A stretch of DNA of 64,000 nt from contig NW_026262648.1 of NCBI RefSeq assembly GCF_021869535.1, positions 1,364,001 through 1,428,000 on the forward strand, read 5' to 3'. Below are positions 1 through 64,000 of the stretch, in pieces. The notes beneath the pieces were generated by a model. That model was not told where the DNA came from. It made no database searches and worked only from the letters and a program-made list of their open reading frames with translations. The stretch's first letter is position 1. The number at the start of each line of letters is the position of its first letter. Source of the DNA: Mytilus californianus (lineage: Eukaryota). The position numbers were made by a program, and so were the translations under genes.

Positions 1-610
1 AATGAAATGTAGAATTAATTTCCTACAACTGTTGGAGAAGACGTTACTAAGTTGAAAAACTTGTGTCTAATCCATTTGTCATTTTTGAACAATAAAATAT
101 GTTTAAACTACAACTGTCAAATTCAAGGAACTATTTTTTTTTTCGACCCTTTTTCGTATGCAACCGGATGTGACATACTATGATTTGGTGGTATTACACC
201 TAAATATGCTAAATGCATCATTTCATGAAAATTTTTGTCCATTGTTCAACAATCACAATAGTAAACATGGTAAACATGGTAAATGCATGCAATAATATCT
301 GATTTTTCAGTAGTCATTAGAGTATAATGGGGTGCTTAAATATAAATAGAGAATGGACAAAAAAAGAACAGAGAAACATTGCTTTAAATCAAAGAATACA
401 GAATGAAAACCCCATCTACGTGTTCAAACAAGATTTAACTACCAAACAGTTAAACACGCAGACTATTCTGGAAGAAATACCTCTTAATTAACAGTTTTTA
501 AACATGAAAGCAAGTTATTCTAATTAAATGTGAAAAGGGAACATAATTCTGTCAAATTATAACATTTTGTACTTTACTATTAATCATTTTTTAAAGACAA
601 TCCAATAGAT

Positions 611-873
611 TGATTGATTGATTTTTGGTGTTTTAACGCCACTTTTAAGCACCGCTTTTGGGCTATTTCGTGGCGGCCAGTTTTTATTGGTGGAGGAAGC
701 CGGAGTGCCCGGAGAAAACCACCGACCTTCGATAGGAAAACTGACAATCCTAGTCAATTAAGATTGGAGTCGAGTGCACCCGCACGAGCGGGGTTCGAAC
801 TCACAACCTCAGTGTTGACAGGCTAGTGATTACAGTAGTAACTACTTAGACCACTCGGCCACCAAGGCCCCTT
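611..873 (-). mobile_element. tRNA-derived SINE (Meta/V-type central domain), near full length
   Basis: Minus strand starts GGGGCCTTGGTGGCCGAGTGG (Pol III A box) and has GAGTTCGAACCC (B box). It contains a GGTTTTCTCCGGGCACTCCGGCTTCCTCCACC core and ends in an (AATC)n tail. A perfect 14-bp target duplication ACAATCCAATAGAT lies at 597-610 and 874-887. The domain name is from recall. Confidence 0.85.
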
Positions 874-889
874 ACAATCCAATAGATAT

Positions 890-1065
890 AGGAAGATATG
901 GTATGAGTGCCAATGAGACAAGTCTCCATCCAAGTCACAATTTATAAAAGTAAACCATTATAGGTCAAAGTAAGGCCTTCAATGTCGGGCCTTGGCTCAC
1001 ACCACACAGCAAGCGATAAAGGGCCCCAAAAATTACTAGTGTAAAACCATTCTAACGGGAAAACA
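890..1065 (+). repeat. Abundant interspersed repeat (GATGTGGTATGA..GCCAATGAGACAACT family), partial copy
   Basis: The same motif recurs at ~7610 (-), ~19870 (-), ~25500 (-), ~26250, ~29440, ~33180, ~37530 and ~43930 in this window. Confidence 0.75.
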
Positions 1066-1724
1066 ATGTTTAAATATTTTTATGAAAACCTCATGTTTCA
1101 CCATCACCATGATCACTGTGACAGAGGGTTACTATAATTAGTTATTATTGTTTTTTGTATACCATTGTATCCACAAAGGTTATCGAAAAACATAGTCATA
1201 TACCCTGCATTTCAAGTATAGAAATTAAATTCTGTATGTTGAGGAAAGTAGTTGGTCAACAGTGGAAACATTTGAGAAACTACTCTTCATTTGGTGGGCT
1301 GCCCCAAAAATAGATGCAAAATTATCTCTAGCAACATCCAAAGTCTCACTTCCATATTAAAACAATAGAAAACACGAAAAATAAGTTTTGACAAATTGAT
1401 ATGCAGATTTTCTATCCCACACTATTTTTCACAAAAGTTCTATTTAAAAAAAGCAAATTATTTTATAATCATGATAATAATGATAATAGTAATAATGACT
1501 TAAAGAGGGTGACTCAATTAGCATTCACTAATCTACAAATGTACCTTGCAGCCCTCACAAAAAAAATACAGAACAGGTACTACAATTTTTTGAACATTCA
1601 ATTCAACTTTCACACTAAATGATTGTCTGTAGATCAAGAAAAACAAAATGATACATTATACACAATCATTTAAAAGACATGATAGAGTTAGAGAGTCGTT
1701 ACATATCATTCATAGTTCAAAAAT

Positions 1725-2085
1725 CTACACATTTTCTTTTAAAAGTACCAAGATTTTCACATAGTTTTATTTCGTTTGGTAGTTTATTCCAAAGTATTGA
1801 GGAGCTATATGTGAATGATTTTTTTCATCAAATTTGTATTAGGCCTCACTACAGCTAGATTATTGTTTGCAGAAGATCTTAAATTTCTGCAGTGTAGGCT
1901 GTTTATAATTGGACAACATATTTTGTTACGGTAATTAAGTGCTTTATTATTGAGAATTATATGAACAAGAATCCATTTATGATAAGAAATCCTAGATATG
2001 AAATTCAACCATTTTAGCTCTTTAAATAAATTTACAGTAGGTGTTAGTGTTGATTGGTGCATCCAGTCTCTTTTCTGCATCTTAA
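1725..2085 (-). pseudogene. 3' fragment of a CR1/L2-type LINE ORF2
   Basis: ORF 1805-2080 reads LFKELKWLNFISRISYH..LRSSANNNLAVVRPNT. After a frameshift it continues KSFTYSSSILWNKLPNEIK..GTFK, the typical post-RT C-terminal motifs of CR1/L2-clade LINEs. Confidence 0.7.
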
Positions 2086-2772
2086 CAATTCTTATTCAGT
2101 TAGGGGTACTACTTGTACAAGTTTATTTTATTTACATGAAGAAGTAATTGTAACATACTTATATAAGTAAATTTGTTATATTCATATTTTCTTGTAAGGT
2201 TAGCATAATCTCCCCTTAATTTTCTCAAAATATTTACTTGTATAAGTAATTTTTTTTACACTCCCTAAAATTCTCAAGTTTTGGGATGTAAAAAACATGG
2301 GTTAATCAATTTTTCTCTGGTTAGCTCATATTTTTTTTAATAGAGTTCAATGTTTCATCTCATTAATTCAACAAAGAAACTAATTTAGCAAAGATCTTAA
2401 GTAATTGTGCAAAGACTTCAAAAATTGTAACTTGGAGGCTTGTAAATGAGCAGTGTTTTGAAGATAACAGACAAATGAGATTTTCATTGTCCATGTAATT
2501 ACGCTTAAATGATAAGTAAAGGCATCTGCAAAGGATACCTAATTAAAAATTCTATTAGAGCAAAGAAGTCGTGAGAAATTCAAGAAAAGAAGATAGTATG
2601 ACTTTTTTACTTATAAAGGTAAAAAAAATCTGAATGTCTATGGGACATAACTACATGAACTATATAAGCCATTCAAATAATTTACCTATACAAGTAAATT
2701 CAATACACTTGTATAAGTATCTCACAAATTTACTTCTTTAACTACAAGTATATCATTGTATAATTTCTTTAA

Positions 2773-3355
2773 GGTTCGTCATAACAAATGGACAAATATG
2801 GCCGTATTTTCACCTCAAAAACTACTCTGTGTACAGGCTTACCTGTGCAGTTTGGAAAGTTTTAAGGCCTGGCATCCACTAGATGTATAAAAGTTAAATT
2901 TATTTTGCATATCAGAAATATAAAATCTTTTTTGGATTATGATGGGCATTTTTTTCCGTTCCTGCTGAAGGTGTAAAAATAAACTAAGTTGGGATATAAC
3001 TTTGAGATGCTCCATCTCAGGTAACAACTGATTTGTACTGTATTGATTGTCCTTGATTGGCATGGACAATAGATATCTACACATCTATAGGTGAGATAAA
3101 GGTAGTAACTGAGTGGACAGTATCAAATGCAATTCAGGTGTTTGTTTATTTTTACACCTTCTGCAGGAAGGAAAAAAAATGCCCATCATATTCAAACAAA
3201 GATTTTATCTTTCTGATATGCAAAATAGATTTAACTTTTATATATCTAGTTGATGCCAGGCCTTAAAACTTTCCAAACTGCACAGGTAAGTCTGTACACA
3301 GAGTAGTTTTTGAGGTGAAAATACGGCCATATTTGTCCATTTGTTATGATGAACC
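2773..3355. mobile_element. Kolobok-type MITE, 583 bp, ~212-bp TIRs, TTAA TSD
   Basis: 2773-2984 is the near-perfect reverse complement of 3144-3355. TTAA lies at 2769-2772 and 3356-3359, and the termini are GG..CC. Confidence 0.85.
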
Positions 3356-3486
3356 TTAAATAAAACCTTGTACAAATAGTATCCCTGACTGTTAGTCGGT
3401 GTTCGTAAGTTTTTGCAAACTTTAAAGCTTTAAGAACCTGTTATATCCTCTGTTATACAATGTACACTGTGTATCAATGTGTAAAC

Positions 3487-4200
3487 TGACAAAAACAAAA
3501 CAAAATAATGTAAAATTTGATGCAAAATTGCTTTCATGGAGGCTGACATCTTTGCAATGAACTCTGGGATTTGCTAATTGTTTATTACTTTGACAGTTGT
3601 CACATGTTTGACCGATTTAATTTGGCTGTTCTAGTTAGTTTAATTACCCCTAGTAGTTGACAGTTAACGGAGATTTACATTAAGAAAATTAAGAATATGT
3701 ATAATTTACATTATATCTGATGGTTTGAGCTGACATTTAACGAAGTCATAAACCTTTTTTCTTAATAATTAGTTACTGTTTGCTGAAATAAATTACGTAA
3801 TTAACAATGGCGGGAGTACATGATAATCTCTATAAACACCATGATGAAATTGATTGACAGGTGCGTTGTGACAAAACAAACCAATAAAAATCGGTTCAAC
3901 GTTTATTCTAATAAATCTGAGTAGCTAGTGTGATTGTCAACATTCTATTTATCTAAAATCATTTGAAAATGCAAACAGAAGCCAAGAATAAATACATATT
4001 TGTCAAAATATTTCTAAATTTATGTCCTTAACCTTGTTGCTATTTTGAGTTACCCAATGACATTTAGGAGGTGTGCGATTTTAAGCTAATAGTTCACAGT
4101 GGTTGAATCATGTGGTTTTGTTGATACCCAGTGAAGCTCCGCCTATTAACAGCACCAAAACAAACCGGTGGAAAGACCGGCATATGTTTACATTTGACAG
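3487..4200. promoter_or_regulatory. Cluster of TGACA(G) TALE-homeodomain-like sites upstream of the ZNF704-like start codon
   Basis: 12 TGACA/TGTCA hits at 3487, 3544, 3591, 3598, 3658, 3731, 3855, 3869, 3935, 4001, 4058 and 4195, including TGACAGTTGTCA (3591) and TGACAGCTGA (4195). Function is inferred only. Confidence 0.35.
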
Positions 4201-4298
4201 CTGATTTTGAGCAACAGATTATTCAATGAATATACCATTTTAAGTGCTAACTTCTAAATATTTTTATGTTGGATATATAACTTATTATATATGAAACT

Positions 4299-7200
4299 AT
4301 GTTTACTAATCGGAGACTAGCAAAACGGTCTATTATAGGGACTAAAATCAGTGCTTTGTGGCAAGATGGCCGTTATTATCCAGGGAGCATCCAGAATTAC
4401 ACAGCTGAAGAAAGTATGGTATTTGGATCAACATACGTCATACAGTTTGACGATGGACACAGGAAAGAAGTGCGTGCAAATGAAATAATTGGACCTGGAT
4501 TTCAAACTCTCCCATCTGTGAAACTTAAGAACGGCCAAAAACTTTATTTAACTTTGAACGGTCGTGAGGTCCCAGGAATGGTCATTGATCACGACAGAGA
4601 ACATGACGTTGTGGTTATTAACGTAAAAATGTCAAATGGCGATGAATCGGAGATCGAGAGAAAAACGGACGAATTGAGACTGATAGAAAGTAGGAAATCG
4701 GCAAGACTTGTTGATCAAGATACCGATTACTCTAAACTTGCTGACTTGACACTGAACACAAATGAAAACAAAAGAAGCAGAACAGTTTCACACGTGATAG
4801 ATGTGCCATCAAAAGTGTAAGTTGATTTTTTTTTTGTATCTTATTTGGTATTACGTATATGGCTTTAACCTTTACTTTGTAAATCCTTTTTAAGTTTTAC
4901 TTCTGAAGAATATCTACAAATGTATTTAAACTCCTGATCATGTCCTATTGCCTGTGTCTAAATATAGTTCATTTATCTGACAAAAAATCGTAAAATACAA
5001 TACCGGCTTAAATTCTGTGTAATTAACTAATACATGTAATAGGAAATACGTAGATTTCTTGGTGTTATGAAATTAATTCAGTAAAAATACCATTTACGGT
5101 AATATACTTATATATTTGTACATGTACAAGTAGCTGATCAACATCCTTTTAATTGGCAAAATTAGTGTACCGATAAACTATTGGTCACAAATATGATTTT
5201 CGATGGAAGAAAAAATGTTTGGCATTTATGTGAGCATAATTTTTTTTAAAAAGTCGATCGTAAAAAAATTAAGATCAGACAAAGTCCATCCTCCATGACA
5301 GGAACCAGGAGGAGATTTTACATGGTGACTAGGGGATACCGGTATGTGTGTGTAGGTCATTTTATATGTATTTATGTAACAGTTTTAACATTTGAAACTG
5401 CCACTTGAAAGCAGAGTTTGCTAAAACTGTGTCTCTGCTGTATACATTTGTAACTCTATAGAACATGTACATACATGTGCATGTATATATATATATAGTT
5501 TATATAGTTTTTTTCTTTAAAACCTAACTTTTTTTTTAGAAAAAAAAGTTAATCCAAAAGAAACAATTTAGAGAATAATTTAAAAGTAATTTTTTAGAAA
5601 AACGTGGTTTGTATGAATTCGTATAACCGGGCATTTGTACACATTATTTTCAGTAGACATAGAGGTCCAAACATTGAACGTGAGGATCAGAATAACAGCC
5701 AGACAGATGATGATGTAGAAATGGACGATAATATCGCGGCAATGGTCCTAACGAGTTTGTCCTGCAGTCCGGTATCTCCACACTTCCATGGGTCATTATC
5801 AGGTATAAACAAAGTTTCTGTGTATGTTCAATGCATAAGTTAAACTGTGGTTCTCTTTCGCTATCAAATTGTAGCAATTCTAAGCGAGACGTTAAGTATG
5901 CTGTTTCCGTTGGAGATGGCAATGTCAAAAATATATGTCTGTGTTAACAGTTCATTGGTACTTAAACTGAAGATTAATGTTGTAAAAAAAATTAATTACA
6001 TCACTAAGAAATTTTGACATGAGAGCGTAGATTTTGTTGAAAGTCATATATATGCAGTTTATATGCAAAAAAAAATAATAAACCATTCATTTTTTATTAA
6101 AACAGAAAAATCCCACTTGTTGTCTAGCAGTGCTAACAGTAGTGGTTTCCATTCCGAGCCTAGAAGTGATCCCTCCCCACCCCTCTCTAGTCATTTGAGT
6201 GAAAGTTGCCCAATTACGGCGGGGTTGTTTTTTGGACCCATGGGGAAAGATGAAGGAATAAACGAAGATGACGACATGGAGAACAGTCCCGAACCAAAGA
6301 GAAAAAGAAGTTTGGTAGGTTTATTTGTCATAGAAACAAATAAATGCATGTAGTGTAATTGTGTCAAATGTTTTTTTCAATCGGTTATTAAATCAATGGA
6401 ACAAGAATTCCTTTTGCGTGCCAGTTGGCAGGCTATCAATTGTCAACAACATCTTGCAAACTTTTAATGAAAAATTCTTTGTGTGACGTAGACGCCGCAT
6501 CAATAGAAAATAATTCCCTTTCTGCGCACTTCACTTTTAAACTTTTAAACCCTTTTTACATAATAGTTATTTCAGGATTGGTTGTTTGTCGTTGTGAATG
6601 TGTATTACGTTTGTTATTTGTTTACATTTATGACCTACTTTAAGTCAGCTGATCATACCTTTATGCCGGCAATCTATTTTAGGAAGAAAAATTGATTATT
6701 TAAAATCGGAAAACCTTTATTTATATTTTCATTTTGTGTATATATATATATATATGCAAAGGTGATTGGTTTTGTCTATCATGTGTACCTGCGCTGATTA
6801 TGTGATGTAATTAGGATTAAAGGTGGCTTTTTTGCTGAAAGGGTCAACGTTCTTGGCCAATACACAAAGTCAGGTGCCAATCATGTGATCACGTGGTATT
6901 ATCATGTAAACACGAAGCATAATAACAAAGGCTTAGAGTTGAACTTTGCTCTGTTTGAAAAAAAAAATGATTAGGAAATTAATGAATTAAAATGAGGTTT
7001 GTTCCAAATATGATAAGATCACATGCATTGATTCTTTGCACAAATCCAGAGCTATTATAATGACATATGTAAACTGACCGAATTTTTATTGTGCAATGGA
7101 GCGTAACAAGACGTATCGGTTAACATCCCGAGTCAGCAGTTTTTAAGTGGCACATCGATGTAACAGTACACTAACCCCTAGGCAGTTAATAGAACATGAT

Positions 7201-10200
7201 ATTGACATAATTGTGTAAATACACATCACCGCTTTATGTTGCATTTAAACATGAAGCTATGAACTATAAGAGGATGTTTAATATTTTATAATTTTTGCAT
7301 TGTGTATATATTTGTATTTTATTGTTTTTATGCCTTCAACCCTTAGCTTTAACCCCTCGGGTATAAATGTATATTTCATTAGATAAATGAATATAAGCTA
7401 CAGAGTTCTCTCAAGTGCAAACCACATGCATGAACGAGACAGGATTTAAAAAAAATATATTTATATAAAAGAGCCCATAGAGAGTTAAATACCGAATTTG
7501 GTCTTGGATTGTTTGAGGTTTTTTGCTCCAAAATTTTAATGTTTTAACTTTTAGATTTTTTTTGGATGGAAAGCAGATGAAATGGAAACATATGAAATGC
7601 TTTATGGTCTTTGTGGAGAGTTGTCTCATTTGCAATCATACAGTATCTTAATTATTTTTATATAGATATACAGTTGCCAAAAAGATGAAGCGGTCTTAAA
7701 TCTCCAACTTGCATCCAAATATATGAGAACATCTTAATTTTAAAGTTAAAGACCTGCATATGAGACTACTATGCATTTCAATAAAACATTTCCCAATGGA
7801 AGACTTTAATTTATAACTAGAATTTAATATACATGATATAAAAAGGGTGAAAAAGTTACTTTTCTTGATTCATGAAAATACTAAAAGGCGTATTTTTTTT
7901 CAAACCAGGACCATTTTCACAAAGTCTCAATGTATTCTAGAATTCATAGTCACTGTATCACAGCTGAATATGTCATTTGTATTTTGATAATCTGGCAACA
8001 CTTTATGATATTTATGAGTATGCAATACCATCCTTCATTATAAAAAGACAGTTTTTACCATTTAGATATATTTTGGCACATTTTCAGTATTTATCAAAAG
8101 AGAAAAATGTATGTATTAGCATAAGGACAGCCATTTGAAACAAAATATAACATTGATATATCAGGAATGTTAATTAAGATGTATTTATATATATATACAA
8201 GTCTAAATTGAAAACAACGTTCAAACCTATGATTGCGTTGGATAAAAACTGCAATTTTTATACGTGTGCATGCAAAACAAATTTCTTGATAGAGGGGTCT
8301 AAATACAGCACAAACAACATTCTCCAAAAGACCAAAAAAGTGAAAAAGTATATTTAACAAAACGCATTTGACTAACAGGTCGAACAACAGATGTTCTTAA
8401 ACCCTGCTGATATATATATATATATATATATACAAGTCTAAATTAAAAACAACGTTCAAACCTATGATATATATAGCATTTTGATTTATAATGAATATTT
8501 GCAAATTTGTTAAAAATTGTTTTATTTAGACTATACAATATAGAGTCCCTTAATCCACTAGGTTTCTAATGCAACTGTCCAATTTTAACCATGTCAGGGC
8601 AGCAAATGTAGGAATTTACATTTTGAATATTTGATTTTAGGGGATGACCAAAACTATGTTCCAATGTACTTGGAAAGGATGTGGGAAAGTTCACAACACA
8701 GAATCTGCAATAGAAAAACATGTCAGGACAAACCACTTGGGGTATATATATATATATATAGACTCATATTATGTTGAGACCAGTATGTTAATATAACAGC
8801 ACTGAGCAGACAATTGAGTGCTTGCTCACAAGAAGAATAAATATACATTTCAGTACTGTATATTGGGAAATTCAGCAAATATCTTACACTATTTTCTGGT
8901 AGATATTGACACCAAAATTTACACTACACGAACAATATACTGTTCATTTATGTAAATGCATTCAAAAAGGCCATGAAATGCAAAAAATATCCACAGCGAA
9001 AATTTAACAAACCCCCAAACAAAACCAGACACAAAAATAACCTAATATACTGTAATCTAGGTGTTATTACAGGAATATACTTGGAGGAAGGCGTATATGC
9101 TGTGACATTACCTACAATGTATCTATTGCTGACCATTATAATAAAAAGATTGACTTATCTCCCTTAGACTATAAATGTTAATCTTTAGTTATATATGCAA
9201 TGTGGAATAATTGTTTTTTTTTAAAAGAAAACCTTTGGAGAACGATGTTCAAATAAAAAAAGAAAAATTGATAAGAAAAAGAAACACTCTTTTGATTGTA
9301 AAGACAGGAACAAATATTTGATTGCAGGGGCAAAGATTCCGATTCTGACATGTCTGACCATGAAGAGGAATTCTATTACACGGAGATAGAAGTGAATGTT
9401 GACAATGTAACAAAGACTTTCTCAGATATGTTCACGTCCTCACCTCCAGACAATAATTACATGGACCCTGTACAGTATATCACAGACCATGATTATCAGA
9501 GAAAAATTGATATACCAGAACCTAAACGGGAAACAGTTGATATGAAGGTAAATGCTATAGAAAAATGTTAAGATATCTGTCAGCAGCAGGTTATACTGGA
9601 AAGTCTTGAGATTTTGCAGCATTTTGATTTTTTTACTGGTTTTTTTCTAGGGTAACAGATAATTGTATATAGGAGAAACAACAAATTGTTTGCGTAGAAA
9701 GACAAATATTTTGTACATATCTTCATGAACAGGAAATACCCTGTCCTCTGTTCTCGAGGGACCACAAAATTGCCATTAAATACACTTAACTGCGGCCAAG
9801 CTTAGCGAAAGGCCGTGCGACATAATCAGTCAAACAAACTTTATTAGATCAACTCGTTAAGGAACGAGTGTTGTCATTGGTCAATTCAAACCTTCGACCT
9901 CAAATAAACTCAGTTAAGCCCCGCCCAAGCACACCTGCTAATAAAACAAAACATGCATACTATAAATGATCGAAAGTTGAATGATCACGTACATGATTGT
10001 GTACTATGTGCATGTGAAATTTATTTATATTATAATTGTGTGCAAAAGTTCTAATAAGGTCCTTTTGTTTTAAATAAGATTTTTTTTTAACAAAGACTCT
10101 CAACAGTTTTCACGGTGAAATATATTGAATCCAACTGTATCCTCTCAAGTAGTTCTGGACTAACCCCGTGCACCTTTTCTATCTGTTAAGTTACATCATC

Positions 10201-13200
10201 ATGTGTTGCAATGAGACCAAATTAGGAAATATGAATGAAATGACCTGAGACCGTAATTAACTACACACATAATTAACCAAATTACATAATATACATATTG
10301 CATGATTTTACGGTAAATAGGTTTTGTGTTCAATATTCATATTCTATAGTAAGTATATCACAGCCTCCTCCTCGACCATTAAACGAATCTCGCGTATACT
10401 AAACCTTTTTTTATTAATATGAAACTACATAGAAATATGAAAATAGAACCACAAATGACAACTTAAATTTACATACCATTTCATGGCTTTTAAAAACAGG
10501 GAAGTTTTGGGATTTTATGGATTTGACTTTGGATAGTGTGTTTTTTTCCCTTCATATTCAGTTTACTCTGGGACATAATATATTTTAGTATAATATATTT
10601 TAGTATAATAGTCCCAGGTTTACTTGATTTTGAAAAAAAATCCCGAATTCTAAGTAAATTTGGAGCAGGTAACCATGCTTTCTTTAGAGAAAAATGGAGA
10701 AAGCAAACCACTGGCCACAATGAAAGGAAATGTACTTTATACACATGTTTGTAACTCCGGCAATGTAGGTGATGAAGATATTTACATAGGTTTACATAGA
10801 AAACCAAGTATTATGTCAAAGAACTCGCTGATTGGTAATGAAAAACAATCAATTGAACATGTTTAAAGAAAGTGTGTTCATTCATTAAATGTATTAATAA
10901 AAAGGTGAAAGGTGGGTCCCTCCTTGTACATTTATTTTGTCATCCTTAATTTCTTTATATTTCATTTAACAGTTTATTGTACATGTATTATTTTGTACTT
11001 CATTTAAAATAAGCATACTAAATTTGTTAACCTTCAATTTTATATTTTCTCGGTAAATTCATTCAATTCCAAGTTTTGGGAGAAATGTGCAACCCATCAT
11101 GAATTATTTTTATTATGAGATCTTTATTACATGTAACTACAACATTGTCGGGACAATAAGGTAGGATATAATTGTATCCCGTCAGTGTGAAAGAAATTTA
11201 AAAGTGGTTCATTTATTTATCAGTATAAATGTGGCACATGTATTTATCCTTATATTTTTCATAATCCGGTACATGATAATTGGGTTGTTGCAAAGAGAAC
11301 ATTTATAAATAAAAAAAAAATATCACAAGGATAATATTTCGACCCAGTTATTTTTAAATCAGGTGACAACACAGCAGTACACAAACCTGTTTACGTTCGT
11401 ACTAAAACATAGTACATTCCATTGTCGGTCACCTGTGTCAATTCACGTGCACACTACGATTGTTGTTGTATTTGAATCTTTCAGCCAATGAAATGGGACG
11501 TTACAAGTTGTTTGTTTGTGATACGCCAGAATGTTATCAATGAATTATCAAATGCTAAACTTGACTGCAGTTCAGTGTATGATTTTTCAGATTACACTGT
11601 ATAAATGAATAATTGATATTTTAATGTTTGAAATTTATGAAACAATTTATTCACAACCCTCTGTTTAAGCAGATTGATATTTAATTACAGATAGTTTTAG
11701 TAGTCAAGCTGATTAAAAATTGAAAACAGTGAATTAGATCCATTATAGAAGCAAATAAAAAATCCTGCTACTTAAAATATGATTGTCTTTTGACCAAGTA
11801 TCAACTGTTATAATTTCATGCTCTAACAATTTTCACTTTGTAAATGTAAAGATGTCTCATTTTATGACAATCACTGACAATATAATTTTTTTATTTTCTT
11901 AACTTTGTGAAAAAAGTGTATATGCATTGACAAAGTTATCTTATGCTGCCGACACAGAATCAAGTTTGACAATGTCTTAGGCTACCCCAAATAAACTGAA
12001 TGGTGATCATATGTGCTCTAGAACGGTAATTAGGTAATGTCCTATTAGTGCCACCAGTAAGTATAAGTTATGAAAAATACAAAACTCTGTGTTGAAACCC
12101 GACACAGATTAAACATACAATTGCTCGTCAGTGTATAAACCAGATAAAATAGCTATCACATTTAAAAGAAACATATTTTATTAATAAGATGGATGAACAT
12201 CTCTGTTTGATAGAATGTGATTATAACATGCCTAAATTCAATATTGTGTTGATGAAAAAACCCAATACGTTAAGGAGCTTGGTGGTGAAAAACCCAATTT
12301 GATATTTGCTTGAGGGGTGAATTGGAATTAATAATGCAATTGAAAAACTATTTCACTCAATTAAATAAAAAATGGTGGGTAAAAACCCCAATTTGTGAAT
12401 TCTTATCTGGAGCTCTGTCAGTATGATTTTCTGATATGCATCAATGATATAGATTTATTTTATGAACATTCAAGTATTTCATTTCTTTTTTTTTAGGAGC
12501 ACAGTTATTCCCATATGCATGCCTCATCAGTGCCGTCAGGTGGTTTCTTTCCACATCAAGAGCTGACAGCTCCTATTTCCATGCCACAGATGAAAAGGTC
12601 TTTATCATGGCAGAACAGTGCTAATTTGTCTCCAGTTTCATCTGCTGTAAGTTATTTTAAAACAGTTGTATGTATAGTTTGATACAGTTCAGTACACACA
12701 AGGGAGCTCAGTTGATGTTGGGAATTTTAGGTGATTTTTTTATAAGGTTCAATAGATGCCAGAAGTGGATCTAGGATTTGAAAAAAGGAGGACCCAACAA
12801 CATAGCAACATTTTAAGTAGGACTTGTAAAAAGTAGATGCATTAACAATATATGTAGCTCCATTGGGGATTAAGTCTCCTGTCCCCCTACCTAAATTAGC
12901 CTCTGGATACTATACTGTTTAACCTCTGATTGCTTGTATGTGCAAATATATGAAAATAAGGCTCATTTTTCAAAAGTTTTCAATTGTATGCACAAGAAGT
13001 GTGATGAAAGAAAAGAAATACTGGTTTTTCCACTCCTTATAATTTTTAGTGTAGGCACAAGGGACCATATGTAAGCTTTTGCCTATTCTGTGCCTACTTG
13101 AAAGATGGAATTGACAAAACCAACCCGAGTAGTACCGGTACTAGTGTAATATATGACAGGGTCATAAATCAGTGTGTTGTCACATGGAGTTATTCCTGTT

Positions 13201-13488
13201 TCACAGCCAATCACATACTGTATAAAAATATTATGGAATTTATCTCTTTTTTTATAGGTTTCATCACCTATTAGAATGACCAAGCTTTCACCTCAGGACA
13301 GATTACAACAACACCAAGCACAATCTCCAAAATCTCACATGTTTGGACAATCACCAAAATCAGCGGCACTTCATAAAAAACCACGCAGTGAAGTACGGAA
13401 ATGTCGGAAAGTATATGGTATGGAAAACAGAGAAATGTGGTGCACACAGTGTAAATGGAAAAAGGCTTGCTCAAGATTTGTGGACTAA
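4299..13488 (+). CDS. ZNF704: Zinc finger protein 704/395-like (C2H2 + C-clamp/CR3) transcription factor, 7 coding exons, 525 aa
   Basis: join(4299-4816,5654-5802,6106-6314,8641-8741,9328-9547,12497-12646,13258-13488). All junctions are GT-AG with matching phases (2,1,0,2,0,0), total 1578 nt. Family motifs: [13 protein letters not shown]2H2 finger [39 protein letters not shown], and the C-terminal C-clamp [28 protein letters not shown]. The symbol denotes the family (ZNF704/ZNF395/SLC2A4RG co-orthologue). Confidence 0.92.
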
Positions 13489-14333
13489 AGACCAACTGAA
13501 CACATTTGATGGGTGGATACTGTTTCAAATTAAAGTGGTGATATTTTGGACCAAGATACAACTCATTGTAAAGAATTGTATCAAGTCTTGATTAAAAAGG
13601 TTCTGCAGTGATTTATAGGTTGTATAGTACTCTCTACAGTACTTTTAAAAAATCCTATTGGGATTTGAAAAAGCACTTTTATCTCCAAATTATATCACCA
13701 CATTTTTAATACATTCTATTATATATTAATTCAGATAGTACCATAGTATTTAAAGAAATCTAGCAACATGGTATCATGAATATGATTGTATCACAACTAT
13801 TCCACTTAATCTCAAACTTGGAGAAATCTCTTTGACAGAAATGATCTTATAATAAAAACAAATTGGGTCTACCAGGTCTTGACTCTAGATCAATCAAGTA
13901 AAAGATATTTTATTAATGTCTCATATATATATGAAACTTAGAATTGACATTAAATTACAAAGCTCAATTATTGATCTCAATATTAATTCATTTGATTCAT
14001 TTTGTAAACAATATGTTTCTGCTAAAATAGGAAAAGTTTTAAATGAAATAATGTAATGTTTTGAAAAGGTTAGACGTTCACTCTTTGATAAGTGGATCGA
14101 ACCTACTCAATAAAAATAAAATTATCTCCATATGAACCTTATATCACAAAGCTTAATTTAGCAACAGCTATTTTATGAGTGGTCATAAAGTTTTATTTAC
14201 TGTTGACTGTTATTACGTATACATAAATTACGTATTTCATATATACCAGTACATTAAACCAGTTGAATGATTATGTATTTTATTATCTGTGATATGTTAT
14301 TGTAGTTCCCTTGATTAATTAGATGTATAGGAC

Positions 14334-14570
14334 ATCTTAAAACAGAAAATCTAAATCTTAAAACACAAAATCTAAATCTTAAAACACAAAATCTAAATCT
14401 TAAAAAAAACAGAAAATCTAAACCTGAAAATACAAAACACAAAATCTAAATCTGAAAATACAAAATCTAAATTTTTAAACACAAAATCTAAATCTGAAAA
14501 CTGAAAATCTAAATCTGAAAACAGAAAATCTAAATCTTAAAACAGAAAATCTAAATCTTAAACAGAAAAT
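14334..14570 (+). repeat. ~21-bp minisatellite (ACAGAAAATCTAAATCTTAAA), ~11 copies
   Basis: Direct tandem copies are visible downstream of the ZNF704-like stop codon. Confidence 0.9.
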
Positions 14571-15603
14571 GTACTTTATAAATTCAGATTTGTTGTCTTT
14601 TGACTAATAATGTAATACCACCCATTTCTCTGCATTTGCCACAATGACTTGACAATTTTGATAAAAGGAATATGGGATAGATGTTCTCATGACAAAAAGT
14701 TACATTCAAAGAACACCACTTTGTAATTGTTATCCAAACTCTCAAATCTTCATTTTCACTACTCTCTTTTGTACAATCATGATCACATGTTATTGTTTCA
14801 TTTCAAAGTTTTATAACAGTAAGAATGATTGTTGATCATGTAACATAGATAATTCTGTAAACTGATTTATCGTAAAAAGACTAGCCTTCTTTTGCAGTCA
14901 GAATTCAAGTTCAAGAGAATGAGTGTTCCCTTTAAGTCTTACACTTTCCTTCCATATAGGTGATACAGTTGACAGTATTGTTCTTGATGTTCCAAAAAAA
15001 AAAAAGTTTTTGGTCTTATAACTCCCTTTCGGACCATGCAGAGTTATCTCCCATTTTCAGATCGTATCCACTATTTTAAATCTTATTCAATTTCATGAGG
15101 GAACGATTAAATCTCAGGTATTTTTGTTAAATTGAATTATTACAATAGTGAGCTTTAATATTTATTTTTATTTGATATGAAATAATGCTTGAATATTTGA
15201 AAAAATTGTAATGCATGTACAAATTGTTTTACACTCACTGTATGTTAAGTTACCTGTATTCTATTATTTAGATATTGCAGTGCTACTTAATAATAACCTG
15301 ATTATAAATGTATTTTAACCATCAATTACATTGAGCTTTTGACATATTTATTATGCAAAGATATTATTCCTTTACTTATTTCAAAAAATGTTAAATTTTG
15401 AAGGTTACCATTTTTGTAGACTTTCAACACATAATGAATATAAATTTTTCCTGTAGCCCATTACACTGCATTTATAAATACCACTGAAGTTTAATAGTCT
15501 CAAGATCAACAATACTATATTGTTTTTTTGGCTACTTGTTATCAAGGGCAGAAGGAATCAGTTTTGATTGCCTGTAATTGAATAAGATATGTTCCGCGTG
15601 ATA

Positions 15604-15819
15604 TTGATTGATGGATTAATTATTGGGGTTGAATGCCACTTTCAGCGCTCTTGGCTATATCATGGTGGCCTGATTTTATTGGTTGATAAAGCCAGATAAG
15701 CCAGAGTGGACTGCCAACCTTCACCAGGAAAACTGGCAATCCTAGTCAATTGTATTGACTGTTTACAGACTAGTGATCACTCTAGACAAAGTACTTAAAC
15801 TACTTGGCCACCGAGGCCC
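15604..15819 (-). mobile_element. Degenerate, internally deleted copy of the 611-873 SINE
   Basis: Shares GGAAAACTG.CAATCCTAGTCAATT, the GGCCACC.AGGCCC head and the TTGATTGAT tail. Further 3' fragments lie at ~39690-39785 and ~41570-41725 (+). Confidence 0.65.
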
Positions 15820-16380
15820 GACATAGAATTGAGTTTGATTGGATATCTGTTTGGACAATTACAGACAACAAACTCATTCACACTTATTTTGTATAAAAAT
15901 TGTAAAATTATTAACATGCTGACCTATATACAGATGATGGTCTTTCAATGGTATTTTTAAATACATTGTATTTTTAATTGTATAATTAAGTTATAAAGGT
16001 ACATGTAATACATTGACTCAACTCTTAAAAATACCAATTTCCTATGAATAAAAATTTACATTCATCAGATAAAAAAACCCTTTTTCCCTAATAACACAAT
16101 TTCATCTACATGTAGAGCTTTTCAGTTTGAAAACCTTCAATTGTGAGTCATAGCAATTTTATAAAACGACTTTTAACATGTTTAAAGTTTGATCTTATGA
16201 TCTTTTCATCACTTAAACATCGACATGCAATGTAGAAGAAAACTTAAGACTGAAAACTTTTTGTTCAAATTCAAATTGATCACTTTATCACTGATAATTT
16301 CCTTGAAATCTTTAATTGTATTGAAGACTTGTTGAAGTTAAGCTTCCTTATGTAAAAAAAGTTATGTTATTTATATATGA

Positions 16381-16635
16381 TTTTTATGGCCCTGCCATCA
16401 TTGGAGGGGCATAAAGTGTTACCCTTGCCTGTATGTCCCAAAATTGGTTTCCATTCTCTAACTTTAGTTTGCCTCAAAAAAATGTTATGAAACTTATAAA
16501 CAATGCTTATTACCACAAAATACAGATCAGGTTCAAATTTGGGTGGCGTCACTTTTACCATTCTCGAGTTATGTCCCTTTATAACGTTATATGCAGGGGG
16601 GGACACCATCTGTGTCCCATGGACAAATTCTCCAT
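16381..16635 (+). mobile_element. HINE/Helentron-like non-autonomous element with a single core unit
   Basis: T-rich start, a core nearly identical to the 161-bp unit at 19223-19830, and a 3' hairpin GGGACAC-catct-GTGTCCC. Confidence 0.6.
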
Positions 16636-16675
16636 TTATTTTCTGTGAAGTTCTAAAATGGTGAGGAAATTAAAT

Positions 16676-17878
16676 TTTTTTATACGACCCCAAAAATTAA
16701 AATTTTTTTTGTCGTATATTGGTATCACGTTGTCGTCGGTGTCGTCGTGTTCGTCAGCGTCGTCCGAAGACAGATGGTTTCCGGATAATAACTTTAGTAT
16801 AAGTAAATAGAAATCAATAAAATTTTAACACAAGGTTTATAACCACTCAAGGAAGGTTGGGATTGATTTTGGGGGTTATGGTCCCAACTGTTTAGGAATA
16901 AGGGGCCAAAAAAGGGGCCCAAAAAAGCATTTTTGTAGTTTCAAGACAATAACTTGTGTTTAAGTGTATGAATCTCTCTGAAATTATACCACAAGTTTCC
17001 ATACAACAAAGGGATGGTTAGGATTGATTATGGGGGGGGGGTTATGGCACAAACCATTTAGGAATTAGAGGCAAAAAAGGCGGAAAAACAAGATTTTTTC
17101 TGGTTAAAGGACAATTAAGTCAATTTAAAGCAGTCTAAGGGAGGTAATCCAATCCCAATTTAAAACAACAATGTTTGATTACCTGCCTTACACTGCTTGT
17201 AAATTATGTATTAAGAAATGACGATTGTCTTGAGGTGATTAGCTGTCAATTTATTTTTAAGAGTTAGTATTAATTAATATTAATTTTAGCCATGACTATG
17301 TATATCATTTTATATTTTAAGACTTGTATGATGTATTTAAAAGGGTAATTATGGTTGCAAATTTTATTAAAATTTGAATTGAGATTATGACTATATCTTG
17401 AGGGAATGATTTTTTTTGGAATAAGGGAAAGGGGAGGTGAAAAACAATTGGGGTTGGGGGGGGGGGGGAAATAAGAATTTTTTGGGGACTCTATTTTTTC
17501 TCATTTCAGATTTCAGAAATTTAAAAGAAAATTTCTTCAAATATTTTTTTTGGTTGTTAATATTCAACAGGATAGTGTATTGAACAAAAGCAAAAAATGG
17601 GGTCAATTTTATTTAGGGGGGGAGGTGGTCAATTTGCAACAGCATAGTGTATTGCACAAAAGCAAAAAATTGAATATAAATTCAAATCATATAACCAATT
17701 TTTAAGTTCTTTGACTACAGTTATTCTGTGGCAGAAACCTATTATGTGTCAAATATTTACTTACAATCCAAATTCAAACCTGTATCAAGCGTGAATATTG
17801 TGTCCATTTTGGCCCCAACTTTTCAGGGTTGGACATCTGCGGTCGTATCCAGCTGCGCTCAGCGAAGCAATTTATTAA
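16676..17878 (+). mobile_element. HINE/Helentron-like non-autonomous element
   Basis: Subterminal inverted repeat ATACGACC (16682) / GGTCGTAT (17841), a (GTC)n microsatellite near the left end, an imperfect 3' hairpin GCTGCGCTCAGCGAAGC, and T-rich flanks. Confidence 0.7.
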
Positions 17879-19123
17879 ATCTTGAACTTTATCATAAAAC
17901 CCTGAATAAACCATTGTGATACACTCTAGAATCTTATAATTGACTAATTTCTAAGTGTAAATATGTACATACTTAAGAGTTAATTTTCATTTCATATATT
18001 TTAGATTGCAAATGTCTTATCTTGTCATTTTAAAGGTCAATCTTGTCATTTAAAAACCAATTTTCACACTATTATCCTGTGTACACTGTAATTTAATGAT
18101 AAGTTTGTCTGTAAAATGTCAGTACATACTTACTATATTTATTTATTTATTTATTTTATCAACACTATGGATTATTAAATTGAACACTCCTTTAGGAATA
18201 ACTTATATTGTTAGAAAAAAGAAAAAAAATTGCATATCTTTGTTTAAGAGGTGTTTGAGTCATTGATTAATCTACAATAACTAATGATTTCAATTTTATA
18301 TTGGAAGTTTTCTTGTAGGAATTATTCCAACAAAAATAAAGGTATACAGATAGACTTATAATATAAATATAGGCAATGTCTGTTTTTATTAGACTGTTCA
18401 ATTAACCCTTGGTATCCTCTCTCTTTCTACTACTATGGGGGTGTTTAATGACCTTGACTACCCATGAGGGTCTCTCCTGATCAGTATGTAAAAAAAGACA
18501 TCTCTCTTTCTATAGTACAGCTTTATCATTTATTGTACAAAATATGACAAGTTCATGCTGAATTTGGGATTCCTTGCATGTCACCTATACACAGTGATTT
18601 TTATTTTGTTTGTTATCAATTTTTAGTGCTGTTTTGATATCCTTGTCTAAATGACGTTGTTGTGTATATTTTTATGACATGTCATAAAGTACTCTTATAT
18701 TGATTAGATTTAGAATTAATCTTGATGTCCATTGGAGTATTGTCCAGGGCAGTCTATGTATTAGGCAGTTTCTAAAACCATTTATTTATGCATAACCTGC
18801 ATCTGTGAAATTTGGTTCTTGGGGAATATGCCATTGAGAAAGATGGGGTTTCAGTTAAATTTTAAAAAAAATTTAACTTATAGTGAAAAGAAAACTTTCC
18901 AGAGATAGGCGTTCTGAACTTTGGGTAACCCATATCTGTTCTTAAACTGCAGTTTATTATTCATTTTGGTATGCTATAAGACCAGACAATATTAGAATTT
19001 TTGTGAATAAAGTATGTGATAGTAAATGCAGAGCATTACCAGAATGATCTCCCTTATACTGTTACCAATGCAGTCAGTATGTGTTTTTGTCCAGTGTTCA
19101 TCAATTCTCTTTAATAAAAGGTG

Positions 19124-19830
19124 TTTTTTATGCCCCCGCCGTAGCGGTGGGGGCATTAAGTTTTACCCTTGTCCGTCTGTACATACGTACGTACGTACGT
19201 ACGTCCGTACGTCCCAAAATTGGTTTCCGTTCTCTAACTTGAGTTTGCCTCAACCAAATGTTATGAAACTTATACACAATGCTTATTACCACAAAACACA
19301 GATCAAGTTTGAATTTTGGTGGCGTCACTTTAACTGTTCTAGAGTTATGCCCCTTTATAAATTGAAAAATTGCAAAATTTTTAGTTTCCGTTCTCTAACT
19401 TAAGTTTGCCTCAACCAAATGTTATGAAACTTATACACAAGGCTTATAACCACAAAACACAGATCAAGTTTGAATTTTGGTGGCGTCACTTTAACCGTTC
19501 TAGAGTTATGCCCTTTATAAATTGAAAAATTGCAAAATTTTTAGTTTCCGTCCTCTAACTTAAGTTTGCCTCAACCAAATATTATGAAACTTATATACAA
19601 TGCTTATTATCACAAAACACAGATTAAGTTTGAATTTTGGTGGCGTCACTTAAACCGTTTTAGAGTTATGCCCCTTTATAAATGGAAAAATTGCAAAATT
19701 TTTAGTTTCTGTTCTCTAACTTAAGTTTGCCTCAACCAAATGTTATGAAACTTATACACAATGCTTAATACCACAAAACACAGATCAAGTTTGAATCTCG
19801 GTGGGGTCACTTTAACCGTTCTAGAGTTAT
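19124..19830 (+). mobile_element. HINE-like element with ~3.8 tandem 161-bp core repeats, 3'-truncated
   Basis: 5' hairpin ATGCCCCC..GGGGGCAT and an (ACGT)n microsatellite. Unit starts GTTTCCGTTCTCTAACT at 19223, 19384, 19544 and 19705. Confidence 0.75.
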
Positions 19831-20343
19831 TTCAATTTATATTTCAAATATATTATACAGTACATGACCTTTAGTTGTTAACTTCTATGTCATTTGGTCT
19901 GTGGTGGAGAGTTGTCTCATTGGCAGTGATACCTCATCTTCTTATTTTTATGTAAGTGATGAGATTTAAAAAGAAAACCACAAGATTAGATCAATTTCTA
20001 CCTACATACAGATTAATGTTATTTATATTGCCGTGCAGTTAGTTTATTTTATTGAAGACCACAAATGAATGTATGAATGAAATTTTATGTATTTTGTTGT
20101 GTGCATTGTAGTAAGATTATTTAGTCTTTCATTTTTATTGAAACCGGTTTTATTTTAACTGTGTGTACATGTTTATATACATATAGGTTTCATATTTTAA
20201 ATGTGTTCATTGTAAATCTACCCATAATAGTCATCGTAATAGATTGTAGTTCATAAATAGTACCCCTCAAAAATCAAATTTCACTGGTGATAGGGAAACT
20301 TCCTTTATAGAGACTTTATTTTTGTAAATGTAAGGCCAGTAAT

Positions 20344-20795
20344 GGCCCGAGAACACAGTTATTTTGTAGTGCATTTCTTTTAGACAATAAATTCAAATTA
20401 AAAAAATCGCACCTGCTCTATCTCAAAAAGATTTTTACAGTGTAGTGTACTACTATTGATACAAATAATATCAAAATTATAGAAACTTCTACCAGCTCTA
20501 ACTCAAAATATTGACAATTCTGTGTTTAGGGGGGCTAAAATTCAGTTTGACAGCTTCCGACATTCTAATTTTTGACCTTTTTTAACTGGACCAAATCACT
20601 ACTTAACATAAAGATTCAGCACCCAAATTTTTTTAACATGTAATTTCATCCCCTTACTTAATATTTCATGCATAAAATATCAAGAAATAAATTGGAAAAG
20701 TGTATCAAAAAAAAATGCAAGTTATACACTGTTCACACTAGGGACTATATTCGTAGACAACGAAAACCAAAGGACGATAACTGTGTCCTTGGACC
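20344..20795 (+). repeat. Left LTDR (452 bp)
   Basis: Matches 22090-22541 and is bounded by its own short TIRs. Confidence 0.9.
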
Positions 20796-22089
20796 TAATA
20801 GGATAGAAAGACTTGACCAATTTTAATAAAACTTTGCATGACCTAAGCTTAGGCAATTTTAAGATAGTTGGCCAAGTTTCATGGCCATAGGATATATATT
20901 ATAGAAACTAGGGCCATTTTAATATTGAAATTTGGATGTTTATTTTTGACGTTTAAATCAAATATTTTCAACTGTCAAGATTTTGGCCTAAAATATTTAA
21001 ATATTGCAAAAATTTGCTTTTTAAATACTCTTGAATTTAATATAATAAGTATTAAAAGCAACGGAACACTCATTTGATTTATCAGATTTATTACAGTTAT
21101 TCAAAAGTCAAATTTATATGAGCCTGTGCCTGAAAATAGAGATTTTCGAATTAAGGGAAGTCTTACATAAACATGCATTTTTTTCAACCAATTTGAAGTT
21201 TTGAAGGTTTTTAACCATACATTATTCTTCCATATATATTAAATGTACTTTAAATGTAAAGAAAAGTTACAAAAACCATACCACATGAGTATAAAATGGT
21301 CTTAGGCTATGTAAGACTAAGAATTATTTAGAGTCGATTTAGGCCGTAGCCCATATTTACATATAAAAATGCACACAGAGGCTATAAGGAAGTGAAATTT
21401 GTTACTTTTTGCTCATTTCTATGCTAAGATGTCATGATACAAGAAGTCTAATTGCAAAAGGACTCTTGAATTCAACTTTTTTCTGCAGACAGTATGGTCT
21501 GATGACCAGTTTTTCACTTTTCAATGGAAAACTTGCATGTAGTTTTAGTCTCATTTGGCATATATTTGAACCACTTACTATCCTAAAGAAGAAAATTATA
21601 GTAGCATATGAAATGAATAGGGTGTACTGATCATTGTAAAGTGTTTTTTTTACAGATTTAGTGAAATATTTGTGACGGACTACAGATTTTATGTACAAAG
21701 CTCTTCACATTTCACATACATCAAACAGGCCGTTTAACCAGGGACATAAATACAAATATTCTGCACATTTTTTCTGTGATAATCTACTTTTCTCTAGATT
21801 CCGAGTTCACAAATGGTTAATTAAATTTGATTTAAGCATAGAAACACAAATATCAGGAACATAAAAAGCTGTCAGATAGAAAGTCAGCATGGCTCTTAGG
21901 CATAAAATGGAAACTGCTTTAAAATGCTTATTTTAGCCTTATAATGCCAAAATGGGACATTTTAACAGAATTTCTGTCAAACAAAGATGTAAATCCTTTA
22001 CTTTTATTGAGTTTGACAAATTGAAACCAGAAAACCATTCAGGAAAGTTGCCAAAGTACAGAATCTACATTTACGGAATTCATCTCTTA

Positions 22090-22541
22090 GGCCCGAGAAC
22101 ACAGTTATTTTGTAGTGCATTTCTTTTAGACAATAAATTCAAATTAAAAAAATCGCACCTGCTCTATCTCAAAAAGATTTTTACAGTGTAGTGTACTACT
22201 ATTGATACAAATAATATCAAAATTATAGAAACTTCTACCAGCTCTAACTCAAAATATTGACAATTCTGTGTTTAGGGGGGCTAAAATTCAGTTTGACAGC
22301 TTCCGACATTCTAATTTTTGACCTTTTTTAACTGGACCAAATCACTACTTAACATAAAGATTCAGCACCCAAATTTTTTTAACATGTAATTTCATCCCCT
22401 TACTTAATATTTCATGCATAAAATATCAAGAAATAAATTGGAAAAGTGTATCAAAAAAAAATGCAAGTTATACACTGTTCACACTAGGGACTATATTCGT
22501 AGACAACGAAAACCAAAGGACGATAACTGTGTCCTTGGACC
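22090..22541 (+). repeat. Right LTDR (452 bp)
   Basis: Matches 20344-20795 and is bounded by its own short TIRs. Confidence 0.9.
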
Positions 22542-24359
22542 TAATGAACAGTTGTTTACAAAATATCTCCAATATAGAACATTTTTAGTTGCTCTGGTAT
22601 TTTATCTAAAGTTCGTTTTCTATAAAGTTTTATTGGAATTGTTTTCAAATTATAATTTATGTAGTGAGTTTGCCAATACATATCCAGAGTGAAAAGCATG
22701 CTAAAATTCATATTTAAAAAAAAAAAGAGTTTAATTATGCATCAGATATCTTTAATACCACAGCCATCAAAGTGATAAATAAACATAAACCCTACAACAT
22801 ATACAAGGAGATATGATGGCGAAACAGATACCAATAACATAAAAACTCAAAGTTCTTACAATATACCCTTCCAACCGTGTATGCAATTTATCAAATAATA
22901 ATTAAGGCCTCAATCGTTTAATTTTCATTTCTTTGGAAATAACAGGGTGCAGTCAAGCAAAATCTTATTTTTGATATACTGGTATGTTCCTCCAAAAAAG
23001 CAAGGCACTAATAGCTTGACAAATCATCATGCAATCTTTCATGTGCATATGTCACTTACGATGATGAAAATTGACATTTGTATGATGATGAAAATTGACA
23101 TTATATGCTTCATGATAACATCATTTTGATTCTTTATTAATGAACTTTGAATGAAGTGATTTTAACTCTAGGTTTTAATATTAAGTCTACTTGAAGATAA
23201 GACTTTTTGAAGATAAGTCTTTTTGAAGATAAGTCTTCTTGAAGAGTTAACTCCCCTGATTGAATAGTGCATGGTTTCAACTTACATATTTTACTTGTTT
23301 ATAAAGTATATTTATATATCATTGTTATTCTTTTTTTTTTGAATTTTAAAATTATAGTTTGAACATGTTATTATTGTAAATATGTAAATAATAAAGATTC
23401 AAATAAATTGTGAAATACATAATGAAGTTCATTTGTGAGTTATTTTCATCAGAGACATACATGGGCTGATTTAAGATTTTCAATGCTAAAATAATGTCTA
23501 TTTGTATCATTTCTCTAGTAGAGGAGGGATTTATATCTTATTGTAATCATTATGTCAACTTTTGAGGCATATCCTTTGTTTTTCTATTATAGATATATTT
23601 AGTTCTTATAAGTAATTCCCGTTTGTTCTGAGTATGCATGAAATATTCACCACTGAACAAAAAAAGCATTCACAAATAATTTGTTTCCACAAAGTTGGTC
23701 AAAATGTCCCAAATTGATATTTCATTCAATCACAGTGAAATGAGAAAAAGATGAAAATAAAATTTCTGTGAAATGAATGAATAATATTTTAAAACTATTT
23801 GTAATTTAGATCATTGCAATATGTGTTCACTCTGGTCAACTATTTCTATACTTTACTCATTAATATACTTCTTTAAGGCGAAGTGTACGTAATTAACTAC
23901 TCCACAGAATTTTTTTTAATTTCACATGTGGATTCTGCTTGTAAAAATACATCAGACAATAAAATAAAAAAAAGGGGTAACTGTTTTCGTTTTTCAGATA
24001 CAAGCTGTTGAAATTAACAGCATGATACGCCAAAAATACAAAGGATATATAGGGAAAATCATAAAAATCGGCAGATATTTTTACTTTATCAAGATTTTCT
24101 AATTCGTTGGTCCACAGAATTTTTAAAAAAATCGATATGCGATTCAAAAATGAACGACGAACCCATTGGTGCAAAGAAAGTCCTTAGCAACCGTGCTAGT
24201 TTTCAAGCTATATCCTGTGGAAGTTTGATTTTTAGCGGAAAGAATAAAAAACATTCGGCGACGTTATTGATGTCTACTGTAACGTCATCACAATTTCTAC
24301 TAGATATAACTCTATAACGCTATTATACCGTACAGTGTCGAAACAAAATCGTGAGTGTG

Positions 24360-25270
24360 TATAAAATTGAGAATGGAAATGGGGAATATGTCAAAGAGAC
24401 AACAACCCGACTGAAGAGCAGACAACAACCCGACCAAAGAGCAGACAACAACCCGACCAAAGAGCAGACAATAGCCGAAGGCCACCAATGGGTCTTCAAT
24501 GTAGTGAAAAAATCCCGCACCCGGAGGTGGTCCTCAGCTGGCCCCTAAATAAAATTGTGTACTAGTTCAGTGAAAATGGACGTCACACTAAACTCCAAAA
24601 CATATAAATGAACTAAAATTAAAAAAATATACAAGACTAACAAAGGCCAGAGGCTCCTGACTTGCCGGACAGGCGCAAAAATGCGGCGGGGTTAAACATG
24701 TTTTGTGAGATCTCAACCCTCCCCCTATACCTCTAGCCAATGTAGAATAAAGAAACACATAGCAATACGCACAGTATAACTCAGTTTAAAAGAAGCCCGA
24801 GTCCGATGTCAGAATAGGTAACAAAAGAAACTAAACAAAAAGACAATGATACATAAATTAACAAAGGACTACTAGCAGTTATTGACATGCCAGCTCCAGA
24901 CCTCAATTAAACTGATTGAAAGATTATGTCTTCATCATATGAAAATCAAGTACAATCCCTCCCGTTAGGGGTTTAGTATCATACAATCATAAAATATATG
25001 AGAAGAACATAACCCGTATCATGCCAACAACTGGTTTTAGAATAATAGTGTTTATTTCCGATGCAAAGACCCTATGAGCGAATCAATATTAATACCAAAA
25101 TATGCAACCCTTAATTACCTGACAATAGTATCGTAACTATATCCTTTCCGAATAAGTCTGTTTAAAGTTTTGGTTAGCTTTTGAGGTGAATGCCGATATT
25201 TTTGTGCTTTGTAAAGAATATTACCAAAAAATATTGGATGTGAAATACCTGAACGTATATGATGTCTACA
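24360..25270 (+). repeat. Long copy of an abundant interspersed repeat (AAAATTGAGAATGGAAATGGGGAA family)
   Basis: Contains a triplicated AGACAACAACCCGACCAAAGAGC segment and is nested in the 23877-27955 element. Boundaries are approximate. Confidence 0.55.
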
Positions 25271-26305
25271 TGTTGATTTATATTTACGAATTATTTATAA
25301 CCCATTTTCCTAAGTATTGCAAATGCTGAAGCGTAATCAATTGATAAGGAAATAAACTGAGTATTTTTTAAGGATAATTCTGCTGCCAAAAAAAAAAGCA
25401 AATTGGCAAATAAATATACTGCAAGTGAAAGAAAGTTACTGTAAAGACTTTAACTCCATCTTTTCTTAATTAGACAGGGTTCCACATCTTTTTTGAAATG
25501 CTTGTATTTATAGCTGACTATGGGCTTTGATCATTGTTGAAGGCCGTACGGTGACCTATATAGTTGTTAATTTCTGTGTCATTTGGACTCTTGTGGAGAG
25601 TTGATTCATTGGCAATCATACCACATCTTCTTATTTTTATATTGTATTGTTCTAATAATTATGAATCAAATATCAAGTTTGAAATTGTCCCGGTTAACAC
25701 AGCGTTGACAGAATGATTCTATACGTATTTTAATAATCGGTTATAATATTGGGATCGCGAATACACGTCTTTTTTAAAATCTTATTTTTGCATGTTTGTA
25801 TTTTAAAAAAGTGTATATAATTTGCTGCATCTTTTCATCCTCACCATTTCCGGCGCTATTCGAGGTATTGCGCACAAAACCCAGTTTATTTGTCAGGTTC
25901 ACACACGTGCACGTGACACAACTCTGCAATTTTATTTTTAAAATTTCCTGTCTCGATCGCTTTCCCTCTTCTTTAACTACACGACAAAGCATAATATAAT
26001 GTTTGCTGGAGATTTTAAGTAAAAAAGGAAATAATTTCTTGTACCATTATTTGTTGAATATCCACATGCACGACTCCCAAAAAATAAGAAAACTGCATCT
26101 GCATATTATCTTGAGAATTTTTATGGCTGTAATAAGGTCAAAAGAAGAACCCGCATATGTATTTTAGCAAAGTAAAACAGATCGGAGTTTTTGATATAAC
26201 TTGTCCCTGTATATAATGCAAATGAATTGCAGTTTTGTTAATATAATATGAAAATAAGGAGATGTGGTATGATTGCAAATGAGACAACTATCTGCCACAG
26301 TTTAA

Positions 26306-26799
26306 GGTAGATCGGGTGTCTTTTTCTGAGCGTCCGTTCTGATCATGTTGCAAAAATACTTTTTTGTTTTAAAAATATTTTACCAAGTATCATTTAATAT
26401 ACAACAAAATACCTAAAACTTGAAATTTAAAGATTGAACTATCAAAAAATTAAGTGTCGTAAAGTATATTTAAAATTTTTGGGGATTTTTTCAAGAAAAT
26501 AAGGCCCGTGACCCCCTATTTTTATTTGATATTTCGGAGTTATTAATGAAAAGCAATTTTCTCATCGAATTTTAGCCAATTCTATCGTTTAATGTTTCCG
26601 CAATAAGGAAAACTTAAGTTTCCCCTGTATTAACAATATAAAATAACCCAAATTTCGTTAATTTCAATGTGTTATTACGAAAAAACAAGGTCCGTGATCC
26701 CCAGTTTTTATATTGAAATTTGAAATTACATTGACCCAGAAGTCTTTTACAGAAGTTTAAGAAAAATTTATCGTCCAACATTTAGACACCCCAGCTACC
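26306..26799. mobile_element. Kolobok-type short element (494 bp), TTAA TSD, 16-bp TIR
   Basis: GGTAGATCGGGTGTCT / AGACACCCCAGCTACC (2 mismatches), with TTAA at 26302-26305 and 26800-26803. It splits a GATGTGGTATGA-family repeat whose two halves lie at ~26250-26301 and ~26804-26900. Confidence 0.8.
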
Positions 26800-28937
26800 T
26801 TAAATGATGTGGATGTAAGCAATTATTATAGGCAACCATACGGCCTTCAACAATGAGAAAAATCCATATCGTATAGTCGGTTATAAAAAGCCCCGACATT
26901 GTAGACCTTATTTTCCTCACCCCTACCCCTTCTTCCCCTACCTTATACTACTGCTGAATGATACACAAAAGCACAACAAAAGAAAATATATTTCGCTATC
27001 CCTTCGAAATTGGAATGATAAAAAAAAATAACACGTTCTATTTTTATCATACATGTGTAGTTTCAGTTTCAACCATGGTTCTAAATTTAGATTTTACTTT
27101 CCCCAAAAATTGCGGACGGAATAGAAGACACCTATTTATTTTCTTCACCTTGAAAACTGAGATTTGGATGACATATATTTTACTTATTCTGAGATAAATG
27201 TAATAGTGCTCAATTCTTAGTTTCTGAGTGTGTAATGTTTTGTGGACGGAATCTGATGGTTTTTTTTTTTTGCTGTTGGCTTTTTCTTCGCCTTCGGCTT
27301 ATAAATGTTCATTATGTTGTACTAGTTGTCGATTACCCCTTAGTATCTTTTATACTTTTTACATAAATAATAAAATATAAAACATCATAAAATTTTCAAT
27401 TGCATAAAAACGGACATGCCAACGTCTTTCTTGTTCAACACACAAATTCACATGCAATATAATTATTCGTTACCTACAATTTTACGCTACACTGTGAATT
27501 TCATTCAAAACTATGGTTTTTCAAAAAATATTGTGGGGTCAATTCTGGTTTGATTTTAATGAATTTGATACGAATAGAAGCAGAATTGTCACTGGTTTAT
27601 TTGTGTATTTGGTTATAATTTTGTTGTTTATGCGTGTTTACCTTCTGTTGAAAAAAACACGAGTCGTATTGTGTACCTGCTCCTGCGTGTCTAAAACAAA
27701 AACAGTGGTAATAAAGTCAGACTAACTCACAATAGGATACTCAGATTTCTGATTGGAGTCATTCTAATAATTTCTTTGAAGTTTTGAGATAGCACATGAA
27801 TACTTGTTTGGATTCATGATAGACCGCACGAAGTCATTTTTCTTTCATGTGCCCATTTTTCCTTTCTTGGAGTAGGTGAGATAACCCGCGTAACTAACGA
27901 CGCACGTTTTTTATCCTAAATTCCGCTAGAGGCGTGCAATTACGTACACTTCGCCTTAAGTGGATCTTTGTGACTGGGTAGTCTAGGTAGTTGGCTGAAG
28001 ACTTGATATATACGTGAAGATCAGCTCAGCCTTGTCACCTATTATGTTTGAGTTTTGCCCCAGTCATGTACAGAAATGACAAGATGTGCAAAAAGGTGTT
28101 CATATTTGCCAAAGGTTGGTTGTTCACAATGACTATGGTGGCTTTACTTTATCAATAATAATGACTGCCAACAAACAAATCACCGGATAATTCTTAAAGC
28201 AGTGTATTTGGTACATGCTGCTTGTTCTTCACATTATAAAAACAAATTTTGAGTTGTGTTTTGGACATAATCACGATGCAAACATGCACAGTTTGGTTGA
28301 GTGTAATATGCTTGTCCTCCCATCATCTTAACCCCACCCCCACTAAAGTGAAAATACACCAAAACTTACTTATAATTTCTTTAAAAAAGGTATAATTTCC
28401 TAACAAAGAGAATCGACATTATATGGTGCATATTGTATTATTACCGATGCTAACAGCCATTTATGTATTGATTGTTGTTTGCTTAACGTCCTGTGGCAAA
28501 TATGTCATGCATATTCAGGACGAGATGAAATTGAACAATAAATCGTAGAAATAGTTGCTGCAAAATGGGCCAGCAATAAGCCAATTGTGATCAATCGAAG
28601 AATAATCCCTTAAAACCACGCACACTTTCCTGTCAACAGGCCGTGCTGACAAGGGTTCCCTTCTTGAAATTTGAAATATCTTCTTAAGATTTAAAAGACG
28701 TTTTCTCTTTATATCGCATTACACCTGATGTCAACGATTTTTATATTTCTTTTAAATCCCTCTGTCATGAATGTTGTCCCCGGACAGCGTTGCTATTGGT
28801 CTGTTATCAGAACTCATATGATGTCACAAGACGACTTTGCTGTAGCTCTGGTAATACAATCAGAATAAATGATCTGGTTATTGACTACATCGTGTTAAGA
28901 GTTCTTATCTATTATTTTTCACGTTACACAAGGTATC

Positions 28938-31900
28938 ATGGCAATACGTCGGACATCTATAATATTTGGTAAGTTTGTATTTGACATTAAATGATTCAAG
29001 CCATGTTGTATATTGATATCGTGTAACATTAGATACTTGGTTCTGTTAAAGTATTTTGTGAATATGAATAATAATAAACAAAAACCACACAATTCTGTTT
29101 ACTGGTCATCAAATGTAATTACTGTGATCGATTAATGTGAGCTTCACGTCCCTATTACTTGTCTATTCAAGCTCTAAATTGAAACCAGTTTGTAGTTTTT
29201 GTATGATTGTATATCTACGATCGTCTCAACATGCAGGCGTGAAGCTTTGTTTACGTTAAAATGTCCCGGGCGTACACATGAATGTTGGAGAAAAAAATTA
29301 ATCTAAATAAATTAAAAGAATTGGTTTAAAGCATATGAGCCGCTTGTAATTCTTTCTTTGATGTCTTGTAATACTAATTGAAAATCAAAGTGACGAAATT
29401 TACTATTTAATCAATGGGTATAATATAATATTTATATAAAAATAAGGAGATGTGGTATGATTGCCAATGAGACAACTATCCACCAGAGTTCAATAAAGTG
29501 AATGTTCGCAATTATAGGCCACTGTACGGCCTGCACCAATGAGAAAAACCAACACCGTATAGTCGGCTATAAAAGACCCCGAAAAACAAATATGACAGAC
29601 TTGAACCAACGACAACCACTGAACTAAAGGCTCGGAGTTCCTGACTTCGGGACAGCCACACGGGGTTACACATTGTTTGTGAGCTATCATCCCTCTCCTA
29701 ACCTGGGACAGTGGTGTAACAACACAACATAAGAACAAACTATAAAAATCAGTTGCAATTGGCTTAACTCAAAAGATCTGTACGAGGCACAAAAACAACT
29801 AACATAAAAACAACAGACACAAAGCACCAAAATAAGAGTACGTGTTCATTTTCTGTCAAAGTCTTTAAGTTCACGCAAAACCTGGAAAATGTCTCTGCTG
29901 TACTTTTACTGACTTTGTACTTCAAATATATTTTTAAAACTTCCTTAGTATTGACTGTCGATATCCATGCTCTCTGGTTCTAGCATTTAATTTTTATGCT
30001 GTGATTTACTAGTATACAATTCTGGTTACTTTTATTCACAATACACGTATTGTACAAACCTTTACATTTGATCGTTTGATAAATGTACTTATTTTGGCTA
30101 AGATACGATACGTGGTTTGCATTTTTATATTACACATAATAATCTATGAAAATTAATTATTTTGTGTATTCATTAACAAAATTTGCGCATAAAAGGGGAG
30201 AAGATTGTCTGAAGTCGATCGAAATAATTAAAATAGAACAACATTGAAATGAAGACTTGCTTTTTTACTTTTATCTCGAAAGTTTTGGATTTTTTGTCAA
30301 TTGATTGTTTTACCCACATCTCCTTTTAAGCACATTTTAGAGTAACTGGTTTGAACATTTTTTCTTAAACCAATGACAATTAGATTCCAAATTAACACTA
30401 TGAATAAATTAAACATAAAAAATAAACAAATTAGTCTCCATTTTATTTTGCTACTGATGAGTTTTTAATGACAGAAACGGAATGTCTTTTTCGATAACGT
30501 GTGCATGATCATTTGTCGAGATTCGGGCGTACACTTAAAATGGCCTAGCTACGCCACTGACATGACTAGCCTTTTTTTATATGGGAAAGAACTTTGAATT
30601 AATTTCTCACATACCATATGAATGAGCAAGCTCATTTAGTAACAATCCGCAAGACTGGTCATCGTCTACCCGAGTCTTTCCTTTCATTGACTCACAGAAG
30701 CAACGTGATGAGCGTGAAAGTCCCGTATATATCAATATTAAAGTCCTTGATTGATGATGAATTACAAAAATAAAAATAGATTATCTGGTCAGGGTATAGT
30801 AATATATATACAATCCTCTGGACTCACCACTGAAGAGGATTTTCAGGCGCGGATCTAGGATTTGTTGTTAGCTTAGGGGGGGGGGGGGGGGGGGGGGGGG
30901 GGTTTAAGGAATTTAAGGACCTTATATGGACGCAAAATTTGATGTTAATTACTAGTAACCGTTATAATATGTTTTTTGTTCTTTATTTTTTGGGGGGAAA
31001 GGGGGGGAGGGGGTCGGATGAACCCCGCCTGAATCCGCATCTGTTTTTTTTTTATGTTGCGAAATGCACATACGTACAATGCATAACCGACACAAATTGT
31101 ATTCTTTGGTAAAAGAAACATGACACGAGTTTCAGGAATAAAATTTAATGTGACAGATTGTGCCTCGAAACGAACATTTTGGAAATTCAAAAATCTAAAA
31201 CGTTTTGGAGCAAGGCATAAAATCGTCAAAATTGTTTTTGCCTCGCTAAACTTTGCTCACTTTATTTAACCATTCAGGACATTTACGTCCCCTTTTCCTC
31301 GAACCCTCGATACCCAAGGAAACCCATACAAATGGGATACGCTATACTGACATTTTTAATTGTAATTTCTTTGCAGTTTTGGTACTGACGGGTGTTGTTA
31401 CTTGTGTAGAGGATACTGAACTGTCGACTCTGATCACATCACTATGGAACTCCGATTCTAACGCTGCAACATCACGCGACCTTCATTACTCCTATCAGCA
31501 GCACACCGATACCAGTAGCTCAACCGATAATGCTCCAAAGAGGTTTATTTTTATTTACGCTGCATTTGAAAATACCATTTAGATTTCATTATCTTGTAAG
31601 GGGTTAATGTTAAAAGACTGCACTCTATATCCAGTGGTTCCTCTAACAAGTTTTGAACAAGTTTCTATTCTCTGTAATTTATATATATGACCAGTTGATC
31701 TGTTTAAATTGATTATTTCCGTGAAACAAAATTACGATTACAAATTATTTTACTTGGATATATTCGATCTGGAGAACAAGCGGCCACGAGGATGTGCTCT
31801 TTTTTTTTATTTGTTTACTTATTTTGTGAGTGAGTGTTTGTGTATAATGCATATGGAAACGAGACTGAAACATATAGGCTTAGCGTATAAATCGTTTATA

Positions 31901-34900
31901 CCTTTGGAAGAAAAACATTATGACATGCCTATAAATACATGTAGTAGGTAGTATAGCATTTGTTTTGAAAAAATTTAGTAATGCAACCAAGTGTATTATT
32001 TTCATCAACTTTTAAATCACAATTCACTGGATTACTGGCAATTCTTGTACTGATTAAAATGTTGTGTTTCATTTTCCAGCAAAAATGTTTTAATACATTC
32101 AATTACTTCTTGAATTATTCGAAGTACTTGAATTTTTTACTTTTGTTATTTTATCCTTAGGTTATTTTCATATGTAAACGAAAACTACCTTTTCCATAAA
32201 CCAACATATCGAACGTTTCTCGATCTACTGGATAATTACAAGAATTCGGTTGGAACAGCTGAACACGTGACCAACACAGAAGTAGCAGAAGAACTGAGAT
32301 TTGTAAACGAAATTTGTAAAACATCAATAATGCAGAAAACACAACAGTTTTTACACAAAAAAGGTTAATATGTTTATGTTTGTAACAAAATAGACACAAA
32401 TCTTGATTGAATATCGCCCATCCATGAAATGTTATGACTTGCAAATAATTCCATGTTTGTGTTTGGTATACCAGAGGGGCATTTTGAAAGTCTTAGCTCC
32501 GGTCTTTTTTGAAAGGGTGTATTGAAAGTCTTAGGTCAGCGGTGTGTGTTGAAAGTCTTAGGTCTTGGGTGTTTTGAAAGTCTTAGGTCGTTGGTGTTTT
32601 GAAAGTCTCAGATCAGTATCCAAGTGACGAACCGTGAACATAAAAGAAAAATGTGCTATTATTTCTAGAAATAAAGATATCATTCTTGAGACCAATTTTA
32701 ATGTATTAAGTAGGTATGGTTTTCTATATTACAAAATCAGGTTCATTAAAAAAAAAATACAAATACATTTTGAAATAAAGGTGTTTTCTATTGTCTAATA
32801 TTTTATTTGATTTTGGTGTTTCTGTTTATTTTAACTGTTCGTTGATTTTTCAACTTTTTTGCACATAGCATATCTGACGAAGAACCAGAAAAGACCGAAC
32901 ATGACAAACTTTTTACTTCCTCCTAAGTCTGTCTTTCTGTCTGTCGCATTTTGTGTTTCAATTTCCTGATATTGTGATTACTGGCTCGAGCTAAAAGACT
33001 GATATCCAAAAATGTTTTGCTGAACTTGATTCTTGTTTATACAATACATTGAGTTCAAAATACTTTTGTACTGGCAGCTACAGATGAAAAGGTATCGGAT
33101 GACTATTTAGATAGACTCTAGAGATTAAACAAATTAGAGAAAATAGTTAGTTTTTGTTTTAAATAATAAGACGATATAAAAATAAAAAGATGTGTTATGA
33201 CTGCCAATGAGTGAACTCTCCACCAGAAACCAAATGACGTTAAAGTTAACAACTATAGGTCACCGAACGGCCTTCAACAATGAGTAAAACCCATACCGCA
33301 TAGAAAGCTACATAAGGCCCCGATAAGACAAATGTCAAAGAATTCAAACGAGAAAACTAAAGGCCTGATTTATGTACAATAAACGAAAAAAATATGATAT
33401 AAAGCAAAATAAAGACAACCACTGAATTACAGGCTCTTGACTTGGGACAGGAACATACAAAATGTGGCAGGGTTTAACATGTTTGCTGGCGTCAAACCAT
33501 CCCCTTACCTAGGACAGTTGTGTAACAGTGCAACATAAGAACAAACTATAAAAATTTGCTGAAAAAGGACTTAAGTCATTTGATCGATACAAAGCACAAA
33601 AGAAAGACGATATTTTTTTTTTGGTGGTTTTTGCACATTTTCAAGAGTAAAAATGTTTTGATTTCAATAGTTGTTGGAACATGACCATTAAATATTTGAA
33701 TTAATAAAATTATTAGATTTAATTCATATTATATGCAGGATGTATGTTTAAATTCTAGTGGTAAACGTTTTGCCATTGCGTTCAGTTTTGACCTTTGACT
33801 TAAACTTGATTAATCAGCTGTTAAAGAGCCTAAATCAGGTTACATGTATTTTAAGCCTATAGCTGGTATCGAAAAAATGAAAGTTAACCGAACTTATGTA
33901 TTTCTCGTAAGAATCCTGTTTGTCGACATAATTCAAAAAAAAAATATTTTAGGGTATGTTAGTTCATCAATGTCAGATTTTGAGCATATACTCAAATCTG
34001 TATGGTTTACAACTTATCCAAGGAGCGGGTCATCCAGGACTCTGGACAGCAGTGGATTTGAACATATCTTTGTAGGAGAGGTGAAAGGATCCAGCGTGGA
34101 TGGTTTTCACAACTGGATTCAGTTTTATTTAGAAGAGAAAAAGGGCCATGCCAATTATTTAGGATATGTCTTCAGACACCAGGTATTCTAATTTTGGATT
34201 TACAAGCAATTGTAAAGTTGCTTTTTGTTAACTTCTATTTTGGTTGTCTCGTCTCGACCTTGTCAAATACAATTGGTTTTCAAGCTATGTCAGTTGATTA
34301 AAACTGAAACATATAATAATATATTATTCCATAGCATTTTGTGATTCTCAATTTTTTTGTCTTTACATCAGTCTCAAGCAAAATCAAATAAGCTTGTTTT
34401 TTTACCCCATATTTTTCGAAGTTAAAAGGAAGGTGACAATAATGCTACAGGGTTCATATATATACTATAGTATACTACAGGGTTCATATATACTATAGTA
34501 TACTACAGGGTTCATATATACTATAGTATACTACAGGGTTCATATATATACTATAGTATACTACAGGGTTCATATATACTATAGTATACTACAGGGTTCA
34601 TATATACTATAGTATACTACAGGGTTCATATATATACTATAGTATACTACAGGGTTCATATATATACTATAGTATACTACAGGGTTCATATATACTATAG
34701 TATACTACAGGGTTCATATATACTATAGTATACTACAGGGTTCATATATATACTATAGTATACTACAGGGTTCATATATATACTATAGTATACTACAGGG
34801 TTCATATATATACTATAGTATACTACAGGGTTCATATATACTATAGTATACTACAGGGTTCATATATACTATAGTATACTACAGGGTTCATATATACTAT

Positions 34901-36780
34901 AGTATACTACAGGGTTCATATATACTATAGTATACTACAGGGTTCATATATATACTATAGTATACTACAGGGTTCATATATATACTATAGTATACTACAG
35001 GGTTCATATATACTATAGTATACTACAGGGTTCATATATACTATAGTATACTACAGGGTTCATATATACTATAGTATACTACAGGGTTCATATATATACT
35101 ATAGTATACTACAGGGTTCATATATACTATAGTATACTACAGGGTTCATATATACTATAGTATACTACAGGGTTCATATATACTATAGTATACTACAGGG
35201 TTCATATATACTATAGTATACTACAGGGTATCATATATACTATAGTATACTACAGGGTATCATATATACTATAGTATACTACAGGGTTCATATATACTAT
35301 AGTATACTACAGGGTTCATATATACTATAGTATACTACAGGGTTCATATATATACTATAGTATATCCTTTAATTCAAAGGTATAAAATGAAGTTCTCTAA
35401 ACTTAATATACTGTAAATAAAAAAAAAATCTTCGACAAAAGACAATATAAGAATATGTAATGTCTTTCCTGAATTAGGTTGTTGTAGCAGTATGTTACTG
35501 ACAACAAAAAAATCAAATTTGCACGCTTATTATATCGGTGTTCATCATGTCGCATACAAATTGTGTCGCACTAATAATATACAAATATACAAATATACGA
35601 ACATAATATACGAGAGAAAATTAAAAGTAAGACGAAGAGTGTATAGAGAACAAGAAAAAAAAACGTAGATAAAACATGCATTTACTTGACCTGCGAAAAA
35701 TGAAATGAAACGTACGCAAACCACGTGTGGTATTTTGTATTTACTGAGAGAATGGTGTAAGGTGTTCCTCTTGTGCATTTGTTAAAACATTACATATGAG
35801 AAACACCATTTGATGATGGACCAGAGCTTTGATTGTGATTCGTCATCTTGAAAATAGCCAAAGTCAATTTAATTCTTAAAGACCAGTTCTAATATCGGCA
35901 TTCTAAAACGGGGACTACACCAAAGCTTCATATATGCCTATTAAATAATTTGTTTTTTATAAACCTACTTGTTGTTGTAGAATCGTATGACAATATTGGA
36001 CTTTGAAAATGTTGTTCCTGAAATACCTTACTACAAAAAAAGACTGAAGATATAAAAGGGACCGCAAATCAAATCATATCCGTACTTAATTAACATGTAA
36101 CATGTGTAAATCGTCCCAGTTTTTTGGAACAAAATGCGAATGTCATCTATTTAACCTATCATGAAATGGACTCCATGCAGACATATTCTATATATAAATC
36201 AAATGGTTGATACTTACTTTCATATTATACATAAAAGCCATAACCCAAGTTATTAGTTTTTTCTCTGTATAAGTAAAAAAAAATAAAAACGCATTATACA
36301 TTTGTCATATAACAGTCATACGTATTTAAAATTGGGTTACGTCGTCTCTTAAAGAGTTCTATTGCATAATATACATTATATGTACTTATATATTTATACA
36401 TGTTCACCTTTTCTTAGAAATGAATTAATTTCGTAGAAATAATTGAAAGTAACTTTTATAAAATGTTATAGAAAGTACTATATATGTATGTAGGTACATC
36501 ATTAAAAAACCACAGCAAGTTTCTTTCTCAACATTAATTCCTATTTCCATTTCAGCCTGGAATACTCGGAGTCCATTTTAAATGGTACAACAGTTATAAA
36601 AAGTTAAGTTCCTTAATACTTGGGTCCAGTCCAGAGTTTGAAATGGCGTGCTATACACTATGCTACTACTTACATAGGAACAGGGACTGTCAATTCAATA
36701 TAAATGGCCATACCATTCGTGTGAAGACCTACGAAGTCGACAACATGCCAGGGGACCAAATCGCAACAGCCTATCTTTAA
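28938..36780 (+). CDS. ENDOU: Poly(U)-specific endoribonuclease (EndoU/XendoU family) with predicted signal peptide, 5 exons, 284 aa
   Basis: join(28938-28968,31377-31542,32161-32363,33953-34182,36556-36780). Junctions are GT-AG with phases 1,2,1,0, total 855 nt. Motifs: LFSYVNE..PTY..FLDLLDNY, SSGFEHIFVGE (His), GFHNWIQFYLEEK (His), YKKLSSLILGSSPEFE (Lys). The N-terminus MAIRRTSIIFVLVLTGVVTC is signal-peptide-like. Exon 1 is the least certain. Confidence 0.9.
29440..29760 (+). repeat. GATGTGGTATGA-family interspersed repeat in EndoU intron 1
   Basis: Similar copy at ~33180-33570 (intron 3), with partial copies at ~37530-37760 and ~43930-44100. Confidence 0.65.
30844..31043. mobile_element. 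Short MITE-like element containing a G27 run
   Basis: Ends are CAGGCGCGGATCTAGG / CCTGAATCCGCATCTG (imperfect TIR), with poly-G at 30876-30902. Similar short elements lie near 12755-12903 and 45941-46090. Confidence 0.45.
32482..32616 (+). repeat. Short tandem repeat of TTGAAAGTCTTAGGTC motif (4-5 copies)
   Basis: Visible direct copies in EndoU intron 3. Confidence 0.7.
34445..35364 (+). repeat. 28/30-bp minisatellite (TACTACAGGGTTCATATA[TA]TACTATAGTA), ~32 copies
   Basis: Near-perfect tandem array in EndoU intron 4. Length variants differ by one TA, and each unit contains the palindrome TATACTATAGTATA. Confidence 0.95.
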
Positions 36781-38433
36781 TAAATGATATGATTATGATG
36801 TTGTTCATTTTTTTCTTGTATTATTCATGGTACGCTTTCGTTAAATCAACGAAATATCACAAATATCTATACAGATATAATAATGCGTGCAGGCACATGA
36901 GACTCCCATATCAATCATAGAAAAACAATCTATTTCGTTAATTGTATTTTATCTAAACTTAAAGCTTTCAAAAGTTAATTAAAAAAACAACAATGTAAGA
37001 TGAGACAGAAACCCATCAATAATGGTTTATCAAAAAGAGACTTTAGAAAATCATGCAGCATACTGTTTAACGATGGAGGACAAACTTCATGTAGCAAATC
37101 AAGCGTTTAAATATAAAAATTGTTTTCGGCAGGAAATTTGAGAACACTGATTTTGAAGGATTTTTCAGGATAAGACTAAATTAAACAATATTTAAGTTAA
37201 GTAGGTTTTGCAAAGTGTGGAGAAGGCAGAAAATTGCAACTGAAAAAAACCCAGGTGCATTGGGAAAGGATTGAAATATTGCCCTACAATAGGTATACAC
37301 GGACTTATTTAGAAAGTTATTTTAATAATAACATACACTATTTGGATAGCCTCTGAAATGTTATGACCTGTAAAAATGAGATTGTCATTGCTACAAGCTA
37401 AGTCTCACATACAACCGCCTTATAGATGTATTTTCTCATGTGCAGTCAGCTTGACTTTCCACCATGAGTGTCAGGATGTAAGGTCAATTTTCCCTGAATT
37501 TATTTCACAACAGTATAAAAATAATATGATGTGATATTATTGCCAATGAGACAACTCTCCACCAGAGACCATATGACTTAAAGTAAAAAACTATATGTCA
37601 CCGTACGGCCTTCAACAAGGAGCAAAACCCATACCGCACAAAAGCTATAAAGGACCCGAAATGACCAATGTAAAACAATTCAAACGACGAAACTAACGGC
37701 CTGATTTAAGTACAAAATAATAAAAATAAAACAATTATAATAAACAGGAACAAACGTCAACAACTGAAATATTTAAAAAAAAAAACAAACAAAAAACGCG
37801 CCTTTCAATTTTCATTTTCCGACAATAATACAGCACCTTAGTGTTTCTTTGAGATTCATTCTAACAATTATATTATGACTTATTTTTTAATAATTTTGTT
37901 AAGAGACGTCCTTTGATGATAAATTTTTCAAAAAATATGTAAAATTTTCAATTTTGTGTCAAAATGTCTTTATGTTCTCATTCGTTCCTCAACCGAACAT
38001 AAAGTAACCACAACACTTAGGCTAGTACATAAAACAAAAACACCATATCATTATGGGACCAGCTCGCCAGTTGTGCAGCTAAATTTATTAGATTTATTAA
38101 ACATACATAGAAAGAGTCCGTCACATATGACATCTGCACTGACCGCTGCCATGTTGAAATATCTACAAAGACAAAATAGAAATAGTCAGTATACAAATAA
38201 ATGAAAAATATATACATTCTCCATATAAATAGCTATGGGTGGGAGGGTTGGTTAGCTGCACTGAAAACTGAGCTTCGAATGATTATATACTGTAGTTTTA
38301 AAAAACAAAGAAAACTATTCCGGTTTTTGAAATTCGTGCAACATAAGTTGCAACTTTAAACTCAAAATTTTACATAAGTTAAAGGTCCAATTCGGACCAA
38401 TGGTCAATGTTTATTAAAATAAATAAACAAATA

Positions 38434-38472
38434 CACGTGAATGTACACGTGGATAAGCAATATAGCCACGTG
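38434..38472. promoter_or_regulatory. Triple CACGTG E-box cluster upstream of the forkhead gene
   Basis: CACGTG at 38434, 38446 and 38467, with a fourth at 39336. Function is inferred only. Confidence 0.35.
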
Positions 38473-39543
38473 TATTAGATAACAGGATTAAATACATTTA
38501 TAAGCACTAAATAACAGTTTGATCTTATAGAAATGTGTAGAATTGTTTTAGCACTTTAATATTATAATTCCATTAGAATTTGACAACATTATTATTTGAA
38601 TGAAAATTATAAAAAAATAATCAATGAAAATATGAAGCCGAAATAATGTTTAAGAATTTTAAGAATTACAATGTCACTAAAACTGCATTTGAACATTTTT
38701 TTTGATATTTGCGTGTACTCTGTTATTTAGTAGTGTTTGATTTTTTGTAATTTGTTTTGCAATATCGGTGTAATCATAACAAGATAATAGTAATACAGTT
38801 AATAATAATAATATCTTAATATGTGCATTTAAAAAGCGAATATCCAAATGCATTCAGAACAGTCAAATAAGTAAGAATATAAATAAATTTAAAACGACAG
38901 TAAACTGCATACTAAACTTTGATGTGTGACAGGCTACTGGATTTTTACAATTCTTTTTTTCCTAGAAATACAAATTATTAATTTTATTATCATATTTTGT
39001 TTTACCCCCCTTTATTATAATAGTTTTGAATAAAAAACATAAGATAAGTTGGTGGTGTGCAACCAAATTTAGAAAAAAACAACAAAAATAACTTTAAAAT
39101 TAAATTTTTGTTTTCTTATTAAATTTCTCAATGTTCTCAAGATGTCACTCAACACTAGAATTCAATTCAAAATCTTATCTTAATTTTTTACCTGGATTTA
39201 AAACTAATTAACGTATTAACATAATCACAGCAATCAAACAAAAGGTAAACAAATCAATCAAACAATCAGAAAACAACAACAAGCTAAGTATGGTACTGAG
39301 AAATTTGAACACTTTTTAATCACGAAAAAGACACCCACGTGACGAAAATGACACATGTATATTTCTCGTGCAAGTTTTGAAATGAGTTCAAAGTGCCATT
39401 GAAAGCTCATATTTGACAACAAAAAAGTGTCACAGAAGAGTTAAAGTTTAGTGATAAGATATTCCATCTTCACTTTATATCATACAAGCCGAGAGTTTTG
39501 ACGTCGAGTTAATTCTTTGAACACACAAGCTGAAAGCAAAGCC

Positions 39544-42500
39544 ATGGTCAAGCGCAAACGAGAAGACAGAGACACGGATTTGAAAGATGCAAGCCAATGT
39601 CACCCCAAAATGGCATCACTTATTGGTGAGTTCACATATAATTTCTTTGATTATGTAAAACTGTCAAATTTGTGCATTCTTGCAGAAGATCGCCAATCGG
39701 TGGTTTTCTCCGATTAAATTGACCGCCATGGTATAGTTGAGGATTCTGAAAGTGGCGTTAAACACCAACAACCAATCAATCAAATATGTAGATACGTTAG
39801 TACATACTCATGTGACGGAATTTTCTTGCATACTTAATATTGATTTTTAACGTCTCGAAGACAATTTCTTCACTTTCCAATTTGTATAAAATACTTTGAA
39901 TAATAAAACAATTATCATGAACATTCAGATAAGTTTTTTGAGAATTTCCGAATAAAGATCACCATTTAGGATTCCTAGATTTTACATGGTGATTCAAAAT
40001 GAATTCGACGAAGAAAAAGTTCATAGAGATAAGTAAATTAATTGTTTCAAAGGCTCCAATTTTAATTGTATAGATAATCGACACCCTTTATTATGATAAC
40101 CGAATGAATCAGTCATATTAAAAAAAAATCGCCTTTTCAGAAAATGTTTTTAAAACATCAGTATTTAGTAGTATACCAAAATAATCTTTAAATTTCTACA
40201 ATTAATAAAGATGATTCTATAAGTAAATTAATTCACAAATAAATAGTTTCTGGTTAAACCAATTTACGTATATATTTTCATTTGCTGTTCAGACCGATTT
40301 TCGACAAAAAAAGTCAAATCCTCTTTTTTATTCTTGTACAGCAAAGACATTTTTTAAACCATGACGGGAATTTTCTTGAGCTTATATAATGATGGTTTTT
40401 CTTTTCTATAAAAGCAATGTTTTACATTTTTATGAATAACGTTTTAAAGACTGTTTAATTGTTTTTAAGTATGTATACCTTAGATATACTTAAACTGAGA
40501 TAGTCTTTCACGTAGGCTTTCGACGATTTTGACTGTCCTTCGATTTTGTGATTTTCTTATATATATCTTTGGACAGAGCTCATCTATTTGAACCCCGGGC
40601 ATATGTAATATCATTTTTTGCTCCCGGAAATGTAAAAAATAACTCACCATGTTTCAGGGATTATATACTAGTATATTTGTAAATCACATGAATGTGAGTA
40701 ATGTCTTTTTAAATGAATTGACTATGTGAAAGGTTATTATCAAACATGGTTATAAGATATTTAAAACTCTGCCAGATTGATAATGTATAATTTTTTAAAA
40801 GCGATTATTTGGTTCGGAAAGTTTTAAAGTGAATGTTCAAAAGCAACAAAGAATTCAAATTTGCAAATTTAGGTAATCGGATATTAAAATACTGGTTGAT
40901 GGATAAAAGAACCACAAGAACACCACTATTGGGCATAGAAAATTGCAGGTTACGCATTTCACTATCTGTTTAATGTGCAATACTCCAGAAAATAAAATAA
41001 TTCGTAAAAAATTATACTAAAACATCATTTTACAAATTCGAAATGAAAGCTGGTGGTAGTGATTATTGTTATTTTGTAATATACTTAAATCAGTTGTCAA
41101 TCAAGGGATGAATCCAGTTAAGTTGACCCGAAGTCACGCCCCCTCTTTAGCCGACATTTTGTCTCGCTTGCAACTACAGTAGGAAAAGTGAGACAAAACG
41201 ATTCTAGTTTCAGCTATCGGCGTCGTTTTGTCATCGGCGTCTCAACATTAAGGTTTATTTTTTGGACTTGTTCACACATCAATAACTTTGTCTTTATTGA
41301 AATTTTCGATACTTGGACAGAAAATTATAGTCGGATGTTAGAGCTTTCTTAAGTCATGTTTATTGTTGATTTTACATATTGTGGACTCTAAGTATAATTT
41401 ACTTCTTACTAACTATATATATACAACTTCATCATGATCAGTAGACAGCCTCTCAAGAACGAATATTAAACATACATTGTATCTTCATTTTCCTTACTTT
41501 ACTGACAAATGTAATCAACCCTTTTCAAGCCCTTTTTAAAAACTTCTCAAAAACTTTTTACTTATCAATAGACTCTGATCTTAATTGACTAATATTGCCA
41601 TTTTTCTGTCGATAGACGGCGAATCTCTCCGGGCATTCCGACCTCTTCTATCAATCTAAACTCTCTGCCACGATATAGCCAAAAGTACTAAAAGTTGCGT
41701 TGAAAACCAACAACCAATCAATCAATTTATAACATCCACATACAGTTGATGTTATTGCAAAAGATTTGTATTTTACAATTGCTGTCAGACATTTATACTT
41801 CATTCTTACCGGAAGTCATATAACTGTCAAAATTAAATTAAAAGTAAATATTTATGTGTGGCTATGTTTTTTTTTAAAGGTATGACATCAAGACTAACAA
41901 CGCCCTCTGTTTTATCAGCAGCGGAAACGGAACTACGAACAGTTATGGACGATTTTGTAACGGTATATGAAAGATTGGACCAAGAAGACAAAGCGGATAA
42001 GAAACCAAATTACTCTTATACTGAAATGATATACCTTTCGATTCTTCGATCACCAAACTTTTGTTTACCGATAACAGAAATATATAAATATATAAAAAAT
42101 AGATTTTCGTACTTCCGGAGTTCTGCTCGGAAACATTGGTGTAATGCTGTCCGCCATAGTCTTTCAAAAACAAAATGTTTCACAAAGATTGCCATTGGTA
42201 GGGGATCAAGTGGCAACCATAATCTCAACCGATCAACTTATTTATGGTGCATAGTTCCAGGAAGCATAGTTAATTTTGCAAGAGGAGACTATCGTCCAAA
42301 CGTAGATACAGAAAGTGGGACAAACACCCTTCGATGGGGATATTTCCGTGTAAATGCGGGACAATTTTGGGATCAGGTAGCTGTGTATTTAGAGAAGAAA
42401 ATGGAAATTTTTCAGCAAATGATACTTGCAACTCAGTCACCTGGAAAAGTGTTGGAGGCACAAGCTTGTTTTATCCCAGGTTTAGCATCGACTGTTCACA

Positions 42501-43441
42501 TTATGAATTCATCACAGACCAACACACCAACAATTGTTACTAACCAAGAATCAGCGGATAATCCCTTTGTTACAAAACAAGATATACCAACACGTACTGT
42601 TCATTATGGACCGAATTTATCTGATAGTGGAATTTTAGACCAAAGCCTACCAAAAGTGCCGAGACGGATAGGTAATAACAGTAGAGACAGTGGAAATGAA
42701 AGCTTTTCTGACTCAAGCCCAGAGGAAAAACGACAGAAACAAAATAGTTTGCCAAACAAAGGATGTGGATTGAATGCTTCGTATTTAACAGTCAATTCAT
42801 CGATACTCGACGATACACGGAAAACTCCAGAGCTTCCCGATTTGGGACATGTCAGTCCTTTATCGATTTCACCGTCATTATCGCCGATAACAGGAAATGT
42901 AACTTATAACAATGAGACATTTGCAGGATCTTCATTTTCATCCACATTTCCATCGATTCCAGCATCGTTTGCGTCGACACCAGTTGTCACTTCGTTTTCA
43001 CAGCAGCGTTTTTCTCAAGCTCAATCTGTGTACACACACTCATTTTCACCACCACTGTTTCCTTCATTATCGCCGCCAACATTTCAAGTTTCAATGGAGA
43101 GTCCTACTTGCTATCCACAGTTTGCCCAAACAAATTCTAAACCACTGACATTGCCCTATTTACAATCATCAATGAATAGCCCAATGAACACTCAACATAA
43201 TATGTTTTTACCACGTGCTTATTCGCAACCGCCATTGTATATTCCACATCAAGTACCAGCCGGAAGCTACGATTTTGGACAATTTCCGGTACCTCCTATA
43301 TCTCATACACCATATCAGTATGATTCGTACGGATGTCAATCATCTGAAAATCAGATAAACTATTTGCAGTTGTCCTCACAGAATAAGTTCGAGCAGTGTT
43401 CTGGGCAAACATTAGCTTCAGTTAATTGGAATGCAACTTGA
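39544..43441 (+). CDS. Divergent forkhead-box (Fox) transcription factor, 2 coding exons, 547 aa
   Basis: join(39544-39625,41880-43441). The ATG is in a GCCATGG context, the phase-1 junction is GTGAGT..TTTAAAG, and the total is 1644 nt. Forkhead domain: KPNYSYTEMIYLSILRS..IYKYIKNRFSYF..WCNAVRHSLSKTKCFTK..YLW. N-terminal KRKR and an S/P/Q-rich C-terminus. Subfamily not assignable by eye. Confidence 0.88.
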
Positions 43442-44954
43442 CATACAAGACAGGAAACCCAAAACACGTTATAGTGCTAAGTTTTAGTTATGTTATGAAT
43501 TTTATTTGTAAATAGAATTTTTATGGATCGAAAATGTTTTATGGAAAGAAGTTTTTATATACTATACATTTGGTGTACATGTACTAATTCAATTTTATGT
43601 ATTATAGTGTACATTTTATATACAGTGTACGTGTACTACAAGTTGTTTTAACGTCTTAATGCCATTAAACAATTTCAGCTCATTTTTATTTGTTTTATTC
43701 ATTTTCTAAACGGAAACAGTGCTTTTGAGATAAAGGTTATTTTGCATTGATATAATAAACCTAAAATAGAGAAATCAGAGGGCTGTCCTGGCTAAGGACA
43801 GGGTTTCTGCACACAAACAATTCCTTTAAAGGTGTGAAATAGATAAAGTTACTATCCGATGGCTTAACTATATACACATACTTTATGTCTTATTCCACAA
43901 AGTTAAAATATAAAAGTAGATTGGCCTTGATATAAATAATGAGATGTGGTATGAAAATCAAAGGACAAATGCATGAACAATTATAGGTCACTGTATATAC
44001 AGTCTTCAACAATGAGCAAAACCCACAAAGAATAGTAAGCCATGAAAGGCCCGTGTATGACAAAATGTGAACTTATTCAAAAGAGAAAACCAAAAGCATA
44101 ATTCCTTGTCTCGCCTTAACGGAGTCAAAAAGCGAAACTTGCGTATGCTGTTTCGGTGGCGACGACGTCAACAATTTAGAATATGTCTTTTTAAGGGGAG
44201 CAACTGATGGTTAATGTATGATATTTGATATACAGTTGTATAAGCATTAATACATCTCATTTCCATGGATATTATATTGCCCTGTCCCCTCAGTCATGGT
44301 CCATTGACTTTGAAACTAGCATAGCTTACATGTTAAAGTTTGTGATAAGGCAAGTTTAAGGGGAACCACTTACAATAGTAAAATGATATTTTTTATACAG
44401 TTATATTAATGCTCTCGAGACAGGATTAAAGTTTTTTGTAAGTTTTTTTTCTCTGTGACTATATATATCTCATCTGTTAACATATATCGATATACCAGAT
44501 GCAACAGATAAAAACATGCAGATCTAAATAGTACTTGCCACAATGGTAAAACCCGAGGGCAAAATCCTTTGTATTGCTATGCTGGCAATCGGACCCGGAA
44601 AAAAAATGTTTAATGGCAATAGGGAACACAGGTCTTCTTGTTTCTGTCGTAGCTATATCCGGGAAAAGTGTGTGATATATGTAGAATTAAGCAATATTTG
44701 ATATTTGAATTTGCTGGAACGAAAATAACAAAGATACCACGAGGAAGGGATTCATATCAGAATATATGCAAAGAATAACGAATTAACACCAAAAACAAAA
44801 ACCACTTGACACCACAGCATGCCACACCAACCACAAACACTCGATTCCTCCTTTAAAACAAGTAAAAGGACCAATAACACACGAACATATGTTGATAAAG
44901 GACAGAAAACATTATAGCATAAAAAACCATAAGACAAACAAGAGACCCGACATA

Positions 44955-45622
44955 AACCGCGGGGAAATCCAATGCTCCGTTAAGTCAGAAGTTCCTGCTC
45001 CAATAATGATACCCTACAAAAACCCATGGGAAAATCAAATGCTCCGTTAGGTCAGCAGTTCCTGCTCCAATAGTGATACCCGACAAAAACTGTGGGAAGG
45101 GGGGATCCAATGCTCCGTTAAGTCAGAAGTTCCTGCTCCAATAGTGATAACCTACAAAAACCCATGGGGAAATCAAATGCTCCGTTAGGTCAGCAGTTCC
45201 TGCTCCAATAGTGATACCCTACAAAAAAACCATGGGGAAATCCAATGCTCCGTTAAGTCGAAAGTTCCTGCTCCAATAGTGATACCATACAAAAACCCAT
45301 GGGGAAATCCAATGCTCCCTTAAGTAAGATGTTCCTGCTTCAATAGTGATACCCTACAAAGCCCGTGGGGAAATCCAACGCTCCGTTAAGTCAGAAGTTC
45401 CAGCTCCAATAGTGATACCCTACAAAACCCATGGGGAAATTCAATGCTCCCTTAAGTCAGAAGTTCCTGCTCCAATAGTGATACCCTACAAAACCCATGG
45501 GGAAATCCAATGCTTGGTTAAGTCAGAAATTCGTGCTCCAATAGTGATACCCTACAAAACCCATGGGGAAATCCAATGCTCCGTTAAGTCAGAAGTTCCT
45601 GCTCCAATAGTGATACCCTACT
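44955..45622 (+). repeat. 66-bp minisatellite, ~10 copies
   Basis: GTGATACC recurs at 45412, 45478, 45544 and 45610 (period 66). Earlier copies carry small indels. Confidence 0.9.
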
Positions 45623-46432
45623 CTCAAGTTTTGTTTAACTATGATAAGTTGTTAACTGTGATAACTGCTGTCCCCTAACATGATACCTACACTCAATCGA
45701 TTAGATTTTAGACAGATTTACAAGCTAAGAATCCTTCATGAAAATAAAATATCGAACGCAAATTTCTTCCAAACAGTCATTGCAAGTGTAGTTGCAATGT
45801 CAGATTATCCTCCTACCCATCCCCACTCAAAATATCAAATGATTGTCCCCAAACGATCAGGTTTTTTTCATAAAGGAATGTGACTTTCTGTCAGACATCG
45901 TTCAGATTTTTCCACATCAAGGATTTATGTAGTATATAAACAGAGGCGGATTTATGGGGACAAGCGCCGCTCTCCTTATGGAGTTTCATACATGTATATG
46001 ATAAATGCATAGACTTTTTCAAAGTATCACTCCAAAAGTTGCCTTGTCCCCCCTTCTTCCTTTTTTTCAAAATCCTGGAACCGAACCTGATAAATCCTTG
46101 ATCACGTCAGTTTTTTTTAGTAACTACTCGATTCTATTATGTAATGTGTCTACCAAGAAGTCATTGATACCTGTTACCCCGTTTGCAGAAAGGTTTTATT
46201 CGTTTGCTCTTAATTTTTTGATTTATTAGGAAATTTGCGTTTGATATTTATGTCAGGGGGCAGCACTCGTCAGTCTATGAGGAATTATCGTTGAATAAAT
46301 GCACCAACCCGAATGACAGAGTTATCTCCCATTTCGTCTATGTTATTTTAGACAGATTTACAAGTTAAGAATCCTTCATGAAAATAAAATATCAAACGCA
46401 AATTTCTTCCAAACAGTCATTTCAATTTTTAA

Positions 46433-47587
46433 CCTATTTTGAATGATAGTTTCATTGACAGTGATATTTTAAGGAAATGTTGATCAAAGTATTTAAAATT
46501 CCCACAATATATGCATGACGTTTGCCAGTCACGTTGCTTTCGCCGGAAAATTTGAATATTTTGACCTGAATGAAACGATAGCCGAGTAAGGGTGTCGTTG
46601 ATCGGAAAATCAATGCATGCTTCTGATAGAAGAATCATTTAGGAAGGAAATGAGTGTCTTTGTAAGGTATAAAGTGACATAGAAACATTTTTAATTATTT
46701 TTTATGTGAGGAGGTATAAGCTATTCAAAATGGCGACTTAGATCCCTTTAGGATTTTTCAGTATACGGATGTGGATAGTAAACTGCACATTGCTAGAAAA
46801 CAAAGAAATATTTATGCCAACGTTAAAAACGTTAATAATGTAATACAAATAGACAGGAAATACGAAAAAAGATTTGAAAAACATTGATGAACAAAGTTTT
46901 TAAATGCTAACCGAGTCCGTGTAAAAAAGGGATATCTTTATTCTTAATCCCATATAAGATGATGGAAAATGCAACACTAAGACTAAATATCATGATAAAA
47001 AATAATCCGAAATATAAAACATACACGAACTGAGAAAAAAGAATTAATTTTTACAAAAAAATGTGATAATAAAAATTTGTACGAAGGACTTTTTTTGTCG
47101 TCGTGCTTTTCCTTTTCACTACATGTATATATAAAGACAGTATAGGTATTTTCACTTCTATAACAGAAGGATCTATATACTAAGTAAACATTTCAATGAA
47201 ACAAGCACAACATTTATTCCGATAGGGGAAACAAGAATTAAAAGGTTCATTTCCTATGCATTTCCAAAATTATCCTCACAAACTAAGCTAAAAGAAAAAT
47301 ACATTTGATATAATAAAATAAAAAGAGTGAATGTCGAGTTGGCGAAGTGGTATCCCTGCTGCCGAGCCGAGACTCAACAGACAAGGATAGAACTAGCTGC
47401 TTTTGGCTCAGTAGTAAGTAGTCATTTATCCACTACGCTACGGCTCACCCGATATCTAATAGGATATTAGGTACATACGCATGTGTAATTATCGTCATGC
47501 ATATATTGTGGGAATTTTAAATACTTAGTACTGTGATCAACATTTCCTTAAAATATCACTGTTAACGAAACTATCATTCAAAATTGG
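46433..47587. mobile_element. piggyBac-like non-autonomous element, 1155 bp, ~88-bp TIRs, TTAA both sides
   Basis: TTAA|CCTATTTTGAATGATAG..GCATGACG at 46429-46520 is the inverted counterpart of CGTCATGC..CATTCAAAATTGG|TTAA ending at 47591. The CC..GG termini with TTAA are piggyBac-like, but the superfamily call is inferred. Confidence 0.5.
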
Positions 47588-48075
47588 TTAAAAATTCTTG
47601 ATAAAAATCTAACTAAGGGAGTATAAGATTCGATCCCATATCCTCTATATTGTAGGGCCAACGTGTTAACCGCTCGACTATTAAAGAATGTAAACTTATT
47701 ATTTAGAAATTGAGGCTATTTATACATCATGATCAATGATTTTGTTTAACACATGAGTACACGTACGCTGAAGAGTATATGAGAAATGACTTATTATTTA
47801 TTTTTTCTCTGCAGAGCAGAGAAAGGTATTTGTTAACAACAACAACAATATTGATACACGACAAGACTAAAAAGAATTATTAAATGCCGTGTCGTCGAGT
47901 TTTTCGTATGCTTTTGCACGCCTTGTATCAGCTCGCGATCCATCCTGTGAAAAATGGGTATCTTTATTCTTTATCCCATATATGATGATGTATAATGCAA
48001 CACTAAGACTAAAGATCATGATAAAAATTAATCCGAAATATAAAACATACACGAACTGAGAAAAAAGAATTAATT
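47588..48075 (-). repeat. Inverted partial copy of the 1.05-kb array unit
   Basis: Reverse complement of the second half of the units at 52617-55766. Confidence 0.85.
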
Positions 48076-48329
48076 TCTGCTACGAAAAACTCGTATCCTA
48101 GTAGAAGGCGAGCACTTTTATTTTATTTCTTCTAGAATATAGTTAAAGCAAATACTTAAAGCAAGTAAAGTTTCGGTCTTGAAATTCATACAAATACTAG
48201 TAACTTTTTATTTTATTTTTTATTCTAATTTCTTTTTCTATCTGTTCTGCAATTCACCAACCCCTGTGCAATTTTAGATGTTAATTCAAAATTTAGATTT
48301 TAATCATGTGTATTAAAGTATCAAAGCAA

Positions 48330-51300
48330 TTATCTATCAGCTCCTGGAATGTTAATGGAATGTTTAAAAGAATATGTGGTAACAGAGTTTGTTAACTAGA
48401 TGATAATATTATTTGTCAAATTATGACTGCAGATATTGTTTGTTTTTCAGAAACACATATCCCCTCCAAAGAGATTTTAAACTATGATGGTTATAAATGA
48501 TTTGTAAACTGTAGGTCGTCTGATTCAAATAAGGTTAGAGGTGGTTTAGCTACTTTTTTTAAGAAGGAAATATTATCAGGTGTAAAGTTGATGGATAAAT
48601 CCATAGATAATATAATGTGGTTCAAACTAGACAAGAATTTTTTCAGTTTTGATAGAAATGTATATTTATGTTTCCTATATATTCCCCCTTCCAACTCATC
48701 TTACACGTTAAGAACAAATTTTGACAAACAAATTTTTGACAAACTTGAAACTGATATCGCTAAATATAGTATATCAGGGGACGTTATCCTCATGGGAGAT
48801 CTAAATGCACATATTAACTGTAAAGAGTTAGATTTCATAACAAATGAAGTAGATGACAGTTTAGACAACTTTCTTCCCACTAATTATGTCGCAGATAGTG
48901 TATGCAAATTTAGAAATACTCAAGTACACCAAAAAACTAATAACTATGGAAAACTTATACTTGACTTATGCACAGAATCTCAATTAAGAATCCTTAACGA
49001 AAGAACACTTGGTGATTCGAAAGGTAAAATCACTTTCTATAATCATAATGGTGTGTCTATTGATGACTATTGCTTATGCTCATCTGAATTTTTACCAAAT
49101 ATTGTCAATTTTAGTGTAGGTCAATATGAACCAACAATCTCTGATCACTGTCCAATTTCAATAACAATACTATCTCAAATAGTAAAGGAGCCATTGAATA
49201 ATCATGTAAAGCCTACTCTTAGAAGAGTTAAATGGACTATTAAACGAGAAGAAATTTTTAAGTCTAATTAAACTTTAAAACTATTAACTCTGAATTAGAT
49301 AATTTAACCCAAAAAAATGGATGCAAATAATGCACTTGATTCCACTTTAGCTCAAAGTGTAAATGACACAGTCTCAAAATAAAGTCATAAGGAAAAAATA
49401 TAGACAATTTAGACATAAAATGATAACACAGATTATAGATTCAAATAATAGCTGTTCAGATGATTTTTGGAAAACTATTACAAAACTAAAAAAAGGAGAA
49501 CTTCAAGGATCCTAGCTCTAACATACAACCTAAAGAATGGTTTGAATATTTTAATAAATTAATGAATATTGATTATGATAAAAATGCACTTAACGATCAG
49601 AAAATTTATACTGATTTTAATGATTGTAATACTGAGATTTTAAACAGTTATATTACAACTGAGGAGGTGGTTGTTGCAGCTAAATCTTTAAAGAATAATA
49701 AAGCAAGTGGTTCTGATTGTATTACAAATGAAATGTTGCAAATATCTCGTAATATGAATATTGATGTTTATGTAAAATTGTTTAATCTTATTCTTAAGTC
49801 TGGTATTTACCCAACTTTTATTAAGCCCATTTTTAAGGGTTGGTGTTTTAATGATCCATCTAATTATCGAAGTATAGCCCTTTCAAGTTGATTAGGAAAA
49901 TTCTTTCTTAAAGTTTTATATAATAGATTAGAAAAATATCTTGAAGGAAATACAATTATTTGTCGTGAGCAAATTGGATTTAGAAAGGGAAGTCGAACAA
50001 GTGATCATGTTTTGACTCTTAAAAGTATTATTGATAAGGCATTTAAATCATCAAAAAAGATATATGCTTGTTTTATAGATTTCAGGAAGGCATTTGATAC
50101 TATTAACAGGGAGGCTCTCTTTTAAAAATTGTCTTGTTACAACACAGATGGCCTCTTCTTCTGTATATTAATGAGAGATATGTATAAAGAGGTTTTGTAC
50201 TCCGTGAAGATCTCTGAAGGTGTCACTGATTTTTTTAATTCCACAGTTGGGGTAAAACAAGGGTGTATTTTAAGTCCCACATTATTTTCTTTATATATTA
50301 ATGATTTACCCCCTATTTTTGACTCCACATGTGATCCGCCCAAGTTAGATGATAATGATATTTTATGTTTGTTATATGCTGATGATTTAGTTCTTATTTC
50401 TGAATTTGCTAATGGCCTACAAAAATGCCTTGATAAGCTAAGTTTATATTGCACTAGTTGGGATTTAACAGTAAATCTTGACAAAACCTAAATTATGATT
50501 TTTAACAAATAAACTTCTTTGTAAAAAAGCCTCAAAAGCTATATTTTGTATCAGAAAACTGTTATTTTCTGAAGATATTAATGTTTTATCTCACCTCAAG
50601 CTTTTTGATGCTTGTGTTAAACCTATACTTCTGTATTGTAGTGAAGTTTGGTCTCTTTATATGATTAAAGATATTACAAATCTAGATTCAAAATATAAGT
50701 CATTGGCTACCAATAAAATTCAGATTAAATTTGCAAAAACTTTAATTGGAGTAAATAAAACAGCTGTTAATTTAGCAGTACTAGCTGAACTTGGTATGTA
50801 TCCAGTTTTTATATAAGCATTAAAACTGTCAATTGGCTTCTGGTTGCATGTGATACAATCTGGTGATAATTGCTTACTTAAAGATGTATATAGTTCAAAC
50901 CTGCAATTAACCAATGGATTTGCGAAAAAGATTGAACAGCTACTTGCTACATTAAATTTTTCAAATGTTTGGAAAAATCATGATACTATTTCAAAAAGGC
51001 GTTTATTATATGCACTTCATACCAAATTTAATGATAGATACCTGAATTATTGGAAAGAAAATATTTTTTGTGATGATAAAAATCATTGCACGGTAATAAG
51101 CTCAGAACATATAGTCAGCTTAAAGAAAATTACAAATTGGAAACCTATTTATTGTTAAATATTGACAGAAAAGTAATAGAACATTTTGGCAAAATTCGCA
51201 TAAGTAATAGTGTTCTTAAAATTGAACAAGGACGACACACTAAAACACCTGTAGAAGAAAGAATTTGTCCCTTGTGTCTTTTAGAAGTAGAAGATGAATT

Positions 51301-52593
51301 TCATTTCACTATAATATGTAAACTAGAGGCTCTCACGAGCCTGTGTCGCTCACCTGTATTTACTGATGCTTTTGAAATCATGTAAAATAAGGTTAAAATC
51401 ATAATTAACAGTATTGGATATTAGATATTATAATGATATCTAAGATAATAACAAAAAACTGCAAAATTTTTGTAAAATTACTAACTCAGGGGCAGCAACC
51501 CAACAACGGGTTGTCGGATTCGTCTGAAAATTTCAGGGCAGATACATCTAAATCTGATGAACATTTTTGCTACCTGTCAGATTTGCTCTAAATGCTTTAG
51601 TTTCAGGGATATAAACCAAAAACTGCATTTTACCCCTATGTTCTATTTTTAACCAAGTCAGCCATGATGGTTGGAATGCGGGGTCATCGGACAAATTTTT
51701 TAAACTAGATACCCTAATAATGATTATAGCCAAGTATGGTTAAATTTGTCTCAGTAGTTTCAGAGAAGAAGATTTTTGTAAAAGATTACAAAAATTTACC
51801 AAAAATTGTTAAAAATTGACTATTAAGGGCAATAACTCCTAAAGGGGTCGACTGACAATTTTGGTCATGACAACTTATTTGTAGATCTTACTTTGCTGAA
51901 CATTATTGCTGTTTACAGTTTATCTCTATCTATAATAATATTCAAGATAATAACCAAAAACGGCAAAATTTCCTTAAAATTACCAACTCAGGGGCAGCAA
52001 CCCAACAACGGATTGTCAGATTTGTCTGAATATTTCAGGGCAGATAGATCTTGACCTGATAATCAGTTTTACCCTATGTCAGATTTACTCTAAATGCTTT
52101 GGTTTCAGAGATATAAGCCAAAATCTACATTTTACCCCTATGTTCTATTTTTAGCCACGGCGGCCATCTTGGTTGGTTGGCTGGGTCATCGGACACATTT
52201 TTTAAACTAGATACTTGAATGATGATTGTGTTTAAGTTTGGGTGCATTTGGCCCAGTAGTTTCAGAGGAGAAGATTTTTGTAAAAGTTTACGGACGACGG
52301 ACGACGGACGACGGACGCAGGACGACGGACGACGGACGCAGGACGACGGACGACGGACGCAAAGTGATGAGAAAAGCTCACTTGACCTTTCAGGTCAGGT
52401 GAGCTAAAAACTAAATACAATTAGAGAACAATTATTTTCCAAAATTAGTGAAATAGTTCCCTCTTTTTTAAATATGACTAATGAAGCAAGATTTAAATTT
52501 TTGTATACCTGTGGTGAGACTGATATAATTAAAACTATTGTAAAATTAATAAGCACCATGTATAATTCTAGAAATGCTTTATTGAGTACTTAA
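48330..52593 (+). mobile_element. Decayed non-LTR retrotransposon (APE + RT ORF2; RTE-X/CR1-like)
   Basis: APE: ISSWNVNG (48336), ETH, MGDLNA, IDDYCL, SDHCP. RT: GVKQGCILSPTLFSLYINDL, LLYADDLVL. C-terminal KIEQGRH..ERICPLC..EDEFHF..C. The reading frame resumes after the 51321-52410 insertion and ends at TAA 52591-52593. Multiple stops and frameshifts. Confidence 0.88.
51321..52410 (+). mobile_element. HINE/Helentron-like element inserted in the LINE
   Basis: Sub-TIR GCTCACCTG (51348) / CAGGTGAGC (52396), 3' hairpin at 52376-52404, a (GACG)n microsatellite at ~52284-52340, and a ~500-bp internal duplication. Inserted in an A-run with no clear TSD. Confidence 0.78.
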
Positions 52594-55500
52594 TAAATTT
52601 GTGTAAGATTTTTTAACCTATTTTGAAGGATAGTTTCATTAACAGTGATATTTTAAGGAAATGTTGATCAAAGTATTTAAAATTCCCACAATATATGCAT
52701 GACGATAATTACACATGCGTATGTACATACAGGATATTGCACAACAAAGCCAGTACAGTTTAAATAGTTAAATTTTCCTATTAGATATCGGGTGAGCCGT
52801 AGCGTAGTGGATAAATGACTTCTTACTTCTGAGCCAAAAGCAGCTAGTTCTATCCTTGTCTGTTGAGTCTCGGCTCGGCAGCAGGGATACCACTTCGCCA
52901 ACTCGACACTCACTCTTTTTATTTTATTGTATCAAATGTATTTTTCTTTTAGCTTAGTTTGTGTGGATAATTTTGGAAATGCATAGGAAATGAACATTTT
53001 AATTCTTGTTTCTCCTATCGGAATAAAGGTTGTGCGTGTTTCATTGAAATGTTTACTTAGTATATGGATCCTTCTGTTATAGAAGTGAAAATACCTATAG
53101 ATACTATCTTTCTATATAGTGAAAAGAAAGAGCACGACGACAAAAAATAAAGTGTCCTCCGTACAAATTTTGTTTTTTATCACATTTTTTGCAGAAATTA
53201 ATTCTTTTTTCTCAGTTCGTGTATGTTTTATATTTCGGATTATTTTTTATCATGATCTTCGGTCTTAGTGTTGCATTATACATCATCATAAATGGAATAA
53301 AGAATAAAGATACCCCTTTTTCACAGGATGGAGCTGATACAAGGCGTGCAAAAGCATACGAAAAACTCGGCGACTCGGCATTAATTCTTTTTAGTCTTGT
53401 CGTGTATCAATATTGTTGTTGTTGTTAACAAATGCCTTTCCCTGCTCTGCAGAGAAAAATATAAATAATACGTCATTTCTCATATACTCTTCATCGTACG
53501 TGTACTCATGTGTTAAACAAAATCATTGATCATGATGTATAAATAGCCTCAATTTATAATCCTTATGTTTACATTCTTTAATAGACGAACGGTTGACACG
53601 TTGGACTTGCAATAGAGGGGATATGGGATCGAATCTTATACCCCTCAGTTAGATTTTTATCAAGAATTTTTAACCTATTTTGAATGATAGTTTCATTAAC
53701 AGTGATATTAAAATTCCCACAATATATGCATGACGATATTTACACATGCGTATGTACATACAGGATATTGTACAAAAAAGCCAGTACAGTTTAAACAGTT
53801 AAATTTTCCAATTAGATATCGGGTGAGCCGTAGCGTAGTGGATAAATGACTACTTACTACTGAGCCAAAAGCAGCTAGTTCTATCCTTGTCTGTTGAGTC
53901 TCGGCTCGGCAGCAGGGATACCACTTCGCCAACTCGACACTCACTCTTTTTATTTTATTATATCAAATGTATTTTTCTTTTAGCTTAGTTTGTGAGGATA
54001 ATTTTGGAAATGCATAGGAAATGAACCTTTTAATTCTTGTTTCCCCTATCGGAATAAAGGTTGTGCGTGTTTCATTGAAATGTTTACTTAGTATATGGAT
54101 CCTTCTGTTATAGAAGTGAAAATACCTATAGATACTATGTTTCTATATAGTGAAAAGGAAGAGCACGACGACAAAAAATAAAGTGTCCTCCGTACAAATT
54201 TTTTTTTATCACATTTTTTGGCAGAAAATAATGCTTTTTTCTCAGATCGTGTATATGTTTTATATTTCGGATTATTTTTTATCATGATCTTTAGTCTAAG
54301 TGTTGCATTATACCTCATCATATATTGGATAAAGAACAAAGATACCCCTTTTTCACAGGATGGAGCTGATACAAGACGTGCAAAAGCATACGAAAAACTC
54401 GACGACTCGGCATTAATTCTTTTTAGTCTTGTCGTGTATCAATATTGCTGTTGTTGTTAACAAATACCTTTCCCTGCTCTGCAGAGAAAAATATAAATAA
54501 TACGTCATTTCTCATATACTCTTCATCGTACGTGTACTCATGTGTTAAACAAAATCATTGATCATGATGTATAAATAGCCTCAATTTATAATCTTTATCT
54601 TAACATTCTTTAATAGACGAGCGGTTAACACGTTGGACTTGCAATAGAGGGTATGTGGGATCGAATTTTATACTCCCTCAGACTGAGTTAGATTTTTATC
54701 AAGAATTTTTAACCTATTTTGAATGATAGTTTCATTAATAGTGATATTTTAAGGAAATGTTGATCAAAGTATTTAAAATTCCCACAATATATGCATGACG
54801 ATAATTACACATGCGTATGTACATACAGGATATTGCACAACAAAGCCAGTACAGTTTAAATAGTTAAATTTTCCTATTAGATATCGGGTGAGCCGTAGCG
54901 TAGTGGATAAATGACTTCTTACTACTGAGCCAAAAGCAGCTAGTTCTATCCTTGTCTGTTGAGTCTCGGCTCGGCAGCAGGGAAACCACTTCGCCAACTC
55001 GACACTCACTATTTTTATTTTACTGTATCAAATGTATTTTTCTTTAAGCTTAGTTTGTGTGGATAACTTTGGAAATGCATAGGAAATGAACCTTTTAATT
55101 CTTGTTTCCTCTATCGGAATAAAGGTTGTGCGTGTTTCATTGAAATGTTTACTTAGTATATGGATCCTTCTGTTATAGAAGTGAAAATACCTATAGATAC
55201 TATCTTTCTATATAGTGAAAAGGAAGAGCACGACGACAAAAAATAAAGTGTCCTCCGTACAAATTTTTTTATCACATTTTTTGGCAGAAATTAATGCTTT
55301 TTTCTCAGTTCGTGTATGTTTTAAATTTCGGATTATTTTTTATCATGATCTTTAGTCTTAGTGTTGCATTATACATCATCATATATGGGATAAAGAATAA
55401 ATATACCCCTTTTTCACAGGATGGAGCTGATACAAGACGTGCAAAAGCATACGAAAAACTCGGCGACTCGGCATTAATTCTTTTTAGTCTTGTCGTGTAT

Positions 55501-55938
55501 CAATATTGCTGTTGTTGTTAACAAATATCTTTCCCTGCTCTGCAGAGAAAAATATAAATAATACGTCATTTCTCATATACTCTTCATCGTACGTGTACTC
55601 ATGTGTTAAACAAAATCATTGATTATGATGTATAAATAGCCTCAATTTAAAATCTTTATGTTTACATTCTTTAATAGACGAGCGGTTAACACGTTAGACT
55701 TGCAATAGAAGGGCCGTGGGATCGAATCTTATACTCCTCAGATAGATTTTTATCAAGAATTTTTAACCTTTTTTGAATGAAAGTTTCATTAACAGTGATA
55801 TTTTAAGGAAATGTTGATCAAAGTATTTAAAATTCCCACAATATATGCATGACGATAATTACACATGCGTATGTACATACAGGATATTGCAAAACGAAGT
55901 CAGTACAGTTTAAATAGTTAAATTTTCCTATTAGATAT

Positions 55939-56403
55939 GGTTACAAGAGCGCAATTATTTGTTTACATTCAACCGGCAAAATTTTTACCCCAAGATGGTA
56001 CTCAGAATAAAAAATTTTGAGGCTCCTGATTGGATGATGCAGGTTGGAATTATTTTTTATTTGAAAGCTTATTAATTTAGGTTTGAAAATAGGTGGAAAT
56101 TAAATTCATAATTCACAATGTGTAGAAGATATAATTTTTGTTATTAACTGAGGAGCCATTCAAAATTAACCTTAAGTTTCCAATTTAGTGCGGAATTTGG
56201 AAGCTTCCATAACAACTGCATTTTAGGGCACTTTTTGCCGCATGACGATATACTTATTTTTGGCTGTAATAAAAGGCTGACATCTATAGTCACAGGAGCT
56301 GCTACCCATTTTTATCTAGTTTGTTTATTCTTCAAAAAAAGATTTTTGAATACCACTGGGGTCCTATGGAAAATGCATTACAAATAATTGCGCTCTTGTA
56401 ACC
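55939..56403 (+). repeat. Left LTDR (465 bp)
   Basis: Self-inverted 24-bp ends, followed by TATA. Highly similar to 61087-61536 apart from a ~10-bp and a ~5-bp indel and scattered substitutions. Confidence 0.92.
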
Positions 56404-56413
56404 TATACTGAAA

Positions 56414-56880
56414 ATGGACTTTTACTTTCACTTTCAAAAAACTAAGTATTTTTGGAACTTTTTAAAACACACGAGTGATTTGGATCAATACTCTGTCACA
56501 ATGGATGCCTTTTGGGACAATATTGGACTCAAATTTTTTAAGAAAACTGAAGTTATGGGGAATGGGAAGGGATGTGTTGAATGGGTCGGAGCAAAAAAGG
56601 GAAAATCTTGTTATGGCATACAGGTTGGGAAATGGCCAGGGGGTGAGGAAAAAGGGAGGCTGCACATAGACTGGCATACATGATTAAGCATAGATTGACA
56701 AGATATGATATGCCACAAATAGATGAGAACAACAATAAAGTAGAATGTAGCCATATTTGTGACCAAACTCTCTGTGTCAATCCTGAACACATAACTATTG
56801 AACCTCATGCTATAAATCAAGACTGTAAAAATAAGGGACATTGCTCTAAAAGTCACAAGCCATATTGTTTAATATGTAAT
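56414..56880 (+). pseudogene. His-Cys box (His-Me finger, I-PpoI-like) homing endonuclease, frameshifted
   Basis: Frame 1 reads ..GCVEWVGAKKGKSCYG..KWPGGEEK. After a 1-nt shift near 56655 it reads AAHRLAYMIKH..VECSHICDQTLCVNPEHITIEPHAINQDCKNKGHCSKSHKPYC, matching the SHLCH..C.NP.HL..E....N motif and the second Cys/His zinc cluster. Confidence 0.85.
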
Positions 56881-56895
56881 TTAATAAATAAATAT

Positions 56896-59800
56896 TTATT
56901 TTTTAACAGATCTTTTTCTCTTTCGGTCATTTCTGCTGTATGAATGGTCACTTTGTTTCTGCGGAGTAGATTTCAGTCCTTGATCACATTTTAGCAACAT
57001 ATTTTTTTCATATTCTATTATTTCACTTAGTTTTTCATACAGTTTGTACAGTTAAGCCCTTTTATCACTTCTAAATTGCTTGTATTGCATAGTCTTTTTG
57101 TGCTGTTTTTGCAAAATGTCAACTTTTTGTATTTCTTTTAGAGCCTTGTATGCAGAGCCTCCCACTGGGACTTCACAATGAAGAGCAGTACAAAGTTCTA
57201 GAACTGATTCTCCTGGACCAAAATTAACACTGTGAGCAGCTGAATGAGCACGAACGGTAACATTTCTTTTAAAAGTAACATTTGACGGTAAAGAACGCCT
57301 CAGGCTACGGTTAAATCCCTCAACACAATTAGTGTTCATATTAAGTCTGGTCTTGTCAAGTGTATTTGGGCCAAGACGCAGGTTGACTGTCTTTCTTATG
57401 AAGTCTATATTTTGCTGTGAGTGTGCAATTTTGAATGTTTTTGGTAGTAGTGACCTTCCTGTAAGCCATACTTTCTGTAATCCATTACATAAAAATGAAT
57501 GTTTTTTACACGACGAATGATTTCCAGTGTAACAGTTGACAATTGCATCAACGACATGCGATATTTTACATTTGATTTTTTTAAAGTTTCCACTGTACAT
57601 TTTCCTTGTCTGAGCCAGCTCGGCATTACACCTTTCTGTCAAATCCACTGAAAAATAATTCAGTAGTTTTTGTCTCTTCACTTGTGTTCTTGCTGGCATA
57701 ATCTGTAACAGGTTCTTATCATTCTTCGTACGCTTACGGATATTCTCAGACACATGCCGTGTATCAAGGAAATGTTCAGGCTGAGTACTTATTGTGCCTT
57801 CTTCATACAAATCTTGTGCAGCCCTGTATGCAGAGCAGTCGGTCGGGATCAGTAACCAGGTGCTCAACCTCAATGTTGTCTGCCTTAAGATCAAGGATAC
57901 ACTCTTTGGCCCATGTATATTCATCCCCTATACTTTTGACCATTGGAATGTTGGCACTACATTCATCTGTACACTGTGCATGTAAACGGCCTGTGTCAGG
58001 ATCCACCTCAAGGCTTGAATGTTTTAAACAATGCTTATTTTTGTCGAGCCTTCGACTTTTATCGAAAAAGCGAGACATAGCGATCCTACATTCCGTCGGC
58101 GTCGGCGTCGTCGTCGGCGGCGTCCACAAATATTCACTCTGTGGTTAAAGTTTTTGAAATTGCAATAACTTTCTTAAACTATCCTGGATTTCTACCAAAC
58201 TTGGACAGAAGCTTGTTTATGATCATAAGATAGTATCCAGAAGTAAATTTTGTAAAAAAAAAATCATTTTTTCCGTATTTTACTTATAAATGGACTTAGT
58301 TTTTCTGCCAGTTAACATTACATTCACTCTGTGGTTAAAGTGTTTAAAATTTTAACAACTTTCTTAAACTATCCTGGATTTGTACCAAACTTGGACAGAA
58401 GCTTGTTTATGATCATAAGATAGTATCTAGAAGGAAAATTTGTTAAAATTTTGTTCCATTTTTTCCGTTTTTTACTTATAAATGGACTTTGTTTTTCTTC
58501 CAGTTAACATTACATTCACTCTGTGGTTAAAGTTTGTAAAATTTTAACAACTTTCTTAAACTATCCTGGATTTGTACCAAACTTGGACAGAAGCTTGTTT
58601 ATGATCATAAGATAGTATCCAGAAGTAAAATTTGTAAAAAAAATCCAGTTTATCCGTATTTTACTTATAAATGGACTTAGTTTTTCTGCCAGTTTACATT
58701 ACATTCACTCTGTGGTTAAAGTTTTTTTTAAATTTTAACAACTTTCTTAAACTATCCTGGATTTGTACCAAACTTGGACAGAAGCTTGTTTATGATTAAA
58801 AGCTAGTATCTAGAAGGAAAATTTGTTAAAATTTTGTTCCATTTTATCGTTTTTTACTTATAAGCGGACTTTGTTTTTCTTCCAGTTTACATTACATACA
58901 GTCTGCAGTTTAAGTTTTTAAAACATGTATTAGATTAAATAAACTATCCTGGATTTTTACCAAACTTGGACAGAAGCTACTTACAATCAAAAGATAGTAT
59001 AGAGAGGAATATTTTTATTAATTGTTTTCCTATTTTTGTTGAGCCTGCGATTAACAGCAAAAGTAGGCGAGACACTGGGTTCCGCGGAACCCTTACGATT
59101 TTTTTATATTTACGTTAGTATATTATGGTCTGTTGTTATATTTTCAGCTGTGGTATAGACAGTTTGTGTTACAGGCTGAAATGGAGTGCGTCCAACACCG
59201 GAATACAGCGGATTGTTATACATTCCGTCCATCTGCAAACTGATTGTGTTTGGATCTTCCTTCCCTCTGAGGCTATTGATTTCAATAATTTCATTTTTTC
59301 TTTTTCTCAGGTCCATTTTATTCACATCTACGATGTTTTTAAGGACTTTATTTGCTCTTCTTTGTAGACTGGATGCTGCTGGTGCCTGCATATTACCACT
59401 TAGAATGATTTTGCGCATACTGGAGGAAGCTATTGGTGTCTGACTCAGGCCAACATGTACAGCTGTATCTAGTTTTGATGGTTTTCTGCCTGGCTTTCCT
59501 GTTTCTAATTCTTCGTTTAAGCTTTACATATCCGATATATAACTGCAACTTGTACAAATCGAAATCTGGCGAGAAGAGAATCCTCTTTTCTCCTCTTTCT
59601 CTAGATCGCATGATAGTTTACCCTCACAGGCTGGACGTTTTTGCTGGTGCTCCCTAAAGGCCTTGTTCCACATTTCTTCCATCTTGTAAACACACACCGT
59701 ACTATAAGAATTGAAGTCAGGCCTGGAAAAACACAAAAAAATTGCACATTTACACCTGTAATCAAGAATATTTTCAACAAATAATTTTTCTGAATTAGAG

Positions 59801-60381
59801 TTACCTGCCCTTTGCTTGGGTATGAATTTTTTTAAACTGACTGTTGGACATTTTGACATAGTTTTATAGGGCTAATTATCTCTATTTCATTTAAACAAAA
59901 CATAAAATTACTTAATTTTAGAAGGAAAAGACAGAGTAAATTCCAGTTTAATATATTTTTAGTGTAAGAAATGTGAAATTTTATGAATTTTCAGTATATT
60001 TTAGCAGTTTTAGACCTACTTTGTACTGTGATATTACTTAATTGTTCATCTGTAACTGTTTTCTCTATTTAAAAATTAGATTATATATTTTTTCCTTACC
60101 TTTTGTCATTTACAGCAGGATTCCTGTTGGTTTTTTTTTGGAACAGAGACCTCATCAGACTTTGGTCGCAGTAGTTTGGCCGCACGAGCAGACCGCCTGC
60201 CTTTTTCCTCTGGATCAGTGTATGGATCATTTACTACTAAATTGTACTTTTTCATGGTAAGTCTTGTATATTTAGGTGTGTCATAGTCACTTTTCACTGG
60301 CAATAGTTTAGTCCTATTTTTGGTATGAGGTATACTTCCAGCCTTAAATTTAAAGATATTTCTTTTTTTGAACCCAGACAT
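56896..60381 (-). pseudogene. Kolobok-type DDE transposase, disrupted
   Basis: Pieces 60381-60106, 59722-59110 and 58037-56896 join into one protein: C..C.Y.S..GRKP..GLSQT, MDGMYNN (D1), VTDPD (D2), NTNCVEGFNRSLRRSLP (E), ending DHSYSR..KRKRSVKK*. Lesions: stops at 59524 and 57052, frameshifts near 59110 and 57840, and a 1-kb HINE insertion. Probable introns near 60099-59870 and 59804-59723. Confidence 0.85.
58040..59100 (+). mobile_element. Helitron/Helentron-like non-autonomous element with ~4.5 tandem 190-bp units, nested in the transposase
   Basis: Inserted in a T-run. It has a (CGT/CGG)n microsatellite near the left end, units CATTCACTCTGTGGTTAAAG at ~58131, 58321, 58513 and 58702, and a perfect 16-bp terminal palindrome GGGTTCCGCGGAACCC at 59077-59092. 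Confidence 0.82.
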
Positions 60382-61086
60382 ATTGGAATTGTACAGTTTT
60401 CACTTTAATTATTTAGTGTTTGTAAAGCTTTTATATACCCTTGTAAAGTAGGACAGTATTTTATCTTTTTTCAATAAAAGTTGAATGGAAAGTTCATTCA
60501 GTAATTAAAAATATTTGAGATTGAGCACATGCCTCCCTCAAAATTTGACAAATTCTCTACACAGGCCATATGATAAACTTTGGATTTTTTTATTACCAAT
60601 ATGAAAACAACCACTTTTAATTGCTATCATTCCTATATCTCTTATCTTCAGTAATAAAAACATAAATGATAAAGATCCAGAGTGCATCTTCAGTACACTT
60701 TATTTTCAAAAATATATGACAAAAAGTCCAAAATTTGGCTAATTTTGACAATTTTAAGAAAAGTAAGGGTAGAATCCACCCTGAATGAACATTTGATTCA
60801 ACTTGTACATGCATAAAGAGAAATGTTAATTTTATAAACAAAAACACTAAACAAATGAACTTTTAATGTTATTTAATGGTATTTTTTTTATTTTCATGAC
60901 AGCATTCTTGAAATCTGTAGATGAAATTCCTCTGTGGCCGCAAGGCACGGGTTGCTCCTTCATATGGTAGTTTCTCATAAGTAATTCTACCAATTTCTTT
61001 CAAACTTGGTATTTCTTCCTAATATAAGTTCTGTGTTTAACAGATACATTTTTGTCCTGATTCGAGTCAATTTTATTCTTTCTATA

Positions 61087-61536
61087 GGTTACAACAGCGC
61101 AATTATTTGTTTACATTCAACCGGCAAAATTTTTACCCCAAGATGGTACTCAGAATAAAAAACTTTGAGGCTCCTGATTGGATGATGCAGGTTTTTGTTT
61201 GAAAGCTTATCCATTTAGGTTTGAAAATAGGTGGAAATTAAATTCATAATTCACAATGTGTAGAAGATATAATTTTTTTATTAACTGAGGAGCCATTCAA
61301 AATTAACCTTTCCAATTTAGTGCGGAATTTGGAAGCTTCCATAACAACAGCATTTTAGGGCACTTTTTGCCGCATGACCATCTACTTTTTTTTTGCTGTA
61401 ATAAAAGGCTGACATCTATAGTCACAGGAACTGCTACCCATTTTTATCTAGTTTGTTTATTCTTCAAAAAAAAAATTTTTGAATACCACTGGGGTCCTAT
61501 GGAAAATGCATTACAAATAATTGCGCTCTTGTAACC
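61087..61536 (+). repeat. Right LTDR (450 bp)
   Basis: Preceded by TATA (61083-61086) and followed by the ATAT TSD. Confidence 0.92.
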
Positions 61537-62316
61537 ATATCGGGTGAGCCGTAGCGTAGTGGATAAATGACTACTTACTACTGAGCCAAAAGCAGCTAGT
61601 TCTATCCTTGTCTGTTGAGTATCGGCTCGGAAGTAGAGATACCACTTCGCCAACTCGACATTCACTCTTTTCATTTTATTGTATCAAATGTATTTTTCTT
61701 TTAGCTTAGTTTGTGTGGATAATTTTGGAAATGCATAGGAAATGAACCTTTTAATTATTGTTTCCCCTTTCGGAATAAAGGTTGTGCGTGTTTCATTAAA
61801 ATGTTTACTTAGTATATGGATCCTTCTGTTATAGAAGTGAAAATACCTATAGATACTATCTTTCTATATAGTGAAAAGGAAGAGCACGACGAAAAAAAAA
61901 TAAAGTGTCCTCTGTACAAATTTTTGTTTTATCACATTTTTTTGCAGAAATTAATTCTTTTTTCTCAGTTCGTGTATGTTTTATATTTCGGATTATTTTT
62001 TTATCATGACCTTAAGTCTTAATGTTGCATTATACATCATCATAAATGGGATAAAGAATAAAGATACCCCTTTTTCACAGGATGGAGCTGATACAAGACG
62101 TGCAAAAGCATACGAAAAACTCGACGACTCGGCATTACTTCTTTTTAGTCTTGTCGTGGTGTATCAATATTGCTGTTGTTGTTAACAAATACCTTTCCCT
62201 GCTCTGCAGAGAAAAATATAAATAATACGTCATTTTTCATATACTCTTCATCGTACGTGTACTCATGTGTTTAACAAAATCATTGATCATGATGTATAAA
62301 TAGCCTCAATTTATAA

Positions 62317-62436
62317 ACACAAACTAAGCTAAAAAAAACAACATTTGATATAATAAAATAAAAAGAGTGAGTGTCGAGTTGGCGAAGTGGTATCCCTGTT
62401 GCCGAGCCGAGACTCAACAGACAAGGATAGAACTAG
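62317..62436 (-). repeat. 120-bp inverted fragment of the array unit
   Basis: Reverse complement of CTAGTTCTATCC..CTTAGTTTGTGT, joined directly to the truncated unit 4 and to the satellite. Confidence 0.85.
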
Positions 62437-63639
62437 GGGTAAGCATTCTTAAAGGCCGAAAATTTCGCTCGAAACATAAAAATAAAGCCAAATTCGATAA
62501 AATACGCGTTGGGGACACCCTTTTTCCGACCCATTGTCTCGGTTGTTCTTTATGGCTAGGGATTATAGACGCTGCCCTAATGAATAGCTATTGGATAGTA
62601 CTACAACGTGAGGACAAAGAATTTCTTGGGTAAGCATTCTGAAAGGCCGAAAATTTCGTCCGTAACACGGAAAAAAGTAAAATTTGATAAAATACGCATT
62701 GGGCACTTTCCAACCTATTGCCTTGGCAGTTCTGTATGGCTAGGGATTATAGACTCTGCTCTAATAAATAGCTATTGGATAGTACTACAGCGGGAGGGTA
62801 AAGAATTTCTGGGGTAAGCATTCTTAAAGGCCGAAAATTTCGCTCGAAACATAGAAATAAAGCCAAATTCGATAAAATACGCGTTGGGGACACCCTTTTT
62901 CCGACTCATTGTCTCGGTTGTTCTTTATGGCTAGGGATTATAGACGCTGCCCTAATGAATAGCTATTGGATAGTACTATAACGTGAGGATAAAGAATTTC
63001 TGGGGTAAGCATTCTGAAAGGCTCAAAACTTCGTCTGTAAGACGGAAAAAAGTCAAATTTGATAAAATACGCATTAGGCACTTTCCAACCTATTGCCTCG
63101 GCAGTTCTGTATGGCTAGGGATTATAGACTCTGCTCTAATAAATAGCTATTGGATAGTACTAGAGCGGGAGGGTAAAGAATTTCTGGGGTAAGCATTCTT
63201 AAAGGCCGAAAATTTCGCTCGAAACATAGAAATAAAGCCAAATTCGATAAAATACGCGTTGGGGACACCTTTTTTCCGACCCATTGTCTCGGTTGTTCTT
63301 TATGGCTAGGGATTATAGACACTGCCCTAATGAATAGCTATTGGATAGTACTACAACGTGAGGATAAAGAATGTCTGGGGTAAGCATTCTGAAAGGCCGA
63401 AAATTTCGTCCGTAACACGGAAAAAAGTCAAATTTGATAAAATACGCATTGGGCACTTTCCAACCTATTGCCTCGGCAGTTCTGTATGGCTAGGGATTAT
63501 AGACTCTGATCTAATAAATAGCTATTGGATAGTACTACAGCGGGAGGGTAAAGAATTTCTGGGGTAAGCATTCTTAAAGGCCAAAAATTTCGCTCGAAAC
63601 ATAGAAATAAAGCCAAATTCGATAAAATACGCGTTGGGG
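62436..63639 (+). repeat. Higher-order satellite: alternating 191-bp (A) and 184-bp (B) monomers, 375-bp dimer x3.2
   Basis: Monomer starts (G/T)GGGTAAGCATTC at 62436, 62627, 62811, 63002, 63186, 63377 and 63561. A-A and B-B copies are much more alike than A-B. Confidence 0.92.
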
Positions 63640-64000
63640 TCAACTGCAACGGAAGTAAAATTAATTTATGATTTTTTTGTTTGCCATACATTGATTACAA
63701 AAAATAAACCTACCATCTTATTTATATCAAGCGCAAGCCACTTACACAAAACATGCGTAATACACTCTTTCAGTTTTGTTTTAGGAGATATTTGCTATAA
63801 TACAGATAATATCAGTTGCTCATTTAATTTATACATATTGCTATTTTTTAGGAACTATTTTACAGGATGCCGAGAGTATGGAAGGCCATTTCACAGTATG
63901 ACTGCCAAAACATTGATCATTAAAAAGTTATTAGATAATACTACATTCAGATATTATAGATTGTTTGGCGTAAACATTCCTAAGATGCGAACATTCGAAT

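What the first reader, a model, noticed from the sequence alone, without database searches (positions are those of the whole stretch)
20344..22541. Second, non-coding composite element with apparently identical 452-bp LTDRs: a very young non-autonomous partner
Seen: LTDR-1294 bp-LTDR with its own 19-bp TIRs and a TAAT duplication. The two LTDRs have the same length and I saw no differences by eye, implying very recent insertion or homogenisation. The interior has no intact ORF. Inference: a non-autonomous KolobokP-like element (analogous to TRIMs among LTR elements) mobilised in trans by an active family elsewhere in the genome.
Basis: partly seen in the sequence, partly recalled or inferred. 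Interest (0 to 1): 0.78.

Follow-up and report, generated by a model that had tools for sequence, protein, structure and literature searches.

The report
Young non-autonomous KolobokP transposon copy
This is a recently inserted, non-coding copy of a KolobokP DNA transposon in a mussel genome; other individuals still carry the empty site and intact transposase-bearing relatives sit elsewhere in the genome, so it is a clean but expected member of a kind described in 2022.

Summary
Window 20344-20795 and 22090-22541 are identical 452-bp direct repeats (LTDRs). Each has a 19-bp imperfect inverted end (16/19). They enclose a 1294-bp interior with no gene, and TAAT flanks the whole element on both sides.

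It is one transposition unit. Contigs from three other individuals, in three studies, run from 20339 straight to 22542. That is the exact empty site with a single TAAT.

The family is very abundant in this genome:
- About 2,560 LTDR 5' ends.
- About 1,400 LTDR/interior junctions.
- Monomers and a solo LTDR flanked by different 4-bp duplications.
- Tandem arrays, the largest at least 200 kb long.

A likely helper exists. It is a 4,880-bp element with at least six open copies about 99% alike. It encodes a 712-aa transposase and a 140-aa His-Me nuclease on the opposite strand. Its 453-bp LTDRs share our terminal 22 nt and 19 of the last 20 nt. Its LTDR matches the published KolobokP-2_MyCo.

All of this fits KolobokP as described by Kojima and Bao (2022), who already reported non-autonomous families, solo LTDRs and multimers and drew the TRIM analogy. 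I did not find this 2,198-bp family in their data, so it is a new member of a known kind.

Identical LTDRs are not an insertion clock here. Youth rests on the empty alleles. The scan had already noted KolobokP copies elsewhere in this genome.

The parts
20340..20343 (.). Left copy of the 4-bp target-site duplication, TAAT
   Evidence: The empty-site contigs keep a single TAAT.
20344..20795 (+). Left LTDR, 452 bp, GC 32%
   Evidence: 452/452 identical to the right LTDR. Aligns end to end with the LTDR of the autonomous relative at about 60-63% identity.
20344..20362 (+). 5' terminal inverted repeat of the left LTDR. The first 22 nt (20344-20365) are identical to the autonomous relative.
20777..20795 (+). 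3' terminal inverted repeat of the left LTDR (16/19 with the 5' end). The last 20 nt (20776-20795) match the autonomous relative at 19/20.
20796..22089 (+). Interior (INT), 1294 bp, non-coding. Begins TAATAGGA and ends CTCTTA, as does the interior of the autonomous relative; otherwise unrelated to it.
22090..22541 (+). Right LTDR, 452 bp, with the same inverted ends at 22090-22108 and 22523-22541
22542..22545 (.). Right copy of the target-site duplication, TAAT
20410..20421 (+). One of the internal LTDR blocks conserved with the autonomous relative. The others are 20425-20434, 20488-20498, 20552-20560, 20589-20600 and 20756-20766. They are candidate protein-binding or cleavage sites (inference).

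Best explanation
The 2,198-bp stretch is a monomer of a high-copy non-autonomous KolobokP DNA transposon. It consists of two 452-bp long terminal direct repeats, each with its own inverted ends, around a 1,294-bp non-coding interior.

Shown:
- It entered this site as one unit and duplicated TAAT.
- The site is still empty in other individuals, so the insertion is recent and segregating.

Inferred:
- It is moved in trans by the transposase of a KolobokP-2-type autonomous family in the same genome. That family has the same terminal 22 nt, a nearly identical 3' end, the same interior-boundary bases, and several shared internal LTDR blocks.
- After insertion, copies of the family can collapse to solo LTDRs or grow into (LTDR-INT)n arrays by unequal exchange between LTDRs. 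Kojima and Bao propose that the helper's His-Me nuclease promotes this.
- The two LTDRs are identical because the source lineage was homogenised before it transposed. The identity is not a by-product of insertion.
For: Structure.

One insertion unit and polymorphism: contigs of three runs from three studies join 20339 to 22542 with no gap. These are X1 record 1 (1799 nt), X15 record 8 (2170 nt) and X3 record 17 (1466 nt). They lie at single-copy depth and account for nearly all the depth of the flanks.

Other copies with different 4-bp duplications: monomers with AGTA and ATTT, and a solo LTDR with ATAT.

Abundance, at up to 2 mismatches with controls of 0: 2,562 LTDR 5' ends, 2,009 LTDR 3' ends, 1,396 INT-to-LTDR junctions and 1,407 LTDR-to-INT junctions.

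Multimers and INT-INT junctions.

Helper:
- 33 LTDR starts of the GGCCCGAGAACACAGTTATTTTCC type, in pairs about 4,428 bp apart.
- In L032 a 4,880-bp element flanked by TGAT on both sides.
- A 712-aa ORF matching PF20700 at E 3.6e-68, and on the other strand a 140-aa ORF matching PF05551 at E 1e-10.
- Six units with both frames open, about 99% alike.
- Its LTDR aligns end to end with ours.
- Its LTDR reads nearly the same as the published KolobokP-2_MyCo LTDR (by reading). That is the only one of the 228 published families holding the core of this inverted end.

Homogenisation: the rare T at 20527 occurs in only 5 LTDRs of the genome, including both LTDRs of this copy and both of a monomer on C1.

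Private changes of this copy: 3 in 2,198 bp.
Against: - Trans-mobilisation is inferred from shared ends only, and no activity was measured.
- The helper's LTDR is only about 60-63% identical overall, and the interiors are unrelated apart from 6-8 boundary bases. The relationship is therefore old, and a closer helper may exist or may have been lost.
- The runs are assembled contigs, which drop rare variants. I could not see whether the filled allele is also present in those individuals, and allele frequency is not known.
- The copy census comes from short patterns and gives lower bounds.
- Only the 40 best LTDR matches were examined in sequence.
Confidence: 0.88

Rival explanations
1. Two independent insertions of a 452-bp MITE happen to bracket 1.3 kb of ordinary host DNA. 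On this reading the composite is accidental and not mobile as a unit.
For: Each LTDR has its own inverted ends. The left one alone is flanked by TAAT on both sides. A solo LTDR with its own 4-bp duplication exists.
Against: - The empty allele lacks exactly the whole 2,198 bp plus one TAAT in three individuals.
- The same interior is joined to the LTDR about 1,400 times in the genome.
- Whole monomers elsewhere carry their own 4-bp duplications.
- The interior's TAAT start is a family feature shared with the autonomous relative.
Confidence: 0.01
2. This is a local tandem duplication or short satellite array: 1.26 units of a 1,746-bp repeat that arose in place by replication slippage or unequal crossover, with no transposition.
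For: The family does form arrays with a period of about 1,747 bp. One has 18 LTDRs on C154 and one is at least 200 kb on C1.
Against: - The element is bounded exactly by the inverted ends and a 4-bp duplication.
- The empty allele has none of it.
- The flanks are single copy (table 2).
- Near-identical monomers lie on other chromosomes with other duplications.
Confidence: 0.03
3. It is a true non-autonomous KolobokP copy, but the family is no longer mobile. On this reading the polymorphism is an old insertion still segregating, or lost from other haplotypes by clean excision or deletion, and the proposed helper is not what moved it.
For: - The helper's LTDR is only about 60-63% identical, and no chimeric or intermediate element was found.
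- Mussel populations carry deep variation (general knowledge).
- This copy has 3 private changes, so it is not brand new.
Against: - Family copies are 98-100% alike.
- This copy's sub-lineage has only three loci.
- Three of three other individuals show the empty site with an untouched single TAAT. KolobokP excision is reported to remove 1-5 flanking bases (PMC9587614).
- The helper has at least six open copies about 99% alike.
Confidence: 0.08

Closest known systems
Non-autonomous KolobokP families (for example KolobokP-N5_CGi at 1738 bp, KolobokP-4N1_CorFlu, KolobokP-N1_MyEd), Kojima and Bao 2022, PMC9587614
   Same: - LTDR-INT-LTDR plan with an LTDR of about 450 bp.
- Short inverted ends inside each LTDR, beginning GG and ending CC.
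- A 4-bp duplication with no fixed target.
- A non-coding interior.
- Solo LTDRs, multimers, and INT-INT junctions that lack a few bases.
   Different: - This 2,198-bp family (452-bp LTDR, 1,294-bp interior) is not in their Table S1 for any Mytilus species.
- Ten probes from its LTDR ends, LTDR interior and INT (four end probes; six internal probes) were not found as this family in their sequence files. One end probe matched only the KolobokP-2_MyCo LTDR.
- Its LTDR count of about 2,560 is near the top of the range they list.
- Its largest array, at least 200 kb, is far longer than the multimers they tabulate.
KolobokP-2_MyCo (autonomous, 4884 bp, LTDR 453/456, inverted end 19, duplication 4; Mytilus coruscus)
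   Same: - The autonomous relative found here is 4,880 bp with a 453-bp LTDR.
- Its LTDR sequence reads almost the same as the published one.
- Our element shares its terminal 22 nt, its 3' end at 19/20, the interior-boundary bases and six or more internal LTDR blocks.
   Different: - Our LTDR is only about 60-63% identical overall.
- The interior shares nothing detectable beyond 6-8 boundary bases.
- Our element has no transposase gene and no nuclease gene.
TRIMs (terminal-repeat retrotransposons in miniature)
   Same: They are small non-coding elements with long direct terminal repeats. They are moved in trans and are prone to form tandem arrays and solo repeats.
   Different: - TRIMs move through RNA, and their repeats are remade identical at each insertion.
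- This element has inverted DNA-transposon ends inside each repeat and a 4-bp duplication.
- It relies on a DDE transposase helper, so repeat identity is not an insertion clock.
Bacterial composite transposons (Tn5/Tn10 type) and IS26 pseudo-composites
   Same: Two self-contained, individually mobile end modules bracket a passenger segment. Either the whole element or one module can move.
   Different: The end modules here are non-coding and always in direct orientation. The enzyme is supplied from another element, and the host is an animal.

Membership tests
KolobokP (non-autonomous member) | [quoted passage not shown] | tested here: met
   452/452 identical repeats around 1,294 bp.
KolobokP (non-autonomous member) | LTDR length near 450 bp or near 660 bp | tested here: met
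   452 bp. The criterion is from PMC9587614.
KolobokP (non-autonomous member) | Each LTDR carries its own short inverted ends, with 5'-RR and YY-3' termini | tested here: met
   19 bp pairing 16/19, starting GG and ending CC. Found only at the four expected sites, with 0 expected by chance.
KolobokP (non-autonomous member) | A 3-5-bp target-site duplication around the whole element, with no strict target | tested here: met
   TAAT here, and the empty allele has one TAAT. Other copies have AGTA, ATTT and ATAT. Helper copies have TGAT and ATAT.
KolobokP (non-autonomous member) | The family also occurs as solo LTDRs, as (LTDR-INT)n-LTDR multimers, and as INT-INT junctions with a small deletion | tested here: met
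   - Solo LTDR: L004.
- Arrays: 18 LTDRs on C154 and at least 200 kb on C1.
- INT-INT junction: L026, where a few interior-end bases are missing.
KolobokP (non-autonomous member) | [quoted passage not shown] | tested here: met
   In L032 and others: a 712-aa ORF (PF20700, E 3.6e-68) on the + strand and a 140-aa ORF (PF05551, E 1e-10) on the - strand. The terminal 22 nt are identical and the 3' end matches 19/20.
KolobokP (non-autonomous member) | The helper's transposase falls inside the Kolobok superfamily by phylogeny and signature motifs | tested here: inconclusive
   No tree was made. Pfam files the domain under 'Mutator-like transposase'. Assignment to KolobokP rests on the near-identity of its LTDR to the published KolobokP-2_MyCo, read by eye, and on the shared gene layout.
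KolobokP (non-autonomous member) | Mobilisation in trans by that transposase | not testable with these tools
   Needs an excision and integration assay.
TRIM / LTR retrotransposon | TG...CA repeat ends, a primer-binding site and polypurine tract, and a 4-6-bp duplication made by integrase | tested here: not met
   The repeats begin GG and end CC and have 19-bp inverted ends. There is no tRNA-related sequence. The resemblance is functional only.

The most novel reading that the evidence does not exclude
The long arrays of this non-coding element may act as homogenising nurseries. Unequal exchange would make all LTDRs of an array alike, and monomers cut out of the array would then seed new loci with already identical LTDRs. 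That would explain why a variant found in only 5 of about 2,500 LTDRs sits in both LTDRs of two monomers on different chromosomes. A stronger version is that transposition passes through a one-LTDR circle that regenerates both LTDRs. Either version would make KolobokP a DNA transposon with LTR-like concerted ends and a direct route from transposon to satellite DNA.
Probability: 0.2. Interest if true: 0.55.

Novelty: new member of a known kind. Interest (0 to 1): 0.33.

Why it matters
KolobokP is known from a single descriptive paper, and no activity has been shown for any member. This locus provides three things:
- A dated-by-population, precisely bounded insertion with its empty allele.
- A very large non-autonomous family.
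- A short list of intact candidate helpers in the same genome.

Together these are the materials for a first mobilisation assay. They also allow a test of whether the helper's His-Me nuclease drives array growth. As an element type it is expected, so its value is as a practical test case.

Tried and rejected
- The other KolobokP in this window (55939-61536) as helper: rejected. Its LTDRs show no similarity to ours. Its proteins are only 26-32% identical to the proposed helper's.
- The interior as an internal-deletion derivative of the helper: no similarity beyond the first 8 and last 6 bases. Local alignment scores were within shuffles for the whole interior and marginal for the end 200 bp.
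- Protein remnants, Pfam domains, Rfam families or tRNA in the element: none.
- A chimera of our LTDR with the helper's interior: 0 exact matches.
- Looking for the family in the 2022 paper's sequence files with ten probes: absent. These are machine-read PDFs with line breaks, so the negative is weak.
I did not try to obtain those letters by another route. The duplication census therefore rests on four non-autonomous and two clean autonomous insertions.

Full report
**1. What is in the sequence**

Window 20344-20795 and 22090-22541 are 452-bp direct repeats with no difference between them.
- Identity ends exactly at the left edge. On the right it runs four more bases, TAAT.
- Each repeat starts GGCCCGAGAACACAGTTAT and ends ATAACTGTGTCCTTGGACC, a 19-bp inverted pair matching 16/19. 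At up to three mismatches this motif occurs only at the four expected places in the window, with none expected by chance.
- TAAT lies at 20340-20343 and 22542-22545.
- The 1,294 bp between the repeats has no ORF over 88 aa. It has no Pfam domain, no trace of transposase or nuclease, no Rfam family and no tRNA.

**2. Is it one mobile unit?**

The left repeat alone is also followed by TAAT, so two readings were open: two separate small elements, or one composite. Three lines of evidence settle it.

First, I laid public contigs of four runs on window 19300-23600.
- In three runs of the same species label, from three different studies, one contig runs from 20339 directly into 22542. These are X1 record 1 (1,799 nt), X15 record 8 (2,170 nt) and X3 record 17 (1,466 nt).
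- Each has 440 or more bases on one side of the join and 1,020 or more on the other.
- That is the exact empty site, ...GGCCAG TAAT GAACAG..., lacking the 2,198-bp element and one TAAT.
- These contigs are at single-copy depth and make up nearly all the depth over the flanks.

Monomers on C99 and C88 are flanked by AGTA and ATTT. A solo LTDR on C57 is flanked by ATAT.

Third, the TAAT that follows the left repeat is the first four bases of the interior in every copy, and also in the autonomous relative.

The element therefore inserted as a whole and made a 4-bp duplication. Other individuals lack the insertion.

**3. Size and shape of the family**

Short diagnostic patterns, allowing two mismatches, gave these counts. 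Reversed-pattern controls gave 0 throughout.

| Feature | Count |
|---|---|
| LTDR 5' ends | 2,562 |
| LTDR 3' ends | 2,009 |
| Interior-to-LTDR junctions | 1,396 |
| LTDR-to-interior junctions | 1,407 |

Many units lie in arrays.
- There are 18 LTDRs at a 1,748-bp period on C154:22,526,803-22,556,973.
- One array on C1 runs from about 58.94 Mb to at least 59.14 Mb, where the listing was cut. Its spacings are 1,747 bp, about 3,040 bp and about 4,325 bp. The longer spacings mean that an LTDR is often missing between interiors.
- L026 shows such an interior-to-interior junction with a few bases lost.

These forms are the ones described for KolobokP by Kojima and Bao (PMC9587614).

**4. The likely helper**

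The 2022 paper's sequence file holds the core of our inverted end once, at the start of the KolobokP-2_MyCo LTDR. A pattern based on that start found 33 LTDR starts in this genome, many in pairs about 4,428 bp apart. I fetched seven such places.

- L032 carries a 4,880-bp element flanked by TGAT on both sides, with 453-bp LTDRs.
- It has a 712-aa ORF on the + strand with a transposase domain (PF20700, E 3.6e-68).
- On the other strand it has a 140-aa ORF with the His-Me homing-endonuclease zinc loop (PF05551, E 1e-10).
- Six units (two in L031, and L032, L033, L034, L036) have both frames open and are about 99% alike. L035 and L037 are broken.
- The exact LTDR-to-interior junction of this family occurs nine times.

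Its LTDR aligns with ours from end to end at about 60-63% identity.
- The first 22 nt are identical.
- The last 20 nt match at 19.
- Shared internal blocks lie at 20410-20421, 20425-20434, 20488-20498, 20552-20560, 20589-20600 and 20756-20766.

The interiors share only their first 8 bases (TAATAGGA) and last 6 bases (CTCTTA). No element combines our LTDR with the helper's interior. The KolobokP copy at 55939-61536 of this window is a different, distant family.

Shared ends, shared subterminal blocks and open helper genes are what trans-mobilisation requires. That this transposase actually moves this element is an inference.

**5. Age, and what LTDR identity means**

In LTR retrotransposons the two repeats are remade identical at insertion. 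In a cut-or-copy DNA transposon they are not, so identity does not date the insertion.

The T at 20527 and 22273 is almost absent from the family in the reads (table 3). It occurs in only five LTDRs of the genome:
- both LTDRs of this copy;
- both LTDRs of a monomer at C1:21,821,579-21,823,772;
- one LTDR on C24.

The source of this small sub-lineage therefore already had two alike LTDRs. Other elements also share private variants between their LTDRs: the C88 monomer, the C110 units and the C154 array. The C99 monomer has one private change in each LTDR.

Against its C1 sister and eight other copies, this copy has three private changes in its interior and none in its LTDRs, about 0.14%. Youth is therefore supported, but by the empty alleles and the low private divergence.

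**6. Comparison with what is known**

Every structural criterion of KolobokP that I could test is met (see the membership table). The paper already lists non-autonomous families of 1.5-3.7 kb, solo LTDRs and multimers. It draws the TRIM comparison itself.

New at the level of detail:
- The family is apparently uncatalogued. It has no 452-bp-LTDR, 2.2-kb entry for Mytilus in Table S1, and the probes were absent from the sequence files.
- Its empty allele has been seen in natural individuals.
- Its arrays are very long.

A run labelled as another species (X9) lacks these flanks but holds family contigs at about 600-fold depth that are 98-100% identical to this copy's interior. The family is therefore shared across close species.

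**7. Limits**

- The reads are assembled contigs. I cannot give an allele frequency or show the filled allele in other individuals.
- Only the 40 best LTDR matches were inspected in sequence.
- No transposase tree was built.
- Earlier notes of this scan report other KolobokP copies in this genome, including an intact one and a trimer. They fit what I found independently, but I did not check that they are the same loci.

Noticed in passing
G000 C1:58,943,265 to at least 59,143,449 (outside the window): One + strand array of this non-coding element spans at least 200 kb. More than 85 junctions were listed before the list was cut. Spacings are 1,747 bp, about 3,040 bp and about 4,325 bp, so many LTDRs are missing between interiors. 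This looks like a transposon turning into a satellite.
   Followed up: partly
G000 C1:56,313,571-56,349,714: A second array has the same LTDR-to-interior junction but periods of about 2,813 bp and about 3,991 bp. This points to a variant with a longer interior.
   Followed up: no
L028 (G000 C110:38,439,096-38,440,007), and the joint 20800 to 22089 in run X15: Two LTDRs are separated by only TAATAAAGA, so the interior is reduced to 9 bp. The same junction stands at depth 448 in run X15, so it is a multi-copy derivative.
   Followed up: partly
window 20795/20797 to 21817 (joints in run X15): Contigs skip about 1,020 bp of the interior at depth up to about 1,900. This points to a shorter deletion subfamily of roughly 1.18 kb.
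   Followed up: no
window 19223-19830: A 161-bp tandem repeat of 3.8 units lies just upstream. Its summed contig depth in the reads is about a million-fold, so it belongs to an extremely abundant repeat of this genome.
   Followed up: no
L031 (G000 C121:49,039,800-49,049,700): The autonomous 4,880-bp element itself forms a multimer, with four LTDR starts 4,428 bp apart. Both genes are open in the two units examined.
   Followed up: partly
L019 (G000 C13:1,858,040): An odd partial copy reads interior 562-1294, then LTDR, then interior 1-564, as if cut out of an array at matching points.
   Followed up: no
L033 (G000 C137:694,200-700,700): An intact autonomous copy is flanked by CTTT and ATAT, so it has no matching duplication. 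It may be a product of recombination between copies or part of a larger structure.
   Followed up: no

What the first reader, a model, noticed from the sequence alone, without database searches (positions are those of the whole stretch)
55939..61536. Composite-like eukaryotic DNA transposon carrying a homing endonuclease and a DDE transposase between long direct repeats
Seen: two ~450-bp direct repeats, each a self-contained mini-transposon with 24-bp inverted ends. They flank a His-Cys-box nuclease gene (+) and a DDE transposase gene (-), with a 4-bp ATAT target duplication confirmed by unoccupied sites in neighbouring array units (52785, 53816, 54881). Knowledge: this layout resembles bacterial composite transposons and LTR elements and matches the KolobokP lineage (Kojima and Bao, Mobile DNA 2022, recalled from memory). 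It may therefore be a new family rather than a new class. The 24-bp TIR is longer than I recall being reported. Inference: the nuclease may drive homing-like tandem multimerisation or LTDR recombination.
Basis: partly seen in the sequence, partly recalled or inferred. Interest (0 to 1): 0.9.

Follow-up and report, generated by a model that had tools for sequence, protein, structure and literature searches.

The report
Decayed KolobokP transposon in a mussel genome
This is a dead copy of a KolobokP DNA transposon, a composite-like mobile element of marine invertebrates described in 2022, sitting in a Mytilus mussel genome; it is a tidy textbook example of that lineage and not a new kind of element.

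Summary
Two direct repeats (465 and 450 bp, 2.9% diverged) each end in 24-bp inverted repeats. They flank a 4.68-kb interior, and the whole unit is bracketed by a 4-bp ATAT duplication. Three neighbouring array units show the unoccupied site.

The interior encodes an I-PpoI-like His-Cys-box nuclease (+) and a convergent DDE transposase (-).

The host is a Mytilus species. Copies of the same family (91-95% nt) occur in M. coruscus, including a complete 4,542-bp LTDR-INT-LTDR copy with its own TTAT duplication. That rules out two independent MITEs.

Among the paper's 228 consensus families only KolobokP-1_PeVi (Perna viridis; 24-bp TIR, 4,530 bp) shares the TIR core. The window's family seems uncatalogued there. 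The 24-bp TIR is not unusual, because Table S1 lists TIRs up to 25 bp.

The copy is dead. The transposase has four in-frame stops, a frameshift and a 1.06-kb nested insertion. The nuclease has a 1-nt frameshift.

Verdict: new member of a known kind, low interest.

The parts
55935..55938 (.). Target-site duplication ATAT (one side)
   Evidence: a single ATAT is present at the empty sites 52785-52788, 53816-53819 and 54881-54884.
55939..56403 (-). LTDR, 465 bp (the 3' LTDR in the transposase-sense orientation). Its 24-bp TIRs lie at 55939-55962 and 56380-56403, and its termini are GG...CC.
56404..61086 (-). Internal region (INT), 4,683 bp. It begins and ends with TATA, as do KolobokP-1_PeVi, KolobokP-1_MeMe, L001, L002 and L006.
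56501..56943 (+). His-Cys-box / His-Me finger nuclease gene. It is broken by a 1-nt frameshift in the A-run 56649-56653. The catalytic block ECSHIC..C.NPEH..IEPHAIN is retained.
   Evidence: PF05551 at E=1.7e-7. tblastn with the L001 nuclease shows two frames. The family profile hits I-PpoI. The fold of the intact M. coruscus orthologue best matches I-PpoI.
56929..59721 (-). DDE transposase, main exon (Met at 59673), now a pseudogene. In-frame stops lie at 59524-59526, 59110-59112, 59104-59106 and 57052-57054. A frameshift lies at about 57842-57855, just after the TDPD motif. The gene is interrupted by a nested insertion. Its 3' end overlaps the nuclease 3' end.
   Evidence: 56-75% identity to the 570-aa P0001. 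The motifs D(QMDGMYNN), D(TDPD), DTRH and E(VEGFN) are present.
58043..59097 (-). Nested, unrelated non-autonomous insertion (1,055 bp) inside the transposase ORF. It is flanked by AAAAAT at 58037-58042 and 59098-59103. Its core is 4.7 copies of a ~190-bp tandem repeat (58132-59037).
   Evidence: The site is empty in the M. coruscus copies L006 and L004.
60106..60381 (-). Putative upstream exon 1 of the transposase (91-aa ORF; KY.RL...LLRP motif). This is an inference, not a demonstration.
   Evidence: It is weakly similar to the N-terminal extension of longer homologues (E=0.41). It is 68% nt conserved with L001, where a 92-aa gene is called at the same place.
61087..61536 (-). LTDR, 450 bp (the 5' LTDR in the transposase-sense orientation). 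Its TIRs lie at 61087-61110 (1 mismatch) and 61513-61536.
61537..61540 (.). Target-site duplication ATAT (other side)
52605..62440 (+). Host context: four tandem units of about 1.03-1.06 kb. The fourth unit (55755-55938 plus 61537-~62400) carries the insertion.

Best explanation
The region is a monomeric (LTDR-INT-LTDR) copy of a KolobokP-lineage Kolobok DNA transposon in a Mytilus genome. It lies on the minus strand in its own (transposase-sense) orientation.

Shown:
- The unit as a whole is bracketed by one 4-bp target duplication at a site that is empty in three paralogous array units.
- The same LTDR-INT-LTDR unit sits at a different locus, with a different 4-bp duplication, in M. coruscus.
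- The INT encodes a Kolobok-type DDE transposase and a convergent, 3'-overlapping I-PpoI-like nuclease.

Inferred:
- The DDE transposase recognised the outermost TIRs of the two LTDRs and inserted the whole composite into ATAT, with staggered 4-nt cuts giving the duplication.
- The nuclease does not choose the target. Following Kojima & Bao, it may cut within an LTDR or at abutted TIRs and so promote unequal crossover, multimerisation or circle re-integration.

After insertion the copy decayed. The LTDRs have diverged by 2.9%. The transposase carries four stops, one frameshift and a 1.06-kb nested insertion. The nuclease carries a 1-nt frameshift. The copy is therefore non-autonomous at best and probably immobile unless another copy supplies the proteins.
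For: - Architecture, TIRs, TSD and empty sites.
- Protein domains.
- Transposase homology and lesions.
- Nuclease. The top four PDB fold matches are all I-PpoI (E about 1e-3, probability 1.00), and I-HmuI is at rank 6, mirroring the paper's HHpred result.
- Definition of KolobokP and Table S1.
- Terminal homology: 37 nt of the KolobokP-1_PeVi terminus match both LTDRs exactly, allowing a 1-nt gap.
- Same family in M. coruscus: 91-95% nt identity. L006 is a complete 4,542-bp copy with a TTAT TSD and a TATA...TATA INT.
- Size: without the nested insert and one copy of its flanking AAAAAT, the window copy is 4,537 bp, against 4,530 bp for KolobokP-1_PeVi.
- LTDR relatedness: LTDRs within a copy are closer to each other (2.0-2.9%) than to LTDRs of the other copy (3.3-4.8%).
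- A more distant intact element, L002, has the same layout, with LTDRs 100% identical over the 300 nt compared.
- Host: the forkhead ORF is 94% identical to a M. edulis protein.
Against: - No labelled phylogeny against other Kolobok lineages was run. Pfam calls the transposase only 'Mutator-like' (PF20700).
- Repbase and Dfam could not be searched.
- No solo LTDR or multimer of this family was seen, but only 64 kb plus three M. coruscus loci were available.
- The route to this site cannot be told from the sequence. It could be whole-unit transposition, or a solo-LTDR insertion followed by integration of an LTDR-INT circle.
- Any nuclease role is untested.
Confidence: 0.93

Rival explanations
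1. Two independent insertions of a ~450-bp MITE happen to flank unrelated DNA that carries a transposase and a nuclease gene.
For: Each LTDR is a self-contained unit with perfect 24-bp TIRs. The paper argues that solo LTDRs can move on their own.
Against: - Neither LTDR has its own matching duplication. One is flanked by ATAT/TATA and the other by TATA/ATAT, while the outer flanks match (ATAT/ATAT) and the empty site holds a single ATAT.
- The paralogous array units contain no INT-like sequence.
- The same LTDR-INT-LTDR unit occurs at another locus in M. coruscus with its own TTAT TSD.
Confidence: 0.02
2. The copy arose in two steps. A solo LTDR first inserted at ATAT. A circular LTDR-INT unit then recombined into it (model b1 of Kojima & Bao), so the unit was never transposed whole.
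For: This route leaves the same TSD and the same final structure. The paper considers it plausible.
Against: Nothing here favours it over one-step transposition. The LTDRs of a copy are each other's closest relatives, which fits either route.
Confidence: 0.12
3. It is an LTR retrotransposon, or a MULE (Mutator-like) element, and not a Kolobok.
For: It has long terminal direct repeats and a short TSD, which is LTR-like. The Pfam label for the transposase is 'Mutator-like transposase'.
Against: - No reverse transcriptase, integrase or protease domain appears in any ORF.
- The repeats end GG...CC with 24-bp TIRs, not TG...CA.
- The TSD is 4 bp, not the 8-11 bp typical of MULEs (general knowledge).
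- The terminal sequence is homologous to a published KolobokP consensus.
Confidence: 0.02

Closest known systems
KolobokP-1_PeVi (Perna viridis), Kojima & Bao 2022, Mob DNA 13:24 (PMC9587614)
   Same: - 24-bp TIR and 4-bp TSD; LTDR of 461 bp against 465/450 bp here.
- Total length 4,530 bp against 4,537 bp here once the nested insert is removed.
- The INT starts and ends with TATA.
- The first ~40 nt of the LTDR are nearly identical, and about 75 nt at the other end are roughly 80% alike by eye.
- It is the only one of the 228 published consensus families that shares the TIR core ACAAGAGCGCAA.
   Different: - The host genus differs (Perna versus Mytilus).
- The TIR differs at positions 3 and 24, and the LTDR interior and the nuclease-coding DNA are clearly diverged (about 65-75% by eye).
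- No full alignment was made, because the consensus exists only as supplement text.
Uncatalogued copies of the same family in Mytilus coruscus (GCA_011752425.2; loci L004-L006)
   Same: They are 91-95% nt identical over the LTDRs and INT, with identical TIRs and a TATA...TATA INT. L006 is a complete 4,542-bp monomer with a TTAT TSD.
   Different: They sit at different loci and carry different lesions and different nested insertions. They lack the window's 1.06-kb insertion. L004 keeps an intact 142-aa nuclease ORF.
I-PpoI, the His-Cys-box homing endonuclease of a Physarum group I intron
   Same: Pfam PF05551 is matched. The SH.C...C.N..H...E....N catalytic and zinc block is conserved. I-PpoI is the best PDB match by both sequence profile and predicted fold.
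   Different: The nuclease is carried by a DNA transposon, not a group I intron. Identity is only about 17-18%. The cleavage site is unknown, and the window copy is frameshifted.
Bacterial composite transposons (for example Tn10-like or IS26 pseudo-composites) and LTR retrotransposons
   Same: Two long terminal repeats, each a potential mobile unit, bracket a central segment. The whole unit is flanked by one TSD.
   Different: The flanking repeats are non-coding and direct. The transposase sits in the centre, not in the flanking elements. There is no reverse transcription machinery. The resemblance is one of layout only.

Membership tests
KolobokP (Kolobok superfamily) | LTDR-INT-LTDR architecture with LTDRs of about 450 bp or about 660 bp | tested here: met
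   The LTDRs are 465 and 450 bp and 97.1% identical over aligned positions.
KolobokP (Kolobok superfamily) | Each LTDR carries its own short terminal inverted repeats, and the termini are 5'-RR...YY-3' | tested here: met
   24-bp TIRs, with termini GG...CC. This is within the 1-25 bp range of Table S1.
KolobokP (Kolobok superfamily) | A TSD of 3-5 bp flanking the whole unit | tested here: met
   ATAT, with three empty paralogous sites. The M. coruscus copy L006 has TTAT.
KolobokP (Kolobok superfamily) | The INT encodes a Kolobok-type DDD/E transposase (DDE triad, C/DxxH motif, Cys/His clusters) | tested here: met
   D (QMDGMYNN), D (TDPD), DTRH, RC...CY.GNH..C...S..C and E (VEGFN) all align with 12 homologues. 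The gene is a pseudogene.
KolobokP (Kolobok superfamily) | [quoted passage not shown] | tested here: met
   Convergent genes with overlapping 3' ends; PF05551 is matched. The same layout is seen in L001, L002 and L003.
KolobokP (Kolobok superfamily) | The transposase falls in the KolobokP clade in a phylogeny with labelled Kolobok lineages | not tested
   No labelled Repbase proteins were usable. The paper's alignments are held only as gapped PDF text. The indirect support is nucleotide homology of the LTDR termini to KolobokP-1_PeVi.
KolobokP (Kolobok superfamily) | The family also occurs as solo LTDRs and (LTDR-INT)n-LTDR multimers | not testable with these tools
   There are no further copies in the window, and the source genome cannot be searched by DNA. 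L005 is an LTDR-INT form lacking the second LTDR, but its INT end is truncated too.
His-Cys-box homing endonucleases (I-PpoI group of His-Me finger nucleases) | Conserved His-Me catalytic residues and zinc-binding Cys/His residues | tested here: met
   PF05551 scores 32 bits against a cut-off of 27. The profile aligns SH.C..C.N..H..E...N with I-PpoI residues 90-134. H, C, C, H and N are invariant across 11 sequences.
His-Cys-box homing endonucleases (I-PpoI group of His-Me finger nucleases) | I-PpoI-like fold | tested here: met
   The AF2 model of the intact same-family ORF from M. coruscus has pLDDT 80. The top four Foldseek PDB hits are I-PpoI (E 1e-3 to 3e-3, TM 0.40-0.48). This was tested on the orthologue, not on the window's frameshifted copy.
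His-Cys-box homing endonucleases (I-PpoI group of His-Me finger nucleases) | Site-specific cleavage that drives homing of its own gene | not testable with these tools
   This needs biochemistry. The target is unknown.
Bacterial-type composite transposon | The flanking repeats are autonomous IS elements that encode the transposase | tested here: not met
   The LTDRs carry no transposase-like ORF, and the transposase lies in the INT.
LTR retrotransposon | RT/RNase H/integrase coding capacity and TG...CA LTR ends | tested here: not met
   No such Pfam domains were found. The ends are GG...CC with 24-bp TIRs.

The most novel reading that the evidence does not exclude
The window's family, together with KolobokP-1_PeVi, would define an uncatalogued mytilid subgroup of KolobokP with unusually long, perfect 24-bp TIRs and about 40 nt of strongly conserved termini across genera. 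On a circular or excised intermediate, the abutted TIRs plus a 4-nt spacer would form a perfect ~52-bp palindrome. That is the kind of semi-palindromic site an I-PpoI-like dimer cuts, so this family could be a clean substrate for testing whether the nuclease targets TIR-TIR junctions.
Probability: 0.1. Interest if true: 0.5.

Novelty: new member of a known kind. Interest (0 to 1): 0.17.

Why it matters
The finding matters little beyond annotation. It adds one more family, apparently missing from the 2022 catalogue, to a lineage already known to be abundant in bivalves. This particular copy is dead.

Its modest value is as an unusually clean illustration. The empty sites lie in cis in a tandem array, the TIRs are perfect, and a sister-species copy has an independent TSD.

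It also points to M. coruscus copies, one with an intact nuclease ORF, that could be used to test the published but untested 'nuclease-induced unequal crossover' model.

Tried and rejected
- **Published consensus files.** I searched the paper's consensus supplement for the TIR, LTDR and INT words of this element, in both orientations and with 'tt'-free words to avoid PDF rendering quirks. Only KolobokP-1_PeVi matched, and only at its termini. I also read the Mytilus/Modiolus LTDR consensus sequences directly. None starts with GGTTACAAG. KolobokP-5_MyEd shares only a subterminal AATGCA.TTTTCCATAGGA motif.
- **Peptide searches of the supplement.** These found nothing and are uninformative, because the alignments are gapped.
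- **tRNA and Rfam scans.** The insertion abuts a tRNA-like-looking GTAGCGTAGTGG box, so I scanned around the site. Nothing was found, and I dropped the idea of a tRNA/SINE-targeted insertion.
- **Other copies in the window.** There are none, neither LTDR nor INT.
- **Nested insertion as a Helitron/Helentron derivative.** The terminal palindromes fold no better than shuffles, so it is left unclassified.
- **Word-indexed search with a nuclease.** It gave only 7 hits, too few for a deep alignment. The structure was therefore predicted from 11 sequences.
- **Other checks.** No locus fetched looked human. The window has no N runs.


Full report
**1. Observation**

A repeat search over 50-64 kb recovers the two long direct repeats in several gap-separated blocks. 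It also recovers four 24-nt inverted-repeat arms, one at each end of each repeat. Aligned with gaps, the repeats are 55939-56403 (465 bp) and 61087-61536 (450 bp). They differ by 13 substitutions over 449 aligned positions (2.9%, K2P 0.0295) and four indel runs of 10, 1, 5 and 1 bp.

The word GGTTACAAGAGCGCAATTATTTGT occurs four times in the 64-kb window, allowing up to 3 mismatches. All four are at those ends, against none in 100 shuffles.

The junctions read TTAGATAT|GGTTAC... and ...GTAACC|ATATCGGG. The element sits in the fourth unit of a tandem array of about 1.03-1.06 kb. The other three units read TTAGATATCGGG at 52785, 53816 and 54881. The 4-bp ATAT duplication and the unoccupied sites are therefore real.

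**2. Coding content**

*Nuclease.* On the + strand, two adjacent ORFs (56414-56683 and 56680-56943) together encode a small nuclease. The second ORF matches Pfam PF05551 (zinc-binding loop region of homing endonuclease) at 32 bits, above the cut-off of 27. Comparison with the nuclease of a related element (L001) shows a single reading frame broken by a 1-nt loss in the A-run 56649-56653. The likely start is the Met at 56501.

*Transposase.* On the - strand, ORF fragments match PF20700 'Mutator-like transposase'. An exhaustive HMMER search with the 290-aa C-terminal ORF found 763 relatives. The best is a 570-aa protein at 63% identity (P0001). Mapping P0001 back onto the window gives the following picture:
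- The gene runs from the Met at 59673 (homology extends up to 59721) to about 56929.
- In-frame stops lie at 59524, 59110, 59104 and 57052.
- A frameshift lies at about 57850, directly after the TDPD motif.
- A foreign segment splits the gene between residues ~188 and ~191.

An X-joined reading aligned with 12 homologues keeps the catalytic D (QMDGMYNN), D (TDPD) and E (VEGFN). It also keeps the DxxH motif (DTRH) and the Cys/His clusters.

The two genes are convergent and their 3' ends overlap, as in the related loci L001, L002 and L003.

A 91-aa ORF at 60106-60381 is probably an upstream transposase exon. It resembles the N-terminal extension of longer homologues (KY.RL...LLRP; E=0.41, which is weak). 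It is also one of the few upstream segments conserved with L001.

**3. The nested insertion**

The segment 58043-59097 (1,055 bp) is absent from the M. coruscus copies L006 and L004. There the sequence reads ...ATATAAAAAATAAGC... and encodes an uninterrupted INIKNKLC. In the window the segment is flanked by AAAAAT on both sides. Its core is 4.7 copies of a ~190-bp tandem repeat.

It has no TIRs. Its terminal palindromes are not better than chance. It is an unclassified non-autonomous element. It is reminiscent of the satellite-carrying Helentron derivatives described in oysters (PMC7492417, seen), but that link is not tested.

**4. What it is**

Kojima & Bao (Mob DNA 2022; PMC9587614) define KolobokP as follows:
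- LTDR-INT-LTDR architecture, with LTDRs of about 450 or about 660 bp that carry their own short TIRs.
- Termini 5'-RR...YY-3'.
- TSDs of 3-5 bp.

All of these are met here. In addition, the INT begins and ends with TATA. The paper reports the same for KolobokP-1_MeMe. I found it also in KolobokP-1_PeVi, L001, L002 and L006.

The LTDR consensus of KolobokP-1_PeVi (Perna viridis) starts ggatacaagagcgcaattatttgaatgcattttccatagg. A 37-nt probe from it, allowing one 1-nt gap, matches both window LTDRs exactly. Its other terminus is about 80% alike by eye. Table S1 gives that family a 24-bp TIR, a 4-bp TSD, a 461-bp LTDR and a length of 4,530 bp. The window element is 4,537 bp once the nested insert and one copy of its flanking AAAAAT are removed.

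The 24-bp TIR is therefore not exceptional. Table S1 lists TIRs up to 25 bp.

**5. Nuclease family**

A profile of five KolobokP nucleases hits only I-PpoI chains in the PDB (E=0.0045). The match covers exactly the catalytic SHLCHN.C.N..HL..E....N block.

The same-family, intact 142-aa ORF from M. coruscus (L004) was modelled with mean pLDDT 80. Its four best PDB fold matches are all I-PpoI (E 1e-3 to 3e-3, probability 1.00, TM 0.40-0.48). I-HmuI is at rank 6. This reproduces the paper's HHpred result.

**6. Host and other copies**

A single-exon forkhead ORF at 41858-43441 is 94% identical to a Mytilus edulis protein, and the next hits are at or below 71%. The window therefore comes from a Mytilus species.

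The closest transposase fragments in the 90%-clustered protein database are three M. coruscus 'unnamed protein products' at 78-86% identity. Their loci in assembly GCA_011752425.2 carry the same family at 91-95% nucleotide identity:
- L006 3458-7999 is a complete 4,542-bp LTDR-INT-LTDR copy at a different locus. It has identical TIRs and a TATA...TATA INT. It has its own 4-bp duplication, TTAT; the last base of the right TIR is mutated.
- L004 is a copy split by three other insertions.
- L005 lacks its second LTDR and carries a different TE at the same A-rich spot of the transposase ORF.
- All three are degenerate.

LTDRs within a copy (2.0-2.9% apart) are closer to each other than to the LTDRs of the other copy (3.3-4.8%). 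This is expected if each composite inserted as a unit.

A more distant element, L002 (GCA_033119305.1), is apparently intact. It has a 581-aa transposase, a 139-aa nuclease and LTDRs identical over the 300 nt compared.

**7. Rivals**

- *Two independent MITEs around unrelated DNA.* This fails. Neither LTDR has its own matching flanks (ATAT/TATA and TATA/ATAT), while the outer flanks match and the empty site has one ATAT. The whole unit also recurs elsewhere with another TSD.
- *LTR retrotransposon or MULE.* These readings fail on coding content, termini and TSD length.
- *Route to the site.* The sequence cannot decide this. It could be one-step transposition of the composite, or a solo-LTDR insertion followed by integration of an LTDR-INT circle (model b1 of the paper).

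**8. Mechanism**

Shown: the unit was inserted as a whole, with a 4-bp duplication, into a non-conserved AT-rich site.

Inferred from the family: the DDE transposase acts on the outer TIRs. The nuclease does not select the target. It may instead cut LTDR DNA or abutted TIRs and so stimulate unequal crossover or circle integration. In this copy neither protein can be made.

**9. Novelty**

The architecture, the proteins and the proposed dual mechanism are all published.

The specific family appears absent from the paper's 228 consensus sequences, even though M. coruscus, M. edulis and M. galloprovincialis were surveyed. Only KolobokP-1_PeVi shares the TIR core. Current Repbase and Dfam could not be consulted.

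I therefore rate it a new member of a known kind, of low interest.

No locus fetched looked human. The window has no N runs. No step needed referral.

Noticed in passing
window 58043-59097: A 1,055-bp non-autonomous element with a core of 4.7 copies of a ~190-bp tandem repeat is nested in the transposase ORF. It is flanked by AAAAAT on both sides, has no TIRs, and has short palindromes near both ends. It may be a satellite-carrying Helentron-type derivative, as described in oysters, but it is unclassified.
   Followed up: partly
L005:4465-5902 (M. coruscus): A different ~1.4-kb TE, with ends CTAGAGGC...GCTCACCTG / CCAGGTGAGC, is inserted within a few bases of the same A-rich spot of the transposase ORF as the window's nested insertion. 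These are two independent hits in different copies.
   Followed up: partly
window 52605-55938 and 61537-62440: The host DNA is a 4-unit tandem array of about 1.03-1.06-kb units, 90-98% alike. Each unit holds a GTAGCGTAGTGG...AGTTCTATCC box that looks tRNA/SINE-like, but ARAGORN and Rfam call nothing. A 106-nt segment of the unit recurs inverted at 62331-62436.
   Followed up: partly
window 62436-63639: A satellite-like array with a 184/375-bp period (about 6.4 or 3.2 copies, 82-96% matches) lies directly downstream of the host array.
   Followed up: no
window 52276-52373: An (ACGG/ACG)n microsatellite lies just upstream of the first array unit. A similar GC-rich GACGCCGCCGACGACGACGCC run sits at the edge of the nested insertion (58090-58125).
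   Followed up: no
window 41858-43441: A single-exon 527-aa forkhead-domain ORF (PF00250) is 94% identical to a Mytilus edulis protein. It was used only to place the window in Mytilus.
   Followed up: partly
window 48588-49271; 4299-4820: There is an ORF with an endonuclease-reverse-transcriptase-type endonuclease domain, likely a non-LTR retrotransposon fragment. There is also a 173-aa ORF with DUF4772/Tudor-like matches.
   Followed up: no
window 19223-19830; 34445-35364; 44961-45621: Further tandem arrays are present: a 161-bp unit x3.8, a 28-bp unit x32 and a 66-bp unit x9.9.
   Followed up: no
model m27b29d51435b (L004:9971-10396, same-family nuclease): After I-PpoI, the next-best PDB fold matches are the DNA-binding domains of Nuclear Factor I proteins (NFIA/B/C/X; probability up to 0.72), ahead of or around I-HmuI.
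   Followed up: no
L004:9968-10396 (M. coruscus): An intact 142-aa nuclease ORF of the same family survives in a copy whose transposase is split by two large nested insertions.
   Followed up: partly

What the first reader, a model, noticed from the sequence alone, without database searches (positions are those of the whole stretch)
56414..56880. Cargo His-Me finger nuclease of group I intron type, with recognisable active site but inactivating lesions
Seen: SHIC..TLCVNPEH..EPHAIN plus a C..C..H..C tail. Knowledge: in I-PpoI the SHLC His is the general base, the downstream Asn binds Mg, and two Cys/His clusters bind Zn. Such enzymes normally come from nuclear rDNA group I introns of protists and fungi, not animals. 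Lesions: a 1-nt frameshift near 56655, CDQ where CHN is usual, and an Asn-to-Cys spacing of 3 rather than ~6 residues (suggests a 9-nt loss including a conserved Arg). The first ATG lies only 10 bp inside the left LTDR boundary.
Basis: partly seen in the sequence, partly recalled or inferred. Interest (0 to 1): 0.7.

Follow-up and report, generated by a model that had tools for sequence, protein, structure and literature searches.

The report
Dead KolobokP transposon nuclease in mussel
This is a real but broken copy of the DNA-cutting gene carried by an already described kind of shellfish jumping gene (KolobokP); intact sister copies sit elsewhere in the genome, often in long head-to-tail rows that the enzyme is proposed, but not shown, to help build.

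Summary
Observation confirmed; the system is published. [quoted passage not shown] An intact sister copy hits PF05551 (3e-14) and its model matches I-PpoI (Z 10.1). The frameshift, His-to-Asp change and 9-nt deletion are real; 17 of 29 sister copies keep an open frame. The ATG at 56414 is in frame only through a private insertion; the real start is 56501. The transposase is also broken, so this copy is dead. It is a new family (not found among the published LTDR sequences; nearest is KolobokP-1_PeVi), not a new system. Additions: the nuclease was under purifying selection (dN/dS 0.24); 98 of 150 scored nuclease hits lie in tandem loci of up to 24 units, one a nuclease-only hexamer. The published self-cutting model remains untested. 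The scan had noted a KolobokD cousin in this genome, nothing like this protein.

The parts
55935..55938 (.). Left copy of the 4-bp target-site duplication (ATAT)
   Evidence: Same 4 bases at 61537-61540; empty sites of the host 1.05-kb repeat at 52777 and 54873 carry one copy
55939..56403 (.). Left LTDR (465 bp here, 460 in intact copies) with perfect 24-bp TIRs, ends GG..CC
   Evidence: 437 of 466 columns identical to the right LTDR; TIR 55939-55962 / 56380-56403
56501..56943 (+). His-Me finger (His-Cys box) nuclease pseudogene; 150 aa in intact copies, conserved core to 56877
   Evidence: PF05551, PDB I-PpoI hits, fold match of intact sister copy L032
56649..56653 (+). Frameshift: A-run one base short, upstream of the whole catalytic motif
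   Evidence: 2 of 30 copies
56761..56763 (+). Asp codon where sister copies have His (SHICD versus SHICH)
   Evidence: 1 of 30 copies
56823..56824 (+). 9-nt deletion (Arg-Leu-His) between the metal-binding Asn and the first Cys of the second zinc site
   Evidence: 1 of 30 copies; the Arg is >=90% conserved in 129 homologues
56896..59722 (-). Transposase main exon (DDD/E, PF20700), broken by a 4-bp insertion, a 1.06-kb insertion, a 1-bp deletion and 2 stops; its 3' end overlaps the nuclease 3' end by 48 bp
   Evidence: 595-aa open frame in intact copies; lesions
60100..60381 (-). Predicted first exon of the transposase (92 codons; a 375-bp GT-AG intron would give 679 aa in L032); carries a 4-bp insertion here
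   Evidence: In-frame join computed on L032 and similarity in the diverged copy L052; no read shows this splice
58038..59099 (.). Later insertion into the transposase: HINE-like non-autonomous Helentron with ~190-bp repeats
   Evidence: Absent from 10 of 10 fetched sister loci; repeated 13-mer at both ends, microsatellite, terminal palindrome; anatomy as in PMC7492417
61087..61536 (.). Right LTDR (450 bp; 10-bp deletion)
61537..61540 (.). Right copy of the target-site duplication (ATAT)

Best explanation
This is the broken nuclease gene of one dead copy of a KolobokP DNA transposon; in intact sister copies the gene encodes a predicted I-PpoI-like, zinc-stabilised DNA endonuclease that likely cuts the element's own repeated ends and so would help it grow into head-to-tail arrays. 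Shown: element anatomy, family identity, the lesions, conserved catalytic and zinc residues in sisters, purifying selection, variable insertion sites, abundant arrays. Inferred from I-PpoI: His85 general base, Asn106 metal ligand, two zinc sites, dimeric recognition of a near-palindromic site. Inferred from the published model and untested: the target is the LTDR or the abutted-TIR junction of an excised circle, and repair of the cut gives multimers. The transposase, not the nuclease, makes new insertions. My confidence is about 0.97 for identity and death of this copy and about 0.45 for the self-cutting role.
For: Anatomy matches every structural feature in PMC9587614. Intact copy: PF05551 3e-14; all 5 PDB hits of the 129-sequence profile are I-PpoI, best 8.6e-10; model pLDDT 93.7; top four Foldseek hits I-PpoI; Z 10.1, rmsd 3.4 over 115 residues, next I-HmuI Z 6.1. 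C25, S84, H85, C87, C92, H97, E101, N106, R109, C112, C118, H122, C126 are >=90% conserved. dN/dS of the nuclease against the diverged copy L052 is 0.24 (120 codons, p 5e-8) and against L053 0.32. TSDs differ from site to site (ATAT, TTAA, AGTA, ATAA, TATA, TTCT, GTAG, TTTA, AAAT), so there is no fixed homing site for insertion. 98 of 150 scored PF05551 hits fall in 16 multi-copy loci, up to 24, 20, 11 and 8 units; 8 units of the 11-mer differ by 0-7 positions in 4081 bp with transposase frames open; a hexamer with 100% identical units, 461-bp terminal repeats and TSD keeps an open nuclease frame and has no transposase hit.
Against: No cleavage or target is shown. The 5-unit array on C2 carries a nuclease whose tail frameshift (seen in 4 of 5 units and in a monomer on C13) predates the array, so an intact nuclease in cis is not required. 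Solo LTDRs and plain host repeats are also amplified in tandem in this genome, so arrays may need no special cutter. LTDRs inside arrays are intact and near-identical, which argues against frequent cutting with error-prone repair. The one RNA run with raw reads (about 6% read) gave no read on the nuclease frame. Within the young family dN/dS tests are mostly non-significant (1 of 8 significant).
Confidence: 0.8

Rival explanations
1. The nuclease acts during transposition itself (processing excised circles or flanks, or nicking target DNA), and arrays arise by ordinary unequal crossover between LTDRs without its help.
For: Purifying selection shows a benefit to the element but not which one; arrays exist with a broken nuclease; abutted TIRs of a circle would form a 48-bp palindrome; the paper itself lists this route.
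Against: A nuclease-only element forms a perfect hexamer; the paper notes some families lack the nuclease.
Confidence: 0.3
2. The protein is a sequence-specific DNA-binding factor (regulating or holding the element's ends) with little cutting activity, as in the NFI/Smad MH1 proteins that share this fold.
For: NFI and Smad MH1 domains are the next fold matches (Z 4.8, 4.6); LTDRs in arrays look uncut.
Against: Catalytic His and Asn are >=90% conserved across 129 homologues; I-PpoI scores far higher (Z 10.1).
Confidence: 0.12
3. A true homing endonuclease of a group I intron, or contaminating protist/fungal rDNA, or a domesticated host gene.
For: Closest solved relative is the intron enzyme I-PpoI.
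Against: No Rfam match (no group I intron, no rRNA) in the 64-kb window; the gene lies inside a TSD-bounded transposon with 41 genomic matches; close homologues are annotated in Mytilus.
Confidence: 0.01

Closest known systems
KolobokP lineage of Kolobok DNA transposons (Kojima & Bao 2022, PMC9587614); nearest listed family KolobokP-1_PeVi of Perna viridis
   Same: LTDR-INT-LTDR; LTDR 460 bp (PeVi 461), TIR 24 bp (24), TSD 4 bp (4), length 4541 bp (4530); LTDR start differs from PeVi's at one base in the first 24; INT begins and ends TATA; DDD/E transposase and convergent His-Me nuclease; solo LTDRs, multimers and an INT-INT junction with a single TATA. Published KolobokP transposase rows share long stretches with P0002.
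   Different: This family's LTDR ends and nuclease motifs were not found in the paper's sequence supplement, so it appears to be an unlisted family; arrays here reach 11 units (24 in another family of this genome); the window copy is dead.
I-PpoI and His-Cys box homing endonucleases of nuclear group I introns (Pfam PF05551; PDB 1a73)
   Same: Fold (Z 10.1), SH.C..C..H..E..N motif, eight zinc-type Cys/His.
   Different: About 20% identity; encoded by a DNA transposon, not an intron; no rRNA or intron nearby; target unknown.
KolobokD / KolobokE / Kol0 lineages
   Same: Kolobok DDD/E transposase with an accessory gene.
   Different: Accessory protein is an exonuclease or KolX, and there are no LTDRs.

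Membership tests
KolobokP | Two long terminal direct repeats of ~450 or ~660 bp around an internal region | tested here: met
   55939-56403 and 61087-61536; 460 bp in intact copies
KolobokP | Each LTDR has its own short TIRs and RR..YY ends | tested here: met
   24-bp TIR, GG..CC; Table S1 lists TIRs up to 25 bp
KolobokP | 3-5 bp TSD without strong target preference | tested here: met
   ATAT here with empty sites; other 4-mers elsewhere; three loci (L031, L034, C154 array) had no clean TSD
KolobokP | DDD/E transposase with C/DxxH signature and two zinc fingers | tested here: met
   PF20700 4.8e-45; motifs QMDG, VTDPD, LDTRH, VEGFN and Cys/His clusters located and shared with published rows; no tree was built
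KolobokP | His-Me finger nuclease downstream on the opposite strand | tested here: met
KolobokP | Solo LTDRs and multimers in the genome | tested here: met
   Solo LTDR with TSD (L047), dimers, 5- and 11-unit arrays, LTDR-INT-INT-LTDR
His-Cys box (I-PpoI-type) endonuclease | S97/H98/H110/E114/N119 equivalents and eight zinc Cys/His | tested here: met
   S84, H85, H97, E101, N106; C25, C87, C92, H97, C112, C118, H122, C126 in intact copies; residue roles and recalled I-PpoI knowledge
His-Cys box (I-PpoI-type) endonuclease | I-PpoI fold | tested here: met
   (model of intact copy L032, not of the broken copy)
His-Cys box (I-PpoI-type) endonuclease | Sequence-specific double-strand cleavage as a homodimer | not testable with these tools
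   needs biochemistry
Group I intron homing endonuclease gene | Encoded within a group I intron in rDNA | tested here: not met
   0 Rfam matches in the window; transposon context

The most novel reading that the evidence does not exclude
The KolobokP nuclease is a stand-alone amplifier: it cuts LTDRs wherever they lie and drives tandem expansion independently of the transposase, building arrays of up to 24 elements, perfect arrays of nuclease-only elements, and even expanding a host repeat that caught a solo LTDR; it would be the first protein-guided homing-type nuclease shown to build satellite-like arrays in an animal genome, with an antisense circular RNA from the element as a possible brake.
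Probability: 0.25. Interest if true: 0.6.

Novelty: new member of a known kind. Interest (0 to 1): 0.22.

Why it matters
The broken gene itself is ordinary. The value lies in the neighbourhood: the role of the KolobokP nuclease still awaited experimental confirmation in a 2026 review (PMC13565253, passage read), and this genome offers young intact copies, near-identical arrays and a nuclease-only array with which to test it. A new His-Cys box specificity would also add to a very small set of characterised enzymes of this class.

Tried and rejected
First structure model from a 17-sequence alignment was poor (pLDDT 51.7) and was not used. Homodimer prediction gave no answer (score 0.02, alignment not used): no evidence either way. 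A 12-bp palindrome inside the LTDR as candidate target: 164 of 1000 shuffles do as well and by eye it is not kept in the PeVi LTDR, so rejected. Transposase against PDB sequences: 2 hits at E 0.4-0.8, nothing useful. Rfam on the window and on two stretches of the C1 host array: 0 matches. Expression of the nuclease: no raw read on the frame in X21; contigs of X1, X2, X3, X9 cover it but cannot show transcription. Searches for this exact family in supplement file 3 (LTDR ends, nuclease motifs): 0 hits; line breaks, gaps and ambiguity codes could hide a match, and Repbase, supplement files 2 and 4 and part 2 of Table S1 were not seen. Literature: 'KolobokP' is in 2 papers of the library; a search joining Kolobok, circular RNA, antisense and bivalve listed 10 papers, none about this by title or abstract start. 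Earlier scan notes by sequence: none. No tree was built; the I-PpoI target sequence was not searched for.

Full report
1. Observation. The plus strand at 56656-56892 reads EAAHRLAY...VECSHICDQTLCVNPEHITIEPHAINQDCKNKGHCSKSHKPYCLIC, and the N-terminal half lies in another frame. This fragment alone hits PF05551 at 2.6e-9. A DNA search of the own genome (1.65 Gb, 175 contigs) scored 40 of 49 candidates and gave 41 matches; the best 30, including the window's own, were fetched. Aligned to them, the window copy has a 5-A run for a 6-A run at 56649-56653 (shared with 1 other copy), Asp for His at 56761 and a 9-nt deletion after 56823 (both private), and a private +1 A near 56436. 17 of the 29 other copies keep an open frame from MDAFW to PYCLIC. 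The ATG at 56414 is in frame only because of the private +1; the conserved start is 56501, as in homologues from other assemblies.

2. The element. 55939-56403 and 61087-61536 are direct repeats (437 of 466 columns identical), each with a 24-bp TIR and GG..CC ends. They are flanked by ATAT on both sides, and two units of the host 1.05-kb repeat at 52777 and 54873 show the empty site. The intact monomer L032 is 4541 bp, with a 150-aa nuclease frame and, convergent on the other strand, a 595-aa frame that hits PF20700 at 4.8e-45; a predicted upstream exon would make it 679 aa (inference). The window copy differs from L032 by 117 substitutions in 4519 aligned bases (2.6%) and 13 indels, among them a 1062-bp HINE-like insertion in the transposase; the transposase also has 2 stops. 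Both genes of this copy are dead. Named close homologues are from Mytilus, so the host is a mussel by inference.

3. What the protein is. For intact copy L032, phmmer finds I-PpoI at E 0.002; a 129-sequence profile finds only I-PpoI chains, best 8.6e-10; all 129 members hit PF05551. The AlphaFold model (pLDDT 93.7) has I-PpoI as the top four Foldseek hits and Z 10.1, rmsd 3.4 A over 115 residues, in the wide search, followed by I-HmuI (6.1) and NFI/Smad MH1 (4.8, 4.6). The catalytic and zinc positions and R109 are at least 90% conserved, the His after SH.C is not. So the frameshift and the Arg-Leu-His deletion are likely inactivating, the His-to-Asp change less clearly. The family is large: 1573 cluster representatives at E<=0.001.

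4. What is known. PMC9587614 (main text parts 1-5 of 6, Table S1 part 1 of 2 and passages of supplement 3 read) describes exactly this architecture as KolobokP, 228 families in 7 animal phyla, with an I-PpoI-like nuclease, solo LTDRs and multimers, and proposes that the nuclease cuts LTDRs or circle junctions to induce unequal crossover. The nearest listed family by dimensions and LTDR start is KolobokP-1_PeVi (4530 bp, 461, TIR 24, TSD 4). This family's own ends were not found in the supplement, with the caveats given under Tried and rejected. A 2026 review (PMC13565253, passages) says the model awaits experimental confirmation.

5. Evidence on function. Selection: against diverged, decayed copies L052 and L053 the nuclease has dN/dS 0.24 (p 5e-8) and 0.32 (p 3e-5); among 8 closer comparisons only L040 is significant. 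The gene was thus kept for its protein. Targeting: TSDs vary, so it does not choose insertion sites. Arrays: a PF05551 search scored 150 of 411 candidates; 98 of the 150 fall in 16 multi-copy loci of 68, with 24, 20, 11, 8, 6 and 5 units; 4 other arrays that were sampled carry transposase plus convergent nuclease. In the 11-unit array of this family the 8 units compared differ by 0-7 positions. On C88 six identical 2227-bp units bounded by a 461-bp repeat and an ATTT duplication keep an open nuclease frame with no transposase hit. Against a simple cis model: the C2 array was built from a unit with a damaged nuclease tail; 23 of 40 scored LTDR hits are one solo LTDR carried in an amplified host unit on C1 (14 examined, all with the same flanks); LTDRs in arrays show no scars. 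The scoring of best candidates also favours near-identical array units, so 98 of 150 overstates the genome-wide share.

6. RNA. Of 24 runs listed, 6 were laid. Raw reads of X21 gave no coverage of the nuclease frame. Two segments antisense to the transposase (window 57141-57256 and 60116-60256) have canonical splice sites on the nuclease strand, are joined in contigs of X1 and X3, stand at about ten times the element's depth in X1 and X9, and X9 has a 59-base contig joining the end of the second back to the start of the first; X15, whose depth is even along the element, and X2 show no such joint. In X21 three reads join foreign sequence to the first acceptor, and one donor is not kept in L052, so host exonisation with back-splicing is the likelier reading. 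These runs may be of other individuals or species.

7. Verdict. Real, correctly seen, but the expected second gene of a published transposon lineage, in a dead copy. New member of a known kind; interest 0.22. What remains open, and is testable with the intact copies found here, is the nuclease's target and whether it drives the arrays.

Noticed in passing
G000:C88:132012790-132026612 (L091, L092): Six 100% identical 2227-bp units bounded by a 461-bp LTDR-like repeat and an ATTT duplication; open His-Me nuclease frame, no transposase hit: a nuclease-only KolobokP-type multimer of another family.
   Followed up: partly
G000:C154:57.87-57.95 Mb; C88:39.61-39.68 Mb; C99:49.33-49.37 Mb; C121:49.04 Mb (L093-L097): Tandem arrays of 24, 20, 8 and 3 scored units of other transposase-plus-nuclease families; the C154 one has a frameshifted transposase in the sampled units.
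   Followed up: partly
G000:C1:119.81-119.97 Mb (L041-L046): One solo LTDR of this family (TSD AAAT) inside a host unit repeated at 2.9-4.0 kb spacing; 23 hits among 40 scored; unit not identified, no Rfam match.
   Followed up: partly
window 57141-57256 and 60116-60256 (+): Two exon-like segments antisense to the transposase, joined at GT-AG sites in RNA-type contigs, with an apparent back-junction (253-nt circle or array read-through) in X9.
   Followed up: partly
L032:1950-4850 in run X15: Contig depth about 3300 along the element against 19-33 for diverged copies; may mean far more near-identical copies in that sample, but the tool warns that this depth is no copy number.
   Followed up: no
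window 58038-59099: HINE-like non-autonomous Helentron with about five ~190-bp repeats inserted in a T-run of the transposase.
   Followed up: partly
window 52593-55938, 61537-62436 and 46424-48080: Host 1.05-kb repeat in about four tandem units (93-96% alike) that received the transposon; inverted fragments at 46.9-48.1 kb; identity not determined.
   Followed up: no
window 41837-43441 (+): 534-aa open frame with a Forkhead domain (PF00250, 2.1e-20), a likely host transcription-factor gene.
   Followed up: no
window 48501-49271 (+): 256-aa frame with an endonuclease domain of LINE type (PF14529, 3e-7).
   Followed up: no
window 62436-63640 and 34342-35468: Tandem arrays: alternating 184/191-bp units (375-bp higher order) and a 28/30-bp minisatellite.
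   Followed up: no
L048/L049 (G000:C99:47.876-47.885 Mb): LTDR-INT-INT-LTDR with a single TATA at the INT-INT junction and TSD GTAG, the LTDR-excision footprint described in the paper.
   Followed up: yes
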